DNA of 64,000 nucleotides, taken from NCBI GenBank assembly GCA_030390025.1, contig CM059432.1, forward strand, positions 64,110,001 to 64,174,000, written 5' to 3'. The notes below the pieces were generated by a model that was given only the letters and a program-made list of their open reading frames with translations, searched no databases and was not told the origin of the DNA. The translations under genes were made by a program, and so were the position numbers. Below are positions 1 through 64,000 of the stretch, one piece after another. The DNA comes from Squalus acanthias (lineage: Eukaryota). Position 1 is the stretch's first letter. Every line of letters starts with the position of its first letter.

Positions 1-176
1 GCACAGATTATCTGATCATTATCTCATTGCTGTTTTTGGAACCTTGCTGTGTGCAAATTGTCCGCCGCATTTCTTACATTACACAGTGGCTGCATTTCGA
101 AAGTACTTAATTGGTTGTAAAGTGCTTTGTGAAGCCCTGTCGTGACAGGCGCAATATAAATGCAAGTCTTTTTTTC
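1..176 (+). mobile_element. 3' half of a Deu-domain SINE (SacSINE1/AmnSINE1-like), cut by the window edge
   Basis: CATTGCTGTTTTTGGAACCTTGCTGTGTGCAAATTG...AAGTACTTAATTGGTTGTAAAGTGCTTTG...GGCGCAATATAAATGCAAGTC resembles the DeuSINE core and tail as I recall it. Confidence 0.7.
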
Positions 177-239
177 TTCCTTAACCTTGTTTGTAAAGAG
201 GTGCCAAAATACCAGTATGCTATAAAATTCCTGCGACTG

Positions 240-955
240 AACTCCTTTAATGGCTTGGTGAGTAAATGTGCTCCATGGTTTGGTATTGAGACATGGGGGA
301 GAAATTGGTTAGCGCCCAACGAGCTATTGATGCCTGACGCACCTCCAGAGGCAGCTCGCTGGTTTGAGGATTTCCAATTTGAGCCAGCTGCTTTGCTGGC
401 AGTGACCCTCAGGTACGTCGTTGGGAGAAGGAGGGAAATGGGAGGCTCTCAGGAATGCTGTGCAGCTGGGAGAAACATTCCTGCTCTGCCTGGCTCCATG
501 TCAAGATACAATTTTTAAAAGATGTACCTATTTATTGGCAGCCACTGGTTAGACCCCAGCAAACGTTGTCAAGTCTGAATAAAGTCAGCCCAGCATCTGC
601 TCCGCTTAGCACGGCCCAATTTCTTCAAGAGATCCTTAAATAGGCATTCGGCCTAATTAAAGGGGCCTAACATTTATTTAAGACAACTGCCCATCACACC
701 TAAATATCTTCCAAGGCCAATGTAGCAATGGACATATTTCAGATATCCTTGGTACGCGGGACATAGCCCCGCAAAATTGTTCCTTTGTGTCCTCATTTTC
801 TGCCCGGATAATGTGTGCAACGAGAACCAATTTATTCCCTAGTCATTTGTTCGCAGTTATCTGATCACAGCTGGCACTATACTTAGCCTCGTGTCTCCAG
901 AGTAAAGAGATGAAAAAGCAAGACAGCAATTTCATTTCTGATCACTATCCAGTAA
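240..955 (+). mobile_element. Degraded tRNA-derived SINE relic (LF-SINE-like), split by the MITE at 295-839
   Basis: Head-like TGGCTTGGTGAGTAAATG..TGGTATTGAGACAT before the MITE; GTTATCTGATCACAGCTGG...CTGATCACTATCCAGT after it; recognised from memory only. Confidence 0.3.
295..839. mobile_element. PIF/Harbinger-type MITE
   Basis: Imperfect TIRs GGGGGAGAAATTGGTT ... AACCAATTTATTCCC; no coding capacity. Confidence 0.6.
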
Positions 956-1779
956 AAGAGTTGTATATATAGAGGAGAATGCAGTCATATTAACTTCAGC
1001 TATAATATTCCGCATTCCTCTTCAGGGCTTCAGCAAAGATAAGGTGGTCACACAAAACGCACGGCAAAACACCATTCAAACTTGATTTAAATATTCCTAA
1101 AATCATGATGCTGATTAGAATTTCTAATCTGAATAAAATTAATTTTCAGCACCTGGGTACGAAGGATTGCATGTACCTCGGCTGTTATTGGCTATACTGA
1201 CTGTAAAAATAAAACCTTTCCCAAACAATTCCACAGAAACAATTGAAATCAGATTCCTTTTACATTCTGGAAGTAGAACCTTGTTCTGGTTCAGACATTT
1301 TGATTAAAGACAGTATGGAAATTCTTAAAATAAATATGAAATAAGACAAAGCAAAGGATGGAGGTGGGTTAGTGAGGTGTAAAATTCTGATGACTATCTT
1401 GTAGGCATCAACTTTAAACTATTGTAGGAGTGGAATTGAATTTTAGTGGTAAAGCAGTTGACAATGCTTATTTTATGCTAATCGAAGCTTCAAGTAAAAA
1501 ATGTGTTTAAAATGACCCTTCACTGAGGTAAATACCATCATTAATGAATAATCAATAAAGAGTTCAGCAGTTCAATGGAACCCACTTAAATAATTCATAT
1601 ATACAATTATAAAAGTCAGGTTTGCTGTGGAAGACATTGCTTGGCTATTTCACAGCTGAGATACCATGATCTTTTGGTAATCCAGAATATTTTCCAGATG
1701 TGAAGCATAATAAAAATATCAAAAAGATGCATTATTTTGCACTGAAAAGTATTATTAGAGAAAAGCAAGTCAAAAGTGT

Positions 1780-1821
1780 ACAGAAATAGTCAGCAGGTCA
1801 GGCAGCATCTGTGGAGAGAGC
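1780..1821 (-). mobile_element. Left (inverted, truncated) arm of a Penelope-like foldback element; right arm at 9540-9669
   Basis: CAGCAGGTCAGGCAGCATCTGTGGAGAGAG is the approximate reverse complement of 9577-9612; preceded by GTCAAAAGTGT (1769-1779), which recurs at 9670-9680. Confidence 0.65.
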
Positions 1822-2326
1822 GAGTGGTTGTAAAATTTGGCTCCACAGTGCATGGTTTTTGGAGCTATGGGAGCCGTTTTGGGTCCAAAATGGCGTCTGC
1901 GCCACGTGCATGTGCACACTTCTGGTGCGGGCCATGCTGGATGCCATTTTGGTGAGGTCGTTAGCACGGGCCCTGGGAGCGTGCGCCGGAATTATGCAGA
2001 GTAGGCAGTTTGTGACATCAGTCAGCGTATAACACTGATTTAACGTCAGTGCTGCCATTTTCAACCTCAACGCTCCAGCTAACACCCTCTCTTAAACACG
2101 CACAGCTGAACATGCGTTTAGCAGCAGGAAGGACCCCCTCATCAGCGCTATTTAAAGGGATCATCAACGTGCTTTCAGGTTCGTTGCTGATTGATTTCTA
2201 CTGGCTCTTGGTGAGTTTGTAGAAGTGTTTGGTGGTTTGTTATCTTATTTGAAGATGTTGAAGGCTCCAGGGAGTGGTGTGGCTGGTTACTTCAAGGCTT
2301 CTGCTCTGTCCAGTTGCTCCCAGACA

Positions 2327-3373
2327 TGGGTGCTGTAGTTTGTATCCCCCTTGGCTGCAGCATGACAGAGAGAATGAACAGAGGCGACACAGAGGAGGAC
2401 AAGCTGCTTGAAGAGGGAGGAGGAGGAGGAGGGGGAGAAGGGCTCTCAGCTGGAGGCCATATACACCCAGGGTCTTCAGGGAGCAATTCACCTACCGCAA
2501 CCTCAGTGAGGAACAGTGTATGTGACGTCTCTGCTTCACTAAGGAGGTGCTCACTGAAGTCTGACACCTGTTGCAGGCAGAACTGCAGCCTCAAAGCAGG
2601 GCGAGGACGGCATTGCGAGTGGCTGTGAAGGTGAGCGTGACCATGAAATTTTATGTTTCAGGCTCCTTCCAGGCCGGAGCAGGCGATAATTCCAATATCT
2701 CCCAGTTTGCCATGCACTGTTGCATAAGCGAGGTCATTGAGGCTCTGTATGCAAAGAGAGGTGAATACATTTCATTCTCTTTTGCCAGAGAGAAGCAGAC
2801 AGAGCGAGCATGTGGCTTTGCCAGGATAGCAAGCTTTCCCATAGTGCAGGTTGCCATTGACTGCACACGCGTAGCTCTGCAGGTGCCGCATGTGAATTTG
2901 GAGATGTACCACAAACAAAGGGGATTCCACTCCCTGAATATCCAGCTGGTGTACGACCATACTCAGTGAATCATGCAGGTCAACGCTCGATATCCTGGCA
3001 ACAGCCATGATGCCTTCATTCTGCAGCAGTTCGCTGTACCATCGCATTTGAGCCACCACGACAAACCAGAGGGTGGCTACTGGGTGACAAGGGCTATCCG
3101 CTGACCACCTGGCTCATGACTTTGGTGTGCAACCCAGGCACATGTGGGCAGCATGCATATAATGAATGCCATGCTGCCACATGGAATGTGATCGAGCAGA
3201 CAATTGGGATGATTAAACAGTGCTTCCGCTGCCTGGATCACTCTGGAGGAGCCCTGCAGTACTCAACAACGCGCGTCTCAAGATTTGCCGTTGTCTGCTG
3301 CATACTGCATAACCTTGCCATCATGCGAGCACAGCCCTTGCCACCAGGTATACAGCGAAGAGCTGAGGAGTAG
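2327..3373 (+). pseudogene. Harbinger (HARBI1-like) DDE transposase pseudogene
   Basis: Motifs across frames: LSEEQC..RLCFTKEV, GSFQ, FPIVQVAIDCT, GFHSLNIQLVYDH, ARYPGNSHDAFIL, GWLLGDKGYPL, IEQTIGMIKQCFRCL, CCILHNL; in-frame stops and frameshifts. Confidence 0.9.
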
Positions 3374-3414
3374 GAGGAGGAGGAAGGGTGGAAGCAACCA
3401 ACACAGCCCCTTTC

Positions 3415-3885
3415 TGGCATTGGGTGGCTTCTACTTCTGCTGCAATGGAAACTGAGACATTGACTATCAGATGCTGCATCATGGTTGGGTCCACAAGCGC
3501 TCTAATGGAGTTGGCCATCACTTCCATGCTGGAATGAATGGGCTCCAAGCTCTGCACAAAGCCCTGTGCAAGGTTGGTGCTGGACTCCTCCATGCTCCTT
3601 GACATTGCACTCAGGCTTTCTGGCAGGTCTGCCAATGCACCAAGCATTTCATTGTGCATACCTGTCAGCCTTCTTCTGTAGGCCGCTCATCAAAGTCTTC
3701 ATCTGAGTCCTTTGCAGCAGAACTCGTGTGCGACATCATCCTCCAGGGAGTTGGCACCTGTGCTACCCTTGCCCCCTGCCCTGGCTGCAGGCCATTTGTG
3801 CCCGGTGTCTCACCATGTGCAGATCCCGTATCTAAGCTATCCTCTAAAGTATCTGTGCTGTGTCTTCAGCATCATTGCCTTTTTC
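3415..3885 (-). pseudogene. C-terminal coiled-coil part of a Harbinger Myb/SANT partner gene
   Basis: LGALADLPESLSAMSRSMEESS resembles LTDVPHTLFTIAERMEESN of the SANT-linked ORF at 34927-35232; convergent with the transposase. Confidence 0.6.
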
Positions 3886-5697
3886 CTCCAAGATGTAACT
3901 AGTTGGATGGATAAGTGGGAACCAGTGGATGTAGTGTTTGGATTTTCAAAAAGCATTCAATAAGGTGCCACACAAGAGGTTATTACACAAAATTAGGACT
4001 CATGGGATTGGGGATAATATATTAGCATGGATTGAGGATTGGTTAACGGACAGAAAACAGAGAGTGGGAATAAACGGAACTTTTTCGGGTTGGCAGGCTA
4101 TAACTAGTGGGGTACTGCGAGGATCAGTGCTTGGGCCTCAGCTATTTACAATCTACACTAATGACTTAGATGAAGTGACTGAGTGTAACATATCCAAGTT
4201 TGCTGATTATACAAAGTTAGGTGGGAAAGTAAGCTGTGAGGAGGACGCAAAGAGGCTGCAGAGAGATATAGACAGGTTGAGAGTGGGCAATAACATGGCA
4301 AATGGAATACAATGTGGGGAAGTGTGACGTTATCCACTTTGGTAGGAAAAACAAAAAAGCAGAATATTTTTTGAATGGTGAGAGACTGGGAAATATTTGC
4401 ATTCTGAGGGACCTGGGTGTCCTTGTACTTGAATCACAGAAAGTTAACATGCAGGTACAGCAAGCGATTAGGAAAGCAAATGGTATGTTACAAAGGGATA
4501 AGAGTATAAGAGTAAGGGGGGGGGAAATTGGGTTGCTTTGCGCCTCCCGTTAACGCCCTAAGAGGGCGCTAACAGGGCGCAAAGCAATTGGTGCCCGGGC
4601 GTGGCGCTGCCTACGCCTCCCGCAAAATTCAGCGGGAGGTTAGTGGCAGCGCTAACTGTTAGTGCCCCGCAGCGCTGCGCCACCGGCGATGACATCATTG
4701 CCATGCGCAGCGCCCCGCTCGCGCCCCGGCCGCAATCTTCGAGAGCGCCCCCTGACTTACTGCCGGATGCTATGTCCGACGGGGTCAGGGGGGCCTACCT
4801 GCGGCTGGGGAGGCGCTAATTAAAGGTGAGGTGCGGGGTGGCCATTTTTGTTGAGGCAGGTGCTGGCAGGTGGCCAGCACCTGCCTCCGCTCCCGTACCC
4901 GGCCTCCTTACCCGCCCACCCGAGGAGTTCCAGCTGCGCTCCATGAGCCCAGCACTTCTGTTGAGTGCCGGGCTCTTTTGCCAGCACTTCCGATCCCCGG
5001 TGGCCCAGCTGGGCCCCGGGTCACGCTGCGCAAGGCCCCTCCCCTTTAAGAAGGGGAGGAAGGCCTGCAATACCGCGGCGCGACGTGCCACAGCGCATGG
5101 CACTGCGGCACGTAGCGTCGCGATATTCCCTCGCAGCGCCCGTAGCACCCCGCTACCCTCTTGAGGCGCTACCACTCAATTTCCGTCATGGGGGCGCTAA
5201 TTTTTCCGGGGTGCTACCCGGCGAAGTTAGCGCCCCAAAGGGGGCGCTACTCAATTTTTAGCCAAAGAAGTCTTACTACAATTATACAGGGCATGGGTGA
5301 GGTCACACCTGGAGTACTGTGTACAGTTCTGGTCTCCTTACCTAAGGAAAGACATACTTGCCTTAGAGGGAGTGCAACGAAGGTTCACTAGACTGGTTCC
5401 TGGGATGAGGGGATTGCCATATGAGGAGAGATTGAGTAGACTAGCCCTATATTCCTTAGCGTTTAGAAGAATGAGAGGTGATCTAAATGAAACATATAAA
5501 ATTCTTAAGGGGCTTGACAGGGTTAATGCTGAGAAAATGTTTCCCTTGGCTGGGGAATCTAGAACAAGGGATCACAGGGGTCGGCCATTTAGGACGGAGA
5601 TGAGGAGAAATTTCTTCACTCAAAGGGTTGTGAATCTTTGGAATTCTCTACCCCAGAGAGCTGTAGATGCTCAGTTGTTGAGTATATTCAAGACAGA
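3886..5697 (+). mobile_element. CR1 LINE RT/C-terminal fragment, interrupted by MITE 4516-5262
   Basis: [41 protein letters not shown]; reading resumes across the MITE (GAGTAA|..|AGAAGTC). Confidence 0.92.
4516..5262. mobile_element. GC-rich Harbinger MITE, family A, inverted relative to the 5704 and 58283 copies
   Basis: TIRs GGGG..GAAATTGGG / CTCAATTTTTAGCC; TAA/CAA target; internal homology to 5704-6362 and 58283-58845. Confidence 0.85.
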
Positions 5698-5703
5698 GTC
5701 ATG

Positions 5704-6362
5704 GGGGTAAAAATTGGGCAGCGCCCCCTTTGGGGCTAATTTTAGCGCCCTGAAAAAGTTACCGCCCCCGCAGCCGATTTTCCCAGGCAGCGCCCCGAGA
5801 GGGAGGAGGGGCACTACTGGAAGCGCCCCGCGTCCCTCTTGGGGCGCTGCGAGCCAATATCATGGTGCTACGTGCTGCAGTACTGCAGGCCTTCCTCCCC
5901 TTATTAAAGGGGAGGGGCCTGGCGCAGTGTGTCCCGACATCCAGCTGGGCCACCTGGGATCGGGAATGGCGGCAAATGAGCCTGGCACTCGAGGAGTGCC
6001 GGGCTCACGGAGAGCAGCCGGCACCCTGCGAGGTGGGGTTCACGGGGGCTGGGTCAGCAATGGGGGCAGCTGCTGGCAGGCGGCCAGCAAAAAAAATGGC
6101 CGTCCACCACCTCCCCTTTAACTAGCGCCGCCCCGGCCGCAGGTATGCCCCCTGACCCCGGCGGACATGGCGTCCAGCGGTAAGTTGGGGGGCGCCACCC
6201 AATATTACAGCGCGGTGCTAATGGTTAGCGCTGCCGCTAACCTCCCGCTGAATTTCGCAGGAGGCGTTAGCGGCGCCGCGCCCGGGCACTAGTTGATTTG
6301 CGCCCCGTTACCGCCCTCTTAGGGTGTTAACGGGAGGTGCAAATCAACCGAATTTAACCCCC
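5704..6362. mobile_element. Harbinger MITE family A, inserted in a CR1 (ATAGAGTC)n tail
   Basis: TIRs GGGGTAAAAATTGGG / CCGAATTTAACCCCC; flanks ATG/ATA. Confidence 0.85.
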
Positions 6363-6372
6363 ATAGAGTCTT

Positions 6373-7232
6373 GGGGCCCGATTATCGGCCGGGCGCAAAG
6401 TTTAGCGCCTGGCGCTAATTATCGCCTCTGACTGCAAACTTGGCTTTTATCGCCCCTGGAGGTGATTGGAGCGCTAAATCAGGTGCTGCACACCTGTCTT
6501 AAGGCACAAAGGCCGAGGAGCAAGGCGCTAACTCAGAGCGCTGGCAAAGCTCATGTGATGTTAGTCAGCAATGGAACACAGACACACTGACGCCGGCCAG
6601 TTCTTAAAGGGGAGGGTTGATCTTGCTCTCCATCCACACCCTGTTCACTGCAGCCTTGAATCTAGGCCTGGAGAGACCTGTACATCAAATCTGTTGGAAA
6701 GAACAATGGAGAGGCCCAGGGAAAGAGTTCAGAGTGCATACCCCTTAGTCTCTTCTAAATCGATGCTAGGAAGATCAAATAAAAAAGAACCTGCAAAGTG
6801 CTGCTCAGTACCCAAAACTCCTCAACACAGCTCTGAATATCTCCTGCAGTCTCTCTCTCGCACTCAGAATGCGTGGTGAAAAAATTTCGCCGACAAAAAA
6901 AGGCAGGAAGCGGTTGCCTTTAAATAGCACTCCCCCAGTCCCTTCCCAACTGCAAAACACTCCCCTCAACCTGTCGTTGCTAGCGGCAGGCAGTAAGACA
7001 GGGGACGCCACTCAATATCCGGTCCGGGGCGCTACCGGTTGCACGCTCGACTGACATCACGATCTGCTGGCGCAGGAGATTGTGGCGGTACTGTTTAGCG
7101 CCGCCACAAAATGTCTAGTCAATTTCGTGAGCGGAGCAAACATCGCCGCGCACGGGCGCTAGTTGCTTTGCACCCCATTAGCGCCCTCTTAAGGCGCTAA
7201 TGGGAGGCGCAAACCGACCGAATTTTTCCCCC
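6373..7232. mobile_element. Harbinger MITE family B with partly deleted left end, in the next unit of the same CR1 tail
   Basis: Collinear with 52272-53166 and 61244-62115; ends CCGAATTTTTCCCCC followed by ATAGAGTC. Confidence 0.85.
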
Positions 7233-7392
7233 ATAGAGTCATAATGGTACAGAAGGAGGCCATTCAGCCCATCGAGTCCGTGCTGGCTCTCTGCAGAGCA
7301 ATCCAGTCAGTCCCATTCCCCCGCTCTATCCCCATAGCCCTGCAAGTTTATTTCCCTCAAATGCCTATCCAGTCTCCCATTGAAAACATTGA

Positions 7393-7596
7393 TGTGGAGA
7401 TGCCGGTGTTGGACTGGGGTGGACAAAAGTGAGAAGTCGCACAACACCAGGTTATAGTCCAACAGCTTTATTTGAAATCACAAGCTTTCGGAGCGCTGCT
7501 CCTTCGTCAGGTGAAGGATGAAGGAGCAGCGCTCCGAAAGCTTGTGATTTCAAATAAAGCTGTTGGACTATAACCTGGTGTTGTGCGACTTCTCAC
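7393..7596. mobile_element. Penelope-like foldback element with 14-bp TSD and hammerhead core
   Basis: Near-perfect ~80-bp inverted arms (7427-7507 vs 7517-7596); TSD ATTGAAAACATTGA on both sides; empty site visible in the paralogous CR1 at ~58106-58135. Confidence 0.85.
7477..7515 (-). ncRNA. Minimal type I hammerhead ribozyme motif (putative)
   Basis: Minus strand TCAC-CTGACGA-A-GGAGC-AGC-GCTCC-GAAA-GC-TT-GTGA: core boxes, 5-bp stem II, stem I TCAC/GTGA, palindromic AGCT in place of stem III. Confidence 0.65.
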
Positions 7597-9539
7597 TATT
7601 GAAAACATTGAGTGTCTCCGCTTCCACCACTTCCGTCGTCAGCGAGTTCCAGGTCCTCACCACTCGCTGCGTAAAAAAGTTTTTCCTCACATCCCCCCTG
7701 AATCTCTTGCCCAAAACCTTAAATTTGTGTCCCCTCGTCCTTGTACCATCAACTAGTGGGAACAGCCTTTTCCCCGTCTAGCCTATCCAAACCCGTCATA
7801 ATCTTGTACACCTCTATCAAATCACCCCTCAACCTCCTTTGCTCTAATGAAAACAAATCCAGCTTCTCCAACCTTGTAGCTAAGATCCCCTATCCCCGGA
7901 ACCATTCTGGTAAATCTCCTCTGCACCCTCTCAAGGGCCTTCACATCCTTCCTAAAGTGTGGTGACCAGAACTGGATTCAATACTCCAGTTGTAACCTAA
8001 CTAGTGCTTTATAAAGATTCAGCATAACTTCTCTACTTTTGTACGCAATACCTCTATTTATGAAACCCAAGATCCCATATGCTTTGCTAACCACTCTCTC
8101 AATATGTCCTGCCACCTTTAGGGACCTATGCACATTAACTCCCAGGTCCCTCTGTCCCTGCACACTCTTTAAAACTGTGCCATAAATGTATATTGCCTCT
8201 CCCTGTTCCTTCTGCCAAACTGCATCACCTCACACTTCTCTATATTAAATTCCATCTGCCACTTGTCTGCCCATTCTGCTAGCCTTTCTATGTCCTGTTG
8301 CAGTCGATTGGTATCATCCTCACTGTTTGCCACACCCTCAAGTTTGGTGTCATTGGCAAATTTAGAAATTCTACTCTGTATTCCAATATCCAGGTCATTT
8401 ATATATATCAAAAAAAGCAGTGGCCCCAGCACTGACCATTGGGGGACACCACTGTCTACCATCCTCCAGTCTGAAAAACAGCCATTTACCATAACTTGCT
8501 GTTTTCTGTCCTTAAGCCAATTCCTTATCCAAGCTGCCACCTATTCCATGAGCCTCAATTTTGTTAACCAGCCTTCTATGTGGTACTTTGTCAAATGCCT
8601 TCCTAAAATCCATGTGGACAACATCCATTACATTCCCTTCATCGATCCTCCCTGTTACTTCATCAAAAAATTCAATTAGATTAGTCAAACATGATCTGCC
8701 CTTTACAAATCCATGTTGACTCTCCTTAATTAGCTTAAATGTCTCCAAGTGCCCGTTACTTTTTTCCTTGTTTATCGTTTCTAAAACTTTACCAACCACT
8801 GATGTTAAACTGTAATTACTGGGATTGTCCTTACACCCTTTCTTGAACAATGGTGTCACATTTGCCACTTTCCAATCCTCAGGCACCTCCCCTGCATCTA
8901 GGGAAGATTGGAAAATTATGGCAAGCCCTTCCGCTATCTCCTCCCCCAATTCCCTTAGCATTCTGGGATGCAAGCCATTTGAACCAGGTGACTTTTTCAC
9001 TCTAAGCATACCCAGCCTTTCTAGTACATCCTGTCTATCAATTTTCACCCCTTCCATTGCCTCTACCTTTTCCACTGCTACTGATATTTTGTCAGCATCC
9101 ACCTCTTTAGTAAACACCGATACAAAGTACTCATTGAGTATTCTAGCCTTGCCCTGCGCCTCTAAGCATATAACACCTTCTTTGTCTCTAATAGGCCCCA
9201 CCCCGCCTCTTACTACCCGCTTACTGTTTACATGCCAGTAGAAGATTTTTGGGTTCCCTTTTATGTTAACCACCATTCTACTCTCATATTCTCTCTTTGC
9301 CAATCTTATTTTCATCTTCACTTCCCCTCTCAACTAACTGTATTTGGTCTGGTTCTCCCTTGAAGAATTCACCTGACATGCATCATACACCCTCTTTTTT
9401 TGTTTCATCATCTTCTCTATCTCCCTCGTCATCCAAGGAGCCCTTGCTTTGGTTCCCTTACCCTTCCCTCTTGTTGGAATGTACCTAGCCTGTACTTGGA
9501 ACATCTCCTCCTTAAAGATCGCCCATTGTTCCATTACAT

Positions 9540-9669
9540 CTGATGAAAGGTCAATGAGCTGAAACGTTAACTCATCTACTCGATCCACAGATACTGCATG
9601 ATCTGCTGAGTGTTTCCAACATTTTCTAATTTCATTTCAGATTTCCAGCATCCACAGAATTTTGCTTTT
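9540..9669 (+). mobile_element. Right arm of a Penelope-like foldback with hammerhead core
   Basis: CTGATGA-A-AGGTC-AAT-GAGCT-GAAA-CG-TT-AACT, then TCCACAGATACTGC..CTGCTGAG..TTTCAGATTTCCAGCATC; followed by putative TSD GTCAAAAGTGT. Confidence 0.7.
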
Positions 9670-10673
9670 GTCAAAAGTGTGCAAGACTGTTTTTGATGTT
9701 TTCACATATAATGGTCTCACCAATGTAATTCAACCTTGAATATGCACTGACAGTGCAGAGAAGCAGACAGGGAATAGTGTAATTGCACCTCTGAAAACTG
9801 ACAGGAATAATTCTATACTATTATAAGCAAAAGGGTATTTTTTTTCTGCAGAGAATGCAAATGGTTATTATTTCTCAAAAGCTGTCAGTTGTCTGTTAAG
9901 CTTATGGTGAATGTACTTAATCCTCTCTAATAGACAGCTATGTCTAAGGAGGATATAGTACTGTTGCCATGACGATTAGGTTGCATTGTAAATTAAGAAT
10001 GCAGCTGTTTTAGAAGTTGATTAAAACAATACTTCAGTACTTGTAAATATTTTCTGTCACACCACTGAAATATGCAATACTGAGCAGGGATTTGTTCAGG
10101 TAATCCTGTCTTGTTTTATTATGTTTTAATTGCACTTTCAGCAATTGCATTGTAAACCCTCTTATTTGGTAGCATCCATACTGGAATCCATTGTAATTAT
10201 AATGAATATGTTTAATTGGCATTGTAATGATCAGTCAGAATTGTACCTATTGTTAACTAACCAGATTGACCCACTGCTTGAACTTGGTAGAGCTGATTCC
10301 ATCCTCCTCTGAGTCACTTCAACTGATGTTGCAGCTGTCCCTTCTCACCATTGTTTGTTAGAGCTGGTATTGGCAAAACTTACCCTTTCTGCTCATCAAA
10401 TTTGCTGTGTGCCTCCTGATTTTTTTCTTCATATTTAATTGGGGTATCCCATTACACTGTTGTTTTTCGTAGTTGCCAATTTCCAGCTTGTACAGTAATC
10501 TAGAACAGGGAGTGACAAGTTGTTTAAATTTTCAGAATAACTTTACATTAAGGAGATGAATTACGTAGAACTCCCTTTCCATAACTGTAGTGGCAGGAAT
10601 ATAGAACAACTGTTCAATTTATGTGGTTAGGTCCTCCGTTATTGCAATCTCAAGCTGAGGAAAGATTGTAAGA

Positions 10674-10871
10674 GAAACAGAAAATGCTGGAAACACTCAG
10701 CAGGCCAGTTGGCAAATGTTGAGAGAGAACAAGATCAACGAGTTCACACCTGAAACCTAACCTCATCTGTTTCTCTCTCCACAGAAGCTGCCTGACCTGC
10801 TGAGTGCTTCTGACAAAGCATTTTCTGTTTTTGCTTCAGATACCAGCATCTGCATTTTTTTTTGCTTTTTG
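10674..10871. mobile_element. Older Penelope-like foldback, same family as 1780/9540
   Basis: AAACAGAAAATGCTGGAAACACTCAGCAGG ... CCTGCTGAGTGCTT..AGCATTTTCTGTTT inverted arms; only CCTGAAAC of the ribozyme core survives. Confidence 0.7.
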
Positions 10872-11689
10872 TTTAAGGAAAATTTGTGTTGTTTTTAAGA
10901 TCCAAAATTCTGATTGACTAATACTGAAAACATTCTTTTTGTCCAATCGACAATGGCAGTTTCATTGTCATTTTATTCAACATTTCTGTTTTTTAATGAA
11001 GAATAGTTACACAGATGGTCACAAGAGAGCTGAAACAAATCCTGAAGTGAATCCACCAAATGTCGTTGGCACTCTTTGGCATTATGGAGCAACAGTGCTT
11101 AATGCTCCATAGGAAAAAGTCCCCATAAAATTGTTTTCTCAGTGTAACGTGACTGTGGTCTGTATAAACACTGGCACGGAATTTCTCAGATAGGATAGCA
11201 GTAATGAGATAGTGTAACTTTCACCGACTTAACTATAACAAGGGAATACAGAGGCTTTGATATGGTAACTGTGAAATCTGTTTACCCAGAGGACTACAGG
11301 AGAATTTTTTGAAAGCTGAGAGGTTTACTGTGGCTACCCAAATGATCTAATCATTGTTCAAATCTAAAACTTTCCTACCCTGTGACTGGCAAGTTCAACT
11401 GGAGCAACAATATCTGAAAGGCTGAATATGAACTGTGATTCCGAGGCAGAAAGAATAGTTTGGAAGAAATTGCTGTTTCTCTTTATCATAGCATCAGAGA
11501 ATCAGTTGCATACATAATGCTAAACTGACAGTGAATCCAAAGAATACTGTTTGCTAGGACACCAGGAAATTGGATATATACATTCCTTTAAGTCAGTAGG
11601 AACACCAGGAAATGCAGGAAATTAGACCAAGATAAATAGATATAAACCCCAAATTGATGTGAAAAACAAATGCATCACATTCAAAAAAT

Positions 11690-12247
11690 CAATCTGGATG
11701 CCTGCACTCAACCAAGAGGGAGTGAGAAATATGGAAGCAGGTCCTCACAGCGATGAACTGCAACAGAATCCAAGAGATTCAGATCAAGATAAATTGAGCA
11801 CACTGCACCCCACACTTGGTCCAAAAGATCCACCCCTCCCTGGAGGACAAATGCTAGAGGGGCTGTGACCAGAAGACTGTAATCCTGCACATTTCAGGTC
11901 CTACCCTTCATTCAGACTTTCTGGACAACAATGCACAAGGCCACACAAACCCTTCAGATCTAAACTATGCCTGCTGGACTTGCCTACTAAAGGGCAACCT
12001 CTCCTCGCAACGTGCAGATTCGTGCAACTGTCACTGCCAGCTGCAAGACATTGGCCAGGAATTTCCTCAGTGGTGTTCCTGCTCCACTGCCGTAACTTTG
12101 CTGGAAGTGCAGTGGAAGCGTTGTTTTCGTGTGTAAATGAGATTTCTTCAAAGTTATGGTGGCAGTGTGGAAGCAGCTCCAAGGAAATTCCCAGCCATTA
12201 TGGTTGAGCAAAACCCTCCCCACAACAAACTTGTGGGAGAAACATCT
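11690..12247 (+). pseudogene. Ancient L1-clade LINE ORF2 C-terminal (zf-RVT-like) relic, continuing at ~16937-17030 after the CR1 insertion
   Basis: Manual translation EIWKQVLTAMNCNRIQEIQIKIN*AHCTPHLVQKIHPSLEDKC*RGCDQKTVILH, then LWLSKTLPTTNLW, and MHGLHMELRKYQAIW beyond the CR1. Confidence 0.55.
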
Positions 12248-12329
12248 CATAGAAAGATAGAAACATAGAAGATAGGAGCAGGAGTAGGCCATTCAGGCCC
12301 CTCGAGCCTGCTCCGCCATTCAATGAGAT

Positions 12330-15186
12330 CATGGCTGATCATCCAAATTCAGTACCCTGTGCTTGCCTTTTCCCCATATCCCTTGATCCCTTTAGCCTTA
12401 AGAAATATATCTAACTCCTTCTTGAATATATTTAATCAATTGGCCTCCACTGCCTTCTGTGGTAGAGAATTCCACATTTTCACCACTCTCTGGGTGAAGA
12501 AATTCCTCCTCATCTCTGTCCTAAATGGCTTACCCCTTATCTTTAGACTGTGACCCCTGGTTCTGGACTCCCCGACCATCGGGAACATCCTTCCTGCATC
12601 TAGTCTGTCTAGTCCTGTCAGAATTTTATAAGTTTCAATGAGATCCCCTCTCATTCTTTCAAACTCCAGCAAGTATAAGCCCAATCGACCCAATCTCTCC
12701 TCATACGTCATTCCTGCCATCCCAGGTATCAGCCTGGTGAATCTTCGCTGCACTCCCTCCATGCCAAAAACATTCTTCCTCAGATAAGGCGACCAAAACT
12801 GCACACAATACTCAAGGTGTGGTCTCACCAAGGCCCTGTACAACTGCAGCAAGACATCCTTGTTCCTGTATTCGAACCCTCTCACTACGAAGGCCAACAT
12901 ACCATTTGCCTTCTTAACCGCCTGCTGCACTTGCATGCTTACCTTCAGCGACTGGTGCACAAGGACACCCAGGTCTCGTTGCACTTCCCCTTGTCCCAAT
13001 CTATTGCCATTCAGATAATAATCTGCCTTCCTGTTTTTGACACCAAAGTGGATAACCTCGCATTTATCCACATTATAATGCATCTGCCATGATTCTGCCC
13101 AATCACCCAACCTGTCCAAATCATACTGGAGTTTTTCGGAATCCTCCTCACAGCACACACACCCACCCAGCTTTGTCTCATCTGCAAACTTGGAGATATT
13201 ACATCTCGTTCCCTCGTCTAGATCATTAATATATATTGTAAATAGCTGGGGTCCTAGGACCGATCCCTGCGGTACCCCACTAGTCACTGCCTGCCACTCG
13301 GAAAAAGACCCGTTTATTCCAACTCTTTGCCTTCTGTCTGCCAACCAGTTCTCTATCCAAGTCAATACCTTGCCCCCAATCCCATGTGCCTTAACTTTAC
13401 ACGCTAATCTCTTATGCGGGACCTTATCGAAAGTCTTCTGAAAGTCCAAATACACCACATCCCTGGTTCTCCCTTATCTATTCTACCAGTTACATCTTCA
13501 AAAAATTCCAGTAGATTAGTCAAGCATGATTTACCTTTTGTAAATCCATGTTGACTTTGTCCGATCCTGTTACTGTTTTCCAAGTGCTTATAATGGACTC
13601 CAGCATTTTCCCCACTACCGATGTCAGGCTTATCGGTCTATAATTCCCTGTTTTCTCTCTACCACCTTTTTTGAATAGTGGGGTAACATTAGCTACCCTC
13701 CAATCCATGAGTACTGTTCCAGAATCTATCGAATTTTGGTAGATGACCAGCAATGCATCTACTATTTCTAGGGCCACTTCCTTAAGTACCCTAGGATGTA
13801 GATTATCAGGCCCTGGGGATTTATCGGCCTTCAATCCCGTCAATTTCGCTAACACCATTTCCCTACAAATAATGATTTCTTTCAGTTCCTCCCTCTCATT
13901 AGACTCTATGTTCCCCGACATCTCTGGGAGGTTATTTATGTCCTCCTTTGTGAAGACAGAACCAAAGTATGTATTTAATTGGTCTGCCATTTCTTTGTTC
14001 CCCATTATACATTCCCCTGATTCTGACTGCAACGGACCTACGTTTGACTTCACCAATCTTTTTCTCTTCACATATCTATAAAAGCTTTTACAGTCAGTTT
14101 TTATGTTTCCTGCAAGTTTACTCTCATACTCTATTTTCCCCCTCTTAATTAAACCCTTTATCCTCCTTTGCTGAATCCTAAACTGCTCCCAATCCTCAGG
14201 TTTACTGCTTTTTCTGGCCAATTTATATGTCCTCTCCTTGGATCTTATGCTATTCCTAATTTCCCTTGTTAGCCACGGTTGAGTCACCTTTTTTGTTTTA
14301 TTTTTATGCCAAACTGGGATGAACAAATTATGCAGTTCATCCATGCGATCTTTGAATGTTTGCCATTGCCTATCCACCATCAGCCCTTTGAGTAACATTC
14401 CCCAATCAATCCTACCCAACTCGCGCCTCATACCATCGTAGTTTCCTTTATTTAAATTCAGGTCCCTAGTCAACTACTTCATTCTCCATTTTAATGAAGA
14501 ATTCTATCATATTATGATCGCTCCGACCCAAGGGGCCTCGCACAACAAGATTGCTAATTAATCCTTTCTCATTACATAATACCCAGTCTAAGATGGCCTG
14601 ATCTCTAGTTGGTTCCTCGACATATTGGTCCAGCAAACCATCCTGTATACACTCCAGGAATTCCTCCTCCACAGTACTGTTACTAATTTGGTTAGCCTAA
14701 TCTATATGTAAATTAAAGTCACCCATGATAACTGCTGTGCCATTATTGCACGCTTCTCTAATTTCCCTTTTAATGCCATCCCCAACCTCCGCATTACTGT
14801 TTTGAGGGTCTGTATACCACTCCCACTAACGTTTTCTGCCCCTTGGTATTTCTCAGTTCTACCCATACAGATTCCACATCATCAGAGCTAATATCCTTCC
14901 TTACACTTGTGCTAATCCCCTCTTTAACCAGCAATGCTACCCCACCTCCTTGTCCTTTTTGCCTATCTTTCCTGAATATTGAATACACCTGGATGTTGAG
15001 TTCCCAGCATTGGTCACCCTGGAGCCATTTTTCCGTAATCCCAATCATATCATATTCGTTTACCTCTATTTGCGCAGCTAATTCATCCACCTTATTACGA
15101 ATACTCCTCGCATTAAGACACAAAGCCTTCAGGCTTGTTTTTTTATTGCTCTTAGACCTATATGAATTATTATTTACTGTGGCCAT
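12330..15186 (-). pseudogene. CR1 ORF2 (APE endonuclease + reverse transcriptase)
   Basis: LNARSIRNK, GITEKWL, GGGVALLV, SDHNMIEF, KSPGPDNLHPRVL, GVPQGSVLGP, FADETKL in several frames. Confidence 0.93.
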
Positions 15187-15309
15187 GTTTGATTTAAACC
15201 CTTGATTTCTCTGACTGCCACTTTTGTTTTTCTCCTTCCTGTCTTTTGCTTCTATGCTTGTTTCTCTTTTCTCTGTCTCCCTGCTCAGGTTCCCAACCCC
15301 CCTGCCATT

Positions 15310-16523
15310 TTAGTTTAAATCCTCCCCCAGAGTACTAGCAAACACTCCACCTAGGACATCGGTCCCGGTCCTGCTCAGGTGCTAACCGTCCGGTTTGTAC
15401 TGGTCCCACCTCCCCCAGAACCGGTTCTTATGTCCCAGGAATTTGAATCCCTCCCCCTTGCACCATTCCTCTAGCCACGTATTCATCTGAAATATCCTTC
15501 TATTTCTTCTCTGACTAGCACGTGGCACTGGTAAGAATCCTGAGAGTACTACCTTTGAGGTCCTATTTTTTTAATTTACCTCCTAACTCCCTATATTCAG
15601 CTTTTAGGACCTCATCCCGTTTTTTACCTATATTGTTGGTACCTATATGCACCACGACAACTGGCTGTTCACCCTCCCCCTCCAGAATGTTCTGCAGCCT
15701 CTCTGAGACATCCTTGACCCTTGCACCAGGGAGGCAACATACCATCCTAGAGTCTCGTTTGCGGCCGCAGAAACGCCTATCTATTCCCCTTACAATAGAA
15801 TCCCCTATCACTATAGCTCTCCCACTCTTTTTCCTCCCTTCCTGTGCAGCAGAAAAACCCTCGGTGCCAGGAAGTTGGCTGCTGCTGCCTTCCCCCGGTA
15901 AGCCATCCTCCCCAACAATATCCAAAGCGGTATATCTGTTTGAGAGGGGGATGGCCACAGGGGACCCCTGCACTACCTGCCTCCGCCTACTGCTCTGCCT
16001 GATGGTCACCCATTCCTTTCTTGCCTGTGCAGCCTTTACCTGCGGTGTGACCAACTCACTAAACGTGCTATCCACGACGTCCTCAGCATCGCAAACGCTC
16101 CAGTATGCATCCACTCGCAGCTCCAGCGCCGCAATGCGGTCTGCCAGTAGCTGCAGCTGGATACACTTCCCGCACAACAATATCCAAAGCGGTATATCTG
16201 TTTGAGAGGGGGATGGCCACAGGGGACCCCTGCACTACCTGCCTCCACCTACTGCTCTGCCTGATGGTCACCCATTCCTTTCTTGCCTGTGCAGCCTTTA
16301 CCTGCGGTGTGACCAACTCACTAAACGTGCTATCCACGACGTCCTCAGCATCGCAAACGCTCCAGTATGCATCCACTCGCAGCTCCAGCGCCGCAATGCG
16401 GTCTGCCAGTAGCTGCAGCTGGATACACTTCCCGCACACATGGTCGTCAGGGACACAGGAAGTGTCCCTGATTTCCCACATAGCGCAGGAGGAGCATAAC
16501 ACGGCGCCGAGCTGTCCTGACAT
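15310..16523 (-). pseudogene. CR1 ORF1 (Cys-rich zinc-binding + coiled coil + SGNH/GDSL esterase)
   Basis: CSSC..CGKC, LELRV coiled coil, LSNRY, IGDSIVRG, HIGTNN. Confidence 0.9.
15913..16436. repeat. 262-bp tandem duplication inside CR1 ORF1
   Basis: 15913-16174 and 16175-16436 are identical except one substitution that I could see (CTCCGCCT/CTCCACCT). Confidence 0.92.
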
Positions 16524-16787
16524 GACTTACCCTTTAATTAATTCAAATTATATTAAATCAAATCAATCCCACCAATTACACCACTATTAAATGATATACT
16601 CAAGGGCCCTTGTTTAACAGCAGTCCCTGCTACACCACAGAGACTCTAGAAACTATAAACCACAGAATTTAAGTAAGGAAAAAAGGCGAAAGAGAGAAAT
16701 ACTCACCAACCAATCACTTACCTGCTTTCTGGTGACGTCACACTTCGATTACTTTTTACTCCAGTCTCCCGCTCTGAGATTGGTAAA

Positions 16788-16937
16788 CCTACCTGCTCCC
16801 AGGGCTCGCTTTTATCCTCTGCCGCCGCCGCTCCTCCTAGGTCCGCACCGCCGCTGCTGTGGGCCTACCTGCTCCTCGGGCTCGCTTTTATATTCTGCTG
16901 CCGCCGCTCCTCCTAGGTCCGCACCGCCGCTGCTGTG
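16788..16937. repeat. Two ~77-bp tandem GC-rich units at the CR1 5' end
   Basis: CCTACCTGCTCC..GGGCTCGCTTTTAT..GCCGCCGCTCCTCCTAGGTCCGCACCGCCGCTGCTGTG twice. Confidence 0.85.
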
Positions 16938-17167
16938 AAAACCAGTCAAGAAGGGTCATGCATGGACTCCACATGGAGCTCAGGAAATACCAGGCAATCT
17001 GGATCTCTTGCGCAGAAACCTGCACAATCCAGTCTCCTCCCATACAATCCAGACCACCTCAAAAAGCCAAAAGGGGGGCCACAAATTGCAAATATCCCAC
17101 GTGTCCCACAAAAGAGGCTATCATATTTTCCAGGACCTATAACCATTAATTCTCCCTGATCCCCGAA

Positions 17168-17224
17168 TAACAACAACTTGCTTTTATATAGCGCCTTTAA
17201 CGTAGTAAAACGTCCCAAGGCGCT
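17168..17224 (-). mobile_element. L2/SINE-type 3' tail fragment
   Basis: Reverse complement AGCGCCTTGGGACGTTTTACTACGTTAAAGGCGCTATATAAAAGCAAGTTGTTG. Confidence 0.6.
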
Positions 17225-18628
17225 GTACCTTACATGCGCACAATGTACCAACTACCCCAGTGCACCAAAGTAGTCCTCTGTGAGTACACTATGACAAACT
17301 GTAGCATGTTGTCATAAAATAGATCTGTGTAGCTTTTTCTTAAAAAGGTAAAGAATTTTAAAAAATCTACCATTGGAATTTTCTCTCTTTGAGCTGATGA
17401 CATCTGATATAGTCAAGAAATATAAAAGCATGAGGTATTCTCGCTCTGAATCCAAACTGTGACTTTCTTGAATATTTGAATTTTGGGTTAATTTGTATCA
17501 GACCCAATTTTGTACTCAGTTGAATCATCAGGTAAATTTTCTGAGTAAGTGCCAATGATAAGCAACCTCACCCACCAGCACACAGGAAACTCATGGCACA
17601 TTGTTCTGATTCGCCTTATTAAGAACTGTTTTATACAGACTCAGCCTAGAAATTCGATTAGGCCGGGAAACTGTCGATTTCACCATGGGCCAAAGTTAAC
17701 GGCCGCCCACAAAAACAGTGCAGGCAACACCGATATTTTGGTGCTGCCTGCTGATTTAAATTAGCGCAGCACAAAACTGATCATGTAACGTGCTGTTTCG
17801 GGCAATAGTCGCATCAGGAGGCCCAGTGTAGCATGGCCGTAGCGTCCCTGGAGCGAGGCACGTTCTCTTAAAGCTAGCCTGTCATTTTAGAAATCATTGT
17901 CGATCCCTTATGGGGAACTGCCTTCTAAAATGAAAAAAATAAAATCATTTAAAAATAGGCAGTCATTAGCCCTTAGAGCGCTACTGCTTTCTGAAAAATA
18001 AGATTAAAAATAATTCCGAAATGGCAATCTTCAGCTCTTAAAACTGAACTGCCTTCTGCACGTAAAATAATAGTAAAAATGCTTCAGCACTAACAAAAAT
18101 GGCTGAACAAGCCAGGGAAGGGGATCCCAGGGTCTCGCACACATCACTCCTACTTCTAGCATTGTAGCCTAGGTTTCTTATTATCTTGTATATAAATAGT
18201 GGAATGGGGACGGGGAGCAAAAGCTGAGAAATTATCTCAGTGGAGGGGGAGTCGCTGCTTCCCTTCTGTCCTGCAGGGGTGGAATTCCCTCACTGCAGGT
18301 GTGCATGTGTGTGTGTGGGGGGAGGGGGCGCGGTGGGGGGGGGAGTGATCCACTATGTTTCATCGGACCCTGATTTTCCTCTGAGCGGGAAGTGGGTGAC
18401 CCTCACTGCCACTGGTAGTGTCTGGCAGATGATTGATGGTTCCTGTTGAAACACCTCAGTCACGGCTTCACTGGTGAGCATGAGTTTACTCATGCAGTGC
18501 TCATCCACCAGGCAAAGACTCTGAAGTCAACACCCACAGCATGGATAGCACCTGTCACAAGTCATGTGCCTCTTGTGTGCTCTGCACTTCAAGGCAGCCC
18601 TCTCCCTCTCCTCCTGCTGTACTGTGAT

Positions 18629-18744
18629 ACACCCACCATTGGCCACTACATCCGGCCACACCCACCATTGGTCACTACATCCGGCCACACCCACCATTGG
18701 TCACTACATCCGGCCACACCCACCATTGGTCACTACATCCGGCC
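18629..18744. repeat. Minisatellite, 29-bp unit x4
   Basis: ACACCCACCATTGG(T/C)CACTACATCCGGCC head-to-tail with no spacers. Confidence 0.95.
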
Positions 18745-19284
18745 TGGCTGCAGAAAATGTCTGAGGACTATTCAATTCTTTCCCTCTGTGGTGCTACTTC
18801 AATTTTTTTCCTTTTATTATACTCATGACTATAGCTCTGATCTGGTGTAAAATATATAGTTTTTGATTCAACTGTGCAGATATATTATGCTGCATGAATT
18901 CATCAGTATTAATCTGAACAAGCAAAACCTGACCTTTCTTCCCCATTATGCTAGCCTTTTTTATTCCTATTTTGAATAGGTAGGAATCCCCTGAGCAGCA
19001 TTAATCATAGGTGAACAGTTTGCTGGTGATTTCACTCTTTACTGATGTCTAGTTTTTTGCTAAAATTAACAAAGAGAGGAAAACTAAGCTCCAAGACTAA
19101 ACCATCTCATTGAATACTCGCTGCACAGTTTACTGTTTAGAATAGAAATATTATAGACTGCTGTTTTTCCACAGCATGTTGTGCTCTATGTAATAATTTC
19201 AGCCAGGAAGCATTTTAAGTTTCAGTTTAATAGCTTATTTCTCAGGAGGTCTGCAGATATAAATTCCTAACCGATGGATACACT

Positions 19285-19835
19285 GGCCCTGAATTTCCTC
19301 TCTGCTGCTATGGCGGAGATCCTTGACCCATCCACTTGTCATTTGCACCCTAACCCTGGCCCACCTTCCATTTTCTGGGTGGCTATCCAGGCTATTTACA
19401 GCGCAATCAGGGCCCCCCCGCCTTGGGGGGGAAATTCCCCGTGGTGGTTCGCCATAGTTTGTGGGCCAGCTGTGCCACCTGAGGGTTGAAAACAAATTAA
19501 TAAAGTGATCCATTTCAAATAGATCAGTTTCTGTGCTGTAGTAGTGAAACTGAACTGTTACATTTTCAATGCCTCCCTGATGTGCTCCTCTGACTCTACA
19601 GGGGTCACGATCGCCCCCAGCCCCCGGTAGCCCACTCCAATCCCCCCTCCTGGGACTTACCTGAGGACCGCTGCCGGCAAGGCTGGCAGCCCGATATTGA
19701 ATTCTTCACTCAGGCGAGCTGCCTGTGGGGGTGTAACAAGCGCCGGCATCTCATGCCGAGTGTGCTGATAAGGCCCAAGGACTGATTACTATCAATTCTC
19801 CGGCCACTCAGTTCGGGCGCAGACTAATTTCTAAG
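19285..19835. mobile_element. Degraded Harbinger-type MITE
   Basis: Starts GGCCCTGAATTTCC, GC-rich body, ends near AATTTCTAAG; TIRs weak. Confidence 0.35.
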
Positions 19836-20300
19836 TCATTGAGTGCACATTCCCTCCCTCCATAGGGACTTGCCCTATTTACCTAAGTCCAGAGAGCTTA
19901 GGTGCAGGCTAGTTAAGTCAAAGATTAAGCACTCCCAAGTATATGCAGAGATACTGTTGAAGTTTAACCAGCTAAAACTACATAGCCCACCAGTAAATGA
20001 AAGGAAGACTTGCATTTATGTAGTACCTTATCACATTTCAAAGCACTTTACATTTTTTTGAAGTGCAATCACTGTTTTTCTCCCAGGTAGCTTCCCAAAC
20101 TAACCAGTGAGGATCACCCGACCATAGTGGCATTAGCGTGCAGGGTTACGTGGAGATGAGTGGGAAGAATCTCTGTCCCTAGCGATCGTCTACCCATTCA
20201 GGTTCAATTAGTGAATCAGGCTGGCTGCTCAATCATCAACATGGCTTAGAGTACTGCAGACCTGCCTGGATCAGGTATTTTCAGTTGAGATTAGCCATTT

Positions 20301-21423
20301 TGTTGATATTAGTTTATCTCTGGTCTTTCAAATAATCAGGATCGACTGCAAACCAATATGGTGAGTATATTGTGTTTAATCAGAGTTTAAGACGGAATAT
20401 AACACACTAGTTATACAGCAAAAACATACGACCGTGACAAGCAGCTGGTACCGGTCACGATCGGACAGACGGCTGGTGTGCACGAACAGCTCTTCGGCTT
20501 ACGGCCTTTCTCCCTCTCTTCCTCTCTTCTAGAACCGCCAAGAGTGTTAAACTAGGGTCAGCATGGGTCCACCCTCGGAAGAGTGTTAGACCATTGATCA
20601 CTCTTGGAAGCTCTCCACTTCACCGTCTGCGCTAAGGGCTTTTCGGGTCTTGCTTTTATTCTTTTTTTTAGGGGTGGACCTGGGTTCCTCTTAAACCAAG
20701 GTGCCCAATGGTATGTCGAGTACTTTGTCTTAACTTTTAGATGAAAGCCCTCCCCTAAGGGGTCTCATGCTCTTCCCTCACATGTCATTCCTGTTTATAC
20801 ATTCTGAAGGCCCATCCATCTGAATTCCTCTTATCTCTCCTTATCCTCCCAAGTTTTGGAGTCAGACATGCCATTCTCGGCCTTCAGATGTCATTCTGAA
20901 GGCCCATCCATCTGAATTCCTCTTATCTCTCCTTATCCTCCCAAGTTTGGAATCAGACATGCCATTCTCGGCCTTCAGATGTTCATAGCTACTTGTTATC
21001 AGTTATTTATGTTCAAGCTGTCCATGCAGCTTTAGCTATGCAAAACTAACTATTTCATTCCATTATCAGACTATTGTACCATGGAACGAATCATTAAATT
21101 CCCAAAGATATCTTCTATTCTAGTCTCATACACTGGTTAACTTACGCATTTTAAAGCAGCTTTGTTAAACAAAGTCAAAATCCTAACTTACAAACAGCAG
21201 ATAGCTAGCCTGGGAAGCAAGGTCATACGTGACTTGCTATGGTGCAGAATGTTACAACATCCACAAGGAACCAAAAACATAAGCAAATTCTAAGCATCTA
21301 TCCAGCAATTCTAATACTAGTCTGAAGAGACACTTTTCTCTCAAGTTCTAATAACACAGTATTATTCGCATCACAATTTCATTCACATAACCATATATAT
21401 TTTAGGTCCCCGAATTTCTAACA
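20301..21423 (-). mobile_element. Solo LTR-like segment (~1.1 kb)
   Basis: TGTT...AACA termini; on minus strand a tandem ~90-bp U3-like repeat, TATA-like AATAAAA (~20655), hairpin-rich R-like region, ATTAAA (~20378); no TSD found. Confidence 0.5.
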
Positions 21424-22814
21424 GACTGGTACAGAGGGTTCTGTTGGTTCTAAACTACTGTTGCCTGGTATGTCACCTTGGAGCCAAAGAAATCCCACTT
21501 ATCCTCCACCCCACAAAGGGGGATAGTCACTAATTGGGCTGTACTGTGTCAGCCTGACCTGAAAGTCCTTGGAGCAGACATAGAATGGATCTTCATGGAA
21601 CAAATAATGATAAATGTTATTATTATTCAACCTATTAGGGCCATATACCAGCTCCAGTGCATTGCCCCAAATACCTGATCCGTTGAGCCTATAATTCTCA
21701 GACTTGACAGGTGGCTATTACTGTTGCCATCTTAGACTGGCCAAGCACTGGAATCAGACTCTTTGTCCTATTGTCAACCATGCTGCTCTCCCGGATTTCA
21801 AGATTATGCCATCCCTGGGCAGAAGAGTGGAAAAACATTCCAAAGTAGGATTCAACCCCAAAGTGTTTGTCACCATGAGAGCCTCTGCCTGGTTGGCTGA
21901 ATCTTGCCTCTTGCATTCATGGTCCACAATTCAGCAGGAGGCCATGTGCTGCATGTTAATACCCTGCACTAAAAATGGGAAAATAACAAGTTTGGAAAAA
22001 ACAGTAATGAGTATAGGATACCCTTGAAAGTTGGAAAAAAGTCCTAAACCAAAAATAAATAGAGGATTTCATGCTTCTATGACAGACATCTGCAGTGGTA
22101 ATTCACAGACAGTAAAGGCTGGGAGATCTCACTTGAGGTCGATTAATTTTAAATCTTCTCTTTAATCCCTATCAAAATCTGATTTTAAATGGAATCTCCC
22201 TAATAAAAATCTGTGTTACGGTATGTTAGCATTTACAATTTCCAAAGCGTACAGCACTAAGTAGTAGTGCGCACTGTGACATACAAACACAAGGCTGCTG
22301 GTGATCTCGCTGAAGTAGTTTTTGACCTGTTAACATTAAATGGACTGTTTCTGGTGCAAATGAAGTGTTGAAAAGAAATTATTTCTTGCAGCAGAACATC
22401 AGAGGAGAATTCTGTGTGAAAAGTAAAAGCTGTTCCCACCCTGAAGCATTTTATCTAGTCAAGGAAAAAAAGATAGCATTGAAAGAGCAATAAGGTAGGG
22501 TTTTTCACAGTGGTGATACCAGACTGAATAAGTACATTAACATTTCACTATTAAAAAACATATTATGGTTATAAAATAACTGAAAAATCTATTTGAAATT
22601 AATGTTATGAACTTCCTGGTTGAAAAATCCCTCATTTGATTCCAGTGTAGAAAGTGACATTTGCAGTTAATCTCTCCCACATTTTCTACAGCACAATGTA
22701 TTTGTTATGCTGGGGAAATGCTGCATCACTATCAGTAAGTCATTAACTTGCATTGAGTATCTGAACAAATGCAGTTTGAGATACAAGGAAAAGCAGGTTA
22801 TCACTCGGTACAGC

Positions 22815-23154
22815 GAGGGTCACCAACTCTGGTTGGATATATTCTAGGAAGTTTCACCACATGACCTCAAACCGTCCCGCCACCACACTCCTGCCATTAG
22901 ACGCCTGACACGTCCATCCTCATGGCACACTGCCTTCCCACACCAATTGGAAAGCAAACGGACTTTTCATTATCCGATTGGATGATTCTTGACTGTCAGT
23001 CAAACAGCCATTTATTTCCCATCGGCAATATTTTTAGAACTAATAAATGAAGGCCCCAATGGTTTTTCTTCCCGGGTAGCTTGCAGCAGCATCCGAGAGA
23101 TTAATCTTTAATTCCTGGAAGTTCCAGGACAATCCTGGAGGATTGGCAACCCTA
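22815..23154. mobile_element. hAT-like MITE
   Basis: TIRs GAGGGTCACCAA / TTGGCAACCCTA; 8-bp flanks GGTACAGC / CATACAGC (6/8 match). Confidence 0.6.
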
Positions 23155-23399
23155 CATACAGCCCAAGTCCACATGCTGTGCTCTGGGATATTTAATGTGC
23201 CCTACTCAAAGTGACTTCAACAGCGCACATAATAAGACTAGACTTCACTCTGTGTACAGTTAAAAAAGGCAATTTGAATCAAATATATACTTCTACATAA
23301 GAACATAAGAAATAGGAGCAGGAGTAGGCCATTCATCCCTTTGAGGCTGCTCCGCCATTCAATGAGATCATGGCTGATCTTCTGCCTCAACTCCATTCA

Positions 23400-26282
23400 C
23401 TGGCCCTATCGCCATATCCCTTGATGCCTTTACTAGTCAGAAAGCTATCGACTTCTGTTTTGAATATACCCAATGACTGAGCCTTCACAGCCCTCTGGGG
23501 TAGAGAATTTCAAAGATTCACCACTTCTCATCTCAGTCCTGAATGGCCTACCCTTTAGCCTGAGGCTGTGGCCCCTGGTTCTAGATTCCCCAGCCAAGGG
23601 AAACATTCTCCCAACATCCACCCTATCAAGCCCTGTAATAATTTTGTATGCTTCAAGAGAATACAGGCCTAGTTTATCTCTTCTCATACGACAGTCCCGC
23701 CATCCCAGGAATCAATCTCGTGAACCTTTGTTGCACTCCCTCTATGGCAAGTATATCCTTCCTTAGGTAAGGAGACCAAAATTGTACACAGTACTCCAGG
23801 TGTGGTCTCATCAAGGCCCTATATAATTGGAGTAAGATTTCTTTACTCCTGTACTCAAATCCTCTTGTAATGAAGGCCAGCATTCCTAATGGCTTGCTGC
23901 ACCTGCACATTCACTTTCAGTGACTCATGTACAAGGACACCCAGGTCCTTTTGAGCATCTGCATTCCCCAATCTTTCACCATTTAGGAAATACTCTGCCT
24001 TTCTGTTTTTCTACCAAAGTGGATAACTTCACATTTATCTACATTATATTCCATCTGCCATGTTCTTGCCCACTCACTGAGCCTATCGAGTTCCCCTTAA
24101 AGCCTCTTCACATCCTCTTCACAACTGACACTGCCACCTAGCTTTGTATCATCAGCAAATTTGGAAATGTTATATTTAGTCCCCTCATCCAATTCATTGA
24201 TATAGATTGTGAATAGCTGGGGCCCAAGCACCGATCCTTGCAGTACCCCACTAGTCACAGCATGCCATCCTTAAAAAGACCCGTTTATCCCTACTCTTGT
24301 TTTCTGTCTGTTAACCAATTCTCAATCCATGCTAGTAAATTACCCTCAATTCCATGTGCCCTAATTTTGTTCACCAACCTCTTGTGTGGGACCTTATCGA
24401 AGGCCTTCTGAAAATCCAAATACACCACATCTACCGGTTCCCCTTTGTCTACTCCACTAGTTACATGCTCAAAGAACTCCAATAGGTTTGTCAAACAGGA
24501 TTTCCCTTTCATAAATCCATGTTGACTCTGCCTAATCTTACTATTAGTTTCTAAGTGCCCAGTTATTGCATCCTTTATAATAGATTCCAGCATTTTCCCA
24601 GCTACTGATGTAAGGCTAACAGGTCTGTAGTTCCGTTTTCTCGCTCCCTCCTTTCTTAAATAGCGGGGTTACATTTGCTATCCTCCAATCTGCAGGAACC
24701 ATTCCAGAATCTATAGAATTTTGGAAGATGACAACCAATGCGTCCATTATCCCAATGGCCACCTCTTTCAAAACCCTAGGATGTAGGTCATCTGGTCCTT
24801 GGCATTTATCGACTTTTAGTCCCATTAATTTTGCTAGTACTGTTTCTGTAATAATCTTTAAGTTCCTCATTCTCGTCACACCCTTGGTTTTCTCATATTT
24901 CTGGGAGGTTTTTTGTGTCTTCCTCCGTGAAGACAGAAACAAAGTATTTATTTAATTTCTCTGCCATTTCCTCATTCCCCGTTATAAATTCTCCCGTCTC
25001 TAACTGTAAAGGACCTACATTTACCTTCGCCAGTCTTTTCCTTTTCACAGACCTATAGAAGCTTTTACAATCTGTTTTTATATTTTTCGCCAGTTTGTGC
25101 TCATAATCCATTTTCCCTTTCTTTATCAATTTCTTGGTTCCCCCTTTGCTGATTTCTAAAAAGATCCCAATCGTCAGGCTGACCGCTTTTTCTGGCAACT
25201 TTATAAGCTTCCTCCTTTGACTTAATACTAGCTTTAATTTCTTTTGTTAGCCATGGTTGGATCATTTTTCCTTTTGGGTTTTTATGCCCTAGAGGAATAT
25301 ATGTTTGTTGCAAATTATGCATTATTTCCTTGAATGTTAGCCATTGTATGTCCACCTTCATACCTTTTAGTGTAGTCTCCCAATCTACCATGGCCAACTT
25401 GTCCCTCATACCCTTGTAGTTTCCTTTGTTTAGATTGAAGACCTTAGTTTCAGATTGGACTACATCACTCTCAAACTTAATGTAAAATTCAATCATATTA
25501 TGGTCACTTGTCCCTAAAGGCCTCTTTACCACAAGATTATTGATTAGCCCTTTCTCATTACACAGTACCAGATTCAGAATAACCTTTTCCCTGGTTGGTT
25601 CCTCCACATACTGATCCAGGAAAACATCTCGCATGCATTCCAAGAATTCGTCCTCCACACCATTAGTGGTTATTTGATTTGCCCAGTCAATATGTAGATT
25701 AAAGTCCCCCATGATTACCGTATTGCCCTTGTTACATGCACTTCTAATTTCATGATTGGTACTGTGCCCTACATTACCACTCCTGTTTGGTGGCCTATAC
25801 ACAACTCCCACCAATGTTTTCCTCTCTTTGCTGTTTCTTAGCTCCACCCAAATTGATTCCAGTTCGACATCACGATCTGCCAAGCCAAGATCTTTTATCT
25901 CTACCGTACCGATCTCATCCCTTATTAACAGCGCTACGCCACCTCCTTTTCCTTTCTGTCTGTCCTTCCTAAATGTTGAGTACCCTGGAACATTCAGTTC
26001 CCAGCTTTGGTTACCCTGCAACCATGTCTCTGTAATGGCAATTACATCATACCCATTTACTTCTATTAGTGCCATTAATTCATCCACCTTGTTGCGAATG
26101 CTACGTGCATTTAGATAAAGTGCCTTCAACTTTGCCTGTTTAATATTTTTCTGCACTTTGACCCTCTTTACTGTTGGCCTTTGTTTCTGCTCCCTACTAG
26201 TTTTGCTGACTACTTTTCTAACTTGCACTTCCAGCTTTGTTTCTCTCCATTCTGGGCCCACAGGTTCCCAGCCCCCTGACAA
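23400..26282 (-). pseudogene. CR1 ORF2 (APE + RT), frameshifted
   Basis: LNARSIRNK, ITETWL, GDFN, SDHN, QHGFMKGKSCLTNLLEFF, HLEYCVQFWSP. Confidence 0.92.
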
Positions 26283-26283
26283 A

Positions 26284-27234
26284 CTAGTTTAAATCCTTCC
26301 CAACAGCACTAGTAAATCCCCCTGCGAGGATATTGGTCCCGGTTCTGCCGAGGTGTAATCCGTCTAGCTTGTACAGGTCCCACCTTCCCCAGAATCGGTC
26401 CCAATGCTTCAGGAATTTAAATCCCTCCCTCCTACACCATCTCTCCAGCCATGCATTCATCTGGTCTATTCTCCTATTTCTGCTCTCGCTAGCATGTGGC
26501 ACTGGGAGCAATCCTGAGATTACTACTTTTGAGGTCCTGCGTTTTAATTTATTTCTTAGCTCCCTATATTCTGCTTGCAGGACCTCGTCCCTCTTTCTAC
26601 CTATGTCGTTGGTACCGATATGGACCACGACCTCTGGCTGTTCACCCTCCCCCTTCAGAATGTCCTGCAGCCACTCAGTGACATCGTTGACACAGCCACC
26701 AGGGAGGCAACATTCCATCCTGGAGTCACGTCTGCGGCCACAGAAACGTCTATCTGTTCCCCTTATGATAGAATCCCCTATCACTATTGCTCTCCCACTC
26801 TTTTTCCTCCCCTCCTGTGCAGCTGAGCCACTCGTAGTGCCACGGACTTGGCTCTTGCTGCATTCCCCTGAGAAACCATCTCCCCCAGCAGTATCCAAAA
26901 CAGAAAATCTGTTGGAGAGGGAGATGGACCCGGGGACTCCTGCACTACCTTCCTAGTTATTTTACTCTGTCTGGCAGTCACCCATTCACTTTCTGCCTGT
27001 GTACTCTTTACCTGTGGTGTGACCCACCTCATTAAACGTGCTATCCACGTAGATCTCAGCCTTGCGGATGCTCCACAGTGACTCCAGCCGCAGCTCCAGA
27101 TCCGAAACGCGGATTTCGAGTCGTTGCAGCTGGAGATACTTCCTGTACACGTGTTCGCCCTGGACACCAAAAGTGTCCCTGACTTCCCACATAGCACAGG
27201 AGGAGCACTCCACGCTGCCGAGCTGCCCTGCCAT
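26284..27234 (-). pseudogene. CR1 ORF1 with SGNH esterase (frameshifted)
   Basis: GDS, GxND and DGLH esterase blocks present. Confidence 0.9.
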
Positions 27235-28516
27235 GTCCTACCCTTAATTTACTCCCTTTACTTCCTCTAAATTAAAGAATATTAAATACACTAGGGACCT
27301 TACTTCACTTTACACACTACTTACTCTAAACTGGAGACCTTACTTTTACTTTAACGACTGGACTATAGAAATACTCACCAGGTCCTACTTACCAATCAGC
27401 TCCTTCCCTGGTTGTGACATCACTTTAGCAGTTTTGCAGTTGTTGTTGTTGTTTGACTGCTCCCGCTCACAGTCTCTTTCCTTGGTGTAAGGTAAGAACC
27501 AATTCCTACAGGGTGAAAAGTTAGGAAAAGCAAAGCCGAAGCAAGGGACCCCCTCCTTCCACTCCTCACCCAACTCCCTCACTCACCCAACTCCCAGCAC
27601 TCAGTGCAAATCGCACTGCGAAGCCTGTTTTTATAGGCCCTGAAACAAAGGAGGTGGCTGAGCCCTGCTACAGGAAAACCAGTTTAATCTAGTTTCCCTA
27701 ATTAACTGCCTTCAGCTGCTCTGAATTGTAGGCCTTGTAGATCCTTATATATCCCTGTTAAGGCTGTGAAATTTAGATTTTAAACAGTAACAGTAAATGT
27801 GAAACAAAGAAAAGTTTGATTCTTTCACAGTACATCCTAAATTATTATCACCCATACTGTGTTGTAGAAGCTGTACTAAAACCCCGGATTATAATCACCC
27901 ATATTCTCTGAAAGCCCATGACTAAGGGCCAGACTCAAACACAATGCGACCAGAAGCTCTAATAGCAAAACCTGTAAAGACACCACCTGAAGTGGAAATA
28001 AAGGAGAGTTTTAAATCATATTTCAATTGCACCTGGGTTTTTCCAACAAGTCATTATTCAAAAAGAGAGGTTGCCTCCATATCGAGGGGGCAATTACTCT
28101 GTCACTCTTTGTTTCTCAATGAAAAGCTTCTCAGTTTCAGTTGTTCTGTCAAACTAATACTGAGTTGGGCATTCTCAAGAACAGAAGAAGTAACCAGCCT
28201 GTGACCAGTGAATGGCCTTCCCTATTATTTATTTTTTCTCCTCTTTGTTGTGGGAGGGAACTGCTGGGAGTTGAACACTTAGATTTGCTATTTATAACCT
28301 AAAAGTGATTTAGTCTACTCAACTACATGGATAAATAACAGTCATTAGTTTCTGACTTGAAATCCTTTTTCCTTTTTTTCTCATTTATCTGCTAATTGAT
28401 GCCTCTGGACCAATTAGCAGTTACTTTGGAAAAGGCATCAGTAGATTTGACAGCTTCCGAATGTTAATGTTTTGAACAGTTCCATTTCTCAATTTTTTAA
28501 AAATTTACCTTTTTGT

Positions 28517-28584
28517 AAACTATTGCACATTTTTGCATCTCCTTGTATGTGAAAACTATTGCACATTTTTGCATCTCCTTGTAT
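28517..28584. repeat. Tandem duplication, 36-bp period
   Basis: AAACTATTGCACATTTTTGCATCTCCTTGTAT twice. Confidence 0.9.
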
Positions 28585-28587
28585 TGT

Positions 28588-28782
28588 TCATAGAATCATG
28601 GAATTATAGATATTACAACACAGAAGGAGGCCTTTCGACCCATTGTGCCTGTGCTGGCTCTTTGAAAGAGCAGTTGTGCTTCATCCCACATCCCCGCTTT
28701 TTGTCCATAACCCTGTAAGTTCCTCATCCTCAAGTACCTGTCAACACCCTTTTAAAATTATTTATGGAATCAGCTTCCACCA
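28588..28782 (-). mobile_element. CR1 3' tail fragment
   Basis: CATAGAATCAT..ACAGAAGGAGGCCTTTCGACCCAT CR1 3' UTR hairpin motif. Confidence 0.75.
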
Positions 28783-28784
28783 AC

Positions 28785-31160
28785 TGCCAGTCTGGGCCTG
28801 CGACAGGTGGTGAGAGAACCAACACGAGGGAAAAACCTACTTGATCTCGTCCTCACCAATCTACCTGTCGCAGATGCATCTGTCTATGACAGTATTGGTA
28901 GCAGTGACCACTGCACAGTCATTGTGGAGACGAAGTCCCGTCTTCACGCTGAGGACACCCTCCATCGTGTTGTGTGACACTACCACCGTGCTAAATGGGA
29001 TAGATTCAGAACAGATCTAGCAGCTCAAAACTGGGCATCCATGAGGCACTGTGGGCCATCAGCAGCAGCAGAATTGTATTCCACCACAATCTGTAACCAC
29101 ATGGCCCAGCATATCCCTCACTCTACCATTACCATCAAGTCAGGGGACCAACCCTGGTTCGATAAGGAGTGTAGAAGAGCATGCCAGGAGCAGCACCAGG
29201 TGTACTTAAAAATGAGGTGCCAACCTGGGGAAGCTGCAACACAGGACTACATGCATGCTAAAAAGTGGAAGCAGCATGCTATAGACAAGGCTAAGCGATC
29301 CCACAATCAACGGATCAGATCAAAGCTCTGCAGTCCTCCCACATCCAGTCGTGAATGGTGGTGCACCATTAATCAACTAACGGGAGGAGGAGGCTCCATG
29401 AATATCCCCATCCTCAATGATGGTGGAGCCCAGCACATGAGTGCAAAAGTCAAGGCTGAAGCATTTGCAACCATTTTCAGCCAGAAGTGCCGAGTGGATG
29501 ACCCATATCGGCCTACTCCTGAGGTCTCCACCATCACAGAAGCCAGTCTTCAGCCAATTCGATTCACTCCATGTGATATTAAGAAACGGCTGAGCACACT
29601 GGATACAGCAAAGGCTATGGGCCCCGACAACATCCCGGCTATCACGCTGAAGAGATATGCTCCAAAACTAGCCGTGCCTCTAGCCAAGGTGTTCCAGTAC
29701 AACTACAACACTGGCATCTATCCGACAATGTGGAAAACTGTCCAGGTATGTCCTGTCCACAAAAAGCAGGACAAATCCAAACTGGCCAATTACCGCCCCA
29801 TCAGTCTACTCTCAATCAGCAGCAAAGTGATGGAAGATGTCATCAACTGTGCTATCAAGCGGCACTTACTCATCAATAACCTGCTCACTGTTGCCCAGTT
29901 TGGGTTCCGCCAAGACCACTCGGCTCCCGACCTCATTACAGCCTTGGTCCAAACACGGACAAAGGAGCTGAATTCCAGAGGTGAGGTGAGAGTGACTGCC
30001 CTTGACATCAAGGCAGCATTTGACCGAGTGTGGCATCAAGGAGCCCTAGTAAAACTGAAGTCAATGGTAATCGGGGGGGAAAACTCTCCACTGGCTGGAG
30101 TCATCCCTAGCACGAAGGAAGATGGTTGTGGTGGTTGAAGGTCAATCATCACAGCCCCAGGACACATCGCTGCAGGAGTTCCTCAGGGCAGTGTCCTAGG
30201 CCCAACCATCTTCAGCTGCTTCATCAATGACCTTCCCTCCAACATAAGGTCAGAAATGGGGATGTTCGCTGATGACTGCACAGTGTTCAGCGCCAATCAC
30301 AACTCCTCAGATAATGAAGCAGTCCATGCCCGCATGCAACAAGACCTGGACGACGTTTAGGCTTGGGCTGATAAGTGGCAGGTAACATTCGCGCCACAGA
30401 AGTGCCAGGCAATAACTCTCTCCAACAAGCGAGAGTCTAACCACTGCCCCTTGACATTCAACGGCATTATCATCGCCGAATCCCCCACCATCAACATCCT
30501 GGGGGTCACCATTGACCAGAAACTTAACTGGACCAGCCACATAAATACTGTGGCAACAAGAGCAGGTCAGAGGCTAGGTATTCTGCGACGTGTGTCTCAC
30601 CTCCTGACTCCCCAAAGCCTTTCCACCATCTATAAGGCACAAGTAAGGAGTGTGATGGAATACTCTCCACTTGCCTGGATGAGTGCAGCTCCAACCACAC
30701 TCAAGAAGCCCGACACCATCCAGGACAAAGCAGCCCGCTTGATTGGCACCCCATCCACCACCTTAAACATTCACTCTCTCCACCACCGGCATACCGTGGC
30801 TGCAGTGTGTACCATCTAGAAGATGCACTGCAGCAACTCGCCAAGGCTTCTTCGGTAGCACCTCCCAAACCCGCGACCTCTTCCACCTAGAAGGAGAAGG
30901 GCAGCAGGCGCATGGGAACACCATCACCCGCAAGTTCTCCTCCAAGTCACACACCATCCTGACTTGGAAGTATATCACCATTCATTCATTGTCGCTGGGT
31001 CAAAATCCTGGAACGCCCTCCCTAACAGCACTGTGGGAGTACCTTCACCACACGGACTGCAGCGGTTCAAGAAGGCGGCTCACCACCATCTTCTCAAGGG
31101 CAATAAATTCTGGACTTGCCAGTGACGTCCACATCCCATAAAAACAAATTTAAAAAAACT
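28785..31160 (+). mobile_element. 5'-truncated LINE (CR1/L2 group) of the tRNA-headed family
   Basis: LLDLVLTN..SDH, KAMGPDNIP, NYRPISLLS, QFGFR, LDIKAAFDRVWH, GVPQGSVLGP, FADD; 3' end matches 58920-59510. Confidence 0.9.
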
Positions 31161-31164
31161 TTTC

Positions 31165-31352
31165 ATGTCGAGCGTTTCAGATCCCGACAACTCTGAGTAA
31201 ACAGATTTCTCCTCATCCCTGCTCTAGAGCTTTTTCTAATGATTTTGAATCTATGACCTCTAGTTATTGACTCACTTACCAGAAGGAATAGTTTTTCCCA
31301 AGTTGCTCTGTCAAAAACTCTCATCATCTTGAAAACCTCTATTAGGTCACCG
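31165..31352 (-). mobile_element. Old CR1 C-terminal fragment
   Basis: GDLIEVFKMM...TRGHRFKI...RRNLFTQ. Confidence 0.75.
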
Positions 31353-31379
31353 GCAGCTTTCCAGCGTTCTCCAATTTCT

Positions 31380-33561
31380 AGGCCCATAGGCTTTGAATGA
31401 GAGTAAGGGTATAAAAAGGGGGTCCCGACAGCCACAAAGTGTAGAAGATTTCAGAAAGGTTAGAAGAATCCAGGGGGCACCCGAGAGACAGATGAGGGAC
31501 GAGAGACAAGAAACACAGGGTGCAGCCTACTCACAGTCGCGTTGAAGGGATAATTACAAGTCCAAGCCCTTTCGGACTACCCCAGATCAGGCGTATTCCC
31601 CAGACGTTTACCCTCAACTAAAGTTAGCGGTAGCCGGATCCCATAAGACGCTTAATTGGGTCTAAAGGTCAGACTACCTCTCCCTAAAGGAAAGAAACGG
31701 TCTAAAGATGTTACCGTCCTCCAGATAGTACTTTTAATAAGTTTAACTAGACTGTAACCTTCCGGATATTATAAGGGTCCGGAATACCCCCCAGAATTCT
31801 GCAACTCCTTTGAGTGTACAGAATTTGAGTTCGCAAGATGATACAGAAATGCTCTTTGAGACTATTCTAAAAATATATAGATTTATTACCCAACCGACAT
31901 TCAGTTTAACATTATGGCAATCGCAACTTTAATCGTTCAAAATACAAATAGCTTACATTCTTATTCTCAGAGATCCTTATTCTCAAATCTTAACTTCGTT
32001 ACATTTCCACATTTCTACTTATTTCTTAATCCAGAATATCCACCAAAATCAAATAAAAGTACCTTGATCACCCAAGACTCAAAAGTTAAAAACTTACAGA
32101 GAATGCCTGTTAAGTTGAGAAACGCTTGCCTTCCCAGCGACTTCTGACTTTTCTGTCTGAAAAGCTCTATTTTTATATCTTTTTTGGGTGGCTTATCCTT
32201 TGAAGTTTTCGTGTTTGTGTAAGCTTAATTGTATTAAGTCATTCTTTGCTGACTTTGTTCTATTCTTTATTGACATTTCAGCTGTCAGTTTTTAGACTTG
32301 TGTCCTGTTTAGGTGTTTCCAAAACCATCATAAACACAATGACAGCAATGGTTTCTGTTTGATGCAATTCTTAGGAAGTCTTTCTATTGAATTTCTAATA
32401 CTACTTTAACTGGTCTTTTTCAGACGTTGTGACTCCGTGATATTCCAAGTTCAATACAAGAACAATGTGATTGCTTGGTGTATCCATTGAAGTAATATTT
32501 TCAAAGTCGTCTTGTTTGTGTACTTTTTACAACTTGTAAATTAAAAACACTTCTCTAGTATCTTCATGCATTTCTAATTTACTTCAATCGGTTTTTATCA
32601 GACCTTGGGACTCCATCTTTCAAGCTTAACATTAAAACTATTTGTTCAGCAGGCATTTCTTTTACTTGTCATATCTTCAAAGCCTTCTGTAGGTATCATA
32701 TTTACAATTTGTAAATTGAAAACACTTCTCTCAGTGTTTACTTGTTTTCTAGCTAGCTCAATTGGTTGCATATTTAATCGTGTTTCCTGTTTCTAAGTTT
32801 AACATAAACTATTTTACGACAGGTATTTCTTACTTGATGTCATTCTTTCAAAGGCACTTAGTTTTTTAATGTTCTGTGCACCTGTTCGACGTGTTAGATT
32901 ATAACACTTTACTTGGGTCATTCCATTGTTTTGATTCCAATGTTCAGACGCTCTGGAAACAAACCTTTGCTTTATCAATAGGGCTTGTTTCTTGGTCAAT
33001 AACCCATTCCCATTTCAAAGCCTGTGTTCACAGCTTTGTGTTAACAACTGATCTTATCTCATAAGCCTGTATTCTGTTTGCAGCCTGTGTCGCCGAGGCT
33101 TTCAGACTTTTAAACCCAGTACAGGAAACTCTTTATTAACCGGCACCGACGGGACCGGCGTGGTGCCGGTTAATCAAAAAGTCCGGATAACGGAGAGTTA
33201 TATCTCCCAACGTACAAGAGCCCCGTACACATTGACATGCGCCTGCATTCGGAGCTCCGTCTCCCCGGGGATTGCCAGCTGATCATCTGTCGTGTCCGCT
33301 GCCTACCCGGGCTGCACATTCCCCTCCCAATCTACACACTCCGATACAAGGCAAACGCCTAGGGGTTTTTTTTAAAGTTAATTTTAAACGAGAGATGAAG
33401 GAAAACCCCAGTTACCTACTCAAGAATTTTGCCGGTTAAGAGAGATTTCCGGATATTTGGGTGCCGGTTAATAAAGAGTTTCCTGTATGTCATTTATTAA
33501 TAATTTCAGAAATCTGTTCCTAGTATCGTGTATTTTTCTGAATCCTGGCTATTCCTTCACA
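31380..33561 (-). mobile_element. Long LTR-like segment (~31709-33561) plus leader-like sequence
   Basis: Minus strand TG...CA ends, imperfect ~175-bp U3-like repeats (32530-32860), GATATAAAAA (~32175), AATAAA (~31885), donor-like GTGAGT downstream; no clear PBS or TSD. Confidence 0.4.
33122..33485. mobile_element. Tc1/mariner (Tigger/pogo-like) MITE
   Basis: Perfect 26-bp TIR CAGGAAACTCTTTATTAACCGGCACC; TA TSD on both sides. Confidence 0.92.
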
Positions 33562-34230
33562 GCGTTTCTACCCCCAGAGTATGACGGGGTAATATAAGTC
33601 TCAATTATACTCTGTAAACTGCTGCTCGAGCACTGTAATGTATTGTCTTGCTGGTGCTGAATAAAGTTAAATCACTGTCACCAATACAGGTCAACCTCGA
33701 ATCTTTCGAACCAGGGTCCCTCTGGGATCTTACAAATTGGTGAGCCTAAGCTGGGAGGTTGATTGACAGTTGATTCTTTTATGAACTATTCAGTGCAAAT
33801 AAGATCCTAGCACTGGCATGGTTAGCGCGACCTAGCCAGTTAAGGAAGGGAACCTTCGGGGTGTGTCGGACACTGCGACCTACCAGTAGTAATAGCAATG
33901 AGTTAGTAGAAATAGCGGGCTTGACAGAAGTTGAGCATGTCCAGGGATGAAGATTTCGGAAATTTATGTGTAACTGATTTAGTATCATTTCTGACAAGTC
34001 CGGAAGGCGATTCATATCAGAAGGAGATAGAGTGGGTCCAGTGCCACATGTCTCTGGGAAAGGTCAAATTAGACAAAGTGAAGCGTTGTTAGGCTATGCA
34101 GCCCGTTTCTGTGTGCAGCGCGGTGAAGTAAGAGAAGAGAAACATTTCGAAACTCAGAGAATAAGAGTAGAGAAACATTTAGAAGCACAGAAAATAAGAG
34201 AAGGGGAACATTTGGAAGCAAGGAGGGAGG
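33562..34230 (+). mobile_element. LTR 3' part, PBS-like site and decayed gag-like start of an LTR retroelement
   Basis: TATAA (~33593), AATAAA (33660), ..TTACA end (33733), then TGGTGAGCC (partial tRNA-Arg-like PBS); 33-bp charged repeats REEKHFETQRI/RVEKHLEAQKI. Confidence 0.4.
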
Positions 34231-34244
34231 TGTACAGCAGGATG

Positions 34245-34418
34245 GTGCACAGGAGGAAGCTGCACAGGAGGGAGCTGCACAGGAGGGAGCTGCACAGGAG
34301 GGAGCTGCACAGGAGGGAGCTGCACAGGAGGCAGGTGCTCAGGAGGGAGGTGCTCAGGAGGGAGCTGCACAGGAGGGAGCTGCACAGGAGGGAGGTGCTC
34401 AGGAGGGAGGTGCTCAGG
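34245..34418. repeat. 15-bp minisatellite AGGAGGGAG(C/G)TGC(A/T)C, ~11 copies
   Basis: Direct reading. Confidence 0.95.
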
Positions 34419-34439
34419 TGAGAGGTGCACAAGAGGGAG

Positions 34440-35930
34440 GCTGAGGTCGCAGGAAGCACTTATACTTCCTATTGCTTCTACGTGGTACATCCCTTGTGGC
34501 TTCAGCAGAAGTAGAGGCAGGCTGCTCAGATCCCTGCCCTGACTGCTGAGATGCTATTGGCCGACTCGCTCTGTGTTTTGGAGCTCCTGAGAGCCCTGCC
34601 AAAGACTGCTCCACCTGCAACTGTGCAGGGGCAGACTAGGCCGTTGGGACACGAGGCAGCTTGTCGGGTATTGACTGGGTGGGGGGGGGTGGGGGGGGGG
34701 GCAACGTGTGAGAAGTGGAAGCGCTTTGAGCGGAGTCCCCACTTCCATGTCCCATTTCGCCTTTATCCCTCTTCTGGGCTAGTGCCACATCACTCCTACC
34801 ACTTCGCTGCAGACCAGCTTGGCGGAGATCGGTAATGTCTTGTAAGGCCAAGGATATGGTATCTGTCATCTTGTTTAAGGTGGCAGACAAGTTGGCATCC
34901 AAAGTCTGCATGGCCGTGGTAATGGTCTACATGGACTCATTTGGGATTCGTGCTTGAAGCTCCATGGAGGCGACCACTCTCTCTGTGGCAGACATTCTCG
35001 TAATTCCCTGCGCCACCAATCCAGTAACGATCGAGTTGGACTCCTCCATCCTCTCCGCTATTGTGAAGAGTGTGTGTGGCACGTCTGTCAGTACCTGGCT
35101 AAGTTCCTGATGTACCTCTAGCATTCTCCTTCTCAACGATAGCCCCCGGGGTTCAGCATCTGTGTCCAGCTGAGCAAAGCTTGGAGAGGGTTGTGTCCCC
35201 TGACGCGGAGTCTCCACAGCTGTCCCTGCCACCAGTGTCTGCTCATGCTTACTTGTGAGGTGTGAATTGCCAGGTGAAAACCCAACTGTCTAAGTGGACC
35301 CAATGAAGAGCAAGTATCTGCACTGCTGCATGGCTATATGTCCTGTGACGGTGCACTCTCAGAAGGAATGAGATCCTCTGATGAATTGTCCTCATGGATG
35401 TCCTGCGACACTTACGTGAAGGCCCTGGAAGACAAAAGAAAAGGATATGATTTATTTGTGTTTAGGTGATTAAACTGCTTCCTACATTACATCCATGACC
35501 TGGGAACAACGCTTCTACAGCTCACCTCCCCAGCTACCTCCCAGCATGACTTATTGGTGTGAGCAGCAGGTTTCTTGCTCCCATTGCTGGGGAAAAATAT
35601 GTCCCACGTTCTTCTCCTGACTGCACCCAGCAGTAATTCCAGCGAGGTGTCATTAAACCTGGGTGTTGCCCTTGCTCTAAGTCCACCATCCAACCTGAAC
35701 ACCCCCAATTTCCATTTGTGCACTGTTCCTTTAAATTCCGCTGAGATTGGGTCATGTGGGTATGCATCACACCTGCTGTGCAGCTTGGAAATGCGGAACT
35801 CGGAAGTCAAAATTAATTAGTACAATTCAGTGTAGATCACAGGTTCCGACCCGCTCAGTTGACTTCTGGGTTTCCCCAACGCAATTTCATTCCCTTGCTC
35901 GGAAGCCACCTTCATATTAATATCAAGGCC
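34440..35930 (-). pseudogene. Harbinger Myb/SANT-like partner gene (spliced, decayed) with transposon end at ~35930
   Basis: RARATPRFNDTSLELLLGAVRRR..IFFP....W.EVAGEVS..SVVPRSW SANT-like domain; acceptor TTTTCTTTTGTCTTCCAG at ~35425; coiled-coil exon; TIR-like GGCCTTGATATTAA next to TAA. Confidence 0.8.
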
Positions 35931-36029
35931 TAAATGTTTGAAAATTGAGTCTTTTAGTTTGTGTTGTTTGCATGTCCTTGAGTATTTTCCTCTCATTACA
36001 TTTTAGGTACTTTGTGAATGTATTTCTGC

Positions 36030-36475
36030 GATGGGGGGATTGAGTAGACTAGGCCTATATTCCCTAGAGTTTAGAAGAATGAGAGGTGATCTCATTGAAA
36101 CATACAAAATTCTTACAGGGTTTGACAGGGTAGATGCAGGGAGGATGTTTCCCCTGGCTGGGGAGTCTAGAACCAGGGGTCACAGTCTCAGAATAAGGTG
36201 TCGACCATTTAGGACAGAGATGAGGAGAAATTTCTTCACTCAGAGGGTGGTGTATCTTTGGAATTCTCTACTCCAGAGCGCTGTGGAGGCTCAGTCGTTG
36301 AGTATATTCAAGAAAGAGATCGATAGATTTTTGAATATTAAGGGAATCAAGGGATTTGGGGATAGTGTACGAAAGTGGAGATGAGGTAGAAGATCAGCCA
36401 TGATCTTATTGAATGGCGGAGCAGGCTCGAAGGGCCAAATGGCCTACTCCTGCTCTTATTTCTTACGTTCTTATG
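36030..36475 (+). mobile_element. CR1 3' fragment
   Basis: LGLYSLEFRRMRGDLIETYK...; tail TTCTTACGTTCTTATG. Confidence 0.92.
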
Positions 36476-37729
36476 TACTATATTTTCCGGAAGTTAGCAG
36501 TATTGTGCACTTTTTGATTTATTAATTTCACCTCTGTGGCAACTGAATACCAGCTAAAAAGGTCATTCACCCCAAAACTACCTAAAAAGTTGTTTCCTCT
36601 TTTTGTTTCTCATTCGTTCCCTCAGATAATTTGTCAAGAAGATAATGGGCTGAATTTTAATATGGAGGAGAGGGTGGTGGGGTTAAAGCCGATGAAATTG
36701 ACAGCATGTTGGGATGCTAGCTCCAACTTGCCGACTTCCGGGTTTCACTCCAGTGCGTTAGGCTGCGTTTGAGCAACCCCCTCGGGAAAGGCAGGTTGGC
36801 AATTAACATATGCTAGTTTTCATTCACTTTGGGAAAACTCCCTAAATGATCATCCTTCCACTTGTTTCTCACAAATCTATGTGCCATAAAATGTTCCCAG
36901 TACTTAGCAACAGGCAACCAGAATCATTTGACTCACAGAAAAAACAACAGAAAGACGACTTTGCATGGAAACAGTCACTGCTGTTATGAAAATTAAGTCA
37001 GAAAATTATTTTAAATATGATTTCAGTCAGATGAATGTTAAATAGCCCTTGAGGAAACAAAAATGGTTTAAATGATTAAAGTCAAATTATCAGAACATTT
37101 TTGAGATAATTAAACAAAATAAGCTTGGATTATAGCTAATAGCTTAATGCAAACACACGTTATGATATCTTTAATTTTTTCTTGATACTGTTAATCATTT
37201 TTTTAAATGTGGAATTTTAAACTACATAAGCTTTATGTTGATGAAATACATTGTTTGCAGTGTGCATTTCCTTATAATACCAATATTGTTGCAATGTAAT
37301 AGTAAATAATATTTTCCTACATAACAACATTCACAGCACCTTAATAAGAAATGTGTAGTGGTTTGCGATTATACAACGTGATAAGATGCAAATATATAAT
37401 GATCATATCATAAAGCTGTGATATCACAAAAATATAACAATTTTTAGGAACAGGAAAAGATCATTTGTCCCATCAAGTCTGCTGTTTTTGACTGATCTCA
37501 GGTCCATCTACCAACCTTCATATTCCCTTAATCCCTTCTCTTTCTAGAAACACACATTGCTTTTAGTTTGAATGCTTCCCCAGGTAACTTATTCCACAAG
37601 TCTTTATGCAAATAAAGTTCCACCTCAATCACTTTCTGACTCCGAACACCCTCATGTTGACTTGTGTTTCCTGATATTTGAATCCTTCACCAGAGTGAAC
37701 ATTGCTAGCCTGGGATTGCTGAAAACTTT

Positions 37730-37871
37730 GGGGATAATTTTAATCTAACACCCCGCCTGATATTACTTTCCATTGACTTCAATAGAGAGTAAAATTGGAG
37801 GAGGTGTAAAACTAGTGTTGTACCCGGTCCCATCAGTTTCCCGACAGACGAGTTAGATTAAAATTGCCCCC
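37730..37871. mobile_element. Short Harbinger-type MITE
   Basis: TIR GGGGATAATTTTAATCTAAC / GTTAGATTAAAATTGCCCCC; central palindrome CATTGACTTCAAT. Confidence 0.75.
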
Positions 37872-38964
37872 TGTCACTCTATGCAAAATGGAAATTGTTC
37901 AGTTCTCACTATAATGGCCAGAGAACAGATTTTTTCAAACAATAAACAAGGAATAAAAACACCTATTGTTGTTATTTGGGAACACGTGAGGAGAATTACA
38001 GGAGTCAATGAGAGGAAACTGTAAATCTATGCATATTGCTGGGCTGCTGTCTAATTCCTCCTCGTTATAAGTCATTAATAATATCTCATTAAATGGCACA
38101 AGAACAGATTGAGTGTGCTGTCTTAAGGAAAAGTGAATAGTATGTCGTTCCTCTTCACATTAATAGTCAGGTGCCAACTGTTGTCATTTAATAGACGATG
38201 TAATTTATTGTTGAATAGAATTCAAATATTCTTGTGGCAGGAGTTGACTGAAAATTATACACCTTGTTTAGTACAACAAGAAATACATGTCCTTCATAAG
38301 ATAGCATTATCAATACCAAGCTTATCAAAGACCCAAACTCTTCAGCTATAATAGCTCTTATCTTTTTATAGAATTCTATAAGCTAAACCTCAGCAGGTCG
38401 TGGAAAATTCCAGTCATTCTAGTCAGCTATTTTTGTAACATTTCTATTGTAACTTTAACATTGAAATTAAACCTAATATGAATTAATTGCCATGGTAAGT
38501 TTCTGCTAATTGTGCCCATTTGTGGGTCTTCGAGGAAGCTCTTAAAATTAAGCTTTTTTTTTAGGCACAAGGATATTAATAGGCACCAAGTTATCACTCT
38601 TAAATATATCAAGGAATACTTTTTAATGCAATTTTTTTTTAAAATTATGTTTAAAACACTGGTTCATGGCAGATTTTACGTTTGGTGATATGCAAATGAG
38701 TTTGAGCGGAAACCTAAGCAAAAACACCACTTCTGAAAACTAGCGCAATTTTGTTAGCGCCTGGATCGCGATCGTGCCCAAAGCAGAAACACCTGGCCAA
38801 CCACCTCAATGACTGGAGGTTTTGCGATTGCAATACTAATCCCTTGCTACGAAACTTGAACACCTAAACAACAATTTTAAATAAACAACATTTAAGCACT
38901 TCACTTCTCACTCTGTCTTCCTTTTTCAATCCATCTTATCTTCTCCATTTCTCTCCTCTTTTTA

Positions 38965-40435
38965 TTGATATCAAATTAGGAGGGGCAGTGGAATCAGAAG
39001 AAGCGGATCAGAAATTACAAAATGAGTTGGCCAAAATATGTGATTGGGCCGGACAATGGCAGATGAAATTTAAAACAGATGTGTGCAAAATGCTACACAT
39101 AAGAAGAAAAAATAGATGACACATATACTGTGTGAATAGTGTTGAAGTAACTAAGAATGGAGCTGAAAGAGACACAGAAGTTGTAACAGACTCGATGCTC
39201 AACATGTCCAACCAATACGGACCAGCAATCAACAAAGCATCTGTTGAACTACATCGCAAAACAGTAGACTATAAATCAGAGGAAGTAGTGATCAGACTGT
39301 ATACCACTCGAATCAGACCCCACCTTGGATACTGTGACCAGTTCTGGCTGCCAACTGACAAGAGAGAGATTCAAGTACTGGAGGAAGTGCAGAGAAGAGC
39401 CACCAGGCTGATCCCTAGGGGGTGATTTTGTCAATGGGGGCGCGTTTGGGGCGGGACTGCTGCTTGTCGGGTTTCAGTCCCGCCCCCAATGATGTCCGGC
39501 CAACCCATGCTATTTTCCCTTGATTGACCTTGTTAAGCCCGCTGGGCGGGCTTAGCAGGCCAATTAAGGGACAGCCGGTGACAGAGAACGTCAGCGTATG
39601 ACGTTTCATCTATCAAAAATTTTTGACAGATGAATTGTCATCGTTTGACAGCTTTGAGAAGCTGTCAAACACTGACATTCTCTGTTGTTTCCTGAGCAGA
39701 AAGCTGATGGCTGTTGCATCGGAGAATGCAGCAGGCATTCTGTCATCTCTGCCGTGGAGATGAGGAGCCTCCGGATCCCCAACGATTGAAGCCTGCAGGA
39801 AGAAACAAAGGTAAGCAAACTTTTTCTAAGACTTTTCACTCACCTCCCATACTTACCTCTCCACACTTGCACCCATCACTCACCTCCACAGCGCACTTTT
39901 CGGCCCCTCCGACCCCCGCAAACCCACTGCTCGCCTCACTGACTCTGGCGGGGTTTTCCAACATCGGGAAGCCTGCACTTCTGTTGGAAACGGGACCCAG
40001 CGCAGGTCGGGTACGCGCTTCCTGGGAAGATGGCACGGAGGCGGGTTGGAGGCGGGATGGGTACCCGCCCCCAGATTCTGCCATTTTCCCGGCAGTCCCG
40101 CCTCCAAACCCGCCTCCCCAGGGCTGGCAAAATCGTCCCCTTAGAGTCAGGGGTCTGAGTTATGAGGAAAAACTGGAAAAATTTGTACTTTTCAGCATGA
40201 AATAGAGGCAAATGAGAGTTGATCATACAGAAGTACATAAGATTGTTAAGGGTACCAAAAACGAATATCACTTTCAATTAAACAGTGGGAGCAGAACAAG
40301 GGAACACAGGTTCAAACGAGAGAATACTTTTCGGGCAGACATCAGGAAATGTTAATTAATGTGTAATAAACTTACAGAGTACTGAAGGTAAAAACCCTGG
40401 AATCATTTAAGAAACAATTGGATGCTATAATGAAG
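38965..40435 (+). mobile_element. Old CR1 RT/C-terminal relic interrupted by a MITE
   Basis: QWQMKF, RPHLGYCDQFW, LEEVQRRATRLIP|RVRGLSYEEKL across the MITE. Confidence 0.8.
39418..40140. mobile_element. Harbinger MITE
   Basis: TIR GGGGGTGATTTTG / CAAAATCGTCCCC; CTA/TTA flanks; removal restores the CR1 frame. Confidence 0.85.
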
Positions 40436-40438
40436 TGA

Positions 40439-42781
40439 CATAGAAACATAGAAACATAGAAGATAGGAGCAGGAGTAGGCCATTCGGTCCCTCGAGCCTG
40501 CTCCGCCATTTAATGAGATCATGGCTGATCATCCAAATTCAGTACCTTGTCCCTGCTTTCTCCCCATATCCCTTGATCCCTTTAGCCTTAAGAAATATAT
40601 CTAACTCCTTCTTGAATATATTTAATGAATTGGCCTCAACTGCCTTCTGTGGTAGAGAATTCCACAGGTTCACCACTCTCTGGGTGAAGAAATTCCTCCT
40701 CATCTCAGTCCTAAATGGCTTACCCCTTATCCTTAGACTGTGACCCCTGGTTCTGGACTCCCCCGCCATCAGGAACATCCTTCCTGCATCTAGTCTGCCT
40801 AGTCCTGTTAGAATTTTATAAGTTTCAATGAGATCCCCTCTCATTCTTCTAAACTCTAGCGAATACAAGCCCAATCATCCCAATCGCTCTTCATACGTCA
40901 TTCCTGCCATCCCAGGTATCAGTCTGGTGAATCTTCGCTGCACTCCCTCCATGGCAAGAACATCCTTCCTCAGATAAGGCGACCAAAATTGCACACAATA
41001 CTCAAGGTGTGGTCTCACCAAGGCCCTGTACAACTGCAGCAAGACATCCTTGCTCCTGTACTCGAATCCCCTCGCTATGAAGGCCAACATACCATTTCCC
41101 TTCTGAACCGCCTGCTGCACCTGCATGCTTACCTTCAGTGACTGGTGCACAAGGACACCCAGGTCTCGTTGCACTTCCCCTTTTCCCAATCTATTGCCGT
41201 TCAGATAATAATCTGCCTTCCTGTTTTTGCCACCAAAGTGGATAACCTCGCATTTATCCACATTATACTGCATCTGCCATGCATCTGCCCAATCACCCAA
41301 CTTGTCCAAATCATACTGGAGTTTCTCTGCCTCCTCCTCACAACACACACACCCACCCAGCTTTGTCTCATCTGCAAACTTGGAGATATTACATCTAGTT
41401 CCCTCATCTAGATCATTAATATATATTGTGAACAACTGGGGTCCTAGCTCCGATCCCTGCGGTACCCCACTAGTCACTGCCTGCCACTCGGAAAAAGACC
41501 CGTTTATTTCAACTCTTTGCTTCCTGTCTGCCAACCAGTTCTCTATCCAAGTCAGTACCTTACCCCCAATCCCATGTGCTTTAACTTTGCACGCTAATCT
41601 CTTTTGCGGGACCTTATCGAAAGCCTTCTGAAAGTCCAATTACACCACAGCCACTGGTTTTCCCTTATCTATTCTACCAGTTACATCCTCAAAAAATTCC
41701 AGTAGATTAGTCAAGCATGATTTACCTTTTGTAAATCCATGTTGACTTTGTCCGATCCTGTCACTGTTTTCCAAGTTCTCTGCTATTACATCTTTTATAA
41801 TGGGCTCTAGCATTTTCCCCACTACCGATGTCAGGCTTACCGGTCTATAATTCGCCGTTTTCTCTCTCCCACCTTTTTTAAATAGTGGGGTTACATTAGC
41901 TACCCTCCAATCCATGGGAACTGTTCCAGAGTCCATAGAATTTTGGAAGATGACCAGCAATGCATCTACTATTTCTAGGGCCACTTCCTTAAGTACCCTA
42001 GGATGTAGATTGTCAGGCCCTGGGGATTTATCGGCCTTCAATCCCATCAATTTCCCTAACACCATTTTCCTACAAATACTGATTTCATTCAGTTCTTCCC
42101 TCTCATTAGACCCTATGTTCCCCGACATCTCTGGGAGGTTATTTGTGTCCTCCTTTGTGAAGACAGAACCAAAGTATGTATTTAATTGGTCTGCCATTTC
42201 TTTGTTCCCATTATAAATTCCCCTGATTCTGACTGCAAGGGACCTACGCTTGACTTCACCAATCTTTTTCTCTTCACATATCTATAGAAGCTTTTACAGT
42301 CAGTTTTTATGTTCTCTGAAAGCTTACTCTCATACTCTATTTCCCCCCTCTTAATTAATCCCTTTGTCCTCCTTTGCTGAATCCTAAACTGCTCCCAATC
42401 CTCAGGTTTGCTGCTTTTTCTGGCCAATTTATATGTCCTCTCCTTGGATCTTATGCTATCCCTAATTTCCCTTGTTAGCCACGGTTGAGTCACCCTTTTT
42501 AAAAAATTTTTATGCCAAACAGGGATGAACAAATTCTGTAGTTCATCCATGCAATCTTCAAATGTTTGCCATTGCCTATCCACCGTCAACCCTTTAAGTA
42601 ACGTTCCCCAATCCATCCTACCCAATTCGCGCCTCATACCATCATAGTTTCCTTTATTTAAATTCAGGACCCTAGTCTCTGAGTCAACTACTTCACTCTC
42701 CATCTTAATGAAGAATTCTATCATATTATGATCGCTCCTCCCCAAGGGGCCTCGCACAACAAGATTGCTAATTAATCCTTT
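40439..42781 (-). mobile_element. 5'-truncated CR1, same family as 12248-16936
   Basis: Collinear, highly similar sequence; RT ORFs 40875-41639, 41640-42197. Confidence 0.95.
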
Positions 42782-43475
42782 TGGGTGAATGGGGAACAAG
42801 GTGACGGTGACCGAGGATTCTCACTGAAAGATCCAAGGGGGCAGAGAGAAGCAAGGTTCTTGAACTGAGAGATGGGATACTTCACCATAAGTGGCTATTG
42901 AGGTAGTGACCAGAACATCAGTTAAAAAGGAATAGGATAAATATTTGAAAAGCAGGAAATATAAAAAGATCTGGGGGGAATGGGGTTACAGGAGAGAGTG
43001 CTAGCCCTGGCACAGGCAGTGGGGGATGAATTGGCCTCATCTGTGCTGTACTTTCTATCATTCTATGTAAACTCTATTGAGTCCGAGCCCAGGGAATGTT
43101 ATCGAAATATTGGCGCTGAGCTGAGTTTGGGACAATGTGTCCTGTGAGAAGTGCTCCTAACACCAAGCCCGTTGCCCTTTGTGCGGTCTCTCGGTTTGGT
43201 TCAGGTCTGTCTGTGCCAGCCGGTTTTGACGTGTGAAGTCCAAGTACAGATCAGCTCTGACTGAGCCTCCCAGTTCAGAGTTGTCACTTTCACACAGCAC
43301 CTGAGTCCAAATCAGAGTCCAAGGGGATAGGAAGAGAGATCGGACCAATGAAAAGTGGTATCGACTAGGGAGCCTGATCGCAGCTTGTGCAGTGCAGGGG
43401 GTTTCTGGCTGTAATTTCAGGGTGAATATCAGGAGGTTACAGATTACTACTAGTTACAGATAGTAATAGTGTAAT

Positions 43476-43597
43476 GTATGGGGAGAGAGCGGGAATATGG
43501 TATTGAGATAGAGGATCAGCCATGATCATATTGAATGGCGGAGCAGGCTCGAAGGGCCGAATGGCCTACTCCTGCTCCTATTTTTCTATGTTTCTAT
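43476..43597 (+). mobile_element. Short CR1 3' tail
   Basis: GAATGGCGGAGCAGGCTCGAAGGGCCGAATGGCCTACTCCTGCTCCTATTTTTCTATGTTTCTATG. Confidence 0.88.
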
Positions 43598-43792
43598 GCC
43601 CCATTATCCTATCAGTTATATATAGCCTATTAGTGAGTTATGAGGGGAATCTGAGGGTTACCAGTATTACTATTGGTTAATGGTGCAATTTCAGTGAGTT
43701 ATTAGTTACTGGCGGAATCGAAGGACCTCCCACCTCTGGTTTCCCCTCTGCGAATCGCTCCCCCATCTTTGGTTTCCCCTCTTTACCTACTC

Positions 43793-44010
43793 ATGGTGGC
43801 CACTTGGTTCTCAGAAATTCTCGCACAACAGCTGTAGTGTGAAACCACAAGCAATGATATTCAACTACTGGGGACCCAACTTTTTTAAAGTAAATGCAAT
43901 AACATTTGCAGATGTCACGTGATCAGACATCACATGGTCAGAAGCCATGTGGTTAGAATGTCACGTGATTAAATCTCCAGGAATGCTTCCAATCAGAGTT
44001 GGCAACCCAG
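43793..44010. mobile_element. Degraded hAT-like MITE
   Basis: Ends AGAGTTGGCAACCC, matching the terminus type of 22815-23154. Confidence 0.4.
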
Positions 44011-44247
44011 GCACAAGCAGGTCAATCTTTGATGCATTTTAAAACATCAAAGACTCTACTACGGGACAAGTTGGCCTAGGCTTCTTGTCTGCCCTTTCCT
44101 CCCATTGATTGGGGCATATCAATGGCTGAGCGGGACGTCGCCCTGTCATGGAGATGCTCCCTGCACCCAAGCCAACTTTCTGGCCTCAGAGCCATTTAAG
44201 TATGGGAGGCGGAGTTTGGTTGTAGATCTCTGAGGTCTGCTGCAGCA

Positions 44248-44442
44248 TGGGGACTTGAGCACACAATCTATGGTGACATTCCAGTGCAGTACTGAGGGAG
44301 TGCTGCACTGTCGGAGGTGCCATCTTTCTGATGAGACATTAGACCGAGGTCCCGTCTGCCCCCTCAGACAGACGTAAAAGATCCCATGGTATGATTTTGA
44401 AAAAGAGCAGAGAAGTTCTCCCCGGTGTCCTGGCCAATATTT
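44248..44442 (+). mobile_element. Deu-domain SINE fragment (5' part of core)
   Basis: CCAGTGCAGTACTGAGGGAGTGCTGCACTGTCGGAGGTGCC...GACGTAAAAGATCCCATGG...GGTGTCCTGGCCAATATTT. Confidence 0.75.
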
Positions 44443-44944
44443 AAGATGTATGTCAAAGGCTTGGAGAGGCAGCAGAGGAGATTTATTAGCATAGTACCAG
44501 GGATGAGGGATTTCATTTATGTGGAGAGACTAGAGAAGCTGGGATTGTTCTCCATAGAGCAAAGAAGATTATGGGGAGATTTAATAGAGATGTTCAAAAT
44601 TATGAAGGGTTTTGATAGAGTAAATAGGGAGAAACTGTTTCCACTGGCAGGAGGGTCGATAACCAGAGGTATTACCAATAAGGTAATTGGCAAAAGAGCC
44701 AGAGGGGAGATGAGGAGGAATTTTTTTATGCAGCGAATTGTTATGATCTGGAATCCACTGCCTGAAAGAGTGGTAGAAGCAGATTCAATCGTAACTTTCA
44801 GAAAGGAATTGGATAAATACTTGAAGAGGAAAATGCTGCAGAGCTATGGGGAAAGAGCAGGGCAGTGGGACTATTTGGATAGCTCTTTCAAAGAGCCAGC
44901 ATGAAAAGTCGAATGGCCTCCTTCTCTGCCCAATGATTCTATGT
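44443..44944 (+). mobile_element. CR1 3' fragment
   Basis: ERLEKLGLFSIEQRRLWGDLIEMFK; tail ATGATTCTATG. Confidence 0.9.
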
Positions 44945-46061
44945 AGACCTGGTTCTGCTAAGTGCAGCCAGTGCCAGCTGCTGCAGGGCAAACCAATCTT
45001 GCCGTGGGGTCTCAAACAGGTAGTAGGTCCCTTATTTGCATATGTAAAGGGCCTAATGCTTGTTTCAGGCATGAGCCCTGGACGCCAATTTTTTTGACCT
45101 TTACCAATATGTCGGGCATCGCACTTTGGGTTCATAATGAGCATGAGCTTCCTGCCTGCCATATTGAAGGCTTAGGAGGCCATTTAGCACCCAAAAAACG
45201 AGCGCTGGACTGGGGAATTTCTAGGCCCATGAATCTACCTGGTTATCTCGGGAAGTGAATGCATCATCTGGGCAATAGGAAGCTAGTGCTTACTAATGTA
45301 AGTAGTCTATAACACAGGAGCCAAAAAAAAAGACAGATTAAAAGTGAATAAAGGAACCCCAAGTAACATGGGCTAATCATGGAACTCAGAGATGTCAGTT
45401 GCACAGAGACTTAAAAACAAATCCATGATCTATTCATTGAGGTTTTGCTCCTAAATGTCATCCACAGTTCTAGTCGGTTCAAAAAGAGGGGATTAAATTA
45501 ATGTGAATGTTTTTGAAGTGCTTGGGCCTGGGTCAATGGCTCATGTTGACTGGTTATAGCAAATGGAGTTTCAAATGTCTGAATGCAGTTTTGTAATTCA
45601 AAACAATGGAAGCTGTTCTGTGGCAAGAAGGAATCCAAGTCCAAGTTTCGGAGTCACTGGTGACTCATAGACACTTTATTGACAGGTGGCCAGCAGGATC
45701 TAAAAAACAGACATTCAGATAGCCGTATCTGAATTTAACATTTAGATGGCCCTTTGATGCTGGTTGCCATGGAAAATTGAATTAGCAAAAGCTGTACTTT
45801 AAAGTCTCTCTTTTCAAACAATCCTTTTTGTCAATTTTCAAAATCAATGAACCAGGGATTTTGTGAGACTCCGAGTAAAAAATAAAAATTAACAAGCTGA
45901 AATCCAGAGAGATCTTTGGTTGAGTGAATGTGAAATTAACTTTGGCAGTAGAACATAAAGGCGCCTGCCGACACAATAAGTAGTGTGCAACCAGTGTTAT
46001 TTCCACAGAGAGGTAAGATGATAAGCAGCACAAAATCTATTCCAGTACTTTAGCAATAGCA

Positions 46062-46673
46062 TGGATTTTAACTCTTAAGCGGAAAGCCAAATTGGGGGTG
46101 TTGTGGGGGTGGGTTGTATGGAACCACCGAACTTCCTGCCTCAGAGTCTCCATGCGTGGTCAGGTGGATTTTAATGGCTGGGCCTCATTAACATTCTGCC
46201 AGCCAGGTGCCCGGCTGCAACAGGCATAAAGAAGCAATTGGCTGGTTGGCTGCTGGCATTGGGTGGCTTGGAGGTCACCTGCTGGCATTCAGGTAAGATA
46301 CGGGGTGGAGGGTGGGAGTTTGGCAGGTTTCCACGGATGGGAAGCCCAGGGCGGCAGAGGCCCAGAGTTTCCTTGTGGGGCCCAGAGAAGCACTCCTGCC
46401 CCTTCTGGCCCCACAAAGAAATGTTTTTTACTTGACCTTTGGGGTCTCTGCTGGGTGTCCAGTGGCTTCAGTGGATGCTCCGGCCAGTAGGCTATTAACA
46501 TTGCCTCAGGATATGACCTGAATGATTGGACCCTGATTAGCATATATTAATGATGCGCCTGTTGGACTCAGGCTATTGCCTCAAATGCCAGGCAGCAAAA
46601 TCGCCACAGAGCAGGACAAAGCCGCTCGATTTTAACTCTAGTTTCCACCAGGCGGAAAGAGTTAGAATCCCTC
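46062..46673. mobile_element. Degraded Harbinger-type MITE
   Basis: GGATTTTAACTCTT ... AAGAGTTAGAATCC inverted termini. Confidence 0.5.
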
Positions 46674-47308
46674 TTATGTACCACATTATAAGCTATAAAT
46701 TAGACTTAATACATTAATGAGAAAATCAGTTGTTTTTCAACTGATGTGAAAATAATTAGTAAATAGGATGTTACACTAATGGGCTTTTTAACCATGAAGC
46801 AAAGACAGATATTCAGTGCCAGTAACTGTGTAACCCAATTAACATCAAATCTAATATTGAAGACTAGGCACGGAGTATTGTTTACGTTACTTTAGCATAT
46901 TTTCAGTGTACTCTTTTGATTTTGGGTGATTAAACAAATGGACTGTAACTAATAAAACTTTAAAAGAACCTTAACAAATTAAATTAAAATTTCATTGGCT
47001 GGGGTGATGATGCACCATATTTCAGTGTAAATGTAATATAGTGGTAAATGATTAAGATCAGGAAAATACCAATTAGTTAGCCAATTATTAGCAGGTAAAT
47101 CCAATTAACCTAAGTAGGGAAGTCATAATCCAATCTTGTAAATTGTATACAATACCAAAAATGTAAATCATTGTTGTATTTGGCATTTATTTTGCCACCA
47201 AGTAAATTGAGGCAGCACAGACTATGTAAAATACAATGTGCTAACCAAAGAGGAGGAGGAAGAATGAAGAATGAGGGTATATGGAGAAGGGCAGCAAAGT
47301 GAAGACTT

Positions 47309-47585
47309 TGTTGTGGCTGCTGCGAAGCACGAATTGAGGCCGAGTCAATATGTGGAGCACATGGCTTTTAATTACATACTCTTGGCAAAATGGCTGCTAC
47401 AACTTCTCTCTGCAAAACCCTACTGGTTGAGGGCGACGCCCGCTCTTTTTAAGTTCACACTGAGGGCGACGCCCACTCCTTTTTTCATGCCTGAAAGGCA
47501 GCATGCGCCTTAAAGGCAAGGTGCCCGATTTATTGTCCATGGACGGAAAAGTGGATTGCGCCCATTTAGGTGGCGATCCGCCACA
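47309..47585 (-). repeat. 3' LTR (277 bp)
   Basis: Direct repeat of 51458-51735; PPT GGGGGGAG at ~47589-47596 (minus). Confidence 0.95.
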
Positions 47586-47605
47586 CAGCTCCCCCCAGAA
47601 TCTGC

Positions 47606-50600
47606 TTAGGAGGTGTGGACGAGACGGTGCGGCGGTCTGATGGGCCGGCCGGAGCGGCTCTTGTAGGACGCCGGTGGACGTGGAACGGCCGGGCGTGGAG
47701 CAGCCGGGTGAACTGGCTTGAGGGCAGGTCGGCCGCGTGGCGGTGGACGAGCTACAGGGACCTGCTCACCGGGCTCCGAGTGTGCTGGCTTGAGTCGGTC
47801 AACCGACACTTTTTCGGTCCTGTCGCCCACTTGCAGGGTGAAAAATTTGTCCCCAGCCTGTAGCACCTTGTAGGGCCCATCGTACGGGGGTTGAAGGGGT
47901 CCGCGGTGGGCATCGTGCCGGACGAAAACGAACCGTGCCTGGTGCAGGCTTAGTGGGACGTGTGAGGTGGATTCGACGTGTCGGGCAATGGGCACCGGGA
48001 CGAACTGTAGCGCCGGTGAGGCGAAGTCGTGGCGTTGCTGGTCGGCTGACCAGGGTGTCGTGGCGGTGGGCAGGAACTCGCCGGGTACGCGCAGCGGCTG
48101 ACCGTACATGAGCTCTGCTGCCGATGCGTGGAGGTCTTCTTTAACCGCGGTGCGCAGGCCGAGGAGGACCCACGGGAGTCGGTCGGTCCAGGCGCCGTCC
48201 TGGAGGCTGGCTCGAAGAGATGCCTTCAAGGATCTGTGGAACCGCTCACACAGTCCGTTGGCTTGGGGTGGTACGCTGTGGTGCGGTGAATGGTCACCCC
48301 AAGATTGCGTGCGACGGCGGTCCAGAGTTCAGAGGTAAATTGCGGACCTCTGTCTGACGTCATGTCGGAGGGGACGCCGAACCGTGCGACCCAGGTGCTG
48401 ACGAAGGCTCTGGCGATGTTGGCGGTGGTGGTAGAGGTCAGTGGAATTGCCTCAGGCCAGCGCGTGGTGCGGTCAACGATCGTCAGCAAGTGCGTGTGGC
48501 CTTGCGACGACGGCAGGGGCCCGACGATGTCCATGTGGATGTAATCGAATCTACGCGAAGGGACGGTAAACTCCTCGAGGGGTGCTTTCGTGTGTTGCTG
48601 CACCTTGGCCCATTGGCAGGCTAGGCAGGAGTTGGCCCAAGTACGCACATCCTTGCGAAGGCCACGCCAGACAAAACGGTTGGCTACCAATTTGATGGAT
48701 GCGCAGGCGCCGGGGTGGGAGAGGTTGTGGAGAATCTCGAATACCCGGCGGCGCCAGGACGCTGGGACGACGGGCCGAGGTTGACGTAGAGATATGTCGC
48801 ACTTGACCGTGACTGCGGTCGGGCCACAGGCGACGTCGGCCAGGCGTAGCCCTGGTAGGTTGGTAGGTGCGGAGAGCAGATCAGGGTCGGTGATCTGGTC
48901 TGCTGCGAGTTGAGCGTAGTCGACCGCCAGGTGTGCGGCGTGGATGGCGGGGCGGGAGAGGCAGTCGGCTACCGCATTGTCTCGGCCGGAGACGTGTTGG
49001 ATGTCCGTGGTGAACTCGGACACTGCCGCGAGCTGGCGCTGCTGCCTGGTGGACCAGGGATCGGTTGTCTTTGCCATTGCGAATGTCAGGGGTTTGTGGT
49101 CGACAAACGCAGTGAAGGGGTGGCCCTCCAGCAAAAACCGAAAATGGCGGACCGCCAGGAACAGCACGAGGAGCTCGCGGTCGAAGGTGCTGTACTTGAC
49201 CTCCGGGGGGCGTAGTTGGCGGCTGAAGAAGGCAAGTGGTTGCCAGGCCCCGTCGAACCACTGCTCATACACGGCGCCGACCGCGTGGTCGGAGGCGTCC
49301 GTGGTGAGCGCTACCCTGGCATTGGGCCGTGGGTGCACGAGCAGGGTGGCGTTGGCGAGCGCGGTCTTGGTGGAGTCGAAGGCGGCTGACGCGTCTGCCG
49401 TCCATTCAACCGCCATCTTGCTGCTCCTGCCCCGGAGGGCTTCATACAGGGGCCTCATGAGGGACGTCGCTTTGGGGATGAAGCGGTTGTAGAAATTCAC
49501 CATCCCGAGGAACTCCTGGAGGCCTTTGATGGTGGTGGGGCGGGGAAATTGTTGGACAGCCTGCACCTTGGTGGGCAGGGGAATGGCCCCAGCATGGGTG
49601 ATGTGGTGGCCGAGGAAGTCGATCTTGTCCAGGCCGAACTGGCATTTGGCTGGGCTGAGGATGAGCCCGTGGTCGCTGAGGCGCCCGAACAGGATGCGAA
49701 GGTGTTCGAGGTGTTCCTGCTTGGAGGAACTGGCTACCAGGATGTGGTCCAGGTAGACAAACAGGAACTTCAAGTCCTGAAGGACTGATGCCATGAGCCA
49801 TTGGAATGCCTGGGCCGCGTTTTTGAGGCCGAAGGGCATCCGCAGGAACTCGAAAAGGCCGAAGGGGGTGATTACGGCCGTCTTGGGGACGTCCGCGGGG
49901 TGGACGGGGACTTGGTGGTAGCCGCGCACCAGGTCGACCTTGGAAAAGACTGAGCGGCCGGCCGGTCTAGCCGAGAAGTCCTGGATGTGCGGCACGGGGT
50001 ACCGATCAGGGGTGGTGGCGTCGTTGAGGCGGCGGTAATCCCTGCAGGGGCGCCAACCCCCGCCTGGTTTGGGGGCGATGTGGAGTGGGGAGGCCCAGGG
50101 ACTGTTGGAGCGGCGGATGATGCCGAGCTGTTCCATGGTGGCAAACTCGGTCCGTGCGATCTCCAGTTTGGCCGGGTCCAGCCTGCGGGCGTGGGCGTAC
50201 ACTGGGGGGCCTGTGGTGGGGATGAAGTGTTCCACCCCGTGTTTGGCGGCCTCCGCGGAGAAGGTCGGATTGGTAAGGGCCGGGAATTCGGCCAGGAGTG
50301 CCGAGTAGTCATCCGTGGCCTGGGCGTGGCACTGTGACGCCATGTCGGTGGGTGTACGGGGGGCCATGGCGCCCAGGATGGGGGACATGGTGTTCATGTC
50401 CACGAGGCGGTGTCGAGGGATGTCTACCAGTAGGCCGTGGGCGCACAGGAAATCTGCGCCGATGAGAGGGGAGAGCACCTTGGCAGTGATGAACTCCCAT
50501 CAGTAGCGGCGACCAGCGAGGTCGAGGGTGACTGTGCGGGTGCCGTACGTCCGGATGTCTGAGCCATTAGCAGCAGCCAGCGCCGGTCCTCGTTCGCCCT

Positions 50601-51417
50601 TTTGGATGTCGAGGGCGGAGGCCGGGATGATGCTGTGCTGAGCTCCAGTGTTGCACAGGAACCGACGGCCGGTTTTGTCATCTGTGACGTACAGCAGGGA
50701 GCCCGCGTGGCCCACGGCCATCGCGGGGGCTGGTACGGGGGCGGACTTGAAAGAGCAGGGAGGTGTGCACCGTTGTGCCCTGGCGCCGAACCGTGCGTGG
50801 TAGTAACAGTGGCCCGGGTTAGTGGGGCACGAAGGCCCCGTGAGCCCGGTGGCTGGGCCTTGTGGCCACGTGGTGGCCGGTGAGGGGTGCGCCCAGGCAG
50901 TGGCTGCCAGGTCCGGACTGATGTCGCGGCTGGAGTGAGCGGACAGCAGCTTGTCGGCCTCATCGGCCAGGGCTTCCAGGTCCATGAGGCCGGACGCCAC
51001 GATCGCTGGGCGAATGCTGAGACGTAGCTGGCGGATGATCAGCGTGCGGAAGAGGGATCCGGGTGGGCTCTCGTCGGTGAGGGAGAGCATGTGGGAGAGG
51101 AGGTCTGACGGTGAGGCATCACCGAGGCCTGGAAGGTCGAGGAGGTGGCAGTTTCGCTGGTATGTTGAGGCCGTAAATTTTTTAAGGAGCGTGGCCTTAA
51201 GATGTGCATACTTGCCCTCCTCTGGTGGGTTCTGCAGCACTGTCCAGACCTTCGTAACTGTGGAGCTACTGAGTGATGTGACGAGGTAGTCGTACTTCGT
51301 CCCATCTGTGGTGATGTGTCGCAGCCGGAATCGGGACTCGGCTTGGAGGAACCAGGCTTCGGGCTGGTTTTCCCAAAACGCCGGCAGTTTCATGGAAACT
51401 GCGTTCGTGTCCGCCAT
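47606..51417 (-). pseudogene. Gypsy gag-pol polyprotein with few lesions
   Basis: Gag KLPAFW..PEAWF, CYYH-x9-C-x3-C; protease LCNTGA (D>N); RT YLDH (D>H); RNase H TDAS; integrase HHCC, D,D35E, GPY; TGA at 50500-50502 and 1-bp frameshift near 48265. Confidence 0.93.
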
Positions 51418-51442
51418 TGCAGTGCTCGGAATACGTTCTGAG

Positions 51443-51456
51443 CGTCGGGGTCACCA
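51443..51456 (-). promoter_or_regulatory. Primer-binding site complementary to tRNA-Trp 3' end
   Basis: TGGTGACCCCGACG directly after the 5' LTR. Confidence 0.85.
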
Positions 51457-51457
51457 A

Positions 51458-51735
51458 TGTTGTGGCTGCCTTGAAGCACGAATTGAGGCCGAGTCAATAT
51501 GTGGAGCACATGGCTTTTAATTACATACTCCTTGGCAAAATGGCTGCTACAACTTCTCTCTGCAAAACCCTACTCGTGGAGGGCGACACCCGCTCATTTT
51601 AAGTTCACACTGAGGGCGACGCCCACTCCTTTTTTCATGCCTGAAAGGCAGCATGCGCCTTAAAGGCAAGGTGCCCGATTTATTGTCCACGGGCGGAAAA
51701 GTGGATTGCGCCCGTTTAGGTGGCGATCCGCCACA
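51458..51735 (-). repeat. 5' LTR (278 bp)
   Basis: About 11 differences from the 3' LTR, counted by eye. Confidence 0.95.
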
Positions 51736-52015
51736 ACTTCATGTATGTGGAAGACCCCACAGGCTTGAGCGAATTACTTGGCCTATTTTTAAAGAACAAT
51801 GCTTTGAGATGTTTAGGTTTACTAAGGATGTATTAAATCCTGGTTGCAGATGTGGAGGGCTAGTCAGTGATTTCAACTCCTGTGTCTGTGGCCATTAAAG
51901 TGACAATTGTATTTTTTTTGACAATAGTCATTAACTTTTTTTATACAAAGTGCTATCCAGGAACCAGGAGGAGATTGCAGTGACATTGGTCAAGGTACCA
52001 ATATTCCCACATTTA
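51736..52015 (+). pseudogene. Ancient Harbinger transposase N-terminal relic, the Gypsy insertion site; left part ~47245-47308
   Basis: ERITW..FKEQCFEMFRFTKDV and TPVSVAIKVT resemble EEQC..RLCFTKEV and TALRVAVKVS at 2500-2640. Confidence 0.5.
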
Positions 52016-52149
52016 GGTTTAGATTTGCTATGTATCCTTTTAGTAACCCTTGGCTTCTTTTTGCTCGAGAATGGTTTTAAAAATTACACATTTATTCTCA
52101 GCATCTATTTCCTTATCCAATACGGTTGTCCAATCAACTTCTTCCAAGT

Positions 52150-52271
52150 TGACTGGGGATACGGGGAAAGAGTGGGGGAGTGAGACTAACTGGATTGCTC
52201 TTTGAAAGAGCTGGTGCAAACTCGATGGGCTGAATGGCCTCCTTCTGTGATGTATTATTCTATGATTCTAA
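52150..52271 (+). mobile_element. CR1 3' tail
   Basis: GATGGGCTGAATGGCCTCCTTCTGTG..ATTCTATGATTCTAA. Confidence 0.85.
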
Positions 52272-53166
52272 GGGGGAAAAATTCAGTCGCGCCCCGTTTG
52301 GGGCGCAAATATCGGCCGGGCGCAAAGATTAGCGCCTGGCGCTAATTATCGCCACTGACTGCAAACTTGACTTTTATCGCCCCTGGAGGTGATTGCAGCT
52401 CTAAATCAGGCGCTTCACACCTGTCTTAAGGTGCAAAGTCCGAGGAGCGAGGCGCTACCTCAGAGCGCTGGCGAAGCTCATGTAATGTCAGTCAGCAATG
52501 GAACACACACACAATGGCACGGGCCAGTTCTTAAAGGGGATGGTTAATCTTGCTTTCCATCCACATCCTGCTCATTGCAGCCTTGAATCTCGGCCTGGAG
52601 AGATTTGCACATCAAATGTGCCGGAAAGAACAATGGAGAGTACCAGGCAAAGAGCTCAGAGTGCAGCCCCCACAGTCTCTGCTAAATCGTTACAAGGAAT
52701 GGCAAATCAAAATGAACCTGCAAAGTGCTGCTCAGTACCCAAAACTCCTTCACACAACGTTGAATCTCTCCCCAGAAGTCTCTCCCTCTCTCTCTCAGAA
52801 TGCGTAGTTCAAAAATGGCACCAACAATAAAAGGCAGGAAGCGGTCACCTTTAAATAGCGCTCCCCCTTTCCCTTCATGACTGCAGAACGCTCCCCTCAA
52901 CCTGTCATTGCTAGCGTCAGGTGGTAAGGCAGGGGGCGCCACTAAATATCCGCTCTGGGGCAATACCGGGGCGTTGCGCACTCGAGTGACGTCATGATCT
53001 GCCGGCGCAGGAGATCGCGGCGATAAAGTTTAGCGCCGCCGCAAAATGTCTAGTTAAGTTCGCGGGCGGCGCAAACATCGCTGCGCCCGGGCGCTAGCTG
53101 CTTTGCGCCCCATTAGCGCCCTCTTAAGGCGCTAACGGGAGGCGCAACCAACTGAATTTTTCCCCC
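52272..53166. mobile_element. Harbinger MITE family B, complete (895 bp)
   Basis: TIR GGGGGAAAAATTCAGT / ACTGAATTTTTCCCCC perfect; TSD TAA. Confidence 0.93.
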
Positions 53167-53663
53167 TAAGTCTTTAGCCAGTTTATTGAAATTAGCCCTC
53201 CTGAAGTTAGGAACCAACATTAAATTGTTAATAGCTTTTGCTTGGCTCATAAGATTTAATTATATTATGATCACAGCTACCCTGGTGTTCCCCCATATGG
53301 AGTTGCGATAGGTCAAACATTTGAAATCCCCTAATCACATCACTAACATGTTGAGTTAAAATCAATCATTTATTGTATCCACAAATGTTCCAGCTAATTT
53401 GCCCACCACACCTGATGGTTCATTGTCAGTCCATTTTTATACAAAAGAAAGTTGAAGTCCCCCAAGATACAGACATGACCTAATCTAGAAGCTGTAACAT
53501 TTTCTGAGCAAAGGGCCTCATTTCCAAGAGGTCCTTGTCCTGAAACAGGTCTATACCAGGTCCCAATTATTAAATTAGAGCCATCAGCTTGAATTAATTG
53601 TACTCAGATAGATTCAGTTGCTGTCGATGTAACAATATCATTTCTTACCAGAGTAGATAGATT

Positions 53664-54406
53664 GGCCCAAAAATGAGTCTTACTACGCGAGAGTACGCAC
53701 TGTGTACTCTCACGTATTCTGTCTCCAATTGCCGGTTTTCTGCATGCACTGCGCATGCGCTGAAAACTGGCACTTGGTGAACTCAAAAGGGGGCGGTTCC
53801 TAAGTGAACCGCGTGCGCGCTACAGGCTGCACGCACACAGTGCACTTAGTGCTTTGAACGCGCAGGTAAGCAGGGAAGATTTTGCACATAAAGAAAGGAG
53901 GCGTAAGACCCTCTTTTAACAAGGTAAGTAGTTAATTAAGTATTATTTTAAATTTTTTCAACAGGTATATCTTTTTTAGAGACTTTAAAGAAAGGTAAGT
54001 TTATTTTTATAACTTTTAAAAAGATTTTAAATTTTTTCAAAAATTTTATTTTTTGTTTAAAGTGGTTAATTTATTTAACTATACTTATTTTATTAATGTG
54101 ATGGTTTTTTTTTTAAATTTAATTGAGATTTAGCTGTTCTTTTGGGGGGGTATAGATTCATAGCTTTGACAGCCCTTGCTGTCAAAACTATGAATGAAAG
54201 ATGGTGTGCTGCCATTGGCTCTAACTGAATCACGTGATCCCACAGCTCGCACGAATTAACTGCGCCTGTGGGATACGCACACACTGCACAGCTGCAGCCT
54301 TGAAACTAAAGTTCGTGTGAGCTCAGAAGGAAAAGGCAGGCGCGCAGTGAGATATCGCGGGGAAGCCTTACCCCCACAGGAAGGCTCCGTCTTTAATTTC
54401 TGGGCC
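53664..54406. mobile_element. Harbinger MITE with AT-rich core
   Basis: TIR GGCCCAAAAAT / ATTTCTGGGCC; TSD ATT. Confidence 0.8.
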
Positions 54407-55231
54407 ATTATCTTCAACAAGTTTAATTTACACGGTCGGAAAATCATGCAGAGCATGCACCTGAATTACTTCTACATATAGCCTGATGCATCCAGCTTAT
54501 ATTATGATACTCTGAACAGTGGTTGTTATTTAAGAAGAAGCACCTCTACCATTTTCTACACACAATAAACAACACCACAGCTCCTAAAAATGCATCTCAA
54601 CATGTGAGAACAAACAGCAGAGACAGGAAATTATATTTCTCAGCCTGAAGTCTGCCATAACCTACAGAAAGTCAGCATGTGAAATTTGTTACAAACATTG
54701 TCTCACAAAAGAAAGGCACAAATTCGAGCTATATTTTTTGCACGAATGAGGTGAGAAATAATAATGGAATCTGCATGTAGTGCAGTGGAACCGTGACAAC
54801 AGCATTCTGACTGGAGAGTGTGACCTGTGATCAGTGCCTTCTGTTACTCCCAATCTTGCTGAATGGCTCACTCAGAAGATTTCTTTTATTTGTTGTTCTT
54901 TCTTTGTACTCATGCTTACAGTGGTGAACAGACAAACATCCCAGATTGTTATTTATCTTCACAATGAATAACAGATTTTCTTTTAAAATATACTTTCTTA
55001 CTTTTGTGGTGTGCATGTTTTTACATTGCTGTAAAAGACTGAGAAAGTGTACCATGACAGTACATGTACATGGGGGGCGGGGGGGTGTGAATGTTACTCA
55101 AGTATTCTCCCACAACACTGCTGTAGCAGCGATGGAAACCCTATATATGTGTGTAAATGGGGTTCCCCCCAAAATTATGGCAGCAGAGAGGGGAGAAGCC
55201 CTGAAGGAACTCTGCCCACCCCCCACCCATT

Positions 55232-56014
55232 GGGCTGGATTTTGTCTTGGGGTCGTGCTGGGGTCGTGTAATCCGCATTTTGTGTTTCCCTCCCGACTCC
55301 AGATTAATGTGGATGCCTGATGCAATTTTCACTTAATTGGGCAATTGAGTTGGAGCATGTGGGAACCCATGAACCAATTAGTGTTTTCAGTCTGAAAGCC
55401 GCCTCTGATGATGTCATCATTGCTGACTGGCTAGTCTCAGAGACTGTTGGTGAGAGAGGACCTGCCTGGCTTTTGATGTGGGTGGACCTGGATGCAAAAA
55501 TGGGGGGTGGTGGTGTAGAGGAGAAGTGGGGGGGGGGAAGAGAGAGAGAGAGAGAGAGAGAGAGAATTTTTTGCCAAGCAAGTCCTCCTAGGCAGTCTCT
55601 GAAGACATTCAATGCAGCAGCATCAGAGGCGACGTTCAGACCTAATACTACTACCACCTTCATCACATCTCCGTTGTAATAGTGGACCTGCAGCCGATAG
55701 TCAGCTATCCACTTGTGCTCCTGCCAGGTTTCACTGGAGTGTTTCACACCAGGCGTGCTTCACGTCAGAAGAGGGTTAAACTAGCTACAGCATTTCAAAA
55801 TGGCATTACAGAGCCAATTTAGAGCTTGTTAAGGGCTTTAATGGCCTCTCCCACCTCTTGAAGGCGGGACGGAGTCGGGAACCCCGCGACTGATTATGTC
55901 AAAATTGCGTGGAGGCGGGATGGAGTCAGGATGGGGTCGGAAACCCCGACCCCACAAATTTAACCCCCCACACGCCTCCAAACCCGACTCCATGGGTCAT
56001 TCAAAATCCAGCCC
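55232..56014. mobile_element. Harbinger MITE containing a (GA)n tract
   Basis: Perfect TIR GGGCTGGATTTTG / CAAAATCCAGCCC; TSD ATT. Confidence 0.88.
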
Positions 56015-57089
56015 ATTGTATTTTTACTGGTAGCAATACCAGGAACACCCTGTAGGATCTGAAAGAATATCAGTTTTGTGAGACTGGGCCATCGACATTA
56101 CCAGGTTATTTTTGACAGCAAGTTACAGATTAAACAAGTTCATGATCATGTTTAATCACTACCATGTATATGTGTACAAATGGGATTAGCACGCATGATT
56201 TGCTTTGAAAACGCAGGTGTATCAAGCTGCTTTTTTTTGTTGCTAATTATTTGTAGCTGAAAATCTGCCTTGAGGCTTTACTTTCAGCAGCTCATGTTTC
56301 CAAGTAGGAATGTCTAGAAAAATAAATTCTTATGCATCAGTTAATAGGAAGAGATTGAATTGTTTTGTTAATGATGCTACAGCAGCTGCTTATAAAAGAA
56401 AAAATGCACATGTGAAAGTTTGAATAGAGAAAGGTCACTATACTCCTGAAGCCCATTCCTTCTACACAGCATGTGCAGCCTACCTTCCATGGGCTGTACC
56501 TCCTCATTTTAATCTCCAGAGGGTGAGTTCTGTATAAATATTCTTTGACCACCAGAATACTCATCCATCCCCACATATCCAATATTCAGTGCAGCTCTCT
56601 TCTCTCCAAAGACAACAATCTCCCCTTTCTCCACACTTTAGGATTACAGGAGCCCATTGTGTCATAACAGCATTTGATCATCTCATTCTCGATATATCCT
56701 GATAATATCCAAACCCATTCCCAACTAGTTATTTATCCATCTCCCTTTTAATGGAGAGAATTTTCTCTGCTTCAATTGCTTTTCCTGGGAGCCTGTACTA
56801 TCGGATATGGTAGCATAGTGGTTATGTTACTGGAATGCAGAGGCCTGGACTAATGATCCAAGAGACGTAAGTTCAAATCTCACAGCAGCTGGGAAATTTA
56901 AATTCGGTTAATTAAATAAAATCTGGAATAAAAAGCTAGTATCAGTTATGGTGACCATAAAACTATCGGATTGTCGTAAAAACCCATCTGGTTCACTAAT
57001 GTCCTTTAGGGAAGAAGATCGGCTGTCCTTACCTTGTCTGGCCTATATGTGACACCAGACTCACAACAATGTGGTTGACTCTTAACTGC

Positions 57090-57150
57090 TTGATGGCCGG
57101 TATGGGCACGATGGGCTGAAGGGCCTCTTTCTGTGCTGTATAACTCTATG
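57090..57150 (+). mobile_element. Tiny CR1 3' tail insertion
   Basis: GATGGGCTGAAGGGCCTCTTTCTGTGCTGTATAACTCTATG splitting the host TTAACTGC|CCTCT. Confidence 0.7.
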
Positions 57151-57414
57151 CCCTCTAAAATGGCCTAGCAAGCCACTCAGTTGTACCAAACTGCTACGAA
57201 TAATAATAAGAATAAAACCGGATGGACCACCCGGCATTGACCTAGGCACCGACTTCAGACACAACAGCGGCACACCCAGCCCTGTCGACCGTGCAAAGTC
57301 CTCCTGACTAACACCTGGGGAATTGTACCAAAATTGGGAGAGCTGTCCCACAGGCTAGTCAAGCAACAGCTTGACATAGCCATGCTCACAGAATCATACC
57401 TTTCAGCCAATGTC

Positions 57415-58282
57415 GACTGCAACAGGACATAGAAAGGCGAGCAGAATTGGCAGACAAGTGGCAGATGGAATTTAATACAGATAAGTGTGAGGTGATGCAT
57501 TTTGGCAGAAGGAACAGGGAAAGGCAATATACACTTAATGGCACAGTTTTAAAGAGTGTGCAGGGACAGAGGGACCTGGGAGTTAATGTGCATAGGTCCC
57601 TGAAGGTGGCAGGACATATTGAGAGAGTGGTTAAAAAAGCATATGGGATCTTGGGCTTCATAAATAGAGGCATGGAGTACAAAAGTAGAGAAATTATGCT
57701 GAACCTTTATAAAGCGCCGGTTAGGCCACAACTGGAGTATTGCGTCCAGTTCTGGTCACCACACTTTAGAAAGGATGTGAAGGCCTTTGAGAGCATGCAG
57801 AGGGGATTTACCAGAATGGTTCCGGGGATGGGGGATCTTAGCTACAAGGACAGGTTGGAGAAGCTGGAATTGTTTTCATTAGAGCAAAGGAGGTTGAGGG
57901 GTGATTTGATAGAGGTGTACAAGATTATGACGGGTTTGGATAGGCTAGACGGGGAAAGGCTGTTCCCACTAGTTGATGGTACAAGGATTAGGGGACACAG
58001 ATTTAAGGTTTTGGGCAAGAGATACAAGGGGAATGTGAGGAAAAACTTTTTTTGCACGGCGAGTGGTGAGGACCTGGAACTCGCTGCCGACGGAAGTGGT
58101 GGATGCGGAGACACTCAATGTTTTCAAGGGGAGATTGGATAGGCATTTGAGGGAAATAAACTTGCAGGGCTATGTGAATAGAGCGGGGCAATGGGACTGA
58201 CTGGATTGCTCTACAGAGAGCTGGCATGGGCTCGATGGGCCGAATGGCCTCCTTCTGTGCCGTAATGACTCTATGACTTTAT
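57415..58282 (+). mobile_element. 5'-truncated CR1 with (GACTCTAT)n tail, tail resuming at 58846
   Basis: ORF 57447-58142 WADKWQMEFN...RPQLEYCVQFWSP; ATGTC at both junctions. Confidence 0.93.
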
Positions 58283-58845
58283 GGGGGGGGTGGGCGCCCC
58301 AAAAAAGTTAGCGCCCCCACGGCCAATTTTCCCAGATAGTGCCCCGAGAGGGAGGAGGGGCGCTACTGGAAGCGCCTCGCGTCCCACTTGGGGCGCTGTG
58401 AGCCAATATCGCAGCGCTATGTCCCGCAGCGCCACGCCCTGTGGCACATCGCGCCGCAGTACTGCAGGCCTTCCTCCCCTTATTAAAGGGGAGGGGCCTG
58501 GCGCAGCGCATCGCAGTGCCCAGCTGGGCCACCAGGGGTCGGGATTGCCAGCAAACGAGCCCGGCACTCATGAGGAGTGCCGGGCTCACGGAGAGCAGCC
58601 GGCACCCCGCACGGGGGCTTCACAGGGGCCGGGGACAGCAACAGGGTTAGGTGCTGGCAGGCGGCCAGCAACAAAAATGGCCGCCTGCCATCTTCCCTTT
58701 AACTAGCGCCGCCCCGGCCACAGGTAGGCCCCCTTGACCCCGGCAGCCATAGCGTCCGGTTGTAAGTCGGGGGGGCGCCAGCCAATATTACAGCCGAGGC
58801 GCGAGCGGGGCGCTGGGAGGTGCAAATCAACTGAATTTAACCCCC
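58283..58845. mobile_element. Harbinger MITE family A (internally deleted) in a CR1 tail
   Basis: TSD TAT; right TIR CTGAATTTAACCCCC; homologous to 5704-6362. Confidence 0.88.
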
Positions 58846-60249
58846 TATGATTCTATGTCCCAGACTGCTCTATCACTCTATCACCATCCCTGCATATATC
58901 CTGTCCCATCGGCAGGACACTAGGTATTCTGTGGCGAGTGTCTTACCTCCTGACTCCCCAAAGCCTTTCCACCATCTACAAGGCACAAGTCAGGAGTGTG
59001 ATGGAATACTTTCCACTTGCCGAGATGAGTGCAACTCCAACATTCAAGAAGCTTGACACCATCCAGGACAAAGCAGCCCGCTTGATTGGCACCCCATCCA
59101 CCAGCTTAAACATCACTCCCTCCACCACCAGCGTACTGTAGCTGTAGTGTTTAGCATCTACAAGATGCACTGCAGCAACTCACCAAGGCTTCTTCGACAG
59201 CACCTCCCAAACTCGCGACCTCTACCACCTAGAAGGACAAGGGCAGCAGGTGCATGGGAACACAATCCCCTGCAAGTTCCCCTCCAAGTCACACACCATC
59301 CTGACATGTAAATATATCGCCGTTCCTTCATCGTTGCTAGGTCAAAATCCTGGAACACCCTCCCAAACAGCACTAAGGGAGTACCTTCACCACACAGACT
59401 GCAGCGGTTCAAGAAGGCGGCTCACCACCACCTTCTCAAGGGCAATTAGGGATGGGCAATAAATGTTGGCCTTGCCAGCGATGCCCACATCCCAGGAATG
59501 AGTAAAAAAACTGTCCACTACTCAGTGGGGGGAAAAAGTATCTTCTCATCTCTCCTCTCAGTTGAAGCTTGTTAGGGCCCATTTTCATTATTGGAACTGA
59601 AACACTACAGAGGAGACTTTCCTGGATTTAGAATCCAAATAGCCTCTGAAAAATGGACGTTATGCATAAGTACTGAGCCTTTTTCTTCATTCTGAACCTG
59701 AATATCACTGGAACTGAAGTGGGTGCTGAGGCTCCCCGCCAGGACTGTGCATTTGTAAAATTGGCCCTTATCATTGATAATGCAGCGGAGATGGTACATG
59801 GACATTAAGGAGACCTCTATAGACCAATTATAGGAAGAAAGTAAGATTTTATGTTTGAGCCCCAATATAGGACACTACAAATAATTGTGACTGTGTGGAA
59901 TGATAACAGTAATGACAATAATGCAACATGTTGAGGATGTGATTCACAACTAAATTATTATAGGTTTCAGTCCCAGAGTTCCTGGAGAATTCCCCATTCT
60001 CCTGCTTTAATTCAGAAAGATTAAAACGATGGGTATGGGATGAGGAAAGCTGTTTGGTTCATCCAACTTGTCCTTTCATATCATCTAAAAAGATTAAGCT
60101 AAGTATCGATAAGGAAGGTCATTATGAGTGAATAAGCTACGACTTATTAGGTAATTATAGTGCATCATTGAGAGTGGTTGTGGTGATGTCCCTAATTATT
60201 CTGTCTTACTAGTTGAATGGATCTGTGAAATAATAAGAATACAAACATC

Positions 60250-60687
60250 AGAAGTAATCAAAAAGGCTAATGGCAAGTTGGCTTTTATCTCAAGGGCATT
60301 GGAAGTCAAAATTGAGGAAGTGATGCTTCAGTTGCACAAAGCCTTGGTTTAACCTCATTTGGAGAACTGTGTTCAGTTTTGGGCAATAAACCTCAAGAAA
60401 GATATGTTGGTCTTTCAGGGATACAGTGCAGATTCACCAAAATGATACCAGGGCTTAATGGTTAAATTATGAGGACAGGTTGCATAAACTTGGTTTGTAT
60501 TTCCTTGAGTCTAGAAGATTAAGGGTGATCTAGTTGAGGTTTTTAAAATGATTAAGGGATTCAATAGGGTAGCTGCAGAGAAACTACTTACTCTAGTGGG
60601 GCAATCCAGAACATGAGGGCATAATCTTAAAATTAGAGCTAGGCCATTTAGAAGTGAAATCAGGAAGCATTTTTTCACACAAAGGGT
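60250..60687 (+). mobile_element. Old CR1 C-terminal fragment
   Basis: KKANGKL, HLENCVQFW, GDLVEVFK, RKHFFTQR. Confidence 0.8.
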
Positions 60688-63600
60688 ACATAGGATTGCA
60701 TAGGATATATGGCACAGAAACAGGCCATTCGGCCCAACCAGTCCATGCCGGCATTTATGCTCCACACGAGCCTCTTCCCATCTTTCCTCATCTATATCTA
60801 TCAGCATAACCCTCTATTCCCTTTTCCCTCATATGCTTGTCTAGCCTCCCCTTAAATGCATCCATACTATTCACTTCAACCACTCCCTGTGGTAGCGAGT
60901 TCCACATTCTCACCACTCTTTGGGTAAAGAAGTTTCTTCTGAATTCCCTATTGGATTTCTTGGTGACTATCTTATATTGATGGCCTCTAGTTATGCTCTT
61001 CCCCGCAAGTGGAAACATTCTCTCTGTATCCACTCTATCAAAATTTTTCATAATTTTAAAGACCTCTATTAGGTCACCCCTCAGCCTTTTTTCAAGAGAG
61101 AAGAGACCCAGCCTGTTCATCCTTTCCTGATATGTATACCTTCGCATTTCTGGTATCATCCTTGTAAATCTTCTTTGTACCCTCTCCAGTGCCTTTATAT
61201 CCTTTTTATAATATGGCAACCAGAACTGTACGCAATACTCTAAGGGGGAGAAATTCAGTATCGCCCCATTTGGGGCGCAAAGATTAGCGCCTGGCGCTAA
61301 TTATCGCCACCGACTGCAAACTTGACTTTTATCGCCCCTGGAGGTGATTGCAGCGCTATATCAGGCGCTTCACACCTGTCTTAAGGCGCAAAGGCCGAGG
61401 AGCGAGGCGCTACCTCAGAGCGCTGGCGAAGCTCATGTAATGTCAGTCAGCAATGGAGCACACACACAATGGCACGGGCCAGTTCTTAAAGGGGATGGTT
61501 AATCTTGCTTTCCATCCACATCCTGCTCATTGCAGCCTTGAATCTCGGCCTGGAGAGACTTGCACATCAAATGTGCTGGAAAGAACAATGGAGAGTACCA
61601 GACAAAGAGCTCAGAGTGCAGCCCCCACAGTCTCTGCTAAATCGATACAAGGAATGGCAAATCAAAATGAACCTGCAAAGTGCTGCTCAGTACCCAAAAC
61701 TACTTCACACAACGTTGAATCTCTCCAGAAGTCTCTCCCTCTCTCAGAATGCATAGTTCAAAAATGGCACCAACAATAAAAGGCAGGAAGCGGTCACCTT
61801 TAAATAGCGCTCCCCCTTTCCCTTCATGACTGCAGAACGCTCCACTCAAACTGTCGTTGCTAGTGTCAGGCGGTAAGGCAGGGGGCGCCACTCAATATCC
61901 GCTCCGGGGCGATACCGGGGCGTTGCGCACTCAACTGACGTCACGATCTGCCGGCGCAGGAGATCGTGGTTGTAGTGTTTAGCGCCGCCGCAAAATGTCT
62001 AGTTCATTTCACGAGCGGCGCAAACTTCGCCGCGCCTGGGTGCTAGATGCTTTGCGCCCCATTAGCGCCCTCTTAAGGCGCTAATGGGAGGCGCAACCAA
62101 CTGAATTTTTCCCCCTAAGTGTGGTCTAACCAAGGTTCGATACAGGTTTAGCATATCTTCCCTACTTTTCAATTCTATCCCTCTAGAAATAAACCCTAGT
62201 GCTTGGTTTGCTTTTTTTATGGCCTTGCTAACCTGTGTCACAATTCTTAGTGATTTGTGTATTTGTGATCCCTTTATTCCTCTACCCCACCTAGACTCGC
62301 ACCCTCCAAGTGATAAGTGACCTCCCTATTCTTCATACCAAAATGTAATACCTCACATTTATCTGTATTGAACTTCATTTGCCAATTATATGCCCATTCT
62401 GCAAGTTTATTAATATCCTCCTGTAAATTGTTGCAGTCCTCCTCAGTATTGACTATCCCGCCCAATTTGGTGTCCTCCGCAAATTTAGAAATTGTGTTTT
62501 TCATTCCTAAGTCTAAATCGTTAATGTAAATTGTGAACAGCAGTGGTCCCAGCACTGATCCTTGTGGTACACCACTACCCAACTTCTGCCACTATGAATA
62601 GCTACCCTTTACTCTTACTCTCTGCTTACTGTCCTGAAGCCAGCCAGCAATACATTCTGCTACTTGTTCCTTGACTCCGCATTCTCTGACCTTGTTCATC
62701 AGTCTATTATGGGGTACCTTATCGAAGGCCTTTTGAAAATCCAGATAAATTACATCTACTGCATTACCATTGTCTACTCTCTCTGTTACCTCTTCAAAAA
62801 ATTCAATAAGGTTGGTCAAGCAAGATTTTCCCTTTTGAAATCCATGTTGACTATTCATTATTATATTTTTGGTTTCTAGATGTTCTTCTATTTTCTCCTT
62901 TAGTAGGGATTCCATTATTTTTCCTAACGCCGAAGTTAAGCTGACCAGTTTATAATTCCCTGGACATGTTCTATCCCCCTTCTTAAATATAGGTATTATG
63001 TTAGCTATCCACCAGTCCTCTGGCACTACACCTTTTTCTAATGAATTATTAATTATGTGTAGTAATGCCTCTGCTATCTCTTCCCTAGATTCTTTTAAAA
63101 TGCGTGGATGCAAGCCACTTGGACCAGGGGTTTTATCCTCTTTGAGTTTGATTAATTTATTTAATATACCCCCTTTTTAAATTTTAAATGCACTTATCCC
63201 ATTACTAATTTCATCATCCAATTTCATGTCCACCTGTTCTATCTCCCTGGTAAATACTGAAGCAAATTAATTGTTTAATATTTCTGTCATCTCTCTATCG
63301 TTACTTGTGGTATTGTCCTGTCTATCCCTTAATGGCCCTATTCCCATCCCAACCTTCCTTTTTTTATTGATGTGCCTATAAAATATTTTACTACTTTGTT
63401 TTATGTTCCTTGATAATTTAATTTCATAGTTCCTCTTTGCCTCCCTAATTGTTTTTTCGACTTCTCTCCTAATCTTTTCATATACTCTCTTATCATGCAC
63501 TCCCCTGCTGTCTGTGTACTTAATGTATGCCTCTTTCCTTACCCTTAATTTTTCCCTTATGGCTTTATTCATCCATGGAGTCTCATTATTGTTTAGTTTG

Positions 63601-64000
63601 TTCTTTCCTTTTAGCGGAATATATTTTTCCTGCACTCTGTTGAACACCATTTTAAATATTTCCCATTGCTGTTCTACATTGTTGTTTACCAATATTGTTG
63701 CCCATTTTTTCCCCAAGTTCTATTTTCAGCCTCTCAAATCAGCTTTTCTCCAATCTATTAACCTGGTTTTTATCATACTTATATCCTTCTCAATTATCAT
63801 CTTAAAGCGTATTATATTATGGTCACTATTGCCTAGATGTTCCCCTACCTTTACTTCTCTTATCTGCTCTGGCTCATTCCCCATTACTAGATCCAATATG
63901 GAATCCTCCCTTCTTGGGCTTGTTACATATTGGGTTAGAAAGGAGTCCTGTACACATTGTAGGAACTCCATTTCCTTATCCCCTTTACCTACCTCTGCTG
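60688..64000 (-). mobile_element. CR1 LINE (third family) running off the window end; interrupted by MITE 61244-62115
   Basis: SDHNII, LHPRILKE, QHGFQKGKSCLTNL, GVPQGSVLGP, RGDLIEVFK. Confidence 0.94.
61244..62115. mobile_element. Harbinger MITE family B (872 bp)
   Basis: TIR GGGGGAGAAATTCAGT / ACTGAATTTTTCCCCC; TSD TAA; CR1 restored on removal (ATACTCTAAGTGTGG). Confidence 0.93.

What the first reader, a model, noticed from the sequence alone, without database searches (positions are those of the whole stretch)
7379..7610. 204-bp foldback mobile element carrying a minimal hammerhead ribozyme, with 14-bp TSD
Seen: near-perfect ~80-bp inverted arms flanked by a duplicated ATTGAAAACATTGA. The sister CR1 at ~58106-58135 has one copy of that site, so this is a real, discrete insertion. 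The minus-strand arm reads TCAC-CTGACGA-A-GGAGC-AGC-GCTCC-GAAA-GC-TT-GTGA; the plus-strand arm has lost the CT of the core. Established: Penelope-like elements carry minimal type I hammerheads in their pseudo-LTRs and often have inverted 5'-truncated ends. Inference: stem III is reduced to the palindrome AGCU, so cleavage (after CUU) would need two copies to dimerise. A transcript through this site would also form an ~80-bp dsRNA hairpin.
Basis: partly seen in the sequence, partly recalled or inferred. Interest (0 to 1): 0.7.

Follow-up and report, generated by a model that had tools for sequence, protein, structure and literature searches.

The report
Palindromic stump of a Penelope retroelement
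This 205-base hairpin-shaped insertion is most likely two cut-short copies of the end of a very abundant Penelope-like jumping gene, laid head to head in a pattern already described for that class, and the ribozyme motif it carries is probably a locked-up passenger rather than a working part.

Summary
A 205-bp insert (7393-7597) lies between exact 14-bp duplications in the 3' end of a CR1-type LINE. It has 78-bp perfect inverted arms and one minimal hammerhead on the minus strand that fits the published Penelope consensus. Public runs show a very high-copy family with two classes of 3' end, at the tail end and the tail start, each joined to varied flanks. Other copies have other hairpin centres. 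So this is a doubly 5'-truncated PLE insertion (tailed copy plus inverted tail-less copy), not a fixed foldback element. I favour priming from both nicked target strands at the two known RT start sites (about 0.55); snap-back copying is the main rival. In any transcript of the locus the hammerhead is predicted to be trapped in the hairpin (about 48 kcal/mol), and the second copy lacks its core. A link to an RT + GIY-YIG ORF could not be tested. The scan found this pattern before in other genomes. Known kind, low interest.

The parts
7232..7392 (-). Host CR1-type LINE, 3' end (last codons of ORF2 and 3' UTR), downstream of the insertion
   Evidence: 91% identical to the sister copy 58275-58115; its translation continues the ORF2 C-terminus
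7379..7392 (.). Left target-site duplication, 14 bp; its last 3 bases are shared with the element's tail (microhomology)
   Evidence: the family aligns out to 7390 and its loose ends start there
7393..7427 (-). 35-bp 'tail', present on one arm only; 3' end of the element's sense strand
   Evidence: outside the inverted repeat; family ends cluster at 7390 and 7425; 30-40 bp tail described for PLEs
7428..7516 (-). First arm: 5'-truncated 3' end of the pseudo-LTR, sense on the minus strand; holds the hammerhead and an AATAAA 10 nt past helix I
   Evidence: the family continues past 7516 (loose ends)
7478..7514 (-). Minimal type I hammerhead motif; predicted cut between 7482 and 7481
   Evidence: fits the consensus in Fig. 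S3 of PMC4209133; activity untested
7506..7525 (.). Centre: head-to-head junction. Either a blunt join at 7516/7517 with U at N7 in the second arm, or a 4-bp microhomology (7513-7516 with 7502-7505) plus a 7-bp tandem duplication (7512-7518, 7519-7525)
7517..7597 (+). Second arm: inverted, tail-less, more truncated copy (81 bp) that starts at G5 of the hammerhead core; dead as a ribozyme
   Evidence: 80 of 81 complementary to 7428-7508
7598..7611 (.). Right target-site duplication, 14 bp, identical to the left
7612..8307 (-). Host CR1-type LINE, upstream part (continues to about 9300; RVT_1 at 8515-9333)
   Evidence: 93% identical to the sister 58127-57413; Pfam RVT_1, E 1e-07

Best explanation
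What it is (about 0.88): a young, doubly 5'-truncated insertion of an endonuclease-bearing Penelope-like retroelement into the 3' end of an older CR1-type LINE. It consists of one copy of the pseudo-LTR 3' end with the 35-bp tail (124 bp) and an inverted, tail-less copy (81 bp), joined head to head and flanked by a 14-bp duplication. How it arose (about 0.55; inferred): the element's RT/GIY-YIG protein nicked both strands of an AT-rich target 14 nt apart. One 3' end primed cDNA at the tail end of the RNA, helped by a 3-bp microhomology. The other primed cDNA at the tail start. Both cDNAs stopped early, in or just past the hammerhead, and were end-joined. This resembles L1 twin priming, except that both start sites are fixed and the cDNAs overlap completely, which needs two RNAs or strand displacement on one. 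Both cDNAs cross the predicted cleavage site, so the templates were uncleaved or re-ligated. The hammerhead is a passenger at this locus: one copy is locked in the hairpin and the other is decapitated. Shown: anatomy, duplication, motif, high-copy family, two end classes, varying centres. Inferred: PLE membership, order of steps, number of RNA templates, inactivity.
For: One-sided 35-bp extension plus inverted truncated copy plus TSD is the described PLE architecture (PMC3846280 passages; PMC8557442 passages). The Anolis PLE protein cuts and extends both strands, prefers ATT, and starts RT at two sites that bound the tail (PMC11167929); both edges of this TSD carry ATT/AAT. In one search the family is very abundant (19544, 12466 and 2522 contigs laid in X2, X5, X14, LINE flank included; 9 reads in X21). 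Its best-supported loose ends are at 7390 (140, 126, 29 contigs, 3 reads) and 7425-7427 (67, 41, 4 contigs), with low agreement (0.37-0.41, except 0.57 for the 4 contigs and 0.76 for the 3 reads), which means many unrelated flanks. The family continues past 7516 (65, 39, 12 contigs). The 2 opposite-strand joints among the 10 listed (7426 to 7516 in X5, 7424 to 7495 in X14) and 1 loose end at 7480 (X14) show inverted arms holding sequence that the first arm lacks, which copying of the first cDNA cannot give. Summed depth shows no step at the cleavage site (X2: 3.87, 3.64, 3.38 million over 7474-7494). Hammerhead variants listed are tolerated ones: H17 U to C (5-26% of depth) and loop II insertions (2-6% each); none at 3% or more in GAAA, 15.2-16.1 or helix II. 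Locked fold.
Against: No RT + GIY-YIG ORF could be linked: no genome is held, none of 33 ORFs of 150 aa or more in the window hit a GIY-YIG family, and two protein searches with the insert's open frame gave nothing real. The centre has a 4-bp snap-back microhomology, and the arms are identical at family-variable sites where this copy has a 35-48% allele (7466, 7429); both fit copying of one arm from the other. The three junctions against snap-back are single contigs laid at 80% likeness, their orientation is read from side lengths, and nested insertions or deletions in a hairpin could mimic them. One listed variant (7479; 4-7%) breaks a helix I pair with no compensation seen. Conservation of the core half is not significant once the equally invariant tail is counted (Fisher p 0.12; 0.03 without the tail). 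Variants close to the alignment end are clipped, so CUGANGA conservation and covariation are untested. Only 19 of 382 loose-end rows were shown, and contig depth is not copy number.
Confidence: 0.8

Rival explanations
1. Same PLE stump, different mechanism: a single cDNA primed at the tail end stops at 7516, snaps back on itself through a 4-bp match, and is extended as a hairpin; the endonuclease then resolves the intermediate at the tail boundary, giving a tail-less inverted arm. A 7-bp slippage explains the centre.
For: 7513-7516 is complementary to 7502-7505, and 7512-7518 is repeated at 7519-7525. The arms are otherwise identical. PMC3846280 reads inverted junctions as self-priming (on an antisense template) and PMC8557442 ascribes the tail to endonuclease-mediated resolution.
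Against: The 4-bp snap-back is not in the minimum-energy DNA fold of 7490-7516. Three contigs of the family show inverted arms longer than the first arm. In vitro, both target strands are extended and RT starts at both tail boundaries.
Confidence: 0.3
2. A self-contained non-autonomous foldback element (MITE-like or palindromic SINE/retrozyme-like) that moves as a 205-bp unit, with the hammerhead processing its RNA as a dimer.
For: Compact, near-perfect palindrome with a TSD. Non-autonomous hammerhead-bearing PLE derivatives exist (bioRxiv 10.64898/2026.07.22.740005). One inverted joint in X5 has depth 135, against 5-34 for the other listed joints, so some inverted forms may recur.
Against: The inverted repeats are not terminal (35-bp one-sided tail). 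No listed joint repeats this centre, and depth falls where the window leaves the family (partly an edge effect). Retrozymes are defined as tandem repeats with two complete hammerheads; this has one, in inverted context, and it is locked.
Confidence: 0.07
3. Post-insertion rearrangement or assembly artefact: a longer insertion with inverted ends collapsed by deletion, two separate insertions at one site, or a palindrome made during sequencing or assembly.
For: No listed contig spans the locus. Long inverted repeats are deletion-prone (general knowledge).
Against: One clean TSD brackets both arms, each outer end falls at a family-wide end class, and the arms match at 80 of 81 positions. An artefact would not give a one-sided tail or a duplicated target. 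Collapse of a longer inverted insertion cannot be excluded and would not change the classification.
Confidence: 0.08

Closest known systems
Insertions of endonuclease-positive Penelope-like elements with an inverted 5'-truncated pLTR and a 30-40 bp tail (Adineta Pen2a_Av, PMC3846280; general scheme in PMC8557442; passages read)
   Same: Head-to-head inverted pLTR copies, a tail at the 3' end of only one, the whole bracketed by a TSD.
   Different: No ORF or second direct pLTR between the arms, so the whole insertion is 205 bp; the TSD is 14 bp against 8-10 bp in the rotifer cases.
Minimal hammerheads (min-HHR) of metazoan PLE pseudo-LTRs (PMC4209133; main text parts 1-2 of 4 and supplement parts 1-2 of 3 read)
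   Same: U-rich leader, 4-bp helix I, CUGANGA plus an extra base, G10.1-C11.1, GAAA, palindromic 15-16 positions, UH, AU-rich trailer. Helix I equals that of the lamprey Poseidon motif. The paper already notes pairs of min-HHRs 100-700 bp apart on opposite strands.
   Different: None of the 56 motifs in its Fig. S3 is from a cartilaginous fish. Here the second motif is decapitated and the two overlap in one hairpin.
PAc, the Poseidon-clade PLE of Anolis carolinensis (PMC11167929; parts 1-2 of 4 read)
   Same: Two RT start sites bounding the tail downstream of the hammerhead; AT-rich, ATT-bearing targets; uncleaved RNA as template.
   Different: In PAc the ORF starts at helix II; here all three sense frames meet a stop within the 133 bases translated, so the clade is not assigned.
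L1 twin priming (as described in PMC12016303; passages)
   Same: Two oppositely oriented cDNAs primed from the two target strands inside one TSD.
   Different: In L1 the second start is variable and overlaps are short (median 12 bp); here the second start is a fixed family site and the overlap is the full 81 bp.
Non-LTR retrozymes (bioRxiv 10.64898/2026.07.22.740005; part 1 of 5 and passages)
   Same: Short, non-coding, type I hammerhead, PLE-derived.
   Different: Retrozymes are head-to-tail tandem repeats with a complete hammerhead in each unit; this is an inverted pair with one complete motif.

Membership tests
EN+ Penelope-like element insertion | Belongs to a family whose full-length form has one ORF with a PLE-type RT and a GIY-YIG endonuclease | not testable with these tools
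   No genome held; no GIY-YIG hit in 33 of 33 window ORFs of 150 aa or more; peptide searches uninformative. Earlier scan notes report intact PLEs with hammerheads in this genome, unchecked and not shown to be this family.
EN+ Penelope-like element insertion | 30-40 bp tail at one end only | tested here: met
   35 bp, 7393-7427; two family end classes at 7390 and 7425
EN+ Penelope-like element insertion | Inverted 5'-truncated copy adjoining the 5' end | tested here: met
   7517-7597; the family extends further 5' than either arm
EN+ Penelope-like element insertion | Target-site duplication in AT-rich DNA, with an empty site elsewhere | tested here: met
   43 and 27 contigs run across the empty site
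Minimal type I hammerhead (min-HHR) | Core CUGANGA, GAAA, UH with helices I and II, extra base after A9, G10.1-C11.1, palindromic 15-16 | tested here: met
   against the consensus
Minimal type I hammerhead (min-HHR) | Conservation and covariation across copies | tested here: inconclusive
   Listed variants fall on H17, loop II and one helix I base; no compensatory change seen; 5' core not assessable; p 0.03 or 0.12 depending on the background
Minimal type I hammerhead (min-HHR) | Self-cleavage as a dimer or with protein help | not testable with these tools
   Needs a bench assay; published min-HHRs are weak or protein-assisted
Rfam hammerhead families | Covariance-model match | tested here: not met
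   No hammerhead family among 13 matches or 2 matches at E up to 10
Non-LTR retrozyme | Tandem repeats with at least two consecutive complete hammerheads | tested here: not met
   One complete motif in the window; no tandem array at the locus
MITE / foldback DNA transposon | Terminal inverted repeats at both ends of a fixed-length unit | tested here: not met
   One-sided 35-bp tail; centres vary among copies
microRNA precursor | Rfam score at the family threshold; imperfect conserved hairpin | tested here: not met
   12 of 13 matches are miRNA models, all below gathering (best 63.3 against 140 bits); generic hairpin matches

The most novel reading that the evidence does not exclude
These stumps are an in vivo record of how PLEs make their inverted ends: a dimeric RT-endonuclease primes from both nicked strands at two hard-wired RNA start sites, and whether the first cDNA stalls at the second primer (tail-only arm plus inverted arm) or runs through it (full palindrome, as here) sets the outcome. 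That would unify the tail, the inverted pLTR and the two in vitro start sites into a programmed form of twin priming, and thousands of genomic copies would make it directly countable. I did not find this model in print (search: 2 papers, listing only, neither on PLE insertion by title; papers read).
Probability: 0.45. Interest if true: 0.5.

Novelty: new member of a known kind. Interest (0 to 1): 0.24.

Why it matters
As a single locus it matters little: it is one of very many truncated copies in a transposon-rich stretch with no host gene found among the long ORFs. As a class, such minimal insertions are clean evidence on an open question, how Penelope-like elements generate inverted ends and a one-sided tail, because both cDNA start points and both stop points are visible within 205 bp. 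They would also be ready-made 80-bp dsRNA sources if transcribed, which is not shown here.

Tried and rejected
Whole-genome census: no genome held. Other copies in the window: none by blastn. Pattern scans of viral contigs and metagenome contigs: 0 matches each. Look-up of the sequence among earlier findings: 0 windows; none near the locus. ORF linkage through the insert's longest open frame: no hit among longer proteins (1 candidate, none at E up to 1); the single phmmer hit P0001 is a 4818-aa tandem-repeat protein matched at about 24 bits per repeat, rejected as score inflation. Rfam: no hammerhead model; miRNA matches rejected as generic hairpin hits. The 5 A>G places in X14 are not read as editing: all five also occur in the DNA-type runs. 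Using depth to infer that the first TSD base is private to this LINE copy was rejected (edge effects); it rests on one sister copy. The joints listed with letters between their sides have no stated orientation and were not used. Supplements of PMC11167929 held as text gave no hits; its figures, and the supplements of the bioRxiv preprint, were not seen and may bear on the junction model.

Full report
1. The observation. The 14-mer occurs at 7379-7392 and 7598-7611 and nowhere else on either strand of the window. The insert between the copies is 205 bp. Arms 7428-7505 and 7520-7597 are perfectly complementary over 78 bp, and 80 of 81 when extended inward; no other close-set perfect inverted run of 20 bp or more exists in the 64 kb. 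The minus strand folds at -154.3 kcal/mol, z = -27.9 against 200 shuffles. The flanks are the 3' end of a CR1-type LINE on the minus strand: 802 matches, 53 mismatches and 10 gap columns against a sister copy at 57413-58275, with RVT_1 upstream. The sister has the site once and differs at its first base; both duplicated copies have the host's base, as expected of a true duplication. The name CR1 rests on the Pfam domains of the window's LINEs and on recall.

2. The hammerhead. On the minus strand, 7514-7478 reads as helix I (4 bp), CUGACGA, an extra A, helix II (5 bp, 3-nt loop), GAAA, GC, UU and helix I again. My descriptor found this one hit in the window and none in 40 resampled windows. 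It fits the min-HHR consensus in Fig. S3 of PMC4209133, including the U-rich leader, the extra base after A9, G10.1-C11.1 and the palindromic 15-16 positions; the lamprey Poseidon motif has the same helix I. Rfam has no matching hammerhead model. The plus-strand arm starts at G5 and cannot be a ribozyme. In a 311-nt minus-strand transcript the free fold is -186.9 kcal/mol and the fold with the ribozyme helices enforced is -139.1; the 10.1-11.1 pair has probability near 0 in the full transcript and in four nascent prefixes, against 0.57 in the single arm. Published min-HHRs show no cleavage as monomers and little as dimers, and the Anolis motif needs the element's protein and is dispensable for insertion in vitro. 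So the motif is real by sequence, untested by function, and probably inert here.

3. Bases 7393-7427 lie inside the duplication but outside the inverted repeat. A 30-40 bp tail on one end, with an inverted 5'-truncated copy at the other, is the described signature of PLE insertions (passages of PMC3846280; PMC8557442; PMC8969392). For the Anolis element the tail is the stretch between two RT start sites, and the protein cuts and extends both target strands with a preference for ATT (PMC11167929).

4. The family. No genome was held and collection scans found nothing, so I laid 4 of 24 listed runs on 7320-7519 at 80% likeness. X2, X5 and X14 gave 19544, 12466 and 2522 contigs (LINE flank included), most at 95% likeness or more in X2 and X5; X21, another organism, gave 9 reads. 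Of 382 loose-end rows, 19 were shown. They place element ends at 7390 (140, 126, 29 contigs; 3 reads) and at 7425-7427 (67, 41, 4 contigs), mostly with agreement near 0.4, meaning unrelated flanks; X5 also has 22 at 7420. Earlier scan notes report a Tx1 element that targets one base of a Penelope tail in this genome (unchecked); a single such family would give high agreement, so it cannot be the bulk of these ends. The tail aligns out to 7390, three bases into the duplication, a microhomology with the target. The family continues past 7516 (65, 39, 12 contigs), so both arms here are 5'-truncated. Depth shows no step at the predicted cut, so copies do not mostly begin there. Two of 10 listed joints change strand (7426 to 7516, 7424 to 7495), and one loose end at 7480 continues with sense sequence from upstream of the hammerhead. 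I read these as inverted insertions with other centres, the first two having a tail-only first arm. None of the listed joints repeats this locus's centre, and no listed piece spans the stretch.

5. Variation in the motif. Listed variants are H17 U to C (10.6%, 26.2%, 4.6% of depth in X2, X5, X14), one-base insertions in loop II (2-6% each in X2 and X5) and a helix I change at 7479 (7.4% in X2, 4.8% in X5) without visible compensation. No substitution is listed for 7483-7503, against 11 of 54 places in 7428-7481 (p 0.03), or 11 of 89 if the invariant tail is counted (p 0.12). A contig with U at N7 appears as unaligned letters, not as a variant, so changes near 7516 are clipped and the 5' core cannot be judged. 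Result: compatible with constraint, not proof.

6. Mechanism. Best reading: both target strands nicked 14 nt apart; the top strand primed at the tail end, the bottom strand at the tail start; both cDNAs truncated (at 7516 and at the equivalent of 7508) and joined. Both cross the cleavage site, so the templates were uncleaved or re-ligated. L1 twin priming is the nearest model, but there overlaps have a median of 12 bp (PMC12016303). The centre can be parsed as a blunt join with U at N7 (a CpG site, or a family variant), or as a 4-bp microhomology plus a 7-bp duplication; the second parse and the identity of the arms at variable sites keep snap-back copying alive. The three contigs whose inverted arm holds sequence absent from the first arm favour independent priming on RNA, but they are few. 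I put two-strand priming at about 0.55 and snap-back at about 0.3.

7. Membership and novelty. Tail, inverted truncated copy, duplication and min-HHR are met. The defining ORF is untested: no GIY-YIG hit in 33 of 33 long ORFs, and peptide searches were empty or spurious. Earlier notes describe intact, young PLEs with paired hammerheads in this genome and the same short palindromic insertions in two other genomes, which they call shark; these are unchecked AI notes. One of them gave me the lead to PMC3846280 and the reading that the mirror half is built anew at each insertion, which partly supports. That such repeats are abundant in sharks is otherwise my recall. The 56 motifs of Fig. S3 in PMC4209133 include no cartilaginous fish; the retrozyme preprint surveys one. 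Papers seen: PMC4209133 (parts 1-2 of 4, supplement parts 1-2 of 3), PMC11167929 (parts 1-2 of 4, supplement search), the retrozyme preprint (part 1 of 5, passages), PMC8557442, PMC3846280, PMC8969392, PMC12016303 and 10.1101/2024.12.14.628481 (passages; the last not used), others as search listings only.

8. Verdict. Real, correctly linked to PLEs, but an ordinary truncated insertion of a described architecture rather than a new foldback element with a working ribozyme. New member of a known kind; interest 0.24.

Noticed in passing
window 7516: This copy's first arm stops at 7516, and an inverted arm in X5 (depth 135) starts at the same base; the family has a 5-nt direct repeat there. Possibly a preferred truncation point just upstream of helix I.
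   Followed up: no
window 7379-7381: The base by which the host LINE differs from its sister turns CTT into ATT at the edge of the duplication, the motif the Anolis PLE protein cuts best. Rests on one sister copy.
   Followed up: partly
window 7477-7310, minus strand: The insert's longest open frame (29 codons) runs on in frame into the last codons of the LINE ORF2; no sign that it is used.
   Followed up: partly
window 7467-7472 (minus) and 7553-7558 (plus): An AATAAA lies 10 nt past the hammerhead in each arm, so the insert offers a candidate poly(A) signal on both strands.
   Followed up: no
window 47609-51450, minus strand: LTR retroelement coding region: DUF7041 ORF followed by RT, RNase H and integrase domains in a 757-aa frame, in Gypsy-type order.
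   Followed up: no
window 26287-26952 and 25104-26288, minus strand: LINE with a GDSL esterase ORF1 followed by an endonuclease frame; several related LINE copies at 12.3-16.2 kb, 23.3-27.2 kb and 40.5-42.8 kb.
   Followed up: no
window 4500-7230, 52300-53200, 58300-58800, 61270-62120: A family of GC-rich interspersed repeats with internal inverted segments of about 150 bp (for example 4518-4670 with 6210-6362) flanks several LINE ends; class not determined.
   Followed up: no
window 34129-34440: Purine-rich minisatellite: 33-bp unit (2.8 copies) followed by a 15-bp unit (14.7 copies).
   Followed up: no
window 15913-16438: Near-perfect 262-bp tandem duplication (99%) inside a LINE 5' region.
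   Followed up: no
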